Positions 1-64,000 of a stretch of 64,000 bases of DNA are shown here, one piece after another (positions within the stretch are counted from its first letter, which is position 1; each line of letters starts with the position of its first letter). The stretch comes from Chitinophaga pinensis. GTDB lineage: Bacteria > Bacteroidota > Bacteroidia > NS11-12g > UBA9320. A program made the translations under genes and the position numbers. Location of the stretch: assembly GCA_945897885.1 (NCBI GenBank), contig CAMDGU010000003.1:6339-70338 (forward strand), written 5' to 3'. The notes beneath the pieces are model-generated. The model searched no databases, was not told the DNA's origin, and saw only the letters and a list, made by a program, of their open reading frames with translations.

Positions 1-52
1 CAGGATGAAAAGAAGCTTTTAAGGATTTTTTGAATTTTGATTAATTTTTTTG

Positions 53-150
53 AACCACATAGGAGCAAAGAAACATAGAAAACCACATAGAATTACTTAG
101 TTAGTTTAACAACTATGCGAAAACCTATGCTTCAATGAGTTTCTGTGGTT
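53..150. repeat. Imperfect inverted-repeat element (two 38-nt CATAG/CTATG arms, 22-nt spacer)
   Basis: Left arm 53-90 AACCACATAGGAGCAAAGAAACATAGAAAACCACATAG; reverse complement of right arm 113-150 is AACCACAGAAACTCATTGAAGCATAGGTTTTCGCATAG; ends and CATAG units align. Confidence 0.7.
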
Positions 151-168
151 CCTTGTGCGAGGTCAAAT

Positions 169-1431
169 TTACGTTTTTTGCTTTTTCTTCTTTGCCGAAG
201 GAAACAAAATATTATTTAGAATTAACCTGTATCCGGGTGAATTAGGGTGTAAGGAAAGTTCTGTTGGTGGTTCGCCTACCATGTGCTGGTAATCCTCGGG
301 GTCGTGGCCGCCATAAAAAGTCCAGGTGCCTTTGCCCATGGTTCCATGCATATATTTAGCTTCACCCAAGGATTGATTTTGCCCCATAATTAAAACATCA
401 CTTTTTATTAGGCTTTTGCGAAAAGAGGTGGTTTGCCCCATAAAACCTTTTATAACTCTTTCATGATTTTGACAAAGTATTGTTGGTACAATATCATATT
501 TGGCCGAAAAATCAAACAAAACAAACAAATCATTGTCCTCACTCACAGGCCGTTCATTGTATTGCATATCAATATTTGAATATTCATAAACATAAGGATT
601 CATCTCTAGTTGAAAATTTTTAAAGGCAAATGTATTATCATAATTGAGTCGAGACTGGGCGTCATTATCCACCCCGTCACCATCATACATCGATTCGCAA
701 ATATCGATACCATCAGCAGCTAATGCTATATCGTAACTATCTGTAGCACTGCACATAGCAAATAAAAATCCCCCCCCTAATGTAAAATCTCTTATTTTTT
801 TTACTACTGCCAATTTTAAATCCGATACTTTATTAAATCCGTGCTTGGCAGCTATACCCTCGGCTTCGGCAACTTGTTCTTTATACCAATCAGCAGGATG
901 GTAGCTTGACCAAAATTTACCATATTGACCTGTAAAATCCTCATGGTGTAAATGCAGCCAATCATAAAGTGGTAGTTTGCCTTCCATCACCTCATCATCA
1001 AAAATAGTCTCATAAGGTATTTCTGCATAGGTTAAAACCATGGTTACGGCATCGTCCCATGGTTGTTTGGTTTTGGGGCTATACACGGCCACTTTAGGAG
1101 CTTTCAATAATTTTACAACCTCCATATTTATCGCAGGATTGGCTATTTCTGTATAAATATCCTGAGCCGCTCCATCGGTTATTTTTTGATAACTAACTCC
1201 CCTAAGCAAACACTCCTTTTCAAATTTATCAATATTGTCGACCATAAAACTGCCGCCACGGTAGTTTAATAGCCATTCCACTTCTTTGTCAAATGTTAAA
1301 ACCCAATAGGCAATTCCATAAGCCTTAAGATGGTCTTTTTGGGAATTATCCATGGGTATCAAAATTTTTGAAGCAAAGCTTGAAACCCCGTAAAGGAAAA
1401 GATAAAGGAAGATTATTAATTTGCGTTTCAC
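169..1431 (-). CDS. Conserved Bacteroidota protein, probable class I glutamine-amidotransferase-like fold (often auto-annotated asparagine synthetase B), with N-terminal signal peptide
   Basis: Motifs HLKAYG, DWLHLHHEDFTGQYGKF, GGFLFAMCSATD, GGHDPEDYQH recognised; GTG start at 1431 overlaps the crcB TGA (GTGA) and gives a normal signal peptide, unlike the 1482 start in the ORF track. Confidence 0.7.
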   Translation of the reverse strand: MKRKLIIFLYLFLYGVSSFASKILIPMDNSQKDHLKAYGIAYWVLTFDKEVEWLLNYRGGSFMVDNIDKFEKECLLRGVSYQKITDGAAQDIYTEIANPAINMEVVKLLKAPKVAVYSPKTKQPWDDAVTMVLTYAEIPYETIFDDEVMEGKLPLYDWLHLHHEDFTGQYGKFWSSYHPADWYKEQVAEAEGIAAKHGFNKVSDLKLAVVKKIRDFTLGGGFLFAMCSATDSYDIALAADGIDICESMYDGDGVDNDAQSRLNYDNTFAFKNFQLEMNPYVYEYSNIDMQYNERPVSEDNDLFVLFDFSAKYDIVPTILCQNHERVIKGFMGQTTSFRKSLIKSDVLIMGQNQSLGEAKYMHGTMGKGTWTFYGGHDPEDYQHMVGEPPTELSLHPNSPGYRLILNNILFPSAKKKKQKT

Positions 1432-1802
1432 AATACGATTGAAGAAATTTTGGTACCTAGATAAACGGCTGCTAATCCACATATATTGCTCAAAATTACA
1501 TAAAAAAAGGCAGTTTGGTGGCGGCCTTTTTCTATAAGTTGCATGGTTTCATTGCCAAAGGATGAAAAGGTGGTGAACCCACCCAAAAGGCCAACAATAA
1601 GCAATAAACGCAATGCTTGGTTTTCAATATTTAGAAATGAATACAAAAGACCAATAAAAAAGCATCCAATTACATTTACCCAAAATGTGGCTAAAGGAAA
1701 ACCGGAAGGTGAAATTTTGATAAACAACGAAAACCCATAACGCAGTATAGCACCGGTTCCTCCGCCAATAAATACGAATAAAAGATTACTCAGTCCCTTC
1801 AT
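1428..1802 (-). CDS. crcB: Fluoride efflux channel CrcB/Fluc
   Basis: 124 aa; GGGTGAILRY, GFPLATFWVNVIGCF and GLLGGFTTFSSF Fluc motifs. Confidence 0.95.
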   Translation of the reverse strand: MKGLSNLLFVFIGGGTGAILRYGFSLFIKISPSGFPLATFWVNVIGCFFIGLLYSFLNIENQALRLLLIVGLLGGFTTFSSFGNETMQLIEKGRHQTAFFYVILSNICGLAAVYLGTKISSIVL

Positions 1803-2631
1803 AAAATTCGTAAAAATAGCGTTTCCACGAGTTAAGTTTTCCTTCCATGTTATAGCTAAGGGTTTGGTCTAATAATCCATTTTCTTTATAAACAAATTCA
1901 GTCCAGGTGTTATTACTATATTGGGTTCTGCTTAATTGGGCATCAAAATTGTAAAAGTTCCAGCCTTTGCTATATGATGCTTTTGGTAGTTTAATTTCGG
2001 TAGTAAATTCCAAAACTTTTTTACTAATTGGTGTAATATCAAAAGTTTGTTTTTTTATAAGTTTCATATCTCCTGTGTAGGAGGAGATTACTTTAATATT
2101 ATCAGCATTATCGTATTCATAGTGTGTTATATATTTTGTGGTATCGGTCTCTACAATTTCAAATACTTTTAATTCCTTGGCAAGCCCTTTTTTGTTGTAG
2201 GTATAAAAATTTAAAAGCACCATTGAGTCTGTTCTGTCGGGTCTTTTTTGAATAATTTTAACAACATCGTTTTTGCTGTTGTAAAAGTATTTAACATTGG
2301 TCTCCACTCCTTCTGTAATATTTTTGGAATAAATAATTCTATTTAATGAATCGTACGTGTTAAAATCTTCGGTAGAATTTCCCCACCCATAACATCCCAT
2401 TGCATTTTTTTGATACGTGATACGTGAAAGGGTATCAAGATGGTATATTTCTGCCAGACAACTATCATTCAAGGTTCGGTTTACAAATATTGGAAGTTTT
2501 ACGTACACCCACATTTTTTTTACTTTATATTGTTTGAAAAGAGCGGTGTCAATTCCTTCCTGAGCCTTAGAATCACTCCATAAAATGGCAACGCCAATTA
2601 ATAAAATTATGTGTTTGAAAATGTTCTTCAT
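1786..2631 (-). CDS. Hypothetical exported protein with YD/RHS-like beta-hairpin repeats
   Basis: ATG at 2631 gives signal peptide MKNIFKHIILLIGVAILWSDSKAQ; recurring Y-[DN]-x-x-[GN] units (YDSLNRI, YNSKNDV, YNKKGLA, YDNADNI). Confidence 0.6.
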   Translation of the reverse strand: MKNIFKHIILLIGVAILWSDSKAQEGIDTALFKQYKVKKMWVYVKLPIFVNRTLNDSCLAEIYHLDTLSRITYQKNAMGCYGWGNSTEDFNTYDSLNRIIYSKNITEGVETNVKYFYNSKNDVVKIIQKRPDRTDSMVLLNFYTYNKKGLAKELKVFEIVETDTTKYITHYEYDNADNIKVISSYTGDMKLIKKQTFDITPISKKVLEFTTEIKLPKASYSKGWNFYNFDAQLSRTQYSNNTWTEFVYKENGLLDQTLSYNMEGKLNSWKRYFYEFYEGTE

Positions 2632-2668
2632 TTTGTTTTTTCTTTTCAATAAGTGTTCCAAAAGGATT

Positions 2669-3709
2669 TTATTTTTTAGTGGAGGCGTAGGCTCCAATAT
2701 CAATTTCTACAAAATCATTAACCAAAAATTTATGATATCATGCAATAGCAATCATCGCTGCGTTATCGGTACAATATTCAAAAGCAGGAATATATGTTGT
2801 CCAGTTTTGGTTATTAGCCATAAGTTGTAATTCGTTTCTTAATCCTGAATTTGCTGCCACACCGCCTGCTATGGCAATGTGTTTTATATTTGTTTGTAAA
2901 GCCGCGGATTTAAGTTTTGATAGTAAATATGTCACTATGGTATGTTGCACCGAGGCACAAATATCAGACAGATTATTATCAATAAAAGTTGCATCCTCCG
3001 CCATTTTATCTCTCACAAAATAAAGAACGGCGGTCTTAAATCCGCTAAAACTAAAATCAAGATTTGGAACATGACCTGATGAAAATTTAAAAGCTAAAGG
3101 ATTTCCTGATGCAGCATATTTATCAATTAAAGGTCCCCCGGGGTATGGAAGTCCAAGTATTTTTGCTGCTTTGTCAAAAGCTTCACCTGCAGCATCGTCA
3201 ATGGTTTTTCCTATAGTTTCCATACTTGAAGGAGAATTTACTTTAACAATTTGGGTATGCCCACCCGAAACCAGCAAACAAAGAAAAGGGAATGGGATGT
3301 TGGGATTATCAATCAAGTGTGCCAAAACATGAGCTTCTAAATGATTTACTGCAATCAATGGTTTGTTGATGGATAAGGCTAAACCTTTGGCAAAACTATT
3401 ACCAACTAAAAGTGAACCCAGTAATCCCGGCCCTTGTGTAAAAGCAATTCCATCAATGTCATTAATGGAGCGATTTGCTATTTTTAAAGCAATATCTACT
3501 ACTGGTACTATGTTTTTTTGATGAGATCGGGAAGCCAATTCAGGCACCACACCTCCATATTTTTGATGAACATCTTGCCCTGCCACCACATTTGAGAGTA
3601 TTTTGCCATCACAAATTACCGAAGCGGCAGTGTCATCGCAGGATGACTCAATAGCCAAAAGGGTAATATTGTGGACATGTGAAGCGTTGGTATGTATATT
3701 GCCATCCAT
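2669..3709 (-). CDS. tsaD: tRNA threonylcarbamoyladenosine biosynthesis protein TsaD, with an in-frame TGA at 2738-2740 that removes the last ~22 residues
   Basis: LAIESSCDDT, GGVVPELASRSH, HLEAH, LLVSGGHT, DDAAGEAFDK, TDNAAMIA motifs; frame continues YHKFLVNDF... to TAA at 2669-2671; ATG 3709 preferred because the -7 box overlaps the 3721 TTG. Confidence 0.93.
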
Positions 3710-3718
3710 TATAAGGTG

Positions 3719-3736
3719 CAATTTTAGTTAAATTCG
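3719..3736. promoter_or_regulatory. Back-to-back divergent Bacteroidota -7 boxes for tsaD (TAAAATTG, minus, 3719-3726) and tamB (TAAATTCG, plus, 3729-3736)
   Basis: One-mismatch variants of TAnnTTTG in the 38-nt divergent intergenic gap. Confidence 0.55.
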
Positions 3737-3747
3737 CAGGTTAGCAG

Positions 3748-6700
3748 TTGAAAATTCTTAAAAAAATATCGCGGGGAGTTCTGCTTTCCATATTATTTAC
3801 GGTATTTATACTTACCATTGGATATATAATGCTTCGCAGCAGGCCTTTTCAGAATTGGGCTGCGCAAAAAACTGTAAATTTTTTATCCAAAGAATTTAAA
3901 ACACGGGTGGCCTTAAAATCTATTGATTTTGAATTGTTGGATAAATTAGTTTTGGAAGGACTGCTTATTGAGGATAGACATGGTGATACAATGGCCTATT
4001 TTGGGAAATTAAAGACCAGTTTTAACTACAAAATTATTTTTGATAGCAAACTGCAGTTGGCCAGAATAAGTGATGTGATGCTTGAGGATACCAAGGTAAA
4101 TATGGTGCTTCATAAAAACGAAAAGGATTTTAATTATCAATTTATTGTAGACTACTTTTCTTCTCCAAAAAAATCCAACAAACCTTTTGTTCCCTTCAAA
4201 CTAATTATCAATAATCTTAAACTTAAAAATGTAGATTATTGCTTTCGTAATGATAATGTGCCTAATGCAACAGGTAGGAAGTTTGATGAATCCTACATGC
4301 TTTTTAAAGGAATCAATACTACCATAAAACCTTTTAAACTTTATGGAGATTCATTAAATCTTGCAATTAATAAACTTTCTTTTATTGAAAAATCAGGATT
4401 TGAAGTAAAAGAGTTTTCTTCTAATACCACAATTTCAAGTTCAGTAATGGAATTTAGTGAGATGATGTTTAAAACACGTTATTCCAAAATTGGCAATTAT
4501 TTAAAATACACTTACAATGGTTATGGTGATTTTTCAGACTTTATTGATAGCGTAAAATGGGAAGCCAATTTATCTAAATCGGTTATCAGTATGAAGGATG
4601 TTGGCTATTTTTCAGATGCCTTATTGACCTATAATTTCCCCGTAACAATGATCGGGAGTGTAACAGGAACATTGGCTAACATGAAAGGGCAACAGATGGA
4701 TATAACGGTGGGAAGATTAAATAGATTTCGTGGTGATATAATGCTGACAGACATGACCAATATAGATAAGCTGGCATTTGATTTAAATATTTTTGAGTTG
4801 ATGGCAAATCCATCGTCCATTCAAGATATTACTAAAACCAAGTTTCCTGATGAATTATTACGAATTGGGTCGTTACGTTATAGTGGTTCTTTTGCAGGCA
4901 TTATTAAAGATTTCACGGCAAAAGGACTTATTGAAACCACCATTGGAAATATTAGAACCGACCTGAATTTAAAGTTTCCTGACGGTAAACCTGAGGAATA
5001 TAAAGGCGAAATAGAAGTTTTTAGTTTTAACACCGGTAAGTTATTGAATAATGGATTGTTTGGTACTACTACACTGTTTACTGTGGTTGATGGTAAGGGG
5101 TTTAGTTTGGAGGAATTAAATACTAAATTGTTAGGTAATATTCAATCCTTTGAATACGATGGTTACAACTATACCAATGCCACATTTGACGGGGTTTTAG
5201 AAAAGGGAATATTTAATGGCAAGTTTGATGTGGCTGATCCAAATGTTAATTTAAGTTTCAATGGAATGGTTAATATGACCAAAGACAATTCCGGAGGTGA
5301 TTTTAAAGCCAAGCTAGGTGTTGTAAATTTAGCAAAACTGGGCTACGGAGATATCAATATTAAAAATATAGATAATGTGAGTATAACCTTTGAAGGGCTT
5401 GATATTGATGATATGAAGATTAATGCTATTCTAAATAATGTAATTTTAGAACGAAAGGATAGTATTTATAACTTGGGAACAATTGATTTGAGAGCTTTTG
5501 GTTTATACAGCAGTCGTTCGGTAGTGCTCAATAGTATTTTAGGTAATATTACGATTAGTGGTCAATACAAATTGAGTCAGTTAAATTCCATCACCAACAA
5601 TCTTTTGTACGATTTATTCCCTGATTATTATGCCAAATTAAAAACAAAGGCAACACCCGTAGATATTCGTTTTGATATTGATATCAGTGAATCAAGATTT
5701 TTGTCAGCGTTGGTAATGCCTGAATTGACCTTTGCCAAGCTTAATACCACAGGGGTTTATAATTCTACCAATCAAAGCATGGATATTTTGGCTGTTGCTG
5801 ATTTTATTAAATATCAAAATTATACTTTTAAAAATGTAACGATTGAAAGTTCTAAGCAACCTAACAAACGATTATCACTTTCGGCCAAATCAAGTGACTT
5901 GCTAATGAACGATAGTATGCTGATAGACCAAATAGATTTGTTGGCAGATTTAGGTGGAAACGATATTAATTTTAGACTTAATGCATCAGATACCTCACAA
6001 AATGTGAGTATAAAATCAGGCGGGAATGTGGCTTTTTCAAAGGAAGCTATTGATATAAAATTGGCCAATTCCGTTCTTTATCTTTATAACACACCTTGGG
6101 TAATAAACAACCGAAATCACTTAAGGTATGCTCAATCAAATTTAACTGTTGATAGTTTTAATATATCCAATGAAAATCAATCCATTTCGATAAATGGTTT
6201 GGCCGGTGGAACCAAATTTGAAAATCTGAATGTGGATATTGTGAATTTCAATTTGGCTGATATTAATCCTCTTATTTCAAAATGGAAATCTGAAATTCAT
6301 GGAATTATAAATGGAAAAGTAACTTTAAACGGTTCGCCTGAGCGGCCAATGGTTGAGTCGGGTATTACAATCGAAAACTTATCTTACAATAAAGATTCAG
6401 TAGGGGATGTGGTTTTAAATTCACACTCACATGGAAGTCTTTACAAAATGGATATTGACGGAACCATAAAAAACGGATTGATTAATGATTTGGTAATTGC
6501 AGGAAATATAGATTTAACACCCGGCAATGATAAAATTGATTTAGTTTGCACCCTAAAGGAAACAAATGTTAAGCCTTTTGAGATATTTACCGAAGGATTA
6601 TTTTCAAATATTAATGGATTGGCTGATGGTATTATTCGTATAAAAGGACCACTGTCAAAGCCAGATATTGAAGGAAAAATAGCTCTGAATGAGGTAAGCC

Positions 6701-8139
6701 TGTTCATGGATTATTTGGGCTTGCCGCTAAAAGTAGATAAAGCGTTTATCAAGATTGATGATAAGAAGATAGATTTGGGTACCTTTCAGGTAAAGGATAA
6801 ATACGGTTCGGAAGCTACAGCAGGAGGTAAAATTTACCATACCAATTTCAATAATTTGAGGTATGATATCTTTATGAAGGAACTTGAAAATTTTAACTGC
6901 ATGGAACTGAAAGACGGGCAAAATGATATGTTTTTTGGAACTGCATTTGTGGATGGAAATATGCGGGTAACCGGACCAAGTGACGAGTTGCATTTAAGTA
7001 TTAATGCCAAAACAAGACCCAAAACTGTTATCTCACTTCCACTTACCAGTTCCACTGAAAATGCAGGACCTGATTTTATAAAAATTGTGGACTTAAGGGC
7101 TGATGTTGTGCCAACTCAATTAAAAAAGTTGAGCGGAATTACCATGGATTTTAATTTTGATGTAACCACAGATGCCGAAGTTAAATTAATATTTGATGCC
7201 AAATTTAATGATGTGATGAGTGCCACAGGAAATGGCAATATAAAAATGGAACTTAATACGTTTGGCGATTTTTATATGTATGGAAGTTATGTAATAGAAA
7301 GGGGAGGTTATAATTTTACAGCCCTCCAAAATCTTGTAAATGCAAAACTTAAAGTAAAAAGCGGAAGTAAAATAACTTGGGATGGCCCACCATTAGAGGC
7401 TAAGGTAGATATTGTAGCAATCACTACAATAAAGGCCGATCCTACAGTAATATTACCTGTTAGTACTACCACAAATCAAACCACAAGCAATGTGGCCATG
7501 GATTGTGAAATTCACATGAAGGAGGACCTTTTTAGGCCGGATATCCGATTGGATATAAATATATCGCGGGATAACCAATCAGTATTGTTTGGAAATTCTG
7601 ACCTTAATAATGCCATCAATCAAATAAAAGCTGACCAGGAGGAAACCAACAAACAATTTATAAATCTTTTGGTGTTTAGTTCCTTTGCCCCAATCAATTC
7701 TGCAAATACAGCCAGTGGTATTAATGTTTCCAATTCATTGGAAAATAGTATAGGCGCTTTTGTTTCTAATCAGGTAAATAACTGGTTGCGACAAATAAAC
7801 CCCAATTGGGAATTGGATGTGGACTGGAAAGCAGCAGCAAATAAGGATGCGAATAACCAGATTATTGTTTCACTAAAACGCAAATTGTATAATGATAGAG
7901 TTGAAATCGGAGGAACTTATGGCCAAGCCGGAAACCTATCCTATGATGCCTATTTGAGTTACAGGATTAATAAATTACTTCGTGTAAGAGGGTTTAATAA
8001 CCAGGCCAACGACCCTATAAATGTGAATAATAAGCCGATAAATACATCAGGTTTAGGCTTGTATTATCGCAAGGAAGTAGATTACTTTTTTCCAAAATGG
8101 AGAAAGAAACAATATGAAAGAAAACATGGTAAATTATAA
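3748..8139 (+). CDS. tamB: Translocation/assembly module TamB-family (AsmA-like) protein
   Basis: 1463 aa; N-terminal membrane anchor, long beta-rich body, C-terminal DUF490-like region (GTAFVDG, GNGNIKMELNTFGDFYMYGSY, ITWDGPP). Confidence 0.85.
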   Translation: MKILKKISRGVLLSILFTVFILTIGYIMLRSRPFQNWAAQKTVNFLSKEFKTRVALKSIDFELLDKLVLEGLLIEDRHGDTMAYFGKLKTSFNYKIIFDSKLQLARISDVMLEDTKVNMVLHKNEKDFNYQFIVDYFSSPKKSNKPFVPFKLIINNLKLKNVDYCFRNDNVPNATGRKFDESYMLFKGINTTIKPFKLYGDSLNLAINKLSFIEKSGFEVKEFSSNTTISSSVMEFSEMMFKTRYSKIGNYLKYTYNGYGDFSDFIDSVKWEANLSKSVISMKDVGYFSDALLTYNFPVTMIGSVTGTLANMKGQQMDITVGRLNRFRGDIMLTDMTNIDKLAFDLNIFELMANPSSIQDITKTKFPDELLRIGSLRYSGSFAGIIKDFTAKGLIETTIGNIRTDLNLKFPDGKPEEYKGEIEVFSFNTGKLLNNGLFGTTTLFTVVDGKGFSLEELNTKLLGNIQSFEYDGYNYTNATFDGVLEKGIFNGKFDVADPNVNLSFNGMVNMTKDNSGGDFKAKLGVVNLAKLGYGDINIKNIDNVSITFEGLDIDDMKINAILNNVILERKDSIYNLGTIDLRAFGLYSSRSVVLNSILGNITISGQYKLSQLNSITNNLLYDLFPDYYAKLKTKATPVDIRFDIDISESRFLSALVMPELTFAKLNTTGVYNSTNQSMDILAVADFIKYQNYTFKNVTIESSKQPNKRLSLSAKSSDLLMNDSMLIDQIDLLADLGGNDINFRLNASDTSQNVSIKSGGNVAFSKEAIDIKLANSVLYLYNTPWVINNRNHLRYAQSNLTVDSFNISNENQSISINGLAGGTKFENLNVDIVNFNLADINPLISKWKSEIHGIINGKVTLNGSPERPMVESGITIENLSYNKDSVGDVVLNSHSHGSLYKMDIDGTIKNGLINDLVIAGNIDLTPGNDKIDLVCTLKETNVKPFEIFTEGLFSNINGLADGIIRIKGPLSKPDIEGKIALNEVSLFMDYLGLPLKVDKAFIKIDDKKIDLGTFQVKDKYGSEATAGGKIYHTNFNNLRYDIFMKELENFNCMELKDGQNDMFFGTAFVDGNMRVTGPSDELHLSINAKTRPKTVISLPLTSSTENAGPDFIKIVDLRADVVPTQLKKLSGITMDFNFDVTTDAEVKLIFDAKFNDVMSATGNGNIKMELNTFGDFYMYGSYVIERGGYNFTALQNLVNAKLKVKSGSKITWDGPPLEAKVDIVAITTIKADPTVILPVSTTTNQTTSNVAMDCEIHMKEDLFRPDIRLDINISRDNQSVLFGNSDLNNAINQIKADQEETNKQFINLLVFSSFAPINSANTASGINVSNSLENSIGAFVSNQVNNWLRQINPNWELDVDWKAAANKDANNQIIVSLKRKLYNDRVEIGGTYGQAGNLSYDAYLSYRINKLLRVRGFNNQANDPINVNNKPINTSGLGLYYRKEVDYFFPKWRKKQYERKHGKL

Positions 8140-8173
8140 TAGGCAGCGAAAGTAGTAATTTATCGATGGCTAA

Positions 8174-8650
8174 CTATTCTTTGTATAGTAATAGTTTGGT
8201 TCCATTGTCAGAAGTAATTAGCATTTTGCCGTTTTCAATATAATACCTTTCCATTTTAGCTGTTTCCTCTTTTCCCGTATTATCTTTTGCAGTGATATAG
8301 ATATTTTGATCTTTGGTAAACCAATTAGCAATGGGGACTTTAGATCCTTTTTGTTCCGAAAAATCAGAAGTTGCTCCACCAATCATCGTTTGAGAATCTC
8401 CATTTGCCAAGGTTCCATTTTCATTAAAAATAATGCGTTCTTGCGTTGAACTATAAATATCATCGCTACCTCCACCGGTGCTAGTATTACTTTCATGCCG
8501 CCTGGTGCCTACAACTTCAGGATCTAATTCATTAGTAGAAACAGGAATTTTAGTTATAGTTGTATCATTTTGATTGTGGCCTTCATCGCCAGGATTGGAA
8601 TGGCAGGAAACAAATAGTATAACGATTATAAAAAATATCAGTTTATTCAT
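8174..8650 (-). CDS. Hypothetical lipoprotein, lipocalin-like beta barrel
   Basis: Lipobox LFVSC; VVGTR at the lipocalin GxW position; C-terminal ERYYIENGKMLIT...KLLLYKE pattern. Confidence 0.6.
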   Translation of the reverse strand: MNKLIFFIIVILFVSCHSNPGDEGHNQNDTTITKIPVSTNELDPEVVGTRRHESNTSTGGGSDDIYSSTQERIIFNENGTLANGDSQTMIGGATSDFSEQKGSKVPIANWFTKDQNIYITAKDNTGKEETAKMERYYIENGKMLITSDNGTKLLLYKE

Positions 8651-8742
8651 ATCAGTATATTTTATATTGATTTAGGGTTACAATAATATTAATTATTCAG
8701 GGTTTAATACTAAATTGGTGTATGCATTTACTAATTATTTTA

Positions 8743-10842
8743 TCAACTCACTCTGCTCCAATCGCCCTTAACTTTTCTCAATTGTTCAAACCAATTTCGC
8801 AATCGTATATTTTCAGGTTTCATTAATAAAGGATCCTCTTTTAAAAGTTCATCGGCGGCCATTCTGGTTTTAATCAATAAATCTTCATCCTTTACTAAGT
8901 CTGCAATTTTAAGATCAAGCAGCCCGCTTTGACGGGTTCCTAATAAATCACCGGGGCCGCGAAGTTTTAAATCTAAGTTAGCAATTTCAAAACCATCCGT
9001 TGTGTCTAGCATTGCCTTAATTCGTTCTTTGGCCACTTGTCCCAGTTTTACGGAGGATAGTAAAATACAATACGATTGTTCAGCACCACGGCCTACTCTT
9101 CCTCTTAGCTGATGCAATTGCGACAGCCCGAATCGTTCTGAATTTTCAATCACCATCACACTGGCATTGGGCACATTAACCCCAACTTCAATTACCGTTG
9201 TGCTTACCAACATATTCAGTTCGCCTTTTTTAAAAGCATTCATTACAATTTCCTTATCTTTTGCTTTCATTTTGCCATGCACCATTCCAATTTTGTAATG
9301 GGTTTCTGGAAAAATCTGTTTTAGTTTATGAAAACCTTCCATCAAATTTTGATAATCCAGAGTTTCAGATTCTTCAATGAGAGGGTAAACATAATATGCC
9401 TGGCGGCCATTGGCCATTTCAGATTTTAAAAAATCAAAAATTTCGTGGCGTTTGGTTTCATAGCGATGGACAGTTTTTATAGCTTTTCGTCCTTCGGGCA
9501 TTTGGTCAATTTTTGAAACATCCAAATCACCATAAACGGTCATGGCCAAAGTTCGGGGAATGGGAGTGGCTGTCATTACCAACACATGCGGCGGCGTTTG
9601 TTGCTTATTCCATAATTTAGCCCTTTGGGCCACACCAAATCGGTGTTGCTCGTCAATTATCACCAAACCGGGATTTTGAAAAACCACATCGTTTTCTATC
9701 AAAGCATGAGTTCCTACCATGATATCAATTTGCCCATCAATCAAAGCCTCTATTAGTTTGGCTTTGGCTGCTTTTTTGGTGTTGCTGGTAAGCATTCCTA
9801 CCCTTAAACCCAAACCTGAAACCAGTTGGCTTATATTCTCAAAATGTTGATTTGCCAGTATTTCGGTAGGAGCCATAATAGCAGCCTGAGTTCGATTGTC
9901 AATAGCAATAAGCATTGAAAGTAAAGCCACTATAGTTTTTCCGCTGCCTACATCGCCTTGCAACAAGCGGTTCATTTGCTTGCCGGTAGCCATATCAGCC
10001 CGTATTTCTTTCAATACTTTTTTTTGAGCTTCGGTGAGTTCAAAGGGCAAATGAAATTTATAAAAAGTATTAAAATTATAATCAATCTTGCTAAACACAA
10101 ATCCTTTTACATCGCGTTTTCGCTTGTTTTTAAGTCCGGCTATTTTTACATTTAAAAAAAAGAGTTCTTCAAATTTGAACCTCATCTGGCCCGCAGCAAA
10201 TTCGGTATTGTTGGCAGGCAAATGCACCATTCTATAGGCTTTACCTCTCGGTTCCAATTGGTATTTAGTCAATAAATAATCGGGCAAAACTTCCTCAATG
10301 CTCATGGCTTTATTTTCAAAAAGCAGTTGCATCATTCTGTAAATTGCTTTTGAATCTATCTTGTGACTTTTTAGCTTTTCGGTCGTGGCATACACCGGCT
10401 GCATACCTTTGGGTGGTTTGTCGTTTTCTATCCATTCCACCTCCGGGTGAACCATGTTGTAGGTACGGTTAAATAAGGAAGGTTTACCAAAAATAATACA
10501 GGTTTTATTTATCGAAATGGTGTCTTTAATCCATTTTATATGCTGAAACCAAACCAGTTCTATTTCACCGGTTTGGTCTTTAAACGTTCCGGAAAGTCTT
10601 TTTCCACGGCCTTCTCCAATTTCATGTATCTCAGTAATTATACCCTTTAATTGCACAAAAGGCATGTCCTCATTCAGTTCATTTATGGTAAAAAATTTGG
10701 AACGGTCCACATACCGGAATGGAAAATGATTTAACAAATCGCCAAACGTAAAAATGCCCAATTCCGTTTTTAAAACCTCTCCCTTCAAAGGGCCAACGCC
10801 TTTGAGATATTCGATGGGGGTAAGGAGAAATTGGTTTTGCAT
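8743..10842 (-). CDS. recG: ATP-dependent DNA helicase RecG
   Basis: YLKGVGP, RLLQGDVGSGKT, DEQHRFG, MTATPIPRTL, QLHQLRGRVGRG, DLKLRGPG motifs. Confidence 0.98.
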   Translation of the reverse strand: MQNQFLLTPIEYLKGVGPLKGEVLKTELGIFTFGDLLNHFPFRYVDRSKFFTINELNEDMPFVQLKGIITEIHEIGEGRGKRLSGTFKDQTGEIELVWFQHIKWIKDTISINKTCIIFGKPSLFNRTYNMVHPEVEWIENDKPPKGMQPVYATTEKLKSHKIDSKAIYRMMQLLFENKAMSIEEVLPDYLLTKYQLEPRGKAYRMVHLPANNTEFAAGQMRFKFEELFFLNVKIAGLKNKRKRDVKGFVFSKIDYNFNTFYKFHLPFELTEAQKKVLKEIRADMATGKQMNRLLQGDVGSGKTIVALLSMLIAIDNRTQAAIMAPTEILANQHFENISQLVSGLGLRVGMLTSNTKKAAKAKLIEALIDGQIDIMVGTHALIENDVVFQNPGLVIIDEQHRFGVAQRAKLWNKQQTPPHVLVMTATPIPRTLAMTVYGDLDVSKIDQMPEGRKAIKTVHRYETKRHEIFDFLKSEMANGRQAYYVYPLIEESETLDYQNLMEGFHKLKQIFPETHYKIGMVHGKMKAKDKEIVMNAFKKGELNMLVSTTVIEVGVNVPNASVMVIENSERFGLSQLHQLRGRVGRGAEQSYCILLSSVKLGQVAKERIKAMLDTTDGFEIANLDLKLRGPGDLLGTRQSGLLDLKIADLVKDEDLLIKTRMAADELLKEDPLLMKPENIRLRNWFEQLRKVKGDWSRVS

Positions 10843-11778
10843 TTAAAGTATCTTATGAAGCATGGCTGTATACTCCATTAGCCAGGCCACGCCCAAATGA
10901 ACAATAATTCCACCGGCTACGGAACCTGTTCGGATGGCCAATATTCCTAAAATGGTTCCTCCAAAAAACGAGCTGATGGTTTCACCCAAAGGTTTTCCAA
11001 AATGAATGGTTACATAAAAGCAGGCCATTGGCAGCAGGCATCCCCAGCCAAAATGACGGTAGAAGGCCAGCAATAAAAAACCTCTGAAAAAGTATTCAAT
11101 AAAAATAAAATCAAAGCCGTAAAACAATTCGTAGATGAAGAAATATTTTTGGTCTTTTGGGTTATCCATACTCAATGGGTCAAGGTTAAAACCCTTTGGG
11201 TATTGGTGCAAAAAATCGCTTTGATACGATGCCAAAACAACCAAGGGTATCATGATACCAAGCATTACTAGATATGGTTTGGTGTCATAATTTTTAAGAG
11301 TAAAACCATAGAAAGGCATTTTGTTTTTGTCCATTGCCCACCAATAAACCAAAACGGGGAGTACAATTACCAAATCACGAATTATAACCGCCGTGCATCT
11401 GTAATAAAAATAAGCCGTTCTTCCAGTGGGTAGCAGGTCATAAATTTCATCACTAAAATAGTTGACAAACGAACGCAGGCTGAAAACTAATGGTGCAAAC
11501 AGCAACAAAAACCAGAACAATGGCCTTTGCCAAATTTTCCAGTCCTTATAAAAAAAACTGTAGAGCAAGTAGCCAACTGCAAAAGGTATAAGGAAAATGA
11601 TATACTGAATTACAGAATAGGTGATGGTATTGTGGTGACGGGTATAAAGCCAATCAACACAATCAAAACGGTATTCAATAAATACATATCCGGCTAAAAA
11701 AATCAGGATGCTCACTAAAAACCAAGGCTTAAGTTCTTTGGTTAAGTAATCTTTTAAAAAACCGAGTATCTTTTTCAA
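10843..11778 (-). CDS. CPBP (Abi/CAAX) family intramembrane glutamic endopeptidase
   Basis: Multiple TM helices; IEYFFRG, IHFGKP...E and HLGVAW motifs. Confidence 0.85.
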   Translation of the reverse strand: MKKILGFLKDYLTKELKPWFLVSILIFLAGYVFIEYRFDCVDWLYTRHHNTITYSVIQYIIFLIPFAVGYLLYSFFYKDWKIWQRPLFWFLLLFAPLVFSLRSFVNYFSDEIYDLLPTGRTAYFYYRCTAVIIRDLVIVLPVLVYWWAMDKNKMPFYGFTLKNYDTKPYLVMLGIMIPLVVLASYQSDFLHQYPKGFNLDPLSMDNPKDQKYFFIYELFYGFDFIFIEYFFRGFLLLAFYRHFGWGCLLPMACFYVTIHFGKPLGETISSFFGGTILGILAIRTGSVAGGIIVHLGVAWLMEYTAMLHKIL

Positions 11779-11800
11779 ACCGAGGGCAAATTAAAGTGAA

Positions 11801-11887
11801 AGTTAATAGTTAAAAACTAAAAGTTATTAATAAATGATGAGTTGTTATTTAAAATCCTGATTCCTAATTACCAATTCCTAATTATCT
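11801..11887. repeat. Degenerate heptamer tandem arrays in two roughly inverted arms
   Basis: AGTTAAT AGTTAAA AACTAAA AGTTATT (11801-11828) and AATCCTG ATTCCTA ATTACCA ATTCCTA ATTATCT (11853-11887). Confidence 0.5.
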
Positions 11888-11890
11888 TTG
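11883..11890 (+). promoter_or_regulatory. Bacteroidota primary sigma -7 box for the deoxyhypusine-synthase-like gene
   Basis: Exact TATCTTTG, 4 nt before the ATG at 11895. Confidence 0.7.
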
Positions 11891-11894
11891 CGGT

Positions 11895-12869
11895 ATGAGT
11901 CAAAAACCAATCACCGAGTTTATTGAAAAATACTTTTTGCATTTTAATGCCGCCAGTTTAATTGATGCTGCCAATGGCTACATCACCCATTTGGACGAAG
12001 GAGGTAAAATGATGATAACCCTTGCAGGTGCTATGAGTACGGCAGAGTTAGGTAAAATTTTAGCCGAAATGATTCGTCAAGATAAGGTGCAAATTATCTC
12101 TTGTACAGGTGCCAATCTGGAAGAAGATTTGATGAATTTGGTAGCTCATGACCATTACGAAAGAATACCCAATTACCGCGATTTAACACCGCAAGAGGAA
12201 TGGGGATTATTGGAAAGAGGATTGAACCGTGTTACAGATACCTGTATTCCTGAGGAGGAAGCGTTTCGTAGATTGCAAGGACAAATTTATAAACTTTGGA
12301 AAGAAGCTGATACCAATGGTGACCGACTTTTACCTCATGAGTTTATGTATAAAATGATACTGAATGGTTCTTTAAAAGAATTTTATCAAATAGACCCAAA
12401 AGACAGTTGGATGATAGCCGCTGCAGAAAAGAATTTGCCAATTATTTGCCCGGGATGGGAAGATAGCACCATGGGAAATATATTTGCTTCGTATTGCATT
12501 AAAGAGGATTTGAGACCAACGACCATGAAATCAGGTATTGAATACATGATATGGTTGAGTGATTGGTATCGTAAAAATTCATCCGGAAAAGGCGTTGGAT
12601 TTTTTCAGGTAGGTGGCGGTATAGCCGGTGATTTTCCAATTTGTGTAGTGCCAATGATGTATCAGGATTTGGAATGGCATGATGTTCCGTTTTGGAGTTA
12701 TTTCTGCCAGATAAGTGACAGTACCACCAGCTATGGTTCATACTCCGGTGCAGTGCCAAACGAAAAAATTACCTGGGGAAAACTGGATATAAATACTCCT
12801 AAATTTATTATTGAATCAGATGCTACCATTGTAGCACCATTGGTTTTTGCCAAGGTTTTGGGTTGGTAA
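11895..12869 (+). CDS. Deoxyhypusine synthase family protein (probable homospermidine synthase-like)
   Basis: HFNAA, ITLAGAMSTAELG, ISCTGANLEED, NRVTDTCIPEEEA, GGGIAGDF, SYSGAVPNEKITWGK, IESDATIVAPL. Confidence 0.9.
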   Translation: MSQKPITEFIEKYFLHFNAASLIDAANGYITHLDEGGKMMITLAGAMSTAELGKILAEMIRQDKVQIISCTGANLEEDLMNLVAHDHYERIPNYRDLTPQEEWGLLERGLNRVTDTCIPEEEAFRRLQGQIYKLWKEADTNGDRLLPHEFMYKMILNGSLKEFYQIDPKDSWMIAAAEKNLPIICPGWEDSTMGNIFASYCIKEDLRPTTMKSGIEYMIWLSDWYRKNSSGKGVGFFQVGGGIAGDFPICVVPMMYQDLEWHDVPFWSYFCQISDSTTSYGSYSGAVPNEKITWGKLDINTPKFIIESDATIVAPLVFAKVLGW

Positions 12870-12894
12870 GATTGTAAAGTGCTTTTCGGAATTT

Positions 12895-12994
12895 GTCATG
12901 CTGACGTAGGAAGCATCTCTATTCTAATATTAGATTCCTCGTGCCTCGGAATGACAAACCATTTAGTATTGTCATTCCAAGGAAAGAATCATCT
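12895..12994. repeat. REP-like GTCAT...ATCT palindromic element (inverted pair plus a third partial copy)
   Basis: GTCATGCTGACGTAGGAAGCATCT (12895-12918) faces AGATTCCTCGTGCCTCGGAATGAC (12932-12955); third unit GTCATTCCAAGGAAAGAATCATCT (12971-12994); lies between convergent genes. Confidence 0.75.
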
Positions 12995-12997
12995 CTT

Positions 12998-13516
12998 CTA
13001 ATTCTCTAATGCCAGCCCAATATGCGCCAAATGGTGCTTCCCATGCCAGCTATACAACGAAATTAAATCCGTAATGCGCGACGTACGTTGATATTGCGGA
13101 TGATAAAAGGTTCTTGACAATTCCTGTTCGGTGAGAGTTTCCAAAAGCGTTACCAGTTTGGTATGCATAGCTTCAATAATTTGAAGCGAAACAGAAATTG
13201 GCAACATCTCATTTTCTTTGGTTTTTACCCAAAGATTTTCATCATACGGTTTGATGGTTGGGTGTTCTTCAGTTAATGCCAGTTTAAGCCGGATGTAGCA
13301 ATTGGTATGGCTTTCGCCAATATGATGCACGAGTTGTTTAATAGTCCAGCTTCCTTCGCGGTAGGTTTTGGTTAGGTCAGTTTCCGATAGGTTACTTACC
13401 ACTTTTTTTAAAGCTTCCGGGAAAATTTTTAAGTCAATTATTTTTTCAGCTATTTGTTCGGCGGTATAGTGTTCAGTAAGAACAAGTCTTCCGATGGGGT
13501 ATTTAAGGTTTTCCAT
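12998..13516 (-). CDS. yfiT: YfiT/BstA family bacillithiol S-transferase (DinB superfamily)
   Basis: MENLKYPIG start (ATG 13516), YREGSWTIKQLVHHIGESH, RLKLALTEEHPTIKPYDE, LYSWHGKHHLAHI. Confidence 0.85.
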   Translation of the reverse strand: MENLKYPIGRLVLTEHYTAEQIAEKIIDLKIFPEALKKVVSNLSETDLTKTYREGSWTIKQLVHHIGESHTNCYIRLKLALTEEHPTIKPYDENLWVKTKENEMLPISVSLQIIEAMHTKLVTLLETLTEQELSRTFYHPQYQRTSRITDLISLYSWHGKHHLAHIGLALEN

Positions 13517-13625
13517 TTTTTTATTTTTGAATGTAACCTCAAATTTATTTCTTTTGATTAGAAAAAGCTTTAAATATTCCTTCCTCATCTTATCCACCCC
13601 CAACAAAAAATCCCTCTCTGTCATT

Positions 13626-13633
13626 TAACTTTG
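13626..13633 (+). promoter_or_regulatory. -7 box for dnaE
   Basis: Exact TAACTTTG, 26 nt upstream of the ATG. Confidence 0.65.
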
Positions 13634-13659
13634 TGGTTCACCCATATTTTTAAAAACCC

Positions 13660-16600
13660 ATGCCTGATTTTGTACACCTTCATTGCCATACCCAGTTTAG
13701 TTTGCTCGATGGAGCTACGAGTATAGAAGGCATGGTAAAAAAAGCTGTGGCCGATGAAATGAAGGCCATTGCAATAACGGACCACGGCAATATGTTCGGG
13801 GCGTTTAAGTTTGTGTCCGAGTGCAACAAGCAAGGGATAAAACCCATTGTTGGTTGCGAGTTTTATGTGGTGGAGGACAGACGGGTTCAAAAATTTTCAC
13901 GGGAACAAGGTGATGTGCGCCATCACCAATTGTTACTTGCAAAAAATGCTGAGGGCTACAAAAATCTTTCAAAATTATGTTCATTGGGATATATAGAAGG
14001 TTTGTATGGTAAGTATCCACGAATTGACAAAGAACTTATTTTAAAATATCATGAAGGCTTGATTGCCACCACGTGCTGCATAGGCGCCGAAATTCCGCAA
14101 GCTATATTAAAAGAAGGGGAGGAGGTAGCTGAAGAAAAATTCAAGTGGTGGTTGGATTTGTTTGGTGATGATTACTATATTGAAATGCAGCGCCACAATA
14201 TGGAGGAGCAGGAAAAAGTGAATGAAGTATTGATGCGTTTTTCCAAAAAATACAATGTGAAAATGATTGTGTCCAATGATTCACATTATCTGGATAAGGA
14301 AAATGCCAATGCCCATGATATTTTACTTTGCATAAATACCGGTGACGTGCAAAGTACCCCAAAGGGGGATTTTAAAGGTCAACGCTTTGGTTTTCCTAAT
14401 GATGAGTTTTATTTTAAAACGAAAAAGGAAATGTCGACGTTGTTTCAGGATATTCCACAAGCGGTAGAAAACACGATTGAAATAGCCGATAAGATTGAGG
14501 CGTTGGATTTGAAAAAAAAGGTGATGCTTCCGGCATTTCCATTGCCACCACCTTTTACCGATCCTGATGATTTTTTAAACCATTTAACCTTTGAAGGAGC
14601 CCGAAAACGCTATGGAGAAATAAGTTCGGAAGTAGAAGAACGTCTTAATTTCGAGTTATCGGTTATCAAGAAAATGGGTTTTGCAGGTTACTTTTTAATA
14701 GTATCCGATTTTTGCAAAGAAGCTGTGAAACTGAATGTGGCTGTGGGACCGGGCCGTGGTTCGGCTGCGGGTTCGGCAGTGGCCTATTGCATTGGCATTA
14801 CCAATATTGACCCGGTAAAGTACCAGCTACTTTTTGAAAGGTTCCTAAATCCTGAACGTGGGAGCATGCCCGATATTGACACGGATTTTGATGATGCCGG
14901 GCGGCAAAAAGTGATTGATTATGTAATTGATAAATACGGCCAAAATCAGGTAGCGCAAATTATTACCTATGGCTCGATGAAAGCCAAAACAGCTATTAAG
15001 GATGTGGCACGTGCATTGGAATTGCCGCTGGACGAATCGAACATGCTTTCGAAATTGGTACCAGAAACACCGGGAGTAACTTATGAGCAGATTTATGATT
15101 TAGCGGAGGCTAAATTAAAGGATATTTATAATCCTGATGATATCACTGGAATATTAAAACTTCGCGAAATTATTGGAACGGATAATTTACAAGGAAGGGT
15201 TTTAAAAGAAGCCCGGTTATTGGAAGGTTCGGTGCGAAATGCAGGAGTTCACGCCTCTGCAGTAATTATTGCCCCAAGTGATTTAACAGAAATTTTGCCG
15301 GTTTGCACCCTTAAAGATTCTGCTATGTGGGTTACCCAATTTGACGGAAAAGTGGTGGAAGATGCCGGCTTACTTAAAATGGACTTTTTGGGCTTGCGAA
15401 CCCTTACCATCATTAAAGATGCTATAGAATTAATAAAAAACAACCACAACGTTCACATAGTGCCCGACGAGATTCCACTGGACGATGAAAAAACGTTGGA
15501 ATTGTTTCAACGGGGTGATACCAATGGTGTTTTCCAGTTTGAAAGTGACGGAATGAAAAAGGTGCTTCGCGATTTAAAACCCACGCGATTGGAAGACTTA
15601 ATTGCTGTAAATGCCTTGTACCGTCCGGGACCTATGGAATACATTCCCAATTTTGTGAACCGTAAACATGGCCGTGAAAAAATAACATACGACATTGAAG
15701 GTATGTCGGAGTTTTTGGAAAGTACTTACGGAATAACAGTGTACCAGGAACAGGTAATGTTGCTGTCGCAAAAGCTTGCTAATTTTAGCAAAGCTGATGC
15801 CGATACACTGCGGAAAGCCATGGGTAAAAAGGACAAAGGAACTTTGGATAAAATGAAAGCCGCCTTTATGGAAGGTTGCACAGCCAATGGCCATGATCTT
15901 AAAGTGTGTGAAAAAGTATGGACCGATTGGGAAGCCTTTGCTCAGTATGCTTTTAATAAATCACATGCCACCTGCTATGCATATTTGGCTAACCAAACTG
16001 CTTATTTAAAAACACATTATGCGCCCGAATTTATGGCGTCAATCCTTACTCATAACAGCGGAAATATTGACCAGATAACTTTCTTCATGGATGAATGCAA
16101 ACGTATGGGGTTGGTAGTAAAAGGTCCGGATATCAATGAAAGTATTGTAAATTTTTCAGTAAATAAAAAGGGAGAGATCCGATTTGGTTTAGGGGCTATT
16201 AAAGGACTTGGTGACTCAGCTACCGTTGAAATTATTAATCAACGCGAAATTGGCGGAACATATTCCAGCATATTTGATTTAACCTCACGAGCTAATTTAC
16301 GAACTGTAAATAAAAAATCAATTGAAGCCTTGGCATTGGCCGGTGCATTTGATAGTTGGGGTGTTTACAACCGTTCCCAATACATGGAAAAAGCTCAAGG
16401 TTCGTTGGTTAATGGAATTGAAATTGCTATAAAGTACGGTGGGCAGGTTCAAGACAATAAAGTCAGCAATCAAAATAGTTTGTTTGGTGAATCAAGCAAT
16501 GGAAATATACAAGAACCAAAACTTCCATTTATTGAAGAATGGAATCCTATTGAAAAATTAAACAAAGAAAAGGAAGTGGCAGGAATGTTTATTTCAGGCC

Positions 16601-17187
16601 ACCCTTTGGATGATTTTAAAATGGATATGGATTTATTTACCAATACCAAAATTTCTGATTTGAGTGATTTAAATCTGGTTAAAGGAAAAGAGATAAAGAT
16701 TGGAGGAATAGTTACATTGTTTGAGGAAAGGGTAACTAAAACTGGAAAACCCTGGGCTAAATTTACCTTGGAAGATTATAGTGGAGCCAAAGAGTTTGCG
16801 CTTTTTGGAAAGGATTTTGCCACCTTCCGTCCGTTTCTTCAAATGAATGCAATGCTGTATGGATTTTTGTTAACCGCCACAAGTTACCGTGACCCAAATG
16901 AATTGGAACTCAAGTTTAACAAAATTTCCTATTTAGCTGATTTGCGCGAAACCAATCTGAAAAGCATTCAGCTTCAGATGAAAACAACTCAGGTAAATAA
17001 AGAAACCCTCGAACACTTATTAAAAATAACCAAAGAGCATAAAGGCCCTGCTACTTTAAAAATTTCTATAAAAGACCCTGAGACCAATCATCAGACTGAA
17101 CTGTTTAGCCGCCAAATAAAAATAGATTGGAATCCGATTATGCGACAGGAGTTAAAACTAATGGATATTGGGGTGAAGGTGAATTAA
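13660..17187 (+). CDS. dnaE: DNA polymerase III subunit alpha
   Basis: PHP domain HLHCHTQFSLLDG; GPGRGSAAGS, PDIDTDF, KMDFLGL, FNKSHA; C-terminal OB fold; no intein-size insertion. Confidence 0.98.
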   Translation: MPDFVHLHCHTQFSLLDGATSIEGMVKKAVADEMKAIAITDHGNMFGAFKFVSECNKQGIKPIVGCEFYVVEDRRVQKFSREQGDVRHHQLLLAKNAEGYKNLSKLCSLGYIEGLYGKYPRIDKELILKYHEGLIATTCCIGAEIPQAILKEGEEVAEEKFKWWLDLFGDDYYIEMQRHNMEEQEKVNEVLMRFSKKYNVKMIVSNDSHYLDKENANAHDILLCINTGDVQSTPKGDFKGQRFGFPNDEFYFKTKKEMSTLFQDIPQAVENTIEIADKIEALDLKKKVMLPAFPLPPPFTDPDDFLNHLTFEGARKRYGEISSEVEERLNFELSVIKKMGFAGYFLIVSDFCKEAVKLNVAVGPGRGSAAGSAVAYCIGITNIDPVKYQLLFERFLNPERGSMPDIDTDFDDAGRQKVIDYVIDKYGQNQVAQIITYGSMKAKTAIKDVARALELPLDESNMLSKLVPETPGVTYEQIYDLAEAKLKDIYNPDDITGILKLREIIGTDNLQGRVLKEARLLEGSVRNAGVHASAVIIAPSDLTEILPVCTLKDSAMWVTQFDGKVVEDAGLLKMDFLGLRTLTIIKDAIELIKNNHNVHIVPDEIPLDDEKTLELFQRGDTNGVFQFESDGMKKVLRDLKPTRLEDLIAVNALYRPGPMEYIPNFVNRKHGREKITYDIEGMSEFLESTYGITVYQEQVMLLSQKLANFSKADADTLRKAMGKKDKGTLDKMKAAFMEGCTANGHDLKVCEKVWTDWEAFAQYAFNKSHATCYAYLANQTAYLKTHYAPEFMASILTHNSGNIDQITFFMDECKRMGLVVKGPDINESIVNFSVNKKGEIRFGLGAIKGLGDSATVEIINQREIGGTYSSIFDLTSRANLRTVNKKSIEALALAGAFDSWGVYNRSQYMEKAQGSLVNGIEIAIKYGGQVQDNKVSNQNSLFGESSNGNIQEPKLPFIEEWNPIEKLNKEKEVAGMFISGHPLDDFKMDMDLFTNTKISDLSDLNLVKGKEIKIGGIVTLFEERVTKTGKPWAKFTLEDYSGAKEFALFGKDFATFRPFLQMNAMLYGFLLTATSYRDPNELELKFNKISYLADLRETNLKSIQLQMKTTQVNKETLEHLLKITKEHKGPATLKISIKDPETNHQTELFSRQIKIDWNPIMRQELKLMDIGVKVN

Positions 17188-17266
17188 GAAATTCGACTTG
17201 TGAAAGAGTTTATTTAACAACTTGGTTCATTTTTAGTTTATTGGTATTAACCTAATAGTGAACTCT

Positions 17267-18229
17267 ATGAAAAAACTAATTGTTACTGCTGATGATTTCG
17301 GTGTATTTCCCTCAGTAAATCAAGGAATAAAAGAAGCCATAATTAATGGTAAGGTAAATTCTGTAGCCTGTATTTCAAACTATGTAGATTCAGTATAAAA
17401 TGCCAGACAGCTGCTGGATGAAGTTGGAGATAAAACGGATATAGGATGCCATTTAACTATTAGTTCAGGTAAACCTTTGGTGGTTAATAACAATACGGCC
17501 TTTACGTATAAAGGTTATTTTAAACCTTTTTCGGAGTTGGATATTGATGAGATTGAAAAGCAATTGCCTGAGTTAAAAAAGGAACTTATTGCTCAAGTTG
17601 AAGTATTAAAAGATTCAAATATTCCGGTTAACCATCTTAGTTGCCATCATAACACACTTACCACTACCAAAGCATTGTTTAAAACGTATTTGGAAGTGGC
17701 TGACCATTTCAAATTTCCTATGCGGTCGGTTAATCTAATTCCTGATTCGCAGGATACCAATTATCGATTGGTATTAAGATTATTACTGTTTGATGATTTA
17801 CCCGCTAAAAAAAGAAAGGAAATAAAAAGCTTTGGAAAGGAAATAAGGAATTTTTTGGCATCGCATGAAACCAAGGTTGCAACACCAGATTTGCTGGAAT
17901 GCCGTCACTACGGGCCTTTGCCAATGCGTGAAATTTGGGATATTTCGATTCCACGATTCGTGGCAAAAAAGCACGATGAACTCAATACTTTTTTTAAACA
18001 ATTTATAGCTTCTGAACATAAGCATGGCGAATTGATGCTGCATCTAATAAAGGACGACAATAAGTTATATAAAGAAGATAAAAAAATTGATTACCCGGGT
18101 ATTAGCCAAAAATATTTTGACAGCAGAAAAGTTGAATTTGATTCAATTTTAAAATTTGATTATGGTAAATATCCAGAAGTAGAAATGGCCTCATGGTCCG
18201 ATTTGAACCCTAAAGTTGATTTACTTTAA
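17267..18229 (+). pseudogene. YdjC/ChbG family carbohydrate deacetylase interrupted by in-frame TAA at 17396-17398 (pseudogene or base-call error)
   Basis: ATG 17267 reads MKKLIVTADDFG...NYVDSV*NARQLL...IGCHLTISSGKP and continues in frame into ORF 17477-18229 (HLSCHH); DDFG, GxHL and HxxxH are YdjC motifs. Confidence 0.8.
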
Positions 18230-19509
18230 TACATATCCTTCAAGGTACTCATTTCGGTAGATCGGGTAGCATCAAGGCGTATAAGTGTAAAAAGTAAAAC
18301 CGTAAAGCCTATTAGTGATGAGCCGCCATAACTAAAAAAAGGCAATGGGATACCAATTACCGGAACTAGACCTATGGTCATTCCAATATTTATTATAAAG
18401 TGGAAGAAAAGTATAGAGCCTACACAGTAAGCATATATTCGATTATACCTATTTTTCTGTCGTTCAGCCAAATAATATACTCTGGCAATAAGGGTTACAA
18501 ACAAAATCATAATAATAGTACTTCCTATCCAGCCCCATTCTTCACCGATGGTACAAAATATGAAATCGGTATGCTGCTCAGGTACATAACGGAGTTTGGT
18601 TTGGGTGCCTTGTAAAAAACCTTTACCAATAAGACCTCCAGAGCCAATGGCTATTTTAGATTGATGAACGTTATATCCTTCTTTTTTTAAATCTTCTAAC
18701 AAACCAAAAGTAACGAGAATACGTTTTTTTTGATGGTCTTTTAAAATATTGTCTGTTATTAAATTAATACTAAAACTAAATCCTACAACGGCAATGGTTA
18801 CCAATAAAAACGGCCAGGTAAGATATTTACGCCGTGAACTAAGTAAGTATAAAAGGAAAGCTACAGCGGCAAAAATTCCTGAAACCCAAACGGAACCAAA
18901 ATAAAGAGTAAGGATAAAAATAATGATAGCACATAATGCCATTACAAACCAAATTCCTGATAAGCCTTCGCGGTAAAGAACTAGACTAAACGATAAAAAA
19001 ACCAATGCAGAACCGGTGTCTTTTTGTATCAAGATTAAAGCCATAGGTAGTAAAAAGATTGCCAAAGCAATCCGCAAGGTTATTTTATCTTTGAGTCGGG
19101 CATCAGGGGTGCCCAAAAATTTGGCTAAAGCCAGCGAGACTCCATACTTGGCAAATTCTGCGGGTTGTAAATTAAAACTACCAATAGGAATCCAGTTTTT
19201 ATTTCCGGCCACTTCTTTACCCAACACAAAAACGGATATGACCAACCCAACCAAAACCCCGTATACACCGTATGAAAAAAGATTAAATACCTTATAATCC
19301 AGAAATAGCCAAAAAATAGCTATAAAAGCAGAAATACAGATAAACAAAAATTGTTTGCCGTAATTTTTGTTTAGGTCAAAAATACTTCCTGTAGATTCAT
19401 TCCATGAAGCGGAATAAATATTAAACCATCCAAATAATACCATTACTACATAAATGAGTATTATTGGCCAGTCGAAGGTGTTTGTATCAATAATCTTCTT
19501 CTCTCTCAT
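18226..19509 (-). CDS. rodA: Rod shape-determining protein RodA (SEDS)
   Basis: QPAEFAK, QKDTGSA, SKIAIGSGG, PEQHTDFIF, GEEWG, PVIGIPLPFFSYGGSS. Confidence 0.96.
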   Translation of the reverse strand: MREKKIIDTNTFDWPIILIYVVMVLFGWFNIYSASWNESTGSIFDLNKNYGKQFLFICISAFIAIFWLFLDYKVFNLFSYGVYGVLVGLVISVFVLGKEVAGNKNWIPIGSFNLQPAEFAKYGVSLALAKFLGTPDARLKDKITLRIALAIFLLPMALILIQKDTGSALVFLSFSLVLYREGLSGIWFVMALCAIIIFILTLYFGSVWVSGIFAAVAFLLYLLSSRRKYLTWPFLLVTIAVVGFSFSINLITDNILKDHQKKRILVTFGLLEDLKKEGYNVHQSKIAIGSGGLIGKGFLQGTQTKLRYVPEQHTDFIFCTIGEEWGWIGSTIIMILFVTLIARVYYLAERQKNRYNRIYAYCVGSILFFHFIINIGMTIGLVPVIGIPLPFFSYGGSSLIGFTVLLFTLIRLDATRSTEMSTLKDMY

Positions 19510-21475
19510 TTAATACCATATCACGGTTTAATGGCATATTGCCAGTTGTATTATTTTTATTTTCTTTTTTCTTTTTCTCTATTGAATCCTTTGTAGCCTT
19601 CGTTGTTGAATCCTTTAAAAATTTAATTCTGGTTGCATCCAAAGGTTTAGGCTTTGGTAATATATAAGCTTCAAAAAGTCGTTTTTCCATTTCCGGTTTT
19701 GATGAAACGGTATCTTTATTAATATATTTTTCAATTAATAAATTGGCTACAGGGGCGGCCCAAGTAGCTCCATATCCTGCATTTTCAACAATACAAGCAA
19801 TGGCTATTTTAGGGTTATCTTTAGGAGCAAAGCACATAAATACTGCATGATTTTTTCCATGTGGATTTTGAACCGTTCCTGTTTTTCCGCAAATTTCAAT
19901 ACCTTCAATTCCTGTTCTGGCGGCGGTTCCATTTATTAACGTCATAGCCATTCCTTCTACCACAGCTTCAAAATGTTGACGGTCAATTTTTATTTTGTGC
20001 TTCTCTCTAAATTTTTGAGGTATGGCAGGCTTATCATCTACTTTTCTTATGCAATGAGGGGTGTAATAATAGCCTCGGTTGGCAATAGCACTAATAACAT
20101 TAGCCATTTGTAAGGGAGTTATTAAAATCTCACCCTGACCAATGGAAAGTGAAATTAATCTGGAAAAGCCCCACTTACCATTATGCATTTTATCATAAAA
20201 TTCGGGGCTTGGAATATTTCCTTTGGATTCAAAGTTAATATCTGAGCCCAATTTAGCTGCCAAGCCAAATTGAAGCATATAATCTTTCCATTTTATATAG
20301 GCTTCGCGAGTTGATTTATATTTAGGATTTTCCAGAATTTCTCTAAAGGTATTACAATAATAAGCATTGCAGCTATTTGCCACACTTCCTCTTAAATCAA
20401 GATTGGGTGGGTGTGGATGGCAATTAACATGTAATCGGCCTATGCTGAAACCCCGGTAGCAAGGAAAAGTTGTTTCAGGATAAATTACTTCTTCTTGTAA
20501 ACCAATTAGTCCATTTAGCAATTTGAAAACAGAACCTGGAGGATAGGCAGCAGTTACAGCTCTGTTAAACAAAGGTTTGGTAGGGTCGAGTAATAATTTT
20601 CCGTAGTTTTTTCGCTTGTTTCTTATAGATAAGTCATCGGGATTATAACCCGGACTGGAAACGAGTGTAAGTATTTCACCCGTTGAGGGCTCAATAGCAA
20701 CTACACTTCCCATTTTATTTTGCATAAGCTTTTCAGCATATTCTTGCAATGTAAGGTCTAATGTAGTTGAAACTTTTAGCCCTGCAATTGGCTGTTTATC
20801 ATATTTACCTTTTGAATAATTTCCTTTTTGTCGGCCACGGCTATCTACCAATATTACCTCCTCACCTTTTAAACCCCTTAATTCTTTCTCATAGTATTTT
20901 TCAATCCCGGTTAAGCCTATAAAATCGCCTTTTGAATAATAGTTTTCCTCGTCTTGAGCTTCAAGTTGTTTTTGGGATATTTCGCCAATATATCCCAAAA
21001 TATGCGCTCCTGAAGTTGTTTTGTATTTACGGTCAGTTTTTATATCAATATAAAATCGCTCATATTCATACATTCGTTCTTGCAGGGCCGCATATTTATT
21101 TTGTTCCAGATTTTTGTAAAACACGGCACTTCCTTTATAAACCGTTTTGTCTGCTTTTTTTAAACGTTTTATAAAGTTAGGTTTAGTAATCCTTAATATT
21201 TCACAAAAACCAAGGGTGTCAAAATTTTTAAGATTAAATGGATAGGAAATCATCAAATCATAAAAATTGTCATTAAAGGCAATAAGTTTATTATTCCGGT
21301 CGTATACCAATCCTCTGTTTGGGTGGATGGTTAATATTTTTTTTGAGTTGGCATTGGCAAATTCTACATACGATTTATCAATAATCTGTAAATAGAAAAG
21401 TCGAACGGTAAAGATGAAACCGATAGCTATGACAGCTATAATTAAGGATTGATTTCGGTTGCTTCCTTCAGACAT
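19487..21475 (-). CDS. mrdA: Penicillin-binding protein 2
   Basis: RGLVYDRN, YPPGSVFK (SxxK), SCN (SxN), KTG motifs; between mreD and rodA. Confidence 0.96.
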   Translation of the reverse strand: MSEGSNRNQSLIIAVIAIGFIFTVRLFYLQIIDKSYVEFANANSKKILTIHPNRGLVYDRNNKLIAFNDNFYDLMISYPFNLKNFDTLGFCEILRITKPNFIKRLKKADKTVYKGSAVFYKNLEQNKYAALQERMYEYERFYIDIKTDRKYKTTSGAHILGYIGEISQKQLEAQDEENYYSKGDFIGLTGIEKYYEKELRGLKGEEVILVDSRGRQKGNYSKGKYDKQPIAGLKVSTTLDLTLQEYAEKLMQNKMGSVVAIEPSTGEILTLVSSPGYNPDDLSIRNKRKNYGKLLLDPTKPLFNRAVTAAYPPGSVFKLLNGLIGLQEEVIYPETTFPCYRGFSIGRLHVNCHPHPPNLDLRGSVANSCNAYYCNTFREILENPKYKSTREAYIKWKDYMLQFGLAAKLGSDINFESKGNIPSPEFYDKMHNGKWGFSRLISLSIGQGEILITPLQMANVISAIANRGYYYTPHCIRKVDDKPAIPQKFREKHKIKIDRQHFEAVVEGMAMTLINGTAARTGIEGIEICGKTGTVQNPHGKNHAVFMCFAPKDNPKIAIACIVENAGYGATWAAPVANLLIEKYINKDTVSSKPEMEKRLFEAYILPKPKPLDATRIKFLKDSTTKATKDSIEKKKKENKNNTTGNMPLNRDMVLNEREEDY

Positions 21476-21986
21476 TGGTAGTTTTGCGGCTAAATAAAAA
21501 TCCTATCAGCAACATTAAAAACGTGGCAATTATTCCACTCGAAATTGATTTTAGAGTAAGATCCCCTAACCCACTAAACGTGAAGGCTTCCATAAAATAA
21601 ATAAGCCAATGGTAAAGTAGAGAGGAAATAAGAATGTAGAAGAAATGCCAAGTGGGTGGCATGTTTTTTAAATTGGGCGACATTCCACGTTCTATCTCTT
21701 CTTTATCTAATGAATATTTTATGTAAAAGTATCTAAAATATCCTAATGCCGTTCCTGCAAAAGCATGTATACCATTTGTATTTGATAATCCATCTACAAT
21801 TCCTCCACTTACAAATCCTGCCAAAAGGCAAAACCAAATTTCGGTATTAACGGGAAGTAGCAATAAAAAGAGAATATAAACCTGAGGATTAACATAGCTG
21901 CTAATATCCAAACTATTTAATACCAAAACCTGTAATCCGGCCAGGAGAATAAATGCGATAATATGTCGAATAATACTAATTGCCAC
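21468..21986 (-). CDS. mreD: Rod shape-determining protein MreD
   Basis: Hydrophobic 172 aa with PQVYILFLLLLP and GIHAFA; position in the mre operon. Confidence 0.88.
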   Translation of the reverse strand: MAISIIRHIIAFILLAGLQVLVLNSLDISSYVNPQVYILFLLLLPVNTEIWFCLLAGFVSGGIVDGLSNTNGIHAFAGTALGYFRYFYIKYSLDKEEIERGMSPNLKNMPPTWHFFYILISSLLYHWLIYFMEAFTFSGLGDLTLKSISSGIIATFLMLLIGFLFSRKTTNV

Positions 21987-22809
21987 TGCTAATCTGTTCT
22001 TCTATGGTTTCTATTTCTTCTTTTTGCAAATTATTAATTATGTAAACGCTGCGTAAGCTTGTGAAATTGGTAGAGAGTTTTACTTTTACATTTAAAAAAG
22101 AACCTCCGGTTGCAGGTGTAACCTCAGCTATTGTTCCAATCATTACATTTTCGGGAAACAAGGAGGAGTAAGGACTTGTTTGAACAATATCTCCTTTTTT
22201 TAAAACATTAAATTTATTAATTCCTTCAATATTGGCATAATATGGCGAGTTGTTTTTCCATATCAATCTGCCTATCGACGAGTTACCTTTTAATTTTGGA
22301 GTTACCTTAAATTTGCTATTCAAAACCGACATGGCTATACTGAAATTTTCAGAAGTAGCTACAATTACACCAACAATACCATCAGGATTAATAACCCCCA
22401 TATTTTTCTTAATACCATGCTTGCTTCCTTTATCAATAGTAATATAATTATTAACCAAATCTGTGGAGTTCTGAATAACATTTCCTGGAATGTAGGTGAA
22501 TTTTTGGCGGAAGGTAGTATCTGTATTTCTTATGGTGTCGCTTTTATCAATATAATAGGATTCCAATACCTTTTTGCGAAGGGCGTTATTTTCCAATTGA
22601 AGTCTTTTGTTTTCTTTCCCAAGATTGAAATATTCTGTAATATTGGAACGCTTGGTTAGTATGAAGCCGTTAACATTATTTGATGTATTTAATAAAACAG
22701 CATGATGATAATTATTAAACGAATAAATAGCGTAAAACGCCACCGTTTCAAGTATAAGGAATAGAAAGAAGTGTGAATAACGTTGTATGAAGAGGAAAAA
22801 ATTACGCAT
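21976..22809 (-). CDS. mreC: Rod shape-determining protein MreC
   Basis: N-terminal TM, coiled coil (ENKRLQLENNAL), ITIDKGSKHG, GIVG, GDIVQTS. Confidence 0.94.
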   Translation of the reverse strand: MRNFFLFIQRYSHFFLFLILETVAFYAIYSFNNYHHAVLLNTSNNVNGFILTKRSNITEYFNLGKENKRLQLENNALRKKVLESYYIDKSDTIRNTDTTFRQKFTYIPGNVIQNSTDLVNNYITIDKGSKHGIKKNMGVINPDGIVGVIVATSENFSIAMSVLNSKFKVTPKLKGNSSIGRLIWKNNSPYYANIEGINKFNVLKKGDIVQTSPYSSLFPENVMIGTIAEVTPATGGSFLNVKVKLSTNFTSLRSVYIINNLQKEEIETIEEQISSGN

Positions 22810-22834
22810 TTAGTTTCCCCGGTGGGTCCGTTAA

Positions 22835-23857
22835 TTATTGCATTATAGATTTAAAAGATTCAAGATTTTTAAGGGCGTAGGCAGTTCCTCTTACTACGGC
22901 ACGAAGAGGATCTTCAGCCACATATACCGGTAGTTTAGATTTTATGGAAATACGTTTATCCAAGCCACGAAGCAAAGCTCCTCCACCTGTAAGGTATAAT
23001 CCAGTTTTATAAATATCAGCACTTAATTCAGGAGGAGTAAGTTCCAATGCCTTTAATACAGCTTCTTCTATTTTTGAAATGGATTTATCTAAAGCTAAAG
23101 CAATTTCAGAGTATGATATATGAATTTGTTTTGGAATTCCGGTCATTAAATCACGTCCGTTTACCGGGTAATCTTCAGGTGGATTATCTAATTCGGGAAG
23201 CGCTGAACCAACTTCAATTTTTATCATTTCGCCCGTTCTTTCACCAATTAAAAGATTGTGCTGACGACGCATATACTCAATAATATCTTCCGTAAAATCA
23301 TCTCCGGCTACTCTAATACTTTGGTCGCACACAATACCTGATAAGGCTATAACAGCAATTTCTGTAGTTCCACCTCCTATATCAATAATCATATTTCCCA
23401 TTGGCTCAGCTACGTCAATACCGATACCTATCGCAGCAGCCATTGGTTCATGAATTAGGTAGACCTCTTTGGCACCTGCTCTTTCTGCCGATTCTTTTAC
23501 CGCACGTTTTTCTACCTCGGTAATGCCTGAAGGAATACAAATAACCATTTTTAATTGAGGTTTAAAAAGGCTCTTGTTTGGATTGATAAGCTTTATCATC
23601 CCTCTTATCATTTGCTCAGCAGCTTCAAAATCTGCTATTACACCGTCTTTTAATGGGCGAATAGTTTTGATATTTTCATGCGCTTTTCCATGCATTTTTT
23701 GAGCCTCCTTGCCAATCGCAATTATCTCACCGGTGGTGCGATTTTTTGCAATTATAGAAGGTTCGTCTACTACTACTTTATCTTTATAAACTATTAAGGT
23801 ATTTGCTGTACCTAAGTCTATTGCCAGTTCTTGTGTTAAAAAGTTAAAAATGCCCAT
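22835..23857 (-). CDS. mreB: Rod shape-determining protein MreB
   Basis: AIDLGTANT, RPLKDGVIADF, EPMAAAIG, DIGGGTTE, GGGALL. Confidence 0.98.
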   Translation of the reverse strand: MGIFNFLTQELAIDLGTANTLIVYKDKVVVDEPSIIAKNRTTGEIIAIGKEAQKMHGKAHENIKTIRPLKDGVIADFEAAEQMIRGMIKLINPNKSLFKPQLKMVICIPSGITEVEKRAVKESAERAGAKEVYLIHEPMAAAIGIGIDVAEPMGNMIIDIGGGTTEIAVIALSGIVCDQSIRVAGDDFTEDIIEYMRRQHNLLIGERTGEMIKIEVGSALPELDNPPEDYPVNGRDLMTGIPKQIHISYSEIALALDKSISKIEEAVLKALELTPPELSADIYKTGLYLTGGGALLRGLDKRISIKSKLPVYVAEDPLRAVVRGTAYALKNLESFKSIMQ

Positions 23858-23884
23858 TAAAGCGAATCCCGTTTAAAAATCTTA

Positions 23885-23892
23885 CAAATTTA
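23885..23892 (-). promoter_or_regulatory. -7 box for the mreBCD-mrdA-rodA operon
   Basis: Exact TAAATTTG on the minus strand upstream of mreB. Confidence 0.65.
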
Positions 23893-23968
23893 TTGTGAAT
23901 TGAGGTGTTTTGTTACTAAAAGAAAAAAAAAATATTTAATCAAATTTGTTAATTAATTCTAGCCTGGT

Positions 23969-25459
23969 TTAATGTTTAAAATGTCGGTTACCTGTCATCA
24001 CCATAGCCATATTATTTGCATTGCAATAATCCACAGAAAGAGCATCTTTTATTGAACCACCTGGTTGTATTACTGCATTAATTCCTTCATTGTGTGCTAT
24101 TTCCACACAATCTGGAAATGGGAAAAAAGCATCACTGGACATAACAGCTCCATTAAGATTAAATCCAAGATGTTTGGCTTTATGTATTGCCTGATTTAAA
24201 GCGTCAACTCTGCTGGTTTGACCGGTGCCTGATGCTAATAGTTGATTGTTTTTTACCAAAATGATAGCATTTGATTTTGTATGCTTAACTAAAATATTAG
24301 CCACTACCATATCTCTCTTCTCTGCTTCATTAGGTTGCTTATTTGTTATTACTTTTAAATCAGAAAAGGTTTCTGTTTTTGAGTCACGGTCTTGAGTAAG
24401 CACTCCATTCAATATTGTTCTTGTCATTTGATTTGGCATTGACGTGTCATTTGTAGCAAGTATAATTCTATTTTTCTTGGACTGAAGAATTTGTATTGCT
24501 TGATCACTGTATGCAGGTGCAATAACAATTTCAAAAAATAATTTATCCATTTCTTCGGCTGTAGCCTCATCCACTTCAGTATTACAACATAATATTCCAC
24601 CAAAAGCAGAAACAGGGTCACCGGCTAAGGCATCTAAATAAGCTTGCTTTAGGGTAGGTCTTATAGCCATACCACAAGCATTGTTATGTTTAATAATTGC
24701 AAATACAGGTTCGGTTTTAGGAAAATCCAATACCAAAGATAGTGCTGCATCTATATCCAAAAGGTTATTGTAGGATAATTCTTTCCCTTGATGTTTGGTG
24801 AAGAGTTTTTCTAAATTACCTGTAAAAGTAGCTTGTTGGTGAGGATTTTCACCATATCTGAGTTCATAATTTTTTTTGCCTGCAAAATAATTATAGATAG
24901 CCGTATCGTAAGTACTGGTAGTTAAAAATGCCTGTTCTGCAAAGGATTTTCTAGTTTCGATACTTGTTTTACCTTCATTGTTTGACAACTGCTCTGATAA
25001 TAATTGATAAAGATTTTTATTGGCAACAATTAATGTGTCATTATAATTTTTTGCCGCTGCTCGAATTAAAGAAACACCGCCAATATCAATTTTTTCAATA
25101 ATTTCCTCTTCCGAGCCATTATTTTTTAAGGTTTCTTCAAAAGGATATAAATCAACAATAATTAAATCTATGGGGGGAATATTAAATTTATTAATTTCCT
25201 CAAGGTCTTGAGAATTATCTCGTCTGTGAAGTATTCCTCCAAAAATAGCCGGGTGCAAAGTTTTCACTCTTCCACCAAGTATTGAAGGAAAACCAGTTGC
25301 CTCTTCTACTGGTGTTACTTTCATGTTCAGATTTTCAATAAAGGTTTGAGTGCCTCCTGTTGAATAGATTTTTACATCATGTTTTTTAAGTAAATCGAGA
25401 ATAGGCTCCAGCCCTTCTTTATAATAAACGGAGATTAATGCCGATGAAATTTTTTTCAT
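23969..25459 (-). CDS. purH: Bifunctional AICAR transformylase/IMP cyclohydrolase
   Basis: ALISVYYK, STGGT, GGRVKTLHP, EKIDIGG, LRYGENPHQ, SDAFFPF, IQPGGSIKD, RHFKH; ATG 25459 lies just downstream of TACCTTTG box (25466-25473). Confidence 0.97.
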   Translation of the reverse strand: MKKISSALISVYYKEGLEPILDLLKKHDVKIYSTGGTQTFIENLNMKVTPVEEATGFPSILGGRVKTLHPAIFGGILHRRDNSQDLEEINKFNIPPIDLIIVDLYPFEETLKNNGSEEEIIEKIDIGGVSLIRAAAKNYNDTLIVANKNLYQLLSEQLSNNEGKTSIETRKSFAEQAFLTTSTYDTAIYNYFAGKKNYELRYGENPHQQATFTGNLEKLFTKHQGKELSYNNLLDIDAALSLVLDFPKTEPVFAIIKHNNACGMAIRPTLKQAYLDALAGDPVSAFGGILCCNTEVDEATAEEMDKLFFEIVIAPAYSDQAIQILQSKKNRIILATNDTSMPNQMTRTILNGVLTQDRDSKTETFSDLKVITNKQPNEAEKRDMVVANILVKHTKSNAIILVKNNQLLASGTGQTSRVDALNQAIHKAKHLGFNLNGAVMSSDAFFPFPDCVEIAHNEGINAVIQPGGSIKDALSVDYCNANNMAMVMTGNRHFKH

Positions 25460-25634
25460 TTGTAGCAAAGGTAACATTTAGAAAATGACATGAATTAGAC
25501 GTGATAAAGATGTGTATATCTGAATCAAAGAACAATTATTTAGGAAAATGGAATGTTGAAATGTAATATAAATCTCGATCTATTAGCCCAAGATGAGACT
25601 TTTTTAGGGTAAAATAGTACGCTATAAATAATGA

Positions 25635-26615
25635 TTAAAGGTTTAATCTTTTAATTTCCTCAATAAGTTCCTCTTTGTTAATTGGCACAACCCCAACTTT
25701 TTCACAAACTATACCTCCTGCTATATTTGCAATTTCAGCTGCTTTGAGCAAATCCATGCCTGAAGCTAAGCATAAAGCTGCTACACTTACTACGGTATCT
25801 CCTGCACCACTTACATCTGTAATTATTCTTTTATGAGCCTTGATGTGCGATGCTTGGTTATTTTTTTTTAGATAAACGCCATCTTCAGACAAGGTTACCA
25901 TTACACTTTCACAATCTAAAATTTCAATTAATTTACCGGTAGCTTTTTCAATATTTTCCAACTTTGAAAGGTCTAAATCTGTTTTTAATCCTTCTTTTAT
26001 TTCTTTTCGGTTCGGTTTAAATAAAGTGCAATTTCTATATGCAAAAAAGTTTTCCTTCTTAGGATCAACAATGGTTGGTACTTTATTTTTATTCGCAATT
26101 TCTATCACCTCAGAAATTAATCGTTCTGAAAGCAATCCTTTATTGTAATCTTCTAAAATAATTGCGTCGGTTGTATTTATATTTTTTTGAACGAAGTTAA
26201 TTAGCTTTTCTTCAATTTCGGATGTAATAAAACCAGTTGATTCATGGTCAATTCTTAGCAAGTGTGTATTGCCTGAAATAACTCTAGTCTTCATCGTAGT
26301 TGGACGTGAGATGTCAATAGCAACGCCTTCAATATTTACCCCATCTGTTCTTAGTAATTCCATTAATTCTTTTCCTTCATCATCGTCACCAATTACCGCA
26401 CCTAATTTTACTTTTGCACCAAGGCTAATAATATTTAGAGCAACATTGGCAGCACCTCCAGGTCTGTGATCTTTTTTAGTAACCGAAATAATTGGAACAG
26501 GGGCTTCAGGTGAAATTCTATCTACCAATCCAAAATAATAGGCATCTACCATCACATCACCAATCACGAGTATACTTAAATCTGAAAATGAATCAATTTG
26601 AGTTAATGTTGACAT
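25635..26615 (-). CDS. rfaE1: D-glycero-beta-D-manno-heptose-7-phosphate kinase (RfaE/HldE kinase domain, PfkB family)
   Basis: GDVMVDAY, RISPEAPVP, GGAANVA, DVSGAGDTV, VCEKVG; no adenylyltransferase domain. Confidence 0.88.
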   Translation of the reverse strand: MSTLTQIDSFSDLSILVIGDVMVDAYYFGLVDRISPEAPVPIISVTKKDHRPGGAANVALNIISLGAKVKLGAVIGDDDEGKELMELLRTDGVNIEGVAIDISRPTTMKTRVISGNTHLLRIDHESTGFITSEIEEKLINFVQKNINTTDAIILEDYNKGLLSERLISEVIEIANKNKVPTIVDPKKENFFAYRNCTLFKPNRKEIKEGLKTDLDLSKLENIEKATGKLIEILDCESVMVTLSEDGVYLKKNNQASHIKAHKRIITDVSGAGDTVVSVAALCLASGMDLLKAAEIANIAGGIVCEKVGVVPINKEELIEEIKRLNL

Positions 26616-26626
26616 ACTAAAAATAG

Positions 26627-27817
26627 TTAAATCGTAAGAGCTTCTTTAATTCTATCAAAAGCAAAATTAAGATCGGTTTCGTTTAATGAATAGGATATCC
26701 TAATGCACTCAGGATTTCCAAATGCTTCACCAGAAACCATAGAAACATGAGCCACTTCTAATAAATAGTAGCATAGATCACGTGTTGAAATAATTTTTGT
26801 CCCGTTTAGAGTTTTACCAATAAAATAACTAAAATCGGGAAAAATATAAAAAGCTCCATCAGGCACATTAGCTTTTACTCCGGGTATTTCGTCAAGTCGT
26901 TTTAATACCAAATTTCTGCGTTTAAGGTATTCGGCTGTCATTGCTTTTGTTGGTTCTAATGAACCTGTTAAAGCAGCTAGTGTTGCTCTTTGCGCAATGC
27001 TATTAGCACCACTGGTAAACTGGCCTTGCAACTTTTCACAAGCTTTTGCAATAAATTCTGGTGCACCAATATAACCTATTCTCCAGCCTGTCATAGCAAA
27101 TGCTTTAGCAACCCCATTTATGGTTATAACCCGGTCGGCTACTGATTGAAATTGCCCAATACTTTCATGCTTTGAAACAAAATTGATATGCTCATAAATT
27201 TCATCTGAGACAATAAATATATTGGGATATTTTTCAAAAACATCCGCTATTTCTTTCAATTCTTGTTTGCTGTATGCTGAGCCACTAGGATTGCAGGGTG
27301 AAGAAAAAAGGAACATTTTTGTTTTATCTGTAATTGCGGCTTCTATTGCACTTGCCGGTGATTTATAATTGTTGGTTACATTTGAAGGAACAAAAACAGG
27401 TTTTCCTGAGGCTAGTTTAACCATTTCACTATAGCTAACCCAATATGGATTTGGAATTATTACCTCATCTCCGGGGTTAATTAGAGCCAATATTACATTC
27501 ATTATGGAATGTTTTGCACCAGTGGAAATTACAATTTGATTGGTAGAATAATTTAATCCATTGTCTCGCAAAAATTTATCAGATACTGCTTGCCGTAAAT
27601 CTAAGAACCCTGCTACCGGCGAATACTTAGTAAAACCATCATCCATTGCTTTTTTTGCAGCCTCTATAATGTGTTTTGGAGTTGCAAAATCCGGTTCACC
27701 AAGGCTTAAATTAATTACTTTAACTCCTTTAGCGGATAATTCACGGGCTTTTTTAGCCATCTCCAAAGTTTGTGATTCCTCAAAATAGTAAACTCTATTG
27801 GCAAGTCTTGTATCCAT
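26627..27817 (-). CDS. PLP-dependent class I/II aminotransferase (aspartate aminotransferase-like)
   Basis: LSLGEPDF, GAKHS, PYWVSY, PCNPSG, SDEIY, GVAKAFAMTGWRIG. Confidence 0.93.
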   Translation of the reverse strand: MDTRLANRVYYFEESQTLEMAKKARELSAKGVKVINLSLGEPDFATPKHIIEAAKKAMDDGFTKYSPVAGFLDLRQAVSDKFLRDNGLNYSTNQIVISTGAKHSIMNVILALINPGDEVIIPNPYWVSYSEMVKLASGKPVFVPSNVTNNYKSPASAIEAAITDKTKMFLFSSPCNPSGSAYSKQELKEIADVFEKYPNIFIVSDEIYEHINFVSKHESIGQFQSVADRVITINGVAKAFAMTGWRIGYIGAPEFIAKACEKLQGQFTSGANSIAQRATLAALTGSLEPTKAMTAEYLKRRNLVLKRLDEIPGVKANVPDGAFYIFPDFSYFIGKTLNGTKIISTRDLCYYLLEVAHVSMVSGEAFGNPECIRISYSLNETDLNFAFDRIKEALTI

Positions 27818-27906
27818 TGAGGTGCAAATAACGTCCTAAAAAATAAATTAATGGGAATGATTGTGTAAATTAGTTCAAAAACTGAAGGAGTTTTTTTTAA
27901 TAAATC

Positions 27907-27936
27907 AAAAAAGCCACCTGACTAGGTGGCTTTTTT
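27907..27936 (-). terminator. Intrinsic terminator after gldJ (bidirectional form)
   Basis: AAAAAAGCCACCT-GACT-AGGTGGCTTTTTT. Confidence 0.85.
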
Positions 27937-27959
27937 GAAAAATATAAACTATGTGGAAA

Positions 27960-29387
27960 TTATTTACTAGAACCTACCCTGTGCATCGCACAACGGAAAC
28001 CAAGGGTAGATAAATCTTGCTCTTCATCTAAGAAACGACGTGTTCCAGGACTCATCCAATAAGCACGATCATTCCAGCTTGCACCTTTGTAAACACGGGC
28101 TTTATTATTAATCAACGAGGTTACACCATATTCATATCCTTGCTCACCATCTGCATAAACATCTTCATCAATATATCCCATATTGTCAGATTTTTTGTAG
28201 TTCCTACGCATCTTGTTTTCTTCGTCAGTCACTGGAACGTATGTTAAACGCCCTAAACTATCTTTTACATCTACTACTCCATCAGCATCTAACCTTTTCT
28301 TTTTGTAAACGTTTCCACGAAAAGCATTGAAATCTGTGACATCTTCATAGGACAATGGACGATAAACATCCATAACCCACTCGCTAACGTTACCACTCAT
28401 GTTATATAATCCTACATCATTAGGCCAATAGGAGTGAACATCAGTAGTAATAAATGCACCATCATTAAGTCTGCCAGAAATACCGGCCTGATCACCTTTG
28501 TCACGTTTAAAGTTAGCCATTATATAGCCCCGATTTTTTTCTTTACGGCCTTGATTTCTTGTTGTTAAACCTCCCCAAGAATATATTTTTTTTGCGTTGA
28601 TATTTTCGTAAGTTGATTGACCAACATTCGCTAAAGCAGCAAATTCCCATTCAGATTCTGTAGGTAAACGATAATCTGGCAGCATAATACCATCTTCCAT
28701 TCTAACCTTACGAGTTCCTTTTTTATTTTTGATATCCTTAATCGGACGTTTACCTTGCTTGCCATCAAACTGTCCAGCTAAGTATGTTGTAGTATTGAAG
28801 TTTTCTTCGTTCACTTGACCCGCATCAGGCACCAATATACCTTCTCTAATAAGAATATATTCGTTTACACGATCTGTTCTCCAAGCTGCATAGGCAGTTG
28901 CTTGCAACCAATTAACACCCACAACAGGATAATTTTTGTAAGCAGGGTGACGGAAATAATATTCAACATAAGGTTCATTGAATGCTAATTTATCTCTCCA
29001 GCAGAGGGAATCAGGTAATGCTTGTTTGTATACCTCAGGATAATCAACATACACGCGACTCAACCAATGTAAATATTCTAGGTAATGCAGATTACTAACC
29101 TCTGTTTCGTCCATGTAAAATGAAGGAACTGTAACTTTACGCTCAATGTTATTGTGTTCGTATGTTACGTCCTGCTCACTCGAACCCATTGTAAAAGCTC
29201 CTCCTTCCACAATTACCAAACCAGGACCAGTTTCTTGACCTGCATAGTCGTGTGTTTCAAATCCACCCCATTTAGCATCGTTGTATTTCCATCCTGTAGT
29301 TGATGAACGATCTTTTTTACTACATGAAGTTGGTAATAAAAATGCTGTTGCTATTGTGGCTAAAATTATACTTCTCTTTAATCTCAT
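27960..29387 (-). CDS. gldJ: Gliding motility lipoprotein GldJ
   Basis: Lipobox LPTSC; SSTTGWKYND, GPGLVIVEGGAFTMG, YRLPTESEWEFAA, RAYWMSPGTRRF (FGE-sulfatase fold); divergent from porU. Confidence 0.92.
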   Translation of the reverse strand: MRLKRSIILATIATAFLLPTSCSKKDRSSTTGWKYNDAKWGGFETHDYAGQETGPGLVIVEGGAFTMGSSEQDVTYEHNNIERKVTVPSFYMDETEVSNLHYLEYLHWLSRVYVDYPEVYKQALPDSLCWRDKLAFNEPYVEYYFRHPAYKNYPVVGVNWLQATAYAAWRTDRVNEYILIREGILVPDAGQVNEENFNTTTYLAGQFDGKQGKRPIKDIKNKKGTRKVRMEDGIMLPDYRLPTESEWEFAALANVGQSTYENINAKKIYSWGGLTTRNQGRKEKNRGYIMANFKRDKGDQAGISGRLNDGAFITTDVHSYWPNDVGLYNMSGNVSEWVMDVYRPLSYEDVTDFNAFRGNVYKKKRLDADGVVDVKDSLGRLTYVPVTDEENKMRRNYKKSDNMGYIDEDVYADGEQGYEYGVTSLINNKARVYKGASWNDRAYWMSPGTRRFLDEEQDLSTLGFRCAMHRVGSSK

Positions 29388-29473
29388 AGTGAAGATGTTT
29401 GTCTGTTTTAACGTTTAGGGTGCAATAATATTGTATTTTTTTTGAATATGTAAATATTTTTTAGTTTGAAGTA

Positions 29474-30460
29474 CTAAAAATCAGGGCATGATAATTTTTT
29501 GTAACGAATAGCACGCTTGGTAGCGCACCATTCTATAGAAGCTGAAACTTCATGACTTCCAGGAGCTGCTTGACGTGCTGACGATACGGTTAAATCATAG
29601 CTATATCCAAATTTGAATCTTTCTTTGCGAAAACCAACCAACAGCATCAATGCATCAGAATTGGCATAAGTACCCAATGTTTGGCGATACCATAAACCTG
29701 TTACTAATGGCCCTTTATTAAAATAAAACCCTAAATTTAGTTGGGTGAATTTATTTTGAACCATTAAAAGCATGTTTGGTGAAAAGGTCATGTTTGGCTC
29801 GTAAGTATTATCAATAGGTATAACTAAACCCGAGTGAAGTGTATATCTACGAGGTAATTTAGAATCTTGCGTTCCAAGGAAAGACTGAATAGGCTCAATA
29901 ATATTGTGAACTGCAAAACCTGCATAAAAACGCTCGGTGTAACCTAAAACACCTGTGCTGAAATTTGGATAAGTTATTCTATTGGGAGATAATGGCTCTT
30001 GGGTTGGGTTCACAAAACCTTTTGTTGGGTCTATTTGATCTGGAAACCTTAATTTTTTCCAATCTAAGGAACGGCTTACCACTTGGGCTTCTAAACCAAA
30101 ACGCATCGTAAATTTACGATTTACTTGCAATTGATAAGAATAAATCCCTGCCAAGGTATTGGAAGTTAATTTTCCTTCACCGGCCACATCATTCATTGCA
30201 ATTATTCCTATTCCTCCACCTATTCCATCAAAATGTTGGTCATAAGAGGCAAGTGTAGTAACAAATGTGCCGGGTAAACTTGGCCATTGGTTACGATAAT
30301 TAATGTTAATACGACCACCACCATCACAACTTCCGGTACCAGCCATTGCTGGGTTCGTATAAATTGGGGCAGCGTAATATTGAGTCATTTCGGGGTCTTG
30401 AGCTTTGGCTAAACCAATACTCAAAATTGCAGCACAGATTGATAAGTAACGTTTGATCAT
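29474..30460 (-). CDS. PorP/SprF family T9SS outer-membrane beta barrel
   Basis: QDPEMTQYYAAPIYTNPAMAG, NYRNQWPS, GYSYDLT, GSHEVS. Confidence 0.92.
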   Translation of the reverse strand: MIKRYLSICAAILSIGLAKAQDPEMTQYYAAPIYTNPAMAGTGSCDGGGRININYRNQWPSLPGTFVTTLASYDQHFDGIGGGIGIIAMNDVAGEGKLTSNTLAGIYSYQLQVNRKFTMRFGLEAQVVSRSLDWKKLRFPDQIDPTKGFVNPTQEPLSPNRITYPNFSTGVLGYTERFYAGFAVHNIIEPIQSFLGTQDSKLPRRYTLHSGLVIPIDNTYEPNMTFSPNMLLMVQNKFTQLNLGFYFNKGPLVTGLWYRQTLGTYANSDALMLLVGFRKERFKFGYSYDLTVSSARQAAPGSHEVSASIEWCATKRAIRYKKLSCPDF

Positions 30461-30592
30461 CTTCTCTATTTTATTTGGTTAACTTGTTTGTTAAGATAAT
30501 TATTATGTAAAACTATTAAATATTTTACAAACATTCATCTTTTTACCCAATTTACATAATAAATTTACGATATTTTTGTTTTGGATATAGTT

Positions 30593-33500
30593 ATGACACA
30601 CAAACTTTTTAAAATGTTGCTTGGGTTGGCAATAATTATTTTTTCATTAACCAATGCATCTGCTCAAATCAAACATTTTAATATCACATGGAATTCCAAT
30701 GCACAAACTTTTCCGGGAAATTTTAATGGCTCACAAGAAGATTTTTATGCAAAAGAAAAATATTTTCCAATTTGGGCATACACTGAAATTACTGGCCAAA
30801 ATAAGTTTGAAGTTATTTTAGTTAATGAAGTTTATGAGCCAATTACTGATAATCCTAAATTTAGAGAGTACCTTAAAAATAATGTATCATTTTTAGCTTT
30901 AAATAGTGATGAGAGAGAACAAAATAGGATTAAAGTAAAGATTGTTCCATATCGAGTAAATGGTGCAAATCTTGAACGGTTGATTCGTTTTGATTTGAAT
31001 TTTAAGCAAATTGAATCAAATCAAATAAAGCTTAATAAAAAAGGGAACAAAACACAATCGGTGCTTGCTGCAGGAGATTGGTATAAGCTAAAAATCAGTG
31101 AAGACGCTGTATATAAATTAGACAAAGCCTTTTTTGTGAAGCATTCTATCAATACAGATAATATTGAGTTATCTAAATTTAAAATATTTGGGAATGGTGG
31201 TGGAATGTTGCCGGAAATTGTGGCAGAGAATAGACCAGATGACCTTATTGAAAATGCAATTAAGATAAACGATGGTAATGGGAATAATAAATTGGATGAC
31301 GGTGATTACATATTATTTTATGGAAAGGGCCCTGATAGCTGGAAAGAAAATTCGATTGACTATACCCATGTAAAAAATGTTTATTCTGATTTTGCTTTCT
31401 ATTTTTTAAACTGGGGGGAGGGTGCCGGTAAGCGATTGTCAGAGTCGGGTGCCGGTGAGGGTAACAGTTTTTTAAAAGCAATTAACGAATCGGATTATTT
31501 ATATGTTCACGAGGAAGAATCATTTAATTTGAGGAACAGCGGACGAGAATGGTTTGGGGAGGTTTTGACCATTGAAAATAAATCATTTGATGTATCAATA
31601 CCTGATTTAATTTTAGGCTCACCAAGTTTAATAAAGTCGGAAGTAGCCATCCGGACAGGAATTTTTACAAATGTGAACGTATACTTAAATGATGATAAAA
31701 ATCCATTTGTAATCCATTCAGGTTCTCCCGTGGTATTTGATAATGATGATAATTTTGCCAGCATAGATAATCGTGGCAGGCAATTTTTTCCTTCATCATC
31801 TTTTAAGTTAACTTATGAATTTTACAGGCCTCAGCTAAGTTCTGAAGCCTGGCTCAATTATTTTGAAATTCAGAGTAAACGAAAATTGAAACCGATAGAT
31901 GGTCAAATTCATTTTTTTAATTTGGATTCAAAAATTACGGGTAATATTAAATACCAAATTGATAATTTTACTTCAGATTACACACTTTGGGATGTAACAG
32001 ACCACCATAATATAAGCGTTCAAAAAACCTTTTCTGATATTGATAAGACTTCATTTATAGTAAATGGAAGCAGTAAATTATTAAGGTATTTACTTTTTAA
32101 AAATGGAGCGGAAAAAACACCCGAAATGGTGGGTAAATTAGAAAACCAAAATTTACATAATCTGTCAGCAGTTGACTATATAATAATAACCCACCCTGAT
32201 TATAGAGTTCAGGCTGAAAAATTGGTAAAATTCCATCAGGAGCGTGAAGGGTATTCTTATTTGATTACATATCCAGAAAAAATTTACAATGAGTTTTCGA
32301 GTGGGGCATTAGATATTACAGCTATTCGCGATTTTGTAAAAATGCTCTACGATAGAGCAGACGTTACTAATAAGCCAAAAGCTCTCTTATTATTTGGTGA
32401 TGCCAGTTTTGATTATAAAAACCGCATTAACAATGGTAATATGGTTCCAACGTTTGAAAGTTATGAATACAATAATTCAGTGAGCAGTTATTGCTCTGAC
32501 GATTATTATGTAATATTGGATGACTCGGAAGGTTATTGGCCTTTGGACCCTGGAAAATTTTTAGAATCAATGGATATGGGAGTAGGCCGATTGCCGGCAA
32601 AATCATCTTATGAGGCCGATGTAATGGTAGATAAATGCATCCATTATAAAACAAATTCTAATAAAGGAGAATGGCGAAGTTCATTAACTTTTTTAGGGGA
32701 TGATGAGGATTACGATGTTCACATGGAGGATTCCGAAAAATTAACAAGTTTGTGTGAAAAAGAATTACCCCCGTCAAATATTACAAAAATATATTTGGAT
32801 GCTTACAAGCAAGCATCTCTTGGTAATGGGAATGCTTATCCCGATGTAAATGAAACTATAAATAATACTATTGCTAAAGGTACTTTGGTTTTTAATTACC
32901 TTGGACATGGAGGAGGAAGCGGAATGGCTCATGAACGGGTGGTAACTCGACCAATGATATTGGGATGGAGAAACTATGATAAACTTACTTTTTTTGTAAC
33001 AGGAACCTGCGACTTGGCTCAATATGATAATCCAAAAGAAGAATCACCGGGAGAATTGATGATGATAAACGATGTAGGAGGTGCTATTGGTATGATGACC
33101 ACAACCCGAAAAGTTTACATAGGATTAAACACGGATTTTTCTGTTATACTTTTTAGAAACAATTTATTTGCACGAGATGGTAATCATTTTACAACCTTTG
33201 GTGATGCTTATAAAAATGTTAAAAATGTAATGGTTAGCTCTTCAAACGTTAGAAATTACGTGATGTTTGGTGACCCATTATTAGATCTTAATTTACCGGT
33301 TCAAAAAACAATAATTACCGCCATTAATGGAAATACGGTAAATGCCTTATCAAAGGATACGCTAAAAGCTTTATCAAAAGTAGAAATAAGTGGTTCTGTT
33401 GTAAATCTTTCGGGCAATGTAATTACAGATTTTAATGGGGATGTTTCAGTTACACTTTTTGATAAAAAGCAAACCTTTAAAACATTAGCTAATGACCCAA

Positions 33501-34390
33501 CGAGTTCAGTTCTTCCATTTTCTACCCGAAATAATGTGCTTTACAGAGGCAAGGCATCAGTCACCAACGGAAATTTTAAAGTATCATTCATTTTGCCAAA
33601 AGATATTGATTATTCAGTGGGAACCGGCAGGATTTTTACCTATGCCTACAATGACAAAACAGATGCAATGGGAGTTTATGATAGCGCGATGGTTGGGGGT
33701 ACATCAAGCAATTTGGTGGCCGATAATAAAGGACCGGATATTGAAGTTTTTTTAGAAGATGAAAAATTTACAAATGGTGGAATCGTAAATAATAATCCAT
33801 TACTAATTATAAAATTATGGGATGAAAATGGAATTAATACAGCGGGAAACGGAGTAGGAAGAGAAATTTTGGGGATTTTGGATAAGGGGAAGGAAACTTC
33901 AAAAAATTATATTCTTAATGATTTTTATTCTACAAAGCTTGATAGTTTTCAGGGAGGAGAAGTTCGATTTAAATTAGCCGATATAGCCCCCGGAACCCAT
34001 ACATTGAGCGTAAGAGCATGGGATGTTTATAATAACAGTAACGAAAATCAAGTTGAATTTTTGGTGGCCTCCGATGAAAATATGGCCATAAAGAATTTAT
34101 TAAACTATCCAAATCCATTTACCACTAAGACTAATTTTCATTTTGACCATAATAAATCAGGACAGGAGTTAAATATTGCCATTAATATTTTCTCTATAAG
34201 CGGTCGGGTTGTTAAAACACTTTATGCAAAAATTCCTAATGCATCATCGCATGTAAGTGAAATAGAATGGGATGGAAAGGACGAATACGGGCAAATCCTT
34301 GCAAAGGGCGTATATATCTACAAAATCAAAGTAAAATCGGAGGATGGAAAATCTGAAGAAGAGTTTCAAAAAATGGTGTTGTTAAAATAG
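30593..34390 (+). CDS. porU: T9SS sortase/transpeptidase PorU (peptidase C25)
   Basis: GDWYKLKI, FGDASFDYK, GVGRLP, NYLGHGG (His) and TGTC (Cys) catalytic motifs, C-terminal CTD (NYPNPFT); ATG 30593 follows TATTTTTG box at 30571-30578. Confidence 0.95.
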   Translation: MTHKLFKMLLGLAIIIFSLTNASAQIKHFNITWNSNAQTFPGNFNGSQEDFYAKEKYFPIWAYTEITGQNKFEVILVNEVYEPITDNPKFREYLKNNVSFLALNSDEREQNRIKVKIVPYRVNGANLERLIRFDLNFKQIESNQIKLNKKGNKTQSVLAAGDWYKLKISEDAVYKLDKAFFVKHSINTDNIELSKFKIFGNGGGMLPEIVAENRPDDLIENAIKINDGNGNNKLDDGDYILFYGKGPDSWKENSIDYTHVKNVYSDFAFYFLNWGEGAGKRLSESGAGEGNSFLKAINESDYLYVHEEESFNLRNSGREWFGEVLTIENKSFDVSIPDLILGSPSLIKSEVAIRTGIFTNVNVYLNDDKNPFVIHSGSPVVFDNDDNFASIDNRGRQFFPSSSFKLTYEFYRPQLSSEAWLNYFEIQSKRKLKPIDGQIHFFNLDSKITGNIKYQIDNFTSDYTLWDVTDHHNISVQKTFSDIDKTSFIVNGSSKLLRYLLFKNGAEKTPEMVGKLENQNLHNLSAVDYIIITHPDYRVQAEKLVKFHQEREGYSYLITYPEKIYNEFSSGALDITAIRDFVKMLYDRADVTNKPKALLLFGDASFDYKNRINNGNMVPTFESYEYNNSVSSYCSDDYYVILDDSEGYWPLDPGKFLESMDMGVGRLPAKSSYEADVMVDKCIHYKTNSNKGEWRSSLTFLGDDEDYDVHMEDSEKLTSLCEKELPPSNITKIYLDAYKQASLGNGNAYPDVNETINNTIAKGTLVFNYLGHGGGSGMAHERVVTRPMILGWRNYDKLTFFVTGTCDLAQYDNPKEESPGELMMINDVGGAIGMMTTTRKVYIGLNTDFSVILFRNNLFARDGNHFTTFGDAYKNVKNVMVSSSNVRNYVMFGDPLLDLNLPVQKTIITAINGNTVNALSKDTLKALSKVEISGSVVNLSGNVITDFNGDVSVTLFDKKQTFKTLANDPTSSVLPFSTRNNVLYRGKASVTNGNFKVSFILPKDIDYSVGTGRIFTYAYNDKTDAMGVYDSAMVGGTSSNLVADNKGPDIEVFLEDEKFTNGGIVNNNPLLIIKLWDENGINTAGNGVGREILGILDKGKETSKNYILNDFYSTKLDSFQGGEVRFKLADIAPGTHTLSVRAWDVYNNSNENQVEFLVASDENMAIKNLLNYPNPFTTKTNFHFDHNKSGQELNIAINIFSISGRVVKTLYAKIPNASSHVSEIEWDGKDEYGQILAKGVYIYKIKVKSEDGKSEEEFQKMVLLK

Positions 34391-34475
34391 TTGAATATTA
34401 AAAATTAATTCTAATTTTGTCGGATTACTTCTAAACGATAACGAGTGAAAAGACAATTACTTAAAAAATTAAATC

Positions 34476-35705
34476 ATGCTTAAAAAGAATCTATTAATAT
34501 TAGGAGTTTTGCCATTTGTGTTAAGTATAACTTCACAAGCACAGGTTACATCAAAAGATGACTTATTAGGACAACGAAGAGTAATTACCACCGCTGTTCC
34601 GTTTTTAACAATAACTCCTGATTCGCGCAGTGCGGGAATGGGTGATGCCGGTGTAGCTCGTGATGGGGATGCCAACTCAATACATTGGAATATTGCCTCC
34701 ATGGCTTTTATACAAAAAAAAGCTGGTATGTCATTAAATGCAGCACCATGGTTAAGACAATTGGTGCCAGATGTTTGGTTTTATGATATGGCAGGATATT
34801 CAAAAGTTGGAAGCCGTAATCAAAGCGTTGTAACAGGTTCTATTCGGTATTTTTCATTAGGTGAAATACAATTTACAGATGATTTTGGTAATTCAAATGG
34901 AAACGCCACACCATACGAAATGGCTATTGATGTGGGGTATGCCACTCAGTTGTCTGAGAATTTTTCATTAGGAGGTGCCATGCGCTTTGTAAATTCGTGT
35001 CTTACTTGTGGAGCCACAGGAACTATAGGTTCTCAGTTTAAGCCGGGTCGTGCCGCAGCCGGTGATATAGGAGTGTACTATAAAAAACCTATAAAAATAG
35101 CTAAGAAAGATGTGAAATTGGCATTAGGAGCTACCATTACAAATATTGGAAACAAAATCACCTATTCTACATCTGCCGAAAAGGATTTTATACCTACAAA
35201 CCTGCGTTTAGGTACTAGTTTTGGTTTTAAAATAGATGATCACAATGAACTTAATTTTAACTTTGATATTAATAAACTGTTAGTTCCTACCTATCCAGTA
35301 TATTATACGAATGCAAATGGAGGAGATAGTATTTTTGACGGCAAAAAAGTGGTTCAGTATGGTAAAGAAAGTAAAGATGTTCCTGTAATATCAGGAATAT
35401 TTCAATCATTTGCCGATGCACCCGGAGGTTTTAAAGAAGAACTAAAGGAATATAATATTGCTACAGGATTTGAATATTGGTATGATAAGCAATTTGCCGT
35501 TCGTGCCGGTTATTTTAATGAGGCGGATACCAAAGGAGGAAGAAAATATGCAACCTTTGGTATTGGATTGCGCTACAATGTATTTGGAATAGATGCAGCG
35601 TATTTACAACCTTTTACTCAACGTCATCCTCTACAAAACACGATTCGTTTCTCCTTGTTATTTGATATTGATGCTTTCAAAAAGCAACAAGATGCCAAAA
35701 AGTAA
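34476..35705 (+). CDS. porV: T9SS outer-membrane shuttle PorV
   Basis: ITTAVPFLTITPDSRSAGMGDAGVA, YFSLGEIQFTD, NIGNKITY, GRKYATFG; downstream of porU; TAATTTTG box at 34412-34419. Confidence 0.95.
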   Translation: MLKKNLLILGVLPFVLSITSQAQVTSKDDLLGQRRVITTAVPFLTITPDSRSAGMGDAGVARDGDANSIHWNIASMAFIQKKAGMSLNAAPWLRQLVPDVWFYDMAGYSKVGSRNQSVVTGSIRYFSLGEIQFTDDFGNSNGNATPYEMAIDVGYATQLSENFSLGGAMRFVNSCLTCGATGTIGSQFKPGRAAAGDIGVYYKKPIKIAKKDVKLALGATITNIGNKITYSTSAEKDFIPTNLRLGTSFGFKIDDHNELNFNFDINKLLVPTYPVYYTNANGGDSIFDGKKVVQYGKESKDVPVISGIFQSFADAPGGFKEELKEYNIATGFEYWYDKQFAVRAGYFNEADTKGGRKYATFGIGLRYNVFGIDAAYLQPFTQRHPLQNTIRFSLLFDIDAFKKQQDAKK

Positions 35706-35725
35706 ATTCACGAAAATTATGAAAC

Positions 35726-35763
35726 AAAAAGAAAGGCCGCTAAACTTAGCGGCCTTTCTTTTT
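35726..35763. terminator. Bidirectional terminator between porV and lon
   Basis: AAAAAGAAAGGCCGCTAA-AC-TTAGCGGCCTTTCTTTTT perfect 18-bp stem. Confidence 0.9.
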
Positions 35764-35781
35764 GGGTTTTAAAATTTGAAA

Positions 35782-38253
35782 CTAATTTTTGTAGTCGGAT
35801 GTTTTTTCGGTTATATCAAATGTTACGGGCTTGGATACCTTTTCTTTTAATAAAGCCAAATCCAAAACCTGAAGCATGTTTACCGCGTAACGAAATTTAA
35901 GATCTTTGGTATAATCATTCCCAATATCTTCCACATCCTTGCTGTTATTTTCACACATTATTACTTCGTTAATACCGGCTCGCTTTGCAGCCAGTATTTT
36001 TTCTTTAATTCCACCTACCGGCAATATTTTACCGCGTAAGGTTATTTCACCTGTCATGGCCAAATTGGGTTTCACCTTACGTTGGGTAAACCATGAAGCT
36101 AGTGCGGTGAGGATGGTGATACCAGCCGATGGTCCATCCTTGGGTATAGCCCCCGCTGGAAAATGGATATGAACATCGTATTGGTCAAAAACCTTTGGAT
36201 TAATATCAAGGTAATCAGCATTGGCCTTTAAAAATGTAAGAGCAGTAATAGCTGATTCTTTCATCACATCGCCCAATTGGCCGGTAAGGGTAAGTTTGCC
36301 GTTCCCTTTGGTGGTTTTACATTCCACAAATAATATTTCACCACCTACCGATGTCCAGGCTAATCCGGTAACAACACCTGCAAAGCTATTATCCTGATAC
36401 ATTTCCTTATCGATGCGTTGACGGCCTAAAACTTTTTTTACAAAGGCTTCATCAATTTTTGCTTCAAATTCTTCTTCCCCAACTATTTGTTTGGCGCGGT
36501 ATCTGGCAAGCGAGGCAATTCGTTTTTCTAAAGCTCTTACTCCCGATTCGCGGGTGTAATTTTCAACCACAAGTTCAAGAATTTTATCTGTAAATTTTAA
36601 ATCACCTGATTTTATGCCATGTTCACCCAACTGTTTTTTTACAAGATGATTTTTCGCTATCTGCACTTTTTCTTCAACTGTGTACCCATTAATTTCAATA
36701 ATTTCCATACGGTCTAGCAATGCTGGTTGTATGGTATCTAGGGAGTTGGCCGTGGCTATAAACATAACCTTTGATAAATCAAATTCATGTTCCACATAAT
36801 TATCATAGAATGCTGTGTTTTGTTCAGGGTCTAAAATTTCTAATAAAGCCGATGAGGGGTCTCCTCTAAAGTCACGCCCAATTTTATCAACTTCGTCCAG
36901 CACAAAAACAGGATTAGCGGTACCCGCTTTTTTCAAAGCTTGTATTATCCGTCCCGGCATTGCACCTATGTAAGTTTTTCTATGACCGCGAAGTTCCGCC
37001 TCATCATGCATTCCGCCGAGGGACATTCTGGCATATTTTCTGCCAATGGATTGTGCAATGCTTTTACCCAAAGATGTTTTTCCAACTCCCGGAGGTCCGT
37101 ATAAACAAAGAATAGGGCTTTTAAAATCTCCCTTAAGTTTTAAAACAGCTAGATATTCTAAAATTCGTTCTTTAACCTTCTCCAAACCAAAATGGTCATT
37201 ATCAAGCACCTTTCTGGCTTTTTTTAAGTCGATAAAATCCTTACTATATTCATTCCATGGAAGTTCGAGTAACAATTCACAATAATTATAGGTAATTGAA
37301 AAATCGGGGGCTGCCGGATTGGTCCGCATTAATTTATCCAATTCCTTGTTAAAGGCTTTTGCTAATTTTTCATCCCATTTTTTTGCATTTGCTTTAATTC
37401 TTAAGGCTTCAATATCTTTATCAGGCGAATCTTGTCCCAATTCTTCCTGAATGGCACGCATCTGCTGGTGCAAGAAGTAATCGCGTTGTTGTTTGTCAAT
37501 ATCAACCTTGGCCTTGCTCTGAATTTGGTTTTTTAATTCAAGATGCTGCAATTCATTGTTGAGGTGGGAAAGCATTAAAGCAGATCGTTCATCAAAAGAT
37601 ATTGTGCCTAAAATGGTTTGTTTTTCATTGACACCAATATTTAAGTTTGACGAAATGAAATTAATAAGAAAATTAGGGCTGTCAATATTTTTTAAAGCAA
37701 AATTGGCTTCACTTGGAATATTAGGAGATAGCTCAATTATTTTCCCTGCCATATCGCGAATTGAAGCTAATAAAGCTTTACTCTCTTTGTTCTTTTTGGG
37801 TTTCTCATCAATAACAGGATGAGCCATACAAACCAGATAGGGAGTGTTTTTAACAGTTGTCTTTATTTCTATTTTCCTTCTTCCCTGCAAAATAGCTGTT
37901 GTATTTCCATCAGGCATTCGCAACATTCTAATAATTACAGCTTCAGTGCCAATTGAATACAAGTCTTCTAAACTTGGATCATCATTGTTAGAATCCTTTT
38001 GAGATACAACACCAATTATTTTATCTCTTTTGTAAGCATCTTTTATAAGTTTAACCGATTTATCTCTACCAACAGTAATTGGTATTACCACTCCTGGAAA
38101 TAAAACAGTATTTCGCAATGGTAGTATTGGTAATTCTTTTGGTTTGTGATTTTTCTCTGATTCGTCTTCTCCTTCCGGCGACATTAGGGCAATAAAATCG
38201 GTACCATCATTTTCAGGATCTGTTTCGTTAAATCTATATATATCTTTCTTCAT
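35782..38253 (-). CDS. lon: ATP-dependent protease La
   Basis: [33 protein letters not shown] (catalytic Ser), [14 protein letters not shown]; ATG 38253 preferred. Confidence 0.97.
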
Positions 38254-38300
38254 GGTCAAGATGTCAGTTTTGTTTTTTTTATCAATGAGGATTAAACAAG

Positions 38301-38315
38301 GCAATTGATATGCCA
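38301..38315 (-). promoter_or_regulatory. Candidate sigma54 (-24/-12) promoter for lon
   Basis: TGGCATATCAATTGC = GG-N10-GC, matching TGGCAC-N5-TTGC with one mismatch. Confidence 0.5.
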
Positions 38316-38407
38316 TAAATATTTGAAAGTACAAAGATTATCAGTTTTACAGTAAACCTTGTTAAAAACAAAAAATGGTTATTACTTTGCAAACAATTTA
38401 AAAAAAT

Positions 38408-39259
38408 ATGAAAGTAAAACAAATCTTAGCATTATCATTATTGGCTGTTTCCGCCTTTTTCTTAAACTCTTGTGGAACAGATGATCCAAATCCAGCTCCA
38501 GGTATTGATTTTATTGCCGAAGGAGGTTCTTTAACTGGCGATGTTACAATGGATGGTGACAAAGCCTTTTCAATTGTATTTAACGTAACAGATGATTCAA
38601 AGGTAAAAACCGTAGAAGTAAAATCTGTTGTTAATGGAAGAGTTTCACCACAATTGGATACAACAATAAATGCAGCCAGTGCAAAAATTAGATTGAACAG
38701 AAAATCATATGCAGCTATAGCTACTGAAGTTTGGACAATAACAGTAACCGATGATAAAGGTTCAAGCACAAGTAAGTCATTAACAATTTCTACTACAACT
38801 GCAGCTTCTGGCTCTCCTTTAACCTCATTTGAAAAAGACAATAACAGTTTGCCTTTTAAAGTATGGAATGTTCAAGGACCAAATGCAGGAGCTTTTGATT
38901 TGTTAGATGGTACCCCAAGAACTAAAAATGATCCAGCAGCTGAAAAAGATTTGCAAGATTCTTGCACTTTAGCTGAAGTAGCTCAGTGGCCGGGTCGTTT
39001 GACTTCAAAAAATGGTACAATGTTTAAAAAAGTTACCGGATATACTTATGCTGATGTTACAAACACAGGTCAGTTAGATGCTGTTTGGAATGCTTCAGGA
39101 ACTGCTCTTAAGTCAATAAAAGTTGCCTCCGGTGATTTATATATTGCTAGCATTACAAGAACAAGTGCAAAAGTATTAATTTATGTAGATGCTGTTACTA
39201 AAACTGCAGGTGATAACTTAGACTTCGTTCAATTTAAATTCAAGAAAAAAACCTTGTAA
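38408..39259 (+). CDS. Hypothetical lipoprotein
   Basis: Lipobox FLNSC; Ig-like N-terminal part (WTITVTDDKG) and second beta-rich domain; own terminator. Confidence 0.8.
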   Translation: MKVKQILALSLLAVSAFFLNSCGTDDPNPAPGIDFIAEGGSLTGDVTMDGDKAFSIVFNVTDDSKVKTVEVKSVVNGRVSPQLDTTINAASAKIRLNRKSYAAIATEVWTITVTDDKGSSTSKSLTISTTTAASGSPLTSFEKDNNSLPFKVWNVQGPNAGAFDLLDGTPRTKNDPAAEKDLQDSCTLAEVAQWPGRLTSKNGTMFKKVTGYTYADVTNTGQLDAVWNASGTALKSIKVASGDLYIASITRTSAKVLIYVDAVTKTAGDNLDFVQFKFKKKTL

Positions 39260-39278
39260 AAAATATTTTATAAAAAGG

Positions 39279-39302
39279 GCCTCGCTTCGGCGGGGCTTTT
39301 TT
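39279..39302 (+). terminator. Intrinsic terminator/stem-loop between the lipoprotein gene and pfkA
   Basis: GCCTCGC-TTCG-GCGGGGC followed by T run (UUCG tetraloop). Confidence 0.8.
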
Positions 39303-39313
39303 ATTTTTGAAGA

Positions 39314-40282
39314 ATGCGAAAAATAGCAGTTTTTACATCAGGAGGAGACTCCCCAGGAATGAATGCCTGTATAAGAGCCGTGGTTAGAACGGCCATTTAT
39401 TATAATATTGAAGTATTAGGTATAATGAATGGGTATGAAGGAATGATAAATAATGATGTGATTAAATTAGAGGCATCTTCGGTAGCCAACATTATACAGC
39501 GAGGGGGGACTATTCTTAAATCATCACGAAGTGAAGAATTTAGAACTGTGGAAGGACGGAAAAAAGCTTATGATAATATTATCAACAATGAAATTGAAGG
39601 ATTGATATGCATAGGAGGAAATGGTACCTACACCGGAGCCGGTATTTTTTATGAAGAATTTGGTATTCCAAGTATAGGTGTACCAGGAACCATAGATAAT
39701 GATCTTTTTGGAACTGATTTTACAATTGGTTATGATACTGCGCTTAATACGGCAATGGAAGCTATCGATAAAATACGCGACACTGCCGATTCTCATAATC
39801 GGGTATTTTTGGTGGAGGTGATGGGAAGAGACAGTGGTTTTATAGCCTTAGCGGTTGGTATTGCTGGTGGAGCTGAAGCTATTTTAGTGCCGGAAGATCA
39901 AAAGGATGAAATTAAACTCTACGATATTTTTACAAGGAATAAAGGACGAAAAAAATCGTTTTCTATAATAGTGGTAGCAGAAGGAGAGCATGGAGGAGCA
40001 ATAAATGCAGCTACAAAACTTAAACAAAAATTTCCGGAATTAGATATTAAAACTACCATTTTAGGTCATATTCAAAGAGGGGGGAGTCCTTCGGCCAGAG
40101 ATAGAATTTTATCAACTAGGTTAGGAGTATCTGCTGTTGAGCGACTGATAGAAGGTGGGAAAAATGAATGTGTAGGGATGATTAATAACAATATTAAGTT
40201 TACCTCATTTAAAGAAGCAGTAGAAAGAAGTAAACCTTTACCTGATTATATTTTAGGAATGATTGATAAACTTTCTGTTTAG
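39314..40282 (+). CDS. pfkA: ATP-dependent 6-phosphofructokinase
   Basis: TSGGDSPGMN, GGTILKS, IGGNGT, PGTIDND, EVMGR, LGHIQRGG. Confidence 0.97.
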   Translation: MRKIAVFTSGGDSPGMNACIRAVVRTAIYYNIEVLGIMNGYEGMINNDVIKLEASSVANIIQRGGTILKSSRSEEFRTVEGRKKAYDNIINNEIEGLICIGGNGTYTGAGIFYEEFGIPSIGVPGTIDNDLFGTDFTIGYDTALNTAMEAIDKIRDTADSHNRVFLVEVMGRDSGFIALAVGIAGGAEAILVPEDQKDEIKLYDIFTRNKGRKKSFSIIVVAEGEHGGAINAATKLKQKFPELDIKTTILGHIQRGGSPSARDRILSTRLGVSAVERLIEGGKNECVGMINNNIKFTSFKEAVERSKPLPDYILGMIDKLSV

Positions 40283-40292
40283 AAATTTAAAA

Positions 40293-41711
40293 TCATCTTT
40301 TTACAACTAGTTTTTTTATTTCACTGGCAAAATTGGAGGTGGTTATTTTGTAGAAGTAAAGTCCTTCAGTCAATCCATTTATATCTATCTCAAAGTTGCC
40401 TGAGGTACTTTCTAATTCAAAACGTTTTATAACCTGACCGTTTAGATTGGTTAGCTCAAAAATGGGCCTTTCAGATGAATTGGTTTTTATGTCATAAATA
40501 ATCTTAAAGCTAGAGGAAGCTGGGTTAGGCATTCCTGAAAATAAATTAACAACGGTTCTATTATTAGAAACAGGGGTAGAAAAATTATCTTCCGTTTCAA
40601 AAGCTAATGTGTCATCGGTAAGAGATTCATCTAAAAAAACAACGTTAGGTAGTGTATACCCATAGGTGCATTGGATAGTAGCAATAGTTGCAAATGAATC
40701 TGAAATAACTATCTCATCGGTAAAAACCCAATTCAATTTAGTACTTGATAGTGTGTCAACCGTAATATTTTTTTCTGATATTTCTTCATCAATATATAAT
40801 GTGTCAACGGAAGGTGGGATAAAAACAAGGTTAGATGTATAGTCAATTTTTTGTGTAGGAAGGGATATAATAGCTAAATTATTACTTTCCCAAGTACCTA
40901 CTCCATAAGTAAGTGATATGATTCCAAGTTCACTATTTACGCAGGGTTGGTAGTAGTTTTTATCAGTATTAATGCTTGAATCAATTATATAATAGGTTGG
41001 GTTTTCAAATTCAGAATTTAACTCGGGGCGGGTAAGTTTTACCAATAAATGGTCTTCATTTCTAAGCGTAAGATAAAAGGAAAGACCATTATCCGCCAAA
41101 GTTCCCGGGCAGTAATTATCTGCATTGTTTAAGAATGATTTGAATTCATAATTAATTCCATCTTGAGAGGCAAAGCTGGCAATTCGTTCATTCGAGTGAT
41201 CTCCATTGTAATAAACAAAAAGTTGACTCAAATCTTCAGTTAAGGATGGCCCCGAAATGAAAATACTGGTTGCCACCGAAATTTCACCACCTGTAAGATT
41301 GATTTTTAAAGGATTTTTAAAGCTTTTGCTTTGTTCATTGTAACTAGCTCTGTAAAGAGTTGTTGAAAATACGCCTTTGTTTTCATGGGTTACAAAAAAT
41401 ACTGTCTTTTCATCTTCAGTAAGCCAACAAGAAAAAATATCATCGCCTAAAACACCATCAATTAAAATTGATTTTGGATTTATAAATTCATCTGAAATGC
41501 TTTTTCGCTCAGCTTTCCAAATTTCATCCGAAGAATTATCTCTGGTAAAGTAAAGTCGTAATCCATCTTTTGATAGCCATGAATATGCATCCGCTTGGTT
41601 TTCCATATTTATTGGCATGTTTTGTGGTTCTAAAATTACTCCATCAGTAGTTTGAGCCATTGCAGCCATACTGCAAATTAAAGTTAAGGTTAATGCAAAG
41701 ATTGATTTCAT
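40293..41711 (-). CDS. T9SS type A cargo with TolB/PD40-like beta-propeller repeats
   Basis: Signal peptide; repeats SWLSKDGLRLYF, CWLTEDEKTVFF, PSLTEDLSQLFV, GTLADNGLSFYL; CTD MPNPAS...GLYFYKI...KKLVVKR. Confidence 0.8.
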   Translation of the reverse strand: MKSIFALTLTLICSMAAMAQTTDGVILEPQNMPINMENQADAYSWLSKDGLRLYFTRDNSSDEIWKAERKSISDEFINPKSILIDGVLGDDIFSCWLTEDEKTVFFVTHENKGVFSTTLYRASYNEQSKSFKNPLKINLTGGEISVATSIFISGPSLTEDLSQLFVYYNGDHSNERIASFASQDGINYEFKSFLNNADNYCPGTLADNGLSFYLTLRNEDHLLVKLTRPELNSEFENPTYYIIDSSINTDKNYYQPCVNSELGIISLTYGVGTWESNNLAIISLPTQKIDYTSNLVFIPPSVDTLYIDEEISEKNITVDTLSSTKLNWVFTDEIVISDSFATIATIQCTYGYTLPNVVFLDESLTDDTLAFETEDNFSTPVSNNRTVVNLFSGMPNPASSSFKIIYDIKTNSSERPIFELTNLNGQVIKRFELESTSGNFEIDINGLTEGLYFYKITTSNFASEIKKLVVKR

Positions 41712-41806
41712 AGAATTGATTTTCTTTTAACGAAGTTTTTAATAAAAAAAGTATTCGAAGTCCAATACTTTAGAAGCGGTAAAAAGTAAATGATAACTGG
41801 AAAATA

Positions 41807-41893
41807 AGTCAAATTGACTATTATAATTAATCTAAACTCCTTGATAATGTGCCTATTTGGCTTTAATGGGATTTTTTTAAAGTCATTTAGGCA
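41807..41893. promoter_or_regulatory. Three copies of a 13-bp imperfect palindrome upstream of clpB (candidate operator)
   Basis: AGTCAAATTGACT (41807-41819, perfect), TGCCTATTTGGCT (41850-41862), AGTCATTTAGGCA (41881-41893). Confidence 0.45.
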
Positions 41894-41932
41894 TTTTTAT
41901 AACTCGGGACTTCTTTTTGACAAAACAGAAGC

Positions 41933-44533
41933 ATGAACTTGAATCAATTTACAATAAAATCACAAGAAGTTGTTCAAAAGGCCCAGGAATTGGCTTTTGG
42001 AGCAAAAAATCCTTCTATAGAAACCGGCCACTTGCTTAAGGGTCTTTTTATAGTGGACGAAAATGTTTTATCGTATGCTTTAAAAAAAATAAATGCCAAC
42101 CAATCCCGAATAGAAACAGCTTTGGATGCGGTGTTAAAATCTTACTCTGTGCAGCATGGAGCCAATGATAAACTGTATTTGAGCAATGATGCCAACACAG
42201 CTTTAATGAAAGCTCAAAGCTTGCTAAAATCATTTGGCGATGAGTTTGTAACCATCGAGCACATTTTTTTAGGATTATTGGAGGGGCGTGACCAAGTAGC
42301 CAATCTTTTAAAGGATGCCGGAGTAAAAACTGATGATATAAAAAAGGCTTTTATCGCCTTGCGGGGTAATAGCAAAGCTACCAGTCAAAGTGCCGAGGAG
42401 CAATACAACGCCTTAGGTAAATATGCTAAAAATTTAAATCAATTGGCTAGGGAAGGCAAACTGGACCCTGTAATAGGAAGAGATGAGGAAATACGAAGAG
42501 TATTACAAATTTTAAGTAGAAGAACTAAAAATAATCCAATCCTTATTGGTGAACCGGGAGTTGGTAAAACCGCCATTGCCGAAGGGTTGGCTCATAGAAT
42601 TATCAATGGGGATGTTCCAGAAAATTTAAAATCCAAAACGATATTTTCATTGGATATGGGTTCTTTAATTGCCGGTGCAAAGTATAAAGGTGAGTTTGAG
42701 GAACGATTGAAGGCTGTTATAAAAGAAGTGATAGGAGCGGAGGGAGATATTGTTTTGTTTATTGATGAAATACACACGCTTGTAGGCGCCGGTGGTGGTG
42801 GCGATGGTGCTATGGATGCCGCTAATATTTTAAAACCCGCTTTGGCTCGTGGCGAGTTAAGGGCTATTGGGGCTACCACTTTGGCCGAGTATCAAAAATA
42901 CATTGAAAAAGACAAAGCTTTGGAACGCCGTTTCCAATCAGTAATGGTGGAAGAACCTGATACCCAAGATGCCATTTCTATTTTACGTGGACTAAAAGAA
43001 CGGTATGAAGTGCACCATAAAGTGCGGATAAAAGACGAAGCCATTATTGCTGCTGTTGAATTATCACAACGCTATATTTCCGATAGGTTTTTACCGGATA
43101 AGGCTATAGATTTAATGGATGAAGCTGCTGCAAAATTGCGTTTGGAAATAGATTCCGTTCCTGAAGAACTGGATGAATTGGAGCGCAGAATTATGCAACT
43201 TGAAATTGAAAAAGAAGCCATAAAGCGTGAAGGGGATGATAAAAAAGTAGAAGATATTAATAAGCAACTCAGCAAACTTGGTGAGGAACGCAACGAACTG
43301 AAAGCAAGTTGGCAAAGTGAGAAGGCCATTGTTGAAGGTATTCAAACCAAAAAGACAGCCATTGAAAATTTGAAACATGAGGCTGAATTGGCGGAGCGTT
43401 CAGGCGATTATGGTAAAGTAGCTGAAATACGCTATGGCAAAATGAAAGAAGCCGAAGAAGCTTTAAATAAATTGAATACCGAATTGCAGGAAAAGCAAAT
43501 TCGTGGTACATTGGTAAAGGAGGAAGTAGACAGTGAAGATATAGCCGATGTGGTGAGCAAATGGACTGGAATTCCTGTTAAAAGTATGTTGCAAGGCGAA
43601 CGTGAAAAGCTTTTAAATTTAGAGGCCGAACTTCACAATCGGGTTGTAGGACAGGAAGAAGCTATCACAGCTATTTCAGATGCAATTCGCAGAAGCCGTG
43701 CAGGATTAGGTGACCCAAAAAAACCAATAGGTTCCTTTATATTTTTAGGAACTACCGGGGTTGGAAAAACCGAATTAGCCAAAGCTTTGGCAGAATATCT
43801 TTTTGACCAAGAAAGTGCAATGATACGAATTGATATGAGTGAATATCAGGAAAAGCATGCCGTTAGCCGCTTGATTGGTGCCCCTCCGGGATATGTTGGA
43901 TTTGATGAAGGTGGCCAGTTAACCGAAGCAGTTCGTCGCCATCCCTATTCAGTAATATTATTGGATGAAATAGAAAAGGCTCACCCGGATGTGTTTAATA
44001 TTTTGTTGCAGGTATTGGATGATGGAAGATTGACAGATAACAAAGGCCGAACTGCAAACTTTAAAAATACCATCCTCATTATGACTTCAAATATTGGAAG
44101 CCATATAATTCAGGAAAAGTATGATAATTATAATGAAGCCAATAAAGATGAAGTGATGGCTTCAGCCAAGTTGGAGGTGTTTGATTTATTGAAACGCACT
44201 ATCCGTCCTGAGTTTTTAAATCGTATTGATGAAGTGATAATGTTTACCCCGCTAAGCCGCGAGGAAGTGAGGCAGATTGTCGAATTACAGTTTAAAACTG
44301 TAACCAAATCCATGCTTGCTTTAGGTTTTGAATTGCAAGCTACCGATGAAGTGATGGATTGGTTGGGTGAGTTGGGGTATGACCCGCAATTTGGGGCCCG
44401 ACCTTTAAAACGTGTGATGCAACGCGAAGTTTTAAATGAACTATCAAAACAAATTATAGCAGGAACCGTTAATAAAGAAAAGCCTATTCTTTTAAAATTG
44501 GATAAATACCAATTGATTTTTGAAAATAAATAA
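41933..44533 (+). CDS. clpB: ATP-dependent chaperone ClpB
   Basis: [18 protein letters not shown], coiled-coil middle domain, [24 protein letters not shown]. Confidence 0.98.
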
Positions 44534-44566
44534 GATTTTTGTTTTTCATAGGTTTAATTTGCAGAT

Positions 44567-44590
44567 AGGACGTTGAAAAACGTCCTTTTC
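44567..44590 (+). terminator. Stem-loop terminator after clpB
   Basis: AGGACGTT...AACGTCCT stem followed by T-rich tract. Confidence 0.65.
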
Positions 44591-44664
44591 TGTTTTTAAA
44601 TGCTTTTGTGAAAAACTCTTCAAGGGTTTTATACCCTTGAAGAGTTGAGTTGGATTTTTGGAAA

Positions 44665-45888
44665 TTATTCCTTGATCAGAATCCGTTCATTAAAAACATC
44701 TCCTTTATCGGTTGTAATCCTTAACAAATATAAACCGGGAGTAATGCCATCAGACGATAGTTCCTTTTGGCTGATGCCTTGTTTCATTTTGCCAACAGGG
44801 AATTGTTTTAACTCAGCCCCGTTTAGGGCAAAAATATAAACCACTACCGAGCATTCTTCCTTCAAATCCAGTTTTAGGTTAAAGTTATCCTTAGCAGGAT
44901 TGGGAAATACCAAGTATTTAGTAATGGCTTTGCTTTTGGTATTTTGGCAAGCTTCAAAGTAATTGCAGGAAACCACACTTTTGCCTTCGCAGGTTGAATC
45001 GTTGTTAAAGGTAATTTTAGAGCGGTTGCATGTTAAAGCAGCAATATCGTTTCGTATTTCATTGGCGGTTTTGTTATCCAATATTTTTAAGAACTTTTCG
45101 GTGGGTTCATACCAGAAAATAATATCGGGTCGTTGTTTTCTGGTAAGTTGATCCATGACTGAATAGTCATCACCTGATTTAACAAGAACAGGAATCAAAT
45201 TATAGCTTGAAATTTTTTCTAGTACATTTATGCTTGAATCAAAAGAAGCTTTAGCCCATTTTCCCAAATCATCTGATAGCCAAACTGGCTTTACATAAGT
45301 GGCTGAATCAAAATTATCAAGAGGTATATATAGTTTTATTTCATCTGATTTTTTATTGAATCCAATTTGAATTGCCAGAGGTTTACCCGTTTTCTTATCA
45401 GTTTGATATGGTATAGGGATTTGTTGAAATATTGTTTTGTTTGCAACTCTTATTAAAAGTTTTGCCAATTGTACTTCACTTAGCGTGATAGTTTTAATAG
45501 ATGAATTTTTGGCTGAGCCATTTGCCACCTCTTCAAATGATTTTCCTTCAGGTAGTTTTGCGTTTAAATCAATGCCTTTTAGGTGTTCATTATTGATTTC
45601 TGCATAATCTTTAATACGCTTTTTGTCTTCTGGATTTAATTCATTTAGTATGGCGTCATTAATATCGTACCAAAATATTTTATTTGCATCACTTCCTTTC
45701 AACCAAAGGCCAACCATTTTATATTTTTTGTTATTAAAATTTTGAAGTTGACTATAATCCCATTTCATATTGAATTCATCTAGCTCGCTAATTTGATTTG
45801 TCAAAGTATCGTAGGTAGAAAAAAAGGAGGGGAAAATTGTATTAACCGAATCCTTCACCAAATCCCAATTTCCTGTTCCGGTACTCAT
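44665..45888 (-). CDS. T9SS type A CTD-bearing ORF; distal part of the frameshifted anti-sigma candidate
   Basis: No signal peptide of its own; frame open upstream to 46080; ends CNYFEAC...LVFPNPAK...GLYLLRI...ERILIKE. Confidence 0.8.
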   Translation of the reverse strand: MSTGTGNWDLVKDSVNTIFPSFFSTYDTLTNQISELDEFNMKWDYSQLQNFNNKKYKMVGLWLKGSDANKIFWYDINDAILNELNPEDKKRIKDYAEINNEHLKGIDLNAKLPEGKSFEEVANGSAKNSSIKTITLSEVQLAKLLIRVANKTIFQQIPIPYQTDKKTGKPLAIQIGFNKKSDEIKLYIPLDNFDSATYVKPVWLSDDLGKWAKASFDSSINVLEKISSYNLIPVLVKSGDDYSVMDQLTRKQRPDIIFWYEPTEKFLKILDNKTANEIRNDIAALTCNRSKITFNNDSTCEGKSVVSCNYFEACQNTKSKAITKYLVFPNPAKDNFNLKLDLKEECSVVVYIFALNGAELKQFPVGKMKQGISQKELSSDGITPGLYLLRITTDKGDVFNERILIKE

Positions 45889-46048
45889 GTTAGTGCCATG
45901 TCTATTTGAATTGATAGCAAGTTCTCCCTCTCTATTTTTTCTATGATAAATAATTGGGTTAAAGGAGGTAAATCCTAATCTTCGTAGAAGTGCGGTATCA
46001 GGAAAAATAATTTGATTTTTATCTATTGCAATATTTTGCTTTGTATGT

Positions 46049-46972
46049 TTAATTTCTTCCTTTTTTTTTGTTTTTATCAGTTAGTGCATGTGAATAGAAG
46101 GTTTTATTCGAGTTGATATTTTTTTGGATACTTTCGGGTAATAAATTTATTAGTTTATCATTTATTTCAAACCAGGCTATATAAGGTTTACCTGCTTTTG
46201 ATGTTTCATCTTCCACCCAAACCGGTAATAAATTAGACGCAATTCTATAGGCTTCAATTTTACTTGGATTAAAAAACATACCTAATAAATCTTTAATATC
46301 ACCATCTTCAGTTGTTGCAAACATTGCCAATGGATTATCCCCGTTAGGATTTTCCATTTTTGAATGAGAAGTCATACTAATAAAGCTATTGTCTCCAAAA
46401 AAAGCTTTAAAACTTCCAAGTCTGGTATTCTCCATTTCATACATAAACACATCGTCCTTAATATAAATGCCAAGTCTTTTAAGTTCTGCTTTAGTAAGGA
46501 TAACAAAAGTGTTCTTGTCAAAGGAAATGTTGGTGCTATTGGTGTTAATTGTTTCAGGCCCTACTTCGCTTTTCGCAATTACTTTCTTCTTTTTACCTGT
46601 GTCATCAGCCCTCGGTGGGGGCTTGGTGGTGTAAGTAATTTTAGGTGGAGAAATTAGTAGCTGCTTGGCTTCCTCTATTTCAGTAACGGGATTTTTCAAA
46701 GGCACAATAGCCGTTTTTGCAATTTTTGAAGGTGTTTTTTTGAAGGATTTTTGGTTAGAATTAACATAAAATACGATGGTTGCGGCTATGCCTATTATCA
46801 GTGTTGAAATTGTCATGGCTTTAATTTTAAAGGTTTTAAAATTTTGATATTTATCGGTTGGTGTCCTAACCAAACGACCATTCATCAATCCCCGAATTTC
46901 ATCAGAATTCAATAAAACTTCCTGTTCTTTGGCCATATTGAAAAGCTTATTTAATTGTTCTTCATTTTGCAT
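46049..46972 (-). CDS. Putative membrane-anchored anti-sigma factor; proximal part, joined to 44665-45888 if the A9 run at 46061-46069 is one base shorter
   Basis: Starts 2 nt after the ECF sigma stop; ~50-aa soluble N-terminus, single TM (TISTLIIGIAATIVFYV), Pro/Lys linker, first repeat. Confidence 0.75.
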   Translation of the reverse strand: MQNEEQLNKLFNMAKEQEVLLNSDEIRGLMNGRLVRTPTDKYQNFKTFKIKAMTISTLIIGIAATIVFYVNSNQKSFKKTPSKIAKTAIVPLKNPVTEIEEAKQLLISPPKITYTTKPPPRADDTGKKKKVIAKSEVGPETINTNSTNISFDKNTFVILTKAELKRLGIYIKDDVFMYEMENTRLGSFKAFFGDNSFISMTSHSKMENPNGDNPLAMFATTEDGDIKDLLGMFFNPSKIEAYRIASNLLPVWVEDETSKAGKPYIAWFEINDKLINLLPESIQKNINSNKTFYSHALTDKNKKKGRN

Positions 46973-46974
46973 AA

Positions 46975-47520
46975 TCAGGATATTGCGGTATTGGTTTTTA
47001 AATTACTTAATGGGTTATCAAAAAGCTCGCGATCAAACTGCAGCATGGTTTCTAGCTTTTTTCTTCCCCGGTAAACATTTGTTTTTGTTGTGTTCAAGTT
47101 TATTTGCATTATTTCTGAAACTTCAACAAGGGTACACCCCGAAATTTCAAACAAAACAATGGCTTCTGCTTCCTCCGGTTTTAGTTTAGCAATACAGTGG
47201 TAAAGCATGTTTAAGGAAATGGCATCATCTGTTTTTTCATTACTTGCTTTACTATTTGCTTTTTCCAAGCTTAAAAACTGTACTATTTTTTTTCGTCTTA
47301 ATTTTTTTTTGAACAAGCGGCTGGCAATACCAAACAAAAAATATTTAAACTTTTCTGGCTCTTTCATTTTCTCAAAGCTTTCAAAGGCTGCCAGCACCGT
47401 TTCGCTCATTAAGTCTTTGGCATCATCCTCATCTTTCATTACTGCGCGGCAATAGCAACTCAACTCATGTTTAAAGTTTTCATATAATAGTATAAATTGC
47501 TCTTGCAGTAGTTTTTGCAT
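46975..47520 (-). CDS. ECF-type sigma-70 family RNA polymerase sigma factor
   Basis: 181 aa; region 2 DAKDLMSETVL...FKYFLFGIA; region 4 EAIVLFEISGCTLVEVSEIM...TKTNVYRGRKKL. Confidence 0.92.
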   Translation of the reverse strand: MQKLLQEQFILLYENFKHELSCYCRAVMKDEDDAKDLMSETVLAAFESFEKMKEPEKFKYFLFGIASRLFKKKLRRKKIVQFLSLEKANSKASNEKTDDAISLNMLYHCIAKLKPEEAEAIVLFEISGCTLVEVSEIMQINLNTTKTNVYRGRKKLETMLQFDRELFDNPLSNLKTNTAIS

Positions 47521-47557
47521 TCGTGGTAATTACATTTTATCTGGCCTGTTCACTAAC

Positions 47558-47588
47558 ATAAGTTCCTTCAAAGGCTTATTTAGTTTCA
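47558..47588 (-). promoter_or_regulatory. Possible ECF-type autoregulatory promoter
   Basis: TGAAAC-N17-GAACTTAT upstream of the sigma gene; no exact TAnnTTTG box seen there; inference only. Confidence 0.3.
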
Positions 47589-47670
47589 AAAATTTGGCTT
47601 AAAGTTTTAAAGTGCTGATAGGCAATACTAATAATTAAAGTAAGGATACGAATTTAGCTTTTATACCAAC

Positions 47671-47704
47671 AAAAAACCCCTCACCACTAAAGGCAAGGGG
47701 TTTT
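47671..47704 (-). terminator. Intrinsic terminator after gyrB
   Basis: AAAACCCCT...AGGGGTTTT stem with A run on plus (U run on minus). Confidence 0.75.
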
Positions 47705-47724
47705 AGATATGCTTTAATTATTAA

Positions 47725-49692
<1,968 letters not shown>

Positions 49693-49864
49693 TTAAAATG
49701 TAAATTTAGTCTAAAAAGCCCATAATTAGAGGTGTTTTCGTGTTTCTTGTTTTCCACAATTAATGCACGGTTAGGTATAAAAAAAGGGTAAAAAAAATCT
49801 CTAGTTCCGGCTATAAATAATGTTGTTCAAGTAGAATTCTACTTAGAATTTAATCTTTAAATTT

Positions 49865-50920
49865 TTATAGAAGAGATAATTCCCCTTTTAAATTTTTAGA
49901 GAATAATTCATTTATGTGGGTTTCAGATTTATTCCCCAATAACCACATCATTTTAGCTGTAGCTGCTTCCAAAGTCATATCTGCTCCGCTTATTACGCCG
50001 CAGTTATAAAGATTAGTACCGGTTTTGTATTTTTTCATATTAACAAAACCTTCCTGACATTGGGATATATTTAAAACAGTTTTTGCATTGTCAACCAATA
50101 ATTTTAAAGCTTTTATAAAGGTTTCTGACGATGGGGCATTGCCACTTCCAAAGGTTCTTAAAATAACACCTTTTAATTTTTTATCCGCAGCTAAACGGCT
50201 TAGTATATCCGAATTGAAACCCGGAAAAAGTGTGATAATAATAATATTGGTTTCAAAATTAGGCTTTATGTTAAAAGGTTCTGTGGGGGGTTCTAAAGTA
50301 TACTTATCGCTAATTTGAATGGATTGTTCCAAACTTCCCACCTCAGGGAATGATGGTGATTCAAAGCCTGAAAAGTCTTTTGAACTGGATTTTGTAGACC
50401 GATTTCCACGCAATAATTTATCGTTAAAACAAATCAAAACTTCAGGAATTACAGGCAGGTTAAATACTTTGGCAGCTGCAATATGAATGGCATTGCTTAG
50501 GTTACTTATGGCATCAGTTCGGGGATGAAAAATAGGTAATTGACTTCCGGTAATAATCACGGGTTTACCCAAATTTTGTAACGAAAAGCTAAGGGCAGAG
50601 GCTGTGTAGGCCATTGTATCTGTTCCATGAATTATTATAAATCCATCATACAAATCATAATTTTCAAACACTATTTCTGAAATTTGAGCCCAATGGTTTG
50701 GTGTAAATTCAGAACTATCGATAACATCATCAAAGGATTTATAGGTAAATTCAATTCCTTTTTCTTTGGTAAAAAAACCATCAGCAGAAAGAGTCGGCAT
50801 TGCTTTTTGAAGGAACTCCCATCCCTGCGGAATTAATGGGCTACCGGAATCTCCGGGAGTTTCATGTCCCATACCAATGGTGCCACCTGTATATAAAATT
50901 AAAATTTTAGTTGAGGGCAT
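49865..50920 (-). CDS. ansA: Type I (cytoplasmic) L-asparaginase
   Basis: YTGGTIGM, HGTDTMAYTAS, TGSQLP, RGNRSTK, TFGSGNAP, DMTLEAA. Confidence 0.9.
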   Translation of the reverse strand: MPSTKILILYTGGTIGMGHETPGDSGSPLIPQGWEFLQKAMPTLSADGFFTKEKGIEFTYKSFDDVIDSSEFTPNHWAQISEIVFENYDLYDGFIIIHGTDTMAYTASALSFSLQNLGKPVIITGSQLPIFHPRTDAISNLSNAIHIAAAKVFNLPVIPEVLICFNDKLLRGNRSTKSSSKDFSGFESPSFPEVGSLEQSIQISDKYTLEPPTEPFNIKPNFETNIIIITLFPGFNSDILSRLAADKKLKGVILRTFGSGNAPSSETFIKALKLLVDNAKTVLNISQCQEGFVNMKKYKTGTNLYNCGVISGADMTLEAATAKMMWLLGNKSETHINELFSKNLKGELSLL

Positions 50921-50966
50921 TTTATGGGATTCTTTTTTTAGACTTTTTGTAAAATGAATAAAGAAT

Positions 50967-51060
50967 TTTCAATATATAGTGTTCAATGGTCATTTGGCTT
51001 CACCACATAAGTTAAATTTACAGGTATTGAAAATTGAGCGTTGAAAATTGAATATGGAGC
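50967..51060. repeat. Inverted heptamer tandem arrays
   Basis: TTTCAAT ATATAGT GTTCAAT GGTCATT (50967-50994) and ATTGAAA ATTGAGC GTTGAAA ATTGAAT ATGGAGC (51026-51060); TTTCAAT is the reverse complement of ATTGAAA. Confidence 0.6.
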
Positions 51061-51105
51061 ATTATTCTTAGATTGAATAGGTTGGTCAAAAATACAAAAA
51101 TTGCT

Positions 51106-52032
51106 TTAGCGTTTCATAGCCAATAAATATAGAACGGCCATGCGAATGGCTACCCCATTTTCTACCTGGTCTAAAATGATAGACTGGCTATGGTCGGCTA
51201 CATCGCTGGTTATTTCAACTCCGCGATTTATAGGTCCGGGATGCATAATGGTTATCTCTTTGCCCAGACTTTCCAGTATTCTTTTATTTAAGCCATATTG
51301 CATAGAATATTCTCGCAATGACGGGAAATATTTAATATCCTGACGTTCTAATTGAATTCGGAGCATGTTAGCCACATCACACCATTCAAGGGCTTTAGTT
51401 AGGTTGTATTCCACTTTTACACCCAAATGTTCAATATGTTTAGGTACTAAAGTAGCCGGTCCGCAAACCATTACTTCTGCACCTAATTTTTGGAGGCAAA
51501 AAATATTAGATATTGCTACTCGTGAATGCATAATATCGCCTACAATAGCTACTTTTTTTCCTTTTACATCACCAAGTTTTTCCCGTATTGAATAGGCATC
51601 AAGTAAGGCTTGTGTTGGGTGTTCATGTGTTCCATCGCCGGCATTTATAACTTGAGTATTGGTGTTTTTAGCTAAAAAAATGGCAGCTCCGGGAGCAGGA
51701 TGTCGCATCACAACCATATCTACTTTCATGGCTAAGATATTATTAACCGTATCTATTAATGTTTCTCCTTTACTTACTGAGGATGCAGATGATGAAAAAT
51801 TAACGACATCAGCCGATAGGCGTTTCTCAGCTAGTTCAAAGGAAACACGGGTTCGCGTTGAATTTTCAAAGAAAATATTAGCAATGGTAATATCTCTTAA
51901 GGTAGGAACCCTTTTTATAGGTCTATTAATTACCGTTTTAAAATTATCAGCCGTTCGGAAAATTAACTGAATATCCTCATGAGAAATTTCTTTTATACCG
52001 AGTAAGTGATTTACGCTTAATGATTCTTCCAT
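51106..52032 (-). CDS. pyrB: Aspartate carbamoyltransferase catalytic subunit
   Basis: FFENSTRT, SKGETL, NAGDGTHEHPTQAL, HSRVA, HPGPINRG. Confidence 0.98.
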   Translation of the reverse strand: MEESLSVNHLLGIKEISHEDIQLIFRTADNFKTVINRPIKRVPTLRDITIANIFFENSTRTRVSFELAEKRLSADVVNFSSSASSVSKGETLIDTVNNILAMKVDMVVMRHPAPGAAIFLAKNTNTQVINAGDGTHEHPTQALLDAYSIREKLGDVKGKKVAIVGDIMHSRVAISNIFCLQKLGAEVMVCGPATLVPKHIEHLGVKVEYNLTKALEWCDVANMLRIQLERQDIKYFPSLREYSMQYGLNKRILESLGKEITIMHPGPINRGVEITSDVADHSQSIILDQVENGVAIRMAVLYLLAMKR

Positions 52033-52036
52033 GTTT

Positions 52037-52576
52037 TTATTCAGTTATTATCCAAACTTCGGGTGTTGATTTGTTTTCTATCCATATCACTTCTACTCTG
52101 TCATGTGTTCGGGTATCTACTTCTTCACCTATATAATCCGGCTGAATTGGCAATTCGCGGTTAAATTTTCTGTCTACCAAGGCTATTAATTCAATTTTTA
52201 AAGGACGTCCAAAATCAGCCAAGGCATTGAGTGATGATCTAACAGATCGACCGGTATAGAGCACGTCATCTACAATAATTACATTTTTGTTTTCTACCAA
52301 AAAATCAATTTTTATAGTATTAGGAACAAGCATTTTATCTCCTTGTCTAAAATCATCTCGGTAAAAAGTACTGTCAAGTTCTCCATATAGAATGGTGTTA
52401 TTACCCGAAATTCGGGAAATAATTTCTACTAATTTTCTTGCAAGTAAAACACCTCGTGGTTGCATCCCAATAATGGCCAAATTATTCATGTCGCCATGAT
52501 TTTCAGTTATTTGTAAGGCAATCCTTTCAAGGATTATCCGGGTGTGTCCGGTATCAAGTATCAGGCGTTTTTCCAT
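52037..52576 (-). CDS. pyrR: Bifunctional pyr regulator/uracil phosphoribosyltransferase PyrR-like protein
   Basis: YRDDF, IIVDDVLYTGRSVR, GRP, LVDR...RELPIQPDYIG; directly upstream of pyrB. Confidence 0.9.
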   Translation of the reverse strand: MEKRLILDTGHTRIILERIALQITENHGDMNNLAIIGMQPRGVLLARKLVEIISRISGNNTILYGELDSTFYRDDFRQGDKMLVPNTIKIDFLVENKNVIIVDDVLYTGRSVRSSLNALADFGRPLKIELIALVDRKFNRELPIQPDYIGEEVDTRTHDRVEVIWIENKSTPEVWIITE

Positions 52577-52609
52577 TATAACTTAAATATGCTTTTTAGA
52601 ACCTTTGGT

Positions 52610-53017
52610 TTAGTGTTCTGACAATTCTAAAATAAAATCAAATTCTTCTTTTTTTAATTTACTTACCGATAATCGACCTATTCGTATTAAGTCTATATTC
52701 TGGAGCATTGGTTCTTTTTTCATTTGTTCCAAGGTTACCGGTGCTTTTAGTTTTTCAAGTGGTTCAATATCTACTACTACCCAAGCCGGGTCTGGTGTCG
52801 TTGGGTCTTGATATGATTCTTTAATAACTTTGGCTAAACCTATAATTTCTTTGCCTTCGTTGCTATGATAAAAGCAACAAATATCTCCAATTTTCATTTC
52901 GCGCAAATTATTTCGAGCCGTGTAGTTTCTTACCCCATCCCAAAAGGTGGAACCGTCATTTACCAATTTGTCCCAAGGGTATTTTACTGGCTCTGATTTA
53001 ATTATCCAATAGTTCAT
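52610..53017 (-). CDS. EVE domain protein (PUA-like)
   Basis: MNYWIIKSEP, WDGVRNY.ARN, FYHS, RLSVS. Confidence 0.93.
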   Translation of the reverse strand: MNYWIIKSEPVKYPWDKLVNDGSTFWDGVRNYTARNNLREMKIGDICCFYHSNEGKEIIGLAKVIKESYQDPTTPDPAWVVVDIEPLEKLKAPVTLEQMKKEPMLQNIDLIRIGRLSVSKLKKEEFDFILELSEH

Positions 53018-53032
53018 ATTTGTTCGTTATTC

Positions 53033-53067
53033 AAAAAAAAATCCCATTTCAAAAATGGGATTTTTTT
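53033..53067 (-). terminator. Intrinsic terminator after rpsA
   Basis: AAAAAAATCCCATTT...AAATGGGATTTTTTT stem; U9 tract on the minus strand. Confidence 0.85.
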
Positions 53068-53100
53068 CGTGAGTTATGAAAATAAGTTTTTCAATATTTT

Positions 53101-55467
53101 TTAACCGTTTACTAAATCTTTAGCTTGACCAACCCAATTTTCACGCTCTACACGACCGGGAGATTTGGTTAGTGCTTCGATAGCAACTATTCCAGCTTCA
53201 TTAAGTTTGCTTAATTGCTCAAATGTATAGATTCCTATTTTGTGAAGGTTTTCTTCAAATTTAGGACCTATTCCTACAATTGTTTTAAGGTCATTTCTTT
53301 TGTCGCCGGCTTCACCTACAATACTCATAAGAGTTTTTAAATTAGCCTCAGAATCGCTAACTCCTTCAGAATCTTCTTTTTTAGCCTTAAATTTTTTAGC
53401 AGGTTTTTCTTCAGATTCTACTTTTACAGCTTTTGCTGCTTTGGCAGGTTTTTCTTCTTTTACTACATCTGCTTTTTTATTTTTAGCATCTTTAGCATTT
53501 GAATCCATCAAAGCTTTAAGGCCTGAAAGTGCTTCTATTTCGCCCAAAGTGGAACGCTCAGTTTGTTGATTGAAACGCTTTACATTTTTGGTTGTAGCTT
53601 TTTCATTTTTTACAAGTTCTGATTTTTCTTCATCTTTCTTAGCTCTTTCCGCATCTTTCCAAATGTCAGTATGTGAAAGAATAATACGCTTTTGGTCTTT
53701 GTTGAATTCAATTACACGGAATTGTAATTCATCATCAGCTTTTGCATTGCCAACTTTCAAACCTTCTTTCTTAAGATGTTTGGTTGGAGCAAATCCTTCT
53801 ACACCATATGGCAGAGCAACAGTAGCACCTTTGTCGTTAACTTCGGTTACTGTACCTGTGTGTTCAGAACCTTCAGTGAAAATTCCTTCGAAAGTTTCCC
53901 AAGGGTTTTCATCTAATTGCTTGTGACCTAAACTAAGTCTTCTGTTTTCACGGTCAATTTCTAAAACCATTACATCCATTTCTTCACCTTTTTTGGTAAA
54001 TTCAGCCGGATGCTTAATTTTTTTGCTCCATGAAAGGTCAGAAACGTGAACCAAGCCGTCAACTCCTTCTTCTAATTCAATAAATAAACCATAGTTGGTA
54101 AGGTTACGAACGATTCCTTTGTGTTTAGAACCAATTGTGTATTTTCCTTCAATATTTTCCCATGGATCAGGAGTAAGTTGTTTAATACCCAAAGACATTT
54201 TTTGTTCGTCTTTGTCAAATGATAAAATAACAGCTTCTACTTCGTCACCCACTTTCATAAAGTCTTGTGGGTTTTTCAGGTGCTGGCTCCAACTCATTTC
54301 TGAAACGTGAATCAATCCCTCAATTCCTGGAGAAAGTTCAACAAATGCGCCGTAATCAGCTACAGTTACTACTTTTCCTTTTATTTTAGAGCCTACTTCT
54401 AATGAAGCAGTCAATTCATTCCAAGGGTTTTCTGTAAGTTGTTTTAAACCTAATGAAATACGTTTTTTCTCATCGTCAAAGTCAAGAACTACCACATTGA
54501 TTTTTTGCTCAAGGTGCAATACTTCCTCAGGATGGTTTACACGTCCCCATGAAATGTCCGTTATGTGCAATAATCCGTCGAGTCCTCCGAGGTCTATAAA
54601 CACACCGAAGTTGGTCATGTTTTTAACTACACCTTCAAGAACCTGTCCTTTTTCCATGCGAGATAATATTTCACCTTTTTGAGCTTCAATATCATCTTCG
54701 ATTAAGGCTTTGTGAGAAATTACGATGTTTTTGAAAGCTTCGTTAACTTTTACCACTTTAAATTCCATGGTTTGGCCAACGTATACATCATAATCTTTAA
54801 TTGGTTTCACATCAATTTGTGAACCAGGAAGGAAAGTATCCATTCCCATAATATCAACTACTAAACCACCTTTTGTACGAGACTTAATAAATCCTCTAAC
54901 AATTTGGTTTTCATCTTTAGCAGCAACAATTTTATCCCAGGCACTTTCTGCTATCGCTTTTCTGCGCGATAAAATAAGTTGGCCAAGGGTGTCTTCAGTT
55001 TTTTCAACATAAACTTCTACAACATCTCCAACTTTAATTTCTTGTAAATCTCTGAATTCTGTTCTATTTACAATACCGTCAGATTTGTAGCCAACATTTA
55101 CAACAACATCTTTTGAATTTAAGGATACAACAGTACCTTTAACAACCTGATGCTCGGCCAATTGAGTGAATGTACCTTTGTACAGATCAATCATTGATTG
55201 TTTTGAACCATCATCATAACTTGCAAAACCTTCCTTATCCATACTCCAGTCGAAGTCAGATGAAGGTGTTGGGGCTGCCGTTGGTTCTGATTTGGTTTTT
55301 GAAGCTACCGGAGTTTTTGTTTCAATAACTTCAGCCGGTGCTTCGGGGGTAGATACTTCTTCTGCAGTTTCAGCAGTTAAAGTTGATTCAGTAGTGGTTA
55401 CTTCCTCGGTTTGAGTTGGTTCAGGAGCCACTATCTCCTTTTCGATTTCGTTTGTGTTTTCAGTCAA
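53101..55467 (-). CDS. rpsA: 30S ribosomal protein bS1 with acidic N-terminal extension and C-terminal helix-hairpin-helix domain
   Basis: Six S1 repeats (e.g. FGVFIDLGGLDGLLHITDISW, YGAFVELSPGIEGLIHVSEMSW); TTG start; tail DLKTIVGIGPKFEENL...GRVERENWVGQAK. Confidence 0.96.
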   Translation of the reverse strand: MTENTNEIEKEIVAPEPTQTEEVTTTESTLTAETAEEVSTPEAPAEVIETKTPVASKTKSEPTAAPTPSSDFDWSMDKEGFASYDDGSKQSMIDLYKGTFTQLAEHQVVKGTVVSLNSKDVVVNVGYKSDGIVNRTEFRDLQEIKVGDVVEVYVEKTEDTLGQLILSRRKAIAESAWDKIVAAKDENQIVRGFIKSRTKGGLVVDIMGMDTFLPGSQIDVKPIKDYDVYVGQTMEFKVVKVNEAFKNIVISHKALIEDDIEAQKGEILSRMEKGQVLEGVVKNMTNFGVFIDLGGLDGLLHITDISWGRVNHPEEVLHLEQKINVVVLDFDDEKKRISLGLKQLTENPWNELTASLEVGSKIKGKVVTVADYGAFVELSPGIEGLIHVSEMSWSQHLKNPQDFMKVGDEVEAVILSFDKDEQKMSLGIKQLTPDPWENIEGKYTIGSKHKGIVRNLTNYGLFIELEEGVDGLVHVSDLSWSKKIKHPAEFTKKGEEMDVMVLEIDRENRRLSLGHKQLDENPWETFEGIFTEGSEHTGTVTEVNDKGATVALPYGVEGFAPTKHLKKEGLKVGNAKADDELQFRVIEFNKDQKRIILSHTDIWKDAERAKKDEEKSELVKNEKATTKNVKRFNQQTERSTLGEIEALSGLKALMDSNAKDAKNKKADVVKEEKPAKAAKAVKVESEEKPAKKFKAKKEDSEGVSDSEANLKTLMSIVGEAGDKRNDLKTIVGIGPKFEENLHKIGIYTFEQLSKLNEAGIVAIEALTKSPGRVERENWVGQAKDLVNG

Positions 55468-55477
55468 ATTTTTTGTT

Positions 55478-55503
55478 CCTCCTTTGATTGGGCGGCAAAT
55501 CTA
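55478..55503 (-). promoter_or_regulatory. rpsA -7 box (TAGATTTG, 55496-55503) and strong Shine-Dalgarno (AAAGGAGG, 55478-55485)
   Basis: Both read directly on the minus strand; SD is 10 nt before the TTG at 55467. Confidence 0.75.
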
Positions 55504-55801
55504 AAATTATTAACTCAAAAAACCAATCATATATTGAATTTATTAAGGAAAAAGTAATTGAAATGGCAATTTTTTAGAATAGCATATTTATAATTAGGAA
55601 GGTATATTAGGTCAAATACAGGTAATAAAATTTCCTTTTTTTAAAGCTTTAATCCGTTTGAAGCATTGAAAATAATAGTAAGTTTTAAAATCCATTAATA
55701 ATTTGAAGGAATGAATTTGGTCGAAAAAAATGTAATATTTTAGTAAAGGACTTCTTTATACAAATAATGTTCCTATTTTTGTTTAAAGTAATTTATATAA
55801 C

Positions 55802-57070
55802 ATGAAAAAACTATTTCTAACTTTAACCTTAGCCGCTTCCATGGTTTCGGCTTTTGGTCAAAATTCGAAGGCTATTGTTTCAAATGGCAATTTTGTTCAA
55901 ATTGGTGATTTTGATCCCGGAAATGCTTCGTTTTCAAATAATCAATTTCTTGGAATTGTAGAAACCAATCCAAAGGATTTTATTTATGATGCCAAAAATG
56001 GTCATGCTATTTACCAAGATAAATTTAATGGTTTGGTTTTTTGTAGTATTTCAGGAAATCAGGTAACGACCAAAAATGTTTTTATGATTACTACGGTTAT
56101 GGCTCCCGTTTACATTCCTTCAGCCGAAAAGATTGTTTGTTTTAGTGTTCAAAAAGAATTTAATGGGTATGGTAGTAATGAGGATAATTTGTTCCTTTCC
56201 ACTATTGATGTTAAAAAAGGGATTACCAAGAACATTTTAAAATTTACAGATTTATCAATTAATGATGTTGCAGCACCATTTTATGGAATAAATAATGTGA
56301 TGGATAGATTTACTGGTAAAATGACTGAAAAGGAAGTAGCTATAAGCAAACCAATGTATGTGGCTGAAAAGGATTTGTATGTTGTATTGATTCGTGATGT
56401 TACAGGAACAAACCGTTTGTACAAATTGCATGTTACTTCTTCTAATGCTCTGGCTTCAAGCGCACGTTGTGATTATAATATTATTGATATGACCCATGTT
56501 TCGGGCACTGATATTGCAAAAACATTGTTCTTTGAAAAATCGGGTACCACAAATATTTTAAAAGTGGGTGATTTTAATATTACAACCAATAGTATGAGCA
56601 ATGTCTCCGTTATTACTACCTTTACCGGGGCTGAGGTTAATAACGGTTCAATTAAATTTAGTATAGACCAAACTCAATTATTTGTTTCACGTTTTGATGG
56701 AAATAAAACTACCATTTACAATTTGAACACTTTAAATAATCAATCTGCATCTTCCGTTAATTATTCTGGATACATTCAATTTGATTATGGATTTAATGAT
56801 TCGTATTACAAAAAACATACCCGTGGTGATATTATAGGATTGTACCCAAATCCATCTACAGGATTGGTTTATTTTAAAAACAATACTGGGTTTGTTCCCA
56901 GTTCAATAAAGGTTTATGATAATATTGGTCAATTGGTTCGTTCTATTAAGATTGAAGAAATCAGTTCCGAAATACAAATAGATTTGAATGATATGGCTCC
57001 GGGTATGTATAATATAACAGTTGATATGCCAGGTGAAGATTTTAATGGTAAAGTTATTATAACCAACTAA
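55802..57070 (+). CDS. T9SS type A cargo protein, beta-propeller-like body, function unknown
   Basis: Signal peptide; CTD LYPNPSTG...GMYNITV...GKVIITN; TATTTTTG box at 55774-55781. Confidence 0.85.
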   Translation: MKKLFLTLTLAASMVSAFGQNSKAIVSNGNFVQIGDFDPGNASFSNNQFLGIVETNPKDFIYDAKNGHAIYQDKFNGLVFCSISGNQVTTKNVFMITTVMAPVYIPSAEKIVCFSVQKEFNGYGSNEDNLFLSTIDVKKGITKNILKFTDLSINDVAAPFYGINNVMDRFTGKMTEKEVAISKPMYVAEKDLYVVLIRDVTGTNRLYKLHVTSSNALASSARCDYNIIDMTHVSGTDIAKTLFFEKSGTTNILKVGDFNITTNSMSNVSVITTFTGAEVNNGSIKFSIDQTQLFVSRFDGNKTTIYNLNTLNNQSASSVNYSGYIQFDYGFNDSYYKKHTRGDIIGLYPNPSTGLVYFKNNTGFVPSSIKVYDNIGQLVRSIKIEEISSEIQIDLNDMAPGMYNITVDMPGEDFNGKVIITN

Positions 57071-57086
57071 AATAGGTAATAAAATG

Positions 57087-57123
57087 AACGGGTTTGGTGT
57101 TTTGCATTAAACCCGTTTTTTTA
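57087..57123 (+). terminator. Intrinsic terminator
   Basis: AACGGGTTT...AAACCCGTT followed by T run. Confidence 0.75.
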
Positions 57124-57157
57124 TGAAATAATTTTTAAAGTATAGCTGAAAAGAGTA

Positions 57158-58222
57158 ATGAGTATTAAAAATCTAATTTTTTGTGGTTTTGTATTTGGTT
57201 CGCTTTTCCTTGCATCATGCAAGCCAGAGGAGCCTGATGTAATAATAAAGAAGACCAAATTAGATACTGCTTTAATCAGTGTTTCCAGTGAAATGCCTCC
57301 CATTGTAAGTTTTGCAGATAATAAAGTAACCAAAGCAGGACTAGAGTTAGGACGTTTTTTATTTTATGATAAACTTTTGTCCGACAACAATACCATAAGT
57401 TGTGGTTCTTGCCACAATCAGGCTTTGGCCTTTACCGATAATGGCAAAAAGTTCAGTACCGGTTCTTCCGAGGATAAAGTTGGAAATCGAAATGCCATGC
57501 CTACGTTTAATTTAATGTGGTTTGATAGTTTATTTTGGGATAGCAGGGTAGCTCGGTTAAAGCAATTAGCCATTATGCCTATCGAAAATCCATTGGAAAT
57601 GAATACAACTGCCGAGGCCGTTGTAGAAAAGTTGAAAGTATCAGCCGACTACAAGGAGCGATTTAAGAAAGCATTTGGGGATGAAAATATAACTACTGAG
57701 CGACTGGCAATGGCACTGGAACAATTTTTAATGTCGATGGTTTCTGATAATTCACGTTTTGATAAAGCAAAGCGAGGTGAACTTTCTCTTACCGGTGAGG
57801 AAAAGCGGGGATTTGAGGTAGCCAGCCAAAAGGGATGTTTTAATTGCCATAGTACATCCTTGTTTACCGATAACTTATCGCATAACACCGGGCTCGATCT
57901 TTATTTTAAAGATAAAGGTCTTGGTGGATTTACAAAAAAATACATTCAGGAAGGAATGTTTAAAACACCGAGTTTAAGAAATGTAGCACTAACAGCACCC
58001 TATATGCATGATGGCCGAATTGAAACCTTAGAAAAAGTAATTGATTTTTATGATCACGATGTAAAGGATAATTTGACTTCAAGAAATATTTCACCATTTA
58101 TAGAACAAGGCACTCGCAATCAAATTAGTCCGGCAGATAAAAAGGCATTGATAGCTTTTTTAAACTCTCTTACAGATTATGAATTGACAAACAATCCTAA
58201 ATTTTCAGATCCGTTTAAATAG
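57158..58222 (+). CDS. Di-heme cytochrome c peroxidase family lipoprotein (MauG/MbnH-like)
   Basis: Lipobox FLASC; hemes CGSCH and CFNCH; LGRFLFYD, LFWDSR, FKTPSLRNVALTAPYMHDG. Confidence 0.9.
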   Translation: MSIKNLIFCGFVFGSLFLASCKPEEPDVIIKKTKLDTALISVSSEMPPIVSFADNKVTKAGLELGRFLFYDKLLSDNNTISCGSCHNQALAFTDNGKKFSTGSSEDKVGNRNAMPTFNLMWFDSLFWDSRVARLKQLAIMPIENPLEMNTTAEAVVEKLKVSADYKERFKKAFGDENITTERLAMALEQFLMSMVSDNSRFDKAKRGELSLTGEEKRGFEVASQKGCFNCHSTSLFTDNLSHNTGLDLYFKDKGLGGFTKKYIQEGMFKTPSLRNVALTAPYMHDGRIETLEKVIDFYDHDVKDNLTSRNISPFIEQGTRNQISPADKKALIAFLNSLTDYELTNNPKFSDPFK

Positions 58223-58309
58223 GATATATTTAGCATTGGGAGTTAAGCTATTTAATCCCGATACATTATTATAAAGAATACCATTACTTTGTAAATTCAT
58301 TACACTACT

Positions 58310-59308
58310 ATGAAAACTTTAATTCTGCTAATTGCTTTTTTAACGAATACCATTTTGTTGATTGCTCAAAATACGAGTAGTCTTCGCTTTGATGGTGTGG
58401 ATGATCATGTCTATATCGGTACAGACACGGTTTTTAGTATTCGCGATAGTATTACATTAGAGGCTTGGGTGAAATGCGATTCATTGCAAACCAACAACTT
58501 TGCCCGTATCATTGATAAGCTGGATTATACAAATAAAAGAGGATTTAATATTAGATTAGATTATGGAAGTGTGTTATTTCAATGTATGGTTTCAGATGGT
58601 TCGGGCAATAACCTTAGAAGTACAAAAAAAATACAAGACAATAAATGGCATCACATAGCCGGAACCTATGATGGCCGCATAATGAGGCTTTATATTGATG
58701 GAAAACAAGAAAAATTTGGAGATGTGGTAGGCACTTTTAGTATAAATGCTAATAGCCAACAACCCTTAGCCATAGCAATATCGTATGATAATGCCACTGC
58801 CAATCCCTTTAAAGGATCTATTGACGAGGTTCGCATTTGGAACATAGCCCGCGATTCAGTCCAAATACGAAAGGGTAAAGACAGTTGTTTGAGAGGTAAT
58901 GAAAAAGGATTAGTCGGGTATTGGCAGCTTAATGAGAATAAGGACACTATTGCTTATGATAAATCTAAGAATAAAAGTAATGGGATTTTAAAGAATGGGG
59001 TAAATTGGAGTACCGATGTTGGATTTAAGGAATTATGTATTACGGCAGCAGTAGATAACAATTTTGACAAGATTAGGTGTGCTGTATATCCTAATCCTAT
59101 AACTGAAAATAGCATCATTGATTTGAGCAATTTTAAGGGGATAGTTAGCATTAAAATTTTGAACTCGCAAGGATCATTAATAAAGGAATATAATTCAGTT
59201 GGTTCTTATTTTAATCTGAATAAGAATGATTTTTATTCGGGATTATATTTTATTTCAATTTCAAATTGGCAAAATTTTCAAACCTATGTAAAGTTTATTG
59301 TTCCTTAA
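58310..59308 (+). CDS. LamG-like jellyroll domain T9SS type A cargo
   Basis: SLRFDGVDDHV, ITLEAWVK, WHHIAGTYDG, FKGSIDEVRIWN, GLVGYW; CTD VYPNPIT...GLYFI. Confidence 0.88.
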   Translation: MKTLILLIAFLTNTILLIAQNTSSLRFDGVDDHVYIGTDTVFSIRDSITLEAWVKCDSLQTNNFARIIDKLDYTNKRGFNIRLDYGSVLFQCMVSDGSGNNLRSTKKIQDNKWHHIAGTYDGRIMRLYIDGKQEKFGDVVGTFSINANSQQPLAIAISYDNATANPFKGSIDEVRIWNIARDSVQIRKGKDSCLRGNEKGLVGYWQLNENKDTIAYDKSKNKSNGILKNGVNWSTDVGFKELCITAAVDNNFDKIRCAVYPNPITENSIIDLSNFKGIVSIKILNSQGSLIKEYNSVGSYFNLNKNDFYSGLYFISISNWQNFQTYVKFIVP

Positions 59309-59413
59309 ATCTGTAATTAAAGCTAGGGTGAGTTAAATTAATTATTAAATTAGTTTGCTTTTGATAAAGCATTTGTTAGATTTGTTTTAATTAAACTACT
59401 AACATAAAAATTT

Positions 59414-61513
59414 ATGAAAAGTCAATTGCTTAGCAATCAGGGTATTGCTATCTCCCCTTACCTAAAACCACTAAGTTTCACTGCTGAGGTAGTGTCCCGT
59501 AGAAATTCACCACTTAGTTTCTGTTTTTTATTGTTCACTTTTCTGTCAGCACAGAATTTATTTGCACAATACACGTATTCAACGCCAGGAACCTATCTCA
59601 TTGATGATAATGGAAATAATCCACCTATGGTGTATGGTGATGGAATAACTGTTGAAGCAGGGGTAACTCTTATAATAGAGAATCGTGAGGCCGGATTGAA
59701 TTTAGTTTTTAATAACAACAAAGGTATAACAGTAGATGCAGGAGCACACCTCATTGTAAGAAACTCAATTCTTGAAACTGATACTTCTTATCAATGGAGT
59801 GGTATCTATGTTAATGGAAGTGGAAATGGTGATGAACAGTATTTATTAGCACCTAAAATTCCAGCAGCGCCACTTGGCACTTCTAATGTTTCTGAATGGG
59901 AAGGTGTTATAAATAATACCGACATGGGATGGGTGGAATTTTATGCTTCAACAATTGACAATGCCTCTGATGGCATACGATCAGTCAATGGAGGAGTAAT
60001 ATGGGTGGATGGAAAAAATTCAAATGAAGATGCCACATTTTTAAATTGCAGAAATGGTGTACTAATTGAACCTTATCTTTCAGACCAATGCCCCAATGTG
60101 AATGCTTGCCATATAATGCAAGCAGATTTTCTTTGGGACACCTATAATACAGTTATTGGGCTTGGTTTAAGAAAGCAATTGACTGGTATTCTATTGCAAA
60201 GTGTAAGAGGAGTTAATATTGGAGGATGTAATTTTAAAAATACAATTAGTGGGCAATTTTGTTTAACAGACAGAGCTACAGGAATAAGGTCCTTAAGTTC
60301 TGATTTTACATTATCAAAATCAGGAAATGCATTTAGTTACGATGAACAAGGTTGCTTAGATAACTTTTATTTCAATTTAACACCACCTCCAACAAGTCGT
60401 GGCAATACTTTTGAGCAGTTGTCAACTGGAATTGAAATAAAGTTAGATGCCGGAAACGGAAATTCTTATCGCAGTTTTAATTCTATAAGGCATTCAACTT
60501 TTACAAATAATTTTAGTTCAGTTGTTTCGGAAAACAGCAATTCTTTAATTGTTAATAAATGCTCGTTTACGGGTGAAAGAAGTGTCTTAAATAGCTTGTT
60601 TGGATTATATGTTTATGGGCAAAATAACACTTTATCTTGCGAGCTAGGTTATATTTCTACTTCTTTATATGTAGATATACACACTTCAGGAACATGTGGT
60701 GTAAGAATTTTAGATAATACATTTGATTTTGACAAACGAAATGTTCATCATATAGAAGTATTTGGTTCTGACATTTCACCAAATTATTCATCATTTATTA
60801 AAAAGAATACATTTACGAATTCATACCTATCTCCTGGTTCAGTTCACGCAATAAATAGTGACAATGTAAAGGCAATTGTATTGGATGGCGTTTGTACAAA
60901 TTTAGATGTGACTTGTAATACATTTAATGAATTTGGGAATGACATTTTTATTGGAACAAGTGGAGTAGTTTCAGATTTTAAAAAGGTTGGTCTAGTGTAT
61001 TATTCACCAAGCAATATTCTTTCATCAGGACTATCAGGGAGAGACCAGATTTATAGTGAAAGTACAGTAATGTCTCCATATCCTGTATATAAAAGTAAGA
61101 TTGGTGGGGTCTATTCGCCCCCAGCTTCCGCTCGTTGGGTAACACCATCATCAGATTTTATTGACGAGATAGGTTGCGATTATACTTGTACTGATTTACT
61201 GGATGGTTTGCCCGACCCAGCACCTTGTACTTTGGGTACTGTAGCAAAAATAAGAACGATTCCCTCAAATGCATTAAAAATTTATCCAAACCCAACCTCA
61301 GGCGATATTTATTTAGATATAGTTTTTAGAGGGGCTGATATGAATTATAGTATTCAGGTACTAAGTCTTGATGGCAAAGTAGTAAAAGAAATAGCAATTA
61401 AAAACTTAGGAAATAACAATTCGATAAACTTTCACGAACTTAATACAGGTCTATATTTGGTAAAGGTGGCAACAGCCAATCATAATTTATCAGGTAGGGT
61501 CCTTTTAAAATAA
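59414..61513 (+). CDS. T9SS type A cargo with probable parallel beta-helix repeats
   Basis: Long signal peptide ending NLFAQ; ITVEAGVTLII, WSGIYV, Asn/Cys-rich NxF ladders; CTD IYPNPTSG...GLYLVKV; TAGATTTG box at 59377-59384. Confidence 0.82.
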   Translation: MKSQLLSNQGIAISPYLKPLSFTAEVVSRRNSPLSFCFLLFTFLSAQNLFAQYTYSTPGTYLIDDNGNNPPMVYGDGITVEAGVTLIIENREAGLNLVFNNNKGITVDAGAHLIVRNSILETDTSYQWSGIYVNGSGNGDEQYLLAPKIPAAPLGTSNVSEWEGVINNTDMGWVEFYASTIDNASDGIRSVNGGVIWVDGKNSNEDATFLNCRNGVLIEPYLSDQCPNVNACHIMQADFLWDTYNTVIGLGLRKQLTGILLQSVRGVNIGGCNFKNTISGQFCLTDRATGIRSLSSDFTLSKSGNAFSYDEQGCLDNFYFNLTPPPTSRGNTFEQLSTGIEIKLDAGNGNSYRSFNSIRHSTFTNNFSSVVSENSNSLIVNKCSFTGERSVLNSLFGLYVYGQNNTLSCELGYISTSLYVDIHTSGTCGVRILDNTFDFDKRNVHHIEVFGSDISPNYSSFIKKNTFTNSYLSPGSVHAINSDNVKAIVLDGVCTNLDVTCNTFNEFGNDIFIGTSGVVSDFKKVGLVYYSPSNILSSGLSGRDQIYSESTVMSPYPVYKSKIGGVYSPPASARWVTPSSDFIDEIGCDYTCTDLLDGLPDPAPCTLGTVAKIRTIPSNALKIYPNPTSGDIYLDIVFRGADMNYSIQVLSLDGKVVKEIAIKNLGNNNSINFHELNTGLYLVKVATANHNLSGRVLLK

Positions 61514-61518
61514 GTACT

Positions 61519-64000
61519 TTGAGAAACTTCTATCTTATATTGTTAACTATAAGTTTCTATTCTGCGTTGGGTCAAACTATTGCGGTATGGGGTTTATATG
61601 GTGATGATGGATTAACCTTTCAGAACGGCAAAATTAGCACATTTAAAATGTCTGGTTTATGGAATAGGAGCTATGCTATTAGTACCTATCAGGGAAAACT
61701 AGACCTATACTTGAATGAAAACAAACTTTATAATTCTACTAACTTACAAGTAGATGGGTGGACGGGAATAGCCTATGACTCTATCCAATCCGTCTGCTTT
61801 TTAAAAATTGATGTTAACAGAATTGGCATGTTATACATTTATAATGGTAAGAAAGATACATTTAGTAAAATATTGCTAAGTGAGTATGATAAAAGGTTAA
61901 ATGGTGGAAAGGGGGGCATTGTTCAGGGAAGGCATAAGTTAAAAATTGGGATAGTGCCACGCAATGAAGCCCTTTTGGCATATAATCTAGTAAAACGCCT
62001 ATACGATAATAAGTTTATAATAATATGGAGAAATAAGGATTCCCTTAATTTACAGGTATATAACTACGGGAAACCTATTGAGCATAAGGATACTTTACTT
62101 ATAAAAGAATATTATAATGAACCAGTAATCCCAGATGGGCTTAAAGGATTATACCTCTCAGGGAAAGCCACATTTCAAAGTTTATCTCATTCGGGCAATA
62201 CGGTAATATTGCGTTCCCATTATGGCTTGTATAAACAAAATTTATATACATCTAAATTTGACACCCTTGTTCAGGATTATTCAACTATTACAACTATAAA
62301 GATTGATAAAGTAAATTTGAAGTTCGGCGAAAGCAGGCTTGTATATAATGGGTCTTACAATTATAAAACGGATTCCGTATTAAATATTATTGGCGGATGG
62401 CAAGAAGAAACCAGCCCTAATGATAGCTTTTATTATAATAGAAATACACGTCAATATATTAAATTTGGAAGAGTTGGGCTTTCAGAGTCTCCCGATACCT
62501 GTATTTACCAGTTTAATTTGAATAAAATAAATAATATCAATGTTATTCCTAAGTATTCGGGATTAGGCAAACAATTTAATTATTGTACTTTTAAATTAAT
62601 GCCGGATGGTAAACTTTATTTTACCGACAATACCTTGGTTAATCAAATTAGGAAATCATATATTCATTGCAATGAAACTCCCAATATTTATGGAAATAAT
62701 AATTTTAAACGCAATATTTATCCCTTCGTTTTGCAAGATGAAAATATCCTTAACAACTACAATTCACCTGCCAATCGTTGGTACGATTATGTAAAGACGA
62801 AGCCATCCATTGACTATGGCTGTGATGCTAAGGTAACGGTAAAAAACAATTCCGACCTTAGCTTAAAGATGGATAAGTTTACTTGGTACTTTAGCCGAAC
62901 AATAGCAGGGAATTTTGAAGATACTATTTCAACTTTTGAACCTATTGTGATCTATACTAAAAGTGGTAAATACCCATATAAAGTTTATGGGTATAGCTCA
63001 TCTGCGGTTTACGGTGAATGGTACGAGGATACATTATTTATTGACATTCCTAAAAAGCCTATAGCTGTGTTTAGTGCCACAGATACAATTATATGTCGCT
63101 ATCTACCATTACAGTTTAAAAATTTTAGTTTTTCATTAGTGTCTAAGCCGGGCGGAATTCCATTATATGTTTGGACATTTGGCGATGGAACAACTTCAAA
63201 TGACAAAGAACCTACCCATATTTACACCAAACCGGGTATTTATACAGTAAGTCTTTTTTATAGCAACGGGTATTGTGATAGTACACTTGTAAAAAATCAA
63301 TACATCCGTGTGGTAGATGCGCCCAAAGCAGGTTTTAGTGTGATGAATCAACAAGGCTGTTCTCCATTTATGGCTAATTTTACGGATACCGTAACCTTAA
63401 ATGTTACCAAAAAAGAGTATTGGTTTAGTGATTCAGCCCAATGGAAAACCATTAGCACCCCAAAGTTTGATTACACCTTTAATAAGCATGGGCATTATTG
63501 GGCTGTACAAAAATTATACGGACATACAGGTTGTGTTATCCGTACCGATTCCATTCAGTTTTTTATATCCAAAGGGCTTTTGCCTACCGATAGTATAGCC
63601 ATTACTTTGGCAAGCTACGACACTCTTAATCATTTACATTTGGAATGGCAAAACCATCAGGCAGCCACTTCATACAATGTTTACCGTTCGGCAGATGGTA
63701 ATAATTTTAGTTTATTAACCAATACCACACAAACAAATTATACTGACATAGGGATTTTTAAAACGCCCAGTTATTATAAAATACTGGCAATTGATAGCTG
63801 CGGTAAGGTATCATCTGCTAAGAATAGAGTAAAACCGCAATGGATAATAGGTGAAAGATTACCAGCCAATGAAGCCTCTATACTTACCTATACTCCTGAT
63901 GTAGGTTTAGGGTTTTCGCAATCCTTAGAGTTGGAATGGACCTACCGTCACGCTATAAATCTTTCCTTATGGGAAACGAATCCTATTAATCCATACCGCG
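61519..64000 (+). CDS. Large secreted PKD/FN3-like repeat protein, 3'-partial (runs off the window)
   Basis: Hand translation from TTG 61519 (LRNFYLILLTISFYSALGQ) stays open for 827 codons; PKD motif YVWTFGDGTTSNDKEPTHIYTKPGIYTVSL; FN3-like LEWQNHQAATSYNVYRS...YYKILAIDSCG. Confidence 0.85.
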   Translation, partial: MRNFYLILLTISFYSALGQTIAVWGLYGDDGLTFQNGKISTFKMSGLWNRSYAISTYQGKLDLYLNENKLYNSTNLQVDGWTGIAYDSIQSVCFLKIDVNRIGMLYIYNGKKDTFSKILLSEYDKRLNGGKGGIVQGRHKLKIGIVPRNEALLAYNLVKRLYDNKFIIIWRNKDSLNLQVYNYGKPIEHKDTLLIKEYYNEPVIPDGLKGLYLSGKATFQSLSHSGNTVILRSHYGLYKQNLYTSKFDTLVQDYSTITTIKIDKVNLKFGESRLVYNGSYNYKTDSVLNIIGGWQEETSPNDSFYYNRNTRQYIKFGRVGLSESPDTCIYQFNLNKINNINVIPKYSGLGKQFNYCTFKLMPDGKLYFTDNTLVNQIRKSYIHCNETPNIYGNNNFKRNIYPFVLQDENILNNYNSPANRWYDYVKTKPSIDYGCDAKVTVKNNSDLSLKMDKFTWYFSRTIAGNFEDTISTFEPIVIYTKSGKYPYKVYGYSSSAVYGEWYEDTLFIDIPKKPIAVFSATDTIICRYLPLQFKNFSFSLVSKPGGIPLYVWTFGDGTTSNDKEPTHIYTKPGIYTVSLFYSNGYCDSTLVKNQYIRVVDAPKAGFSVMNQQGCSPFMANFTDTVTLNVTKKEYWFSDSAQWKTISTPKFDYTFNKHGHYWAVQKLYGHTGCVIRTDSIQFFISKGLLPTDSIAITLASYDTLNHLHLEWQNHQAATSYNVYRSADGNNFSLLTNTTQTNYTDIGIFKTPSYYKILAIDSCGKVSSAKNRVKPQWIIGERLPANEASILTYTPDVGLGFSQSLELEWTYRHAINLSLWETNPINPYR

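Follow-up and report, generated by a model that had tools for sequence, protein, structure and literature searches.

The window, a 64,000-nt stretch of contig CAMDGU010000003.1 from a freshwater Bacteroidota bacterium, carries on its reverse strand the gene of an ECF sigma factor and, after a gap of 2 nt past its stop codon, the ATG of a candidate anti-sigma partner. This arrangement had been pointed out in an earlier note on the same DNA and is borne out by the coordinates given here. As read in the window, the partner occupies two frames that meet at a run of adenines; the amino acid numbers refer to the joined product. The features of the locus are listed in the direction of transcription, the three modules having been located by an iterated HMM search that started from module 1.

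47562..47588 (-): promoter-like motif of ECF type (TGAAAC-N16-GGAAC), 41 nt upstream of the start codon of the sigma gene
46975..47520 (-): ECF sigma gene, 181 aa, a group IV sigma-70 factor
46049..46972 (-): 5' part of the anti-sigma candidate (ORF1, 307 aa as read with A9), with its stop after module 1
46883..46963 (-): cytoplasmic N-terminal helices, aa 4-16 and 23-30 (AF2 pLDDT 76-83), the presumed sigma-binding region
46760..46816 (-): single TM helix, aa 53-71, N-in, from hydropathy
46544..46759 (-): disordered Pro/Lys/Ser/Thr-rich tether, aa 72-143 (pLDDT below 50)
44665..46080 (-): 3' part of the anti-sigma candidate (ORF2), a frame open from stop to stop
46061..46069 (-): A9 homopolymer run; with one A removed (A8) the 768-aa frame is restored
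46058..46540 (-): module 1, aa 145-305, an unrecognised alpha/beta domain (iterated HMM, 4.5e-47)
45598..46038 (-): module 2, aa 312-458 (iterated HMM, 2.9e-18)
45016..45504 (-): module 3, aa 490-652 (iterated HMM, 5.4e-24)
44947..44967 (-): CNYFEAC motif, C669-C675, in a four-Cys stretch before the C-terminal sorting domain (CTD), read directly
44668..44925 (-): type A T9SS CTD, aa 683-768 of 768 (Por_Secre_tail PF18962 and TIGR04183)
44612..44646 (-): terminator-like hairpin CTCTTCAAGGG-N7-CCCTTGAAGAG followed by TTTTT, past the stop codon, read directly

The sigma factor contains PF04542 (Sigma70_r2, 37.3 bits) and PF08281 (Sigma70_r4_2, 45.6 bits) domains and scores 61.6 bits against TIGR02937, for which the cut-off is 42.9. 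It is a member of the ECF sigma-70 factors, having only the sigma-2 and sigma-4 regions in about 180 aa. No NCBIfam model for a named ECF subgroup reached its cut-off with this protein; ECF21 is the group that supplies the sigma partners of the Dma proteins considered below. ORF1 of the partner extends from the N-terminal domain through the TM helix and the tether to module 1; the second frame supplies the last part of that module, then modules 2 and 3, followed by the Cys motif and the CTD.

Together the genes probably form an autoregulated two-gene ECF sigma/anti-sigma operon. Its 5' boundary is set by a hairpin after gyrB (47704-47673), which was listed by a consensus terminator scan; the hairpin beyond the partner gene was unlisted by that scan. 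The bipartite motif TG(A/T)AAC-N16-G(G/C)(A/C)AC is also found 5' of the sigma gene at eight related loci (L001, L002, L003, L004, L006, L007, L008 and L012) and has three matches in the window against 0.23 expected. We propose the copy upstream of the sigma gene as a candidate autoregulated promoter. A second match to TGAAAC-N16-GGAAC (44760-44786), inside the CTD coding region, was treated as chance because it faces only the terminator and is absent from that place in L001.

ORF1 and the second frame overlap only at an A5-C-A9 tract, and deletion of one A from A9 yields a single 768-aa protein. That both frames are one gene, as had been claimed, was confirmed by intact homologues and by public metagenome contigs. 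An intact public ORF (P0001) differs from the fused protein by 1 aa, and the contig on which it lies (L009, JGI; 99.86% DNA identity to the window) carries A8, as do the Logan contigs from all 16 of the public lake metagenome runs. Intact homologues of 763-1176 aa (P0001-P0008 and P0010) cover 100% of the fused sequence, so the family does not always occur as two separate genes. The A9 form is also present in L013, an independent short-read MEGAHIT contig with 1 mismatch in 6224 nt, and an ORF of 407 aa (P0356) from a third assembly suggests that A9 occurs there too. The A9 frameshift is not a family trait. A programmed -1 frameshift at the run of adenines was ruled out, since ORF2 is read in frame +1 with respect to ORF1 and a -1 slip cannot join them; their joining needs one A lost or two gained, by mutation or by transcriptional slippage.

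A profile built without the CTD retrieved 396 cluster representatives (50% identity), and hundreds of them share, by sequence, a layout in which a short N-in domain is followed by the TM helix, the tether and the CTD. The family was found only in Bacteroidota-type MAGs, every member coming from an uncultured organism, and the databases label it solely as "hypothetical" or "T9SS type A sorting domain-containing protein". None of the RNA runs searched yielded a metatranscriptome with the locus, and no expression or proteomic data were found. In 11 of 11 informative contexts besides the window (L001/L002, L003, L004, the P0012 contig, L005, L007, L008, L010, L011, L012 and the P0127 contig) an ECF sigma gene lies directly upstream of the partner, the two genes overlapping or, as in the window, standing at most 11 nt apart. 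The earlier note had named this conserved adjacency as a check, and it holds through at least 8 different flanking contexts; no conserved third gene was detected beside the pair in the contexts examined. A further 20 sigma and partner matches sit on contigs of the same size, and a motif scan of genome contigs, in which few exact motifs were used, gave 3 loci only.

The partner has what is expected of a generic single-pass anti-sigma factor, namely a place directly downstream of an ECF sigma gene and a single N-in TM helix. Its N-terminus of ~50 aa presumably binds the sigma factor, and the pattern [LI]xx[FL]Fxx[FA][KR]xxP(P)...ExVxx[LI][IL] is kept over 138 cluster representatives. Searches of the N-termini of 10 members against Pfam and NCBIfam (E up to 10) gave no match to a recognised anti-sigma domain (ASD/ZAS zf-HC2, RskA, FecR, RsgI_N or DUF4179), which counts against the anti-sigma explanation. 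The complex was modelled with AF2 from L008, the only locus with the sigma factor and partner in one frame, as a read-through fusion of the sigma factor with partner residues 1-110 in which TAA was read as Gln (table 6). The alignment combined 12 sigma rows, 62 N-terminal rows and bridging rows in MAFFT, and with this unpaired alignment the model was of low confidence (pLDDT 58.8, pTM 0.33), so that it lends the putative binding no support.

In 136 members of the family the median length of the apolar stretch is 19 aa, and the flanking charges are distributed with a strong positive-inside bias: across the TM the mean of K+R falls from 3.3 to 1.5 and that of D+E rises from 0.08 to 1.6, the net charge being about +3.2 before and about 0 after. 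The n-region, conserved in sequence, measures 51 aa in the window protein and 38-59 aa across the family, and neither AxA nor any other cleavage motif of a cleavable Sec signal peptide is conserved family-wide. On these features the hydrophobic segment behaves as an anchor and not as a cleaved signal, in agreement with the anti-sigma topology with a retained anchor that had been proposed. None of the three findings which the earlier note had named as refuting its interpretation was encountered. The Pro/Lys linker described past the TM is likewise present; it is about 75 aa long here and 42-534 aa (median 88) in 122 members, in which it is polar and depleted in aromatic residues.

The same features bear on one rival reading, that there is no regulator at this locus and that the protein is normal T9SS cargo, an adhesin or binding protein, which has an unusual cleaved signal and is the first target gene of the sigma factor. 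Such cargo would be consistent with the sequence VNS|N past the TM of the window protein, which fits the -3/-1 rule, with a Met at the TM start (78% conservation) that might serve as an internal start, and with the only name that the databases attach to the family beyond "hypothetical". The long conserved n-region, the 19-aa apolar stretch and the missing cleavage motif nevertheless misfit a Sec signal peptide, in every context the gene is tightly coupled in translation to that of the sigma factor, which is the signature of anti-sigma factors, and there is no third conserved gene that could take that role instead. We regard plain cargo as most improbable.

Beyond the tether the protein is built from copies of a domain of ~150 aa, three here and from two to five across the family. 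The modules, of which module 1 is modelled with pLDDT mostly above 90 (AF2), gave no match in Pfam, in NCBIfam, among PDB sequences (profile search) or among PDB folds (Foldseek); when the whole model was compared with the PDB in Foldseek, only CTD-sized matches were returned. Between close strains the core of module 3 (aa 506-585) proves hypervariable or mosaic, as illustrated by P0002, which shows 100% identity over aa 1-458 and yet 29% in this core. The Cys cluster C..C..CNYFEAC is present as claimed, with C669 at nucleotide 44967, and some two thirds of the best 150 of the 396 representatives have C.[YFW]F[EDQ].C at a distance of about 100 aa from their C-terminus. Perhaps these cysteines form disulfides or bind a metal.

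The type A CTD that had been recognised at the end of the protein was verified with PF18962 (33.7 bits, threshold 27) and TIGR04183 (36.2 bits, threshold 23). AF2 predicts a beta-sandwich with pLDDT above 90, for which Foldseek returned 8qb1_A and 8gl8_D (TMt 0.70), 8gl6_D (0.59) and PorU (6za2), with a probability of 1.0 and an E-value of only about 3e-3, generic Ig-like domains being matched as well. It is the most conserved segment, with 88-93% identity where the modules drop to 29-46%. Since it fits the type A models, has the fold of solved CTDs and shows the highest conservation, the domain looks functional. In 133 of the best 150 representatives it stands at the extreme C-terminus and keeps the type A motifs (PNPA, GxYLL and a terminal R/K strand), and Pfam confirmed it on sampled members. 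As the profile that gave these 133 proteins was free of the CTD, the sequence data indicate that the CTD is integral to the family; two long members (P0121 and P0127) are without it, and hence it is not strictly required.

Another interpretation is that of an ordinary periplasmic-sensing anti-sigma factor whose C-terminal beta-sandwich is a CTD-like Ig domain, structural or binding, with the T9SS uninvolved. The modest Pfam score in the window protein, the Foldseek E-value with its generic Ig-like matches, and the two members that lack the domain all lend this some weight. Against this stand the extreme C-terminal position with preserved type A motifs, the scores of 42-69 bits obtained by other members, and the confinement of the family to Bacteroidota-type MAGs. 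Moreover, the window itself encodes PorU (30563-34387; NF033707, 1210 bits) and PorV (34473-35702; NF033710, 464 bits) 10 kb from the partner gene, together with four more CTD proteins. The organism thus possesses the PorU/PorV attachment module of the T9SS, and we think an uninvolved T9SS very unlikely.

The earlier note knew of no characterised system with this architecture. That stands for the fusion itself, since we found no description of an anti-sigma factor joined to a CTD in the literature and it is apparently unpublished; it does not stand for the concept, which has close precedents in the layout of Dma (PMC10927553) and in the signalling of the PorA CTD to PorXY-SigP (PMC12152298). 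The Dma family of Bacteroides comprises single-polypeptide anti-sigma factors with an N-terminal domain, a TM helix and a long disordered tether which reach the outer membrane (PMC10927553), as seen with Dma1 and Dma2 (PMC10927553, PMC13088901). In layout, on which the likeness was judged, the present family shares with Dma the Bacteroidota host, the operon with an ECF sigma factor, the single polypeptide with a short cytoplasmic N-terminus, one TM and a long disordered periplasmic tether, and, as proposed here, the C-terminal end directed to the outer membrane. Dma, by contrast, ends in an eight-stranded outer-membrane beta-barrel (OMP_b-brl_2), whereas the present family ends in 2-5 modules and a CTD, and no OMP_b-brl domain was matched in the window protein. 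In the PorA-PorY/PorX-SigP pathway of Porphyromonas gingivalis (PMC7712824, PMC12152298) a T9SS CTD serves regulation besides export, as is proposed here, and the pathway ends in an ECF sigma factor; there PorA, a free cargo whose signal is cleaved, works through a two-component system, and SigP is without such an anti-sigma factor, while here the CTD is covalently part of the sigma factor's membrane-anchored partner.

RsgI/SigI of Clostridium thermocellum and Bacillus resembles the pair in being single-pass, with a short N-terminal sigma-binding domain and a surface sensing module on a linker, and differs in its Gram-positive envelope, without outer membrane or secretion tag, and in ectodomains that are CBMs or glycoside-hydrolase-like; the RsgI N-terminal domain (PF12791) was not detected in the partner N-termini. 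FecI/FecR/FecA and the ECF/anti-sigma/SusC-like trios of Bacteroidota also relay an outer-membrane signal to an ECF sigma factor through a single-pass anti-sigma factor, except that a separate TonB-dependent transducer serves as their outer-membrane component; the partner has no FecR domain. With FlgM/sigma-28 the parallel is that an anti-sigma factor which is a secretion substrate would report the competence of the machine. FlgM, however, is soluble and exported whole from the cytoplasm, whereas the partner, held in the inner membrane by its anchor, would encounter the T9SS from the periplasm only.

We propose, with a probability of about 0.55, that the partner is a Dma-like envelope-spanning anti-sigma factor in which T9SS targeting by a working CTD replaces the outer-membrane barrel and the sigma factor is released by proteolysis. 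Sigma binding, export or docking, and proteolytic release are the steps that we infer, and the two mechanisms put forward in the earlier note, a surface sensor or an export checkpoint, are likewise hypotheses. The cytoplasmic ~50-aa N-terminus would hold the sigma factor, one TM helix would anchor the 768-aa partner in the inner membrane, and the disordered tether would cross the periplasm. At the distal end, made up of the variable alpha/beta modules and the strongly conserved CTD, the latter would act as a working T9SS signal which docks this end at, or delivers it to, the T9SS and the outer membrane, and the cytoplasmic sigma factor would in this way be connected by the polypeptide to the outer membrane or cell surface. 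A distal signal, either a ligand on the variable modules or the engagement, pulling or processing by the T9SS, would lead to regulated proteolysis of the tether or TM and set the sigma factor free.

Type A CTDs send proteins through the T9SS to the surface, and T9SS cargo normally leaves the inner membrane once its signal peptide is cleaved. A polypeptide still anchored while threaded in the SprA/Sov translocon might jam it, which speaks against the envelope-spanning model. Variants of P. gingivalis PorA whose cleavage site had been deleted did not reach the surface (PMC12152298, section 2.8), and this counts against export of the anchored partner.

In a different role for the same domain, the protein would be a periplasmic sensor of T9SS status and its CTD a tethered pseudo-substrate that binds PorV, PorM/N-like components or a partner, so that occupancy of the machinery sets sigma activity. 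The PorA CTD does activate PorXY-SigP through periplasmic binding to PorY, and inner-membrane-tethered PorA signals yet is not exported (PMC12152298); the retained anchor of the present protein argues against full export, and its CTD is strongly constrained. Two to five large, fast-evolving, mosaic modules would be superfluous for a pure presenter of a CTD, though, and resemble rather a ligand-binding or surface region that lies exposed, and the median tether of 88 aa is the length that reaching the outer membrane would need. On balance we consider a purely periplasmic sensor quite unlikely.

A bolder variant, which we hold to be unlikely, is that the T9SS directly actuates the anti-sigma factor as a mechanical checkpoint. 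The PorV/SprA translocon would capture the CTD of the protein, itself tethered in the inner membrane, and the proton-motive-force-powered machine would drive the distal modules outward; with the N-terminus still anchored, export would strain the tether or TM or expose them to proteolysis. The outcome would be a surface-attached ectodomain and a freed sigma factor, whose activity would report secretion or gliding competence, or later surface contact. The A8/A9 tract could in that case give strains a heritable way to uncouple the switch.

Surface sensing in the Bacteroidota is an open question that was first addressed by the discovery of Dma in 2024, and to our knowledge it is poorly understood how species other than P. 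gingivalis regulate the T9SS and its cargo. The pairing of an ECF sigma factor with a CTD-bearing partner defines a large and apparently undescribed family of at least 396 cluster representatives, which also defines a new extracytoplasmic domain of ~150 aa with mosaic, strain-level variation. Through the pairing, gene control may be connected with the cell surface or with the secretion machine. If the envelope-spanning reading is true, this would be a second, structurally different build of an envelope-spanning anti-sigma factor, and would pose sharply the question of whether the T9SS can deal with a substrate whose inner-membrane anchor is still in place.

The locus described in the earlier note, an ECF sigma gene paired with a CTD-tipped anti-sigma candidate (hereafter the partner), was recovered with all its parts: the sigma gene, the 2-nt spacing, the split at an A-run, the 768-aa frame and the T9SS C-terminal sorting domain (CTD). 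In minus-strand order its features are as follows.

47725-49677, minus: gyrB, first in order, before the sigma gene
47704-47673, minus: terminator-like hairpin between gyrB and the sigma gene
46975-47520, minus: ECF sigma gene, 181 aa (Pfam Sigma70_r2 and r4_2; TIGR02937 above cut-off)
46049-46972, minus: partner ORF1, 307 aa, with its ATG 2 nt past the sigma stop
46080 to 44665, minus: second open frame of the partner, overlapping the ORF1 frame solely across an A5-C-A9 tract
46061-46069, minus: A9 run, within that tract and the frame overlap

A hairpin with a T-run lies 3' of the partner gene, followed by the convergent gene clpB. Removal of one A from the A9 run gives the 768-aa protein, and the proposal that the two ORFs are one gene is borne out by public data. 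P0001 is an intact 768-aa protein differing at 1 residue; its JGI contig (L009) carries A8 and matches the window at 99.86% identity across 2949 nt. Likewise, one A fewer was found in 16/16 lake or aquatic metagenome runs (Logan contigs), five of which (X1-X5) equal the window apart from the A count over the stretch compared. In more distant orthologues the A-run is interrupted (AAAAGGAAGG). The partner gene is thus a single ORF in most of the population. Nor is A9 merely a private error of the window, since A9 (at 2322-2330) and matching gene calls of 307 + 407 aa recur in L013, which was assembled by MEGAHIT from a separate ENA sample and has 1 mismatch to the window over 6224 nt, and a JGI assembly contains a third 407-aa ORF (P0356) with its own substitution. 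Judged on assembled contigs rather than reads, A9 has two candidate explanations: a genuine minor allele, arising by a lineage-specific frameshift or by slipped-strand phase variation, and a homopolymer error that recurs. Because ORF2 is in the +1 frame, -1 ribosomal frameshifting is ruled out as a rescue; transcriptional slippage to A8 could restore it. The 307-aa A9 product would run from the N-terminus through the TM and tether to module 1 and lack the CTD; if real, it would be a natural "uncoupled" variant.

AlphaFold2 modelling of P0001 with a family alignment of 150 sequences (mean pLDDT 80, pTM 0.74) gave the following anatomy.

aa 4-16 and 23-30: two short N-terminal helices
aa 56-71: TM helix
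aa 72-143: disordered segment (pLDDT < 50)
between the disordered segment and the Cys stretch: three well-predicted alpha/beta modules
ahead of the beta-sandwich: four-Cys stretch with CNYFEAC, at lower confidence
aa 683-766: beta-sandwich

An HMM iterated from module 1 recovered all three modules end to end (4.5e-47, 2.9e-18 and 5.4e-24), and these had no match in Pfam, NCBIfam, PDB sequences or PDB folds. The Cys motif and type A CTD expected at the end of the corrected protein are both there, the last ~85 residues scoring above threshold as a type A T9SS sorting domain (PF18962, 33.7 bits; TIGR04183, 36.2 bits). The beta-sandwich resembles the solved T9SS CTDs of mirolase (8qb1_A) and RemZ (8gl8_D), both at TMt 0.70, as well as RemA (8gl6_D, TMt 0.59) and PorU (6za2).

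A profile (A3) cut off ahead of the Cys motif and the CTD, searched against 1.84 billion cluster representatives, gave 396 matches at E <= 1e-3, 198 at <= 1e-10 and 38 at <= 1e-30. By our own HMM, 133 of the 150 best matches carry the CTD at the extreme C-terminus, as confirmed by Pfam on samples and in 55/56 precomputed annotations; the 17 CTD-less members are mostly short fragments, two long ones being P0121 and P0127. P0127 (850 aa, JGI/NCBI contig) also shows a weak, sub-threshold Pfam DUF6556 match (E 0.0044) at residues 35-92, covering the juxtamembrane/TM region, which was not found in 10 other members.

Among 136 members, 38-59 aa (median 51) precede the hydrophobic segment, and the median length of the apolar stretch is 19 aa; on its N-terminal side 12 residues average 3.3 K+R and 0.08 D+E, compared with 1.5 and 1.6 after it. 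No AxA-type site is conserved across the family after this segment, where the consensus is W-x-N/T-P. Given the long n-region, the 19-aa apolar stretch and the charge bias, the segment has the classic features of an N-in signal anchor rather than those of a Sec signal peptide; the earlier note had asked for a prediction on this choice. The cytoplasmic part is conserved ([LI]xx[FL]Fxx[FA][KR]xxP(P) ... ExVxx[LI][IL]). From the TM to the first module the tether spans 42-534 aa (median 88), is enriched in S, K, N, E, T and P with few aromatic residues, and leads to 1-5 modules, most commonly 2 or 3. The TM helix starts with a strongly conserved motif, K-x-I-I-M-T-S, whose Met is present in 78% of 138 representatives.

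46814-46816, minus: Met53 of the partner, within K-x-I-I-M-T-S

The motif may govern site-2-protease action or packing; alternatively, the Met could be an internal start codon for a second, signal-peptide-like product.

Sigma adjacency held in every context inspected, with an ECF sigma gene immediately upstream of the partner, overlapping it or separated by a gap of <= 11 nt. These comprised the window, its syntenic orthologue (L001/L002), L003, the mutually syntenic L004/L010, the P0012 contig, L005, the Bacteroidales MAGs L007 and L008, L011, L012 and P0127; one more was truncated by the end of its contig. The flanking genes otherwise vary, and no third gene is conserved beside the pair among these contexts. 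In two independent searches, 20 sigma matches and partner matches fell on contigs of equal size. As a probe of sigma binding, a natural read-through fusion of sigma and partner (L008, with TAA translated as Q) was modelled by AlphaFold, which reached low confidence. A bipartite motif, TG(A/T)AAC-N16-G(G/C)(A/C)AC, precedes the sigma gene here and in 8 other loci.

47562-47588, minus: bipartite motif upstream of the sigma gene
44760-44786, minus: second exact TGAAAC-N16-GGAAC, within the CTD coding region

Its -35 element is of the AAC type typical of ECF promoters, and the sharing of this motif upstream of sigma genes suggests that they may be autoregulated. The exact form occurs twice in the window against 0.12 expected; the second copy is probably a chance match, since it faces the terminator alone and is not conserved in L001.

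Close relatives are conserved at both ends and mosaic in the middle. P0008 falls to 31-45% in modules 1-2 and retains 84-92% from the C-terminal part of module 3 through the Cys stretch and the CTD. A gain of two modules is seen in P0004 and P0006. The core of module 3 also varies between close strains.

45217-45456 (aa 506-585), minus: module-3 core, with two sharply different allelic types

P0001, P0003, P0005 and P0007 carry one type and P0002, P0004, P0006 and P0008 the other. Between P0002 and P0001, identity is 100% across residues 1-458 and 29% in the core, outside which the two are the same. Because each type is common to otherwise divergent lineages while P0002 equals P0001 elsewhere, the pattern points to a recombining hypervariable cassette. 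The conserved ends would fit conserved partners, sigma inside and the T9SS outside, and the mosaic middle would fit a diversifying, possibly exposed, ligand-binding region.

The window holds further envelope and T9SS genes.

3745-8136, plus: TamB-like protein, 1464 aa (PF04357, 143.5 bits), ordinary envelope biogenesis context
30563-34387, plus: PorU, T9SS sortase (NF033707, 1210 bits)
34473-35702, plus: PorV, OM shuttle of the sortase (NF033710, 464 bits)
35785-38337, minus: lon, next after porU-porV
40296-41726, minus: Por_Secre_tail ORF
55787-57067, plus: Por_Secre_tail ORF
58295-59305, plus: Por_Secre_tail ORF
59408-61510, plus: Por_Secre_tail ORF
61498-63999: next ORF, with PKD domains, continuing past the window end

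Since PorU, PorV and four more Por_Secre_tail proteins (all above the Pfam threshold) are encoded here, the organism is, by gene content, equipped with machinery recognising and processing type A CTDs. The T9SS cargo genes form a dense cluster, and one of the four has a Laminin_G_3 domain. porU-porV lies ~10 kb from the sigma/partner operon, a proximity that may be coincidental.

Bacteroides Dma anti-sigma proteins span both membranes (PMC10927553, PMC13088901): sigma is bound in the N-terminal region, a TM helix follows, and a long disordered tether leads to an end directed at the OM. That end is an OM beta-barrel, whereas the partner family has soluble modules and a type A CTD instead. The distal end of the partner may be exported and attached; against this, Porphyromonas gingivalis PorA with a deleted signal-peptidase site is not carried to the surface, although it still signals (PMC12152298, section 2.8). 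By analogy with the PorA CTD, which binds PorY (PMC12152298), it may merely dock to the T9SS from the periplasm, or it may be pulled by the T9SS as a checkpoint. A full-text literature search found no account of a T9SS CTD on an anti-sigma factor, and databases name the family solely "hypothetical protein" or "T9SS type A sorting domain-containing protein". The partner family probably belongs with the envelope-spanning single-polypeptide anti-sigma factors of Bacteroidota and is not categorically new; its interest lies in its large size, its lack of annotation and its puzzling mechanism.
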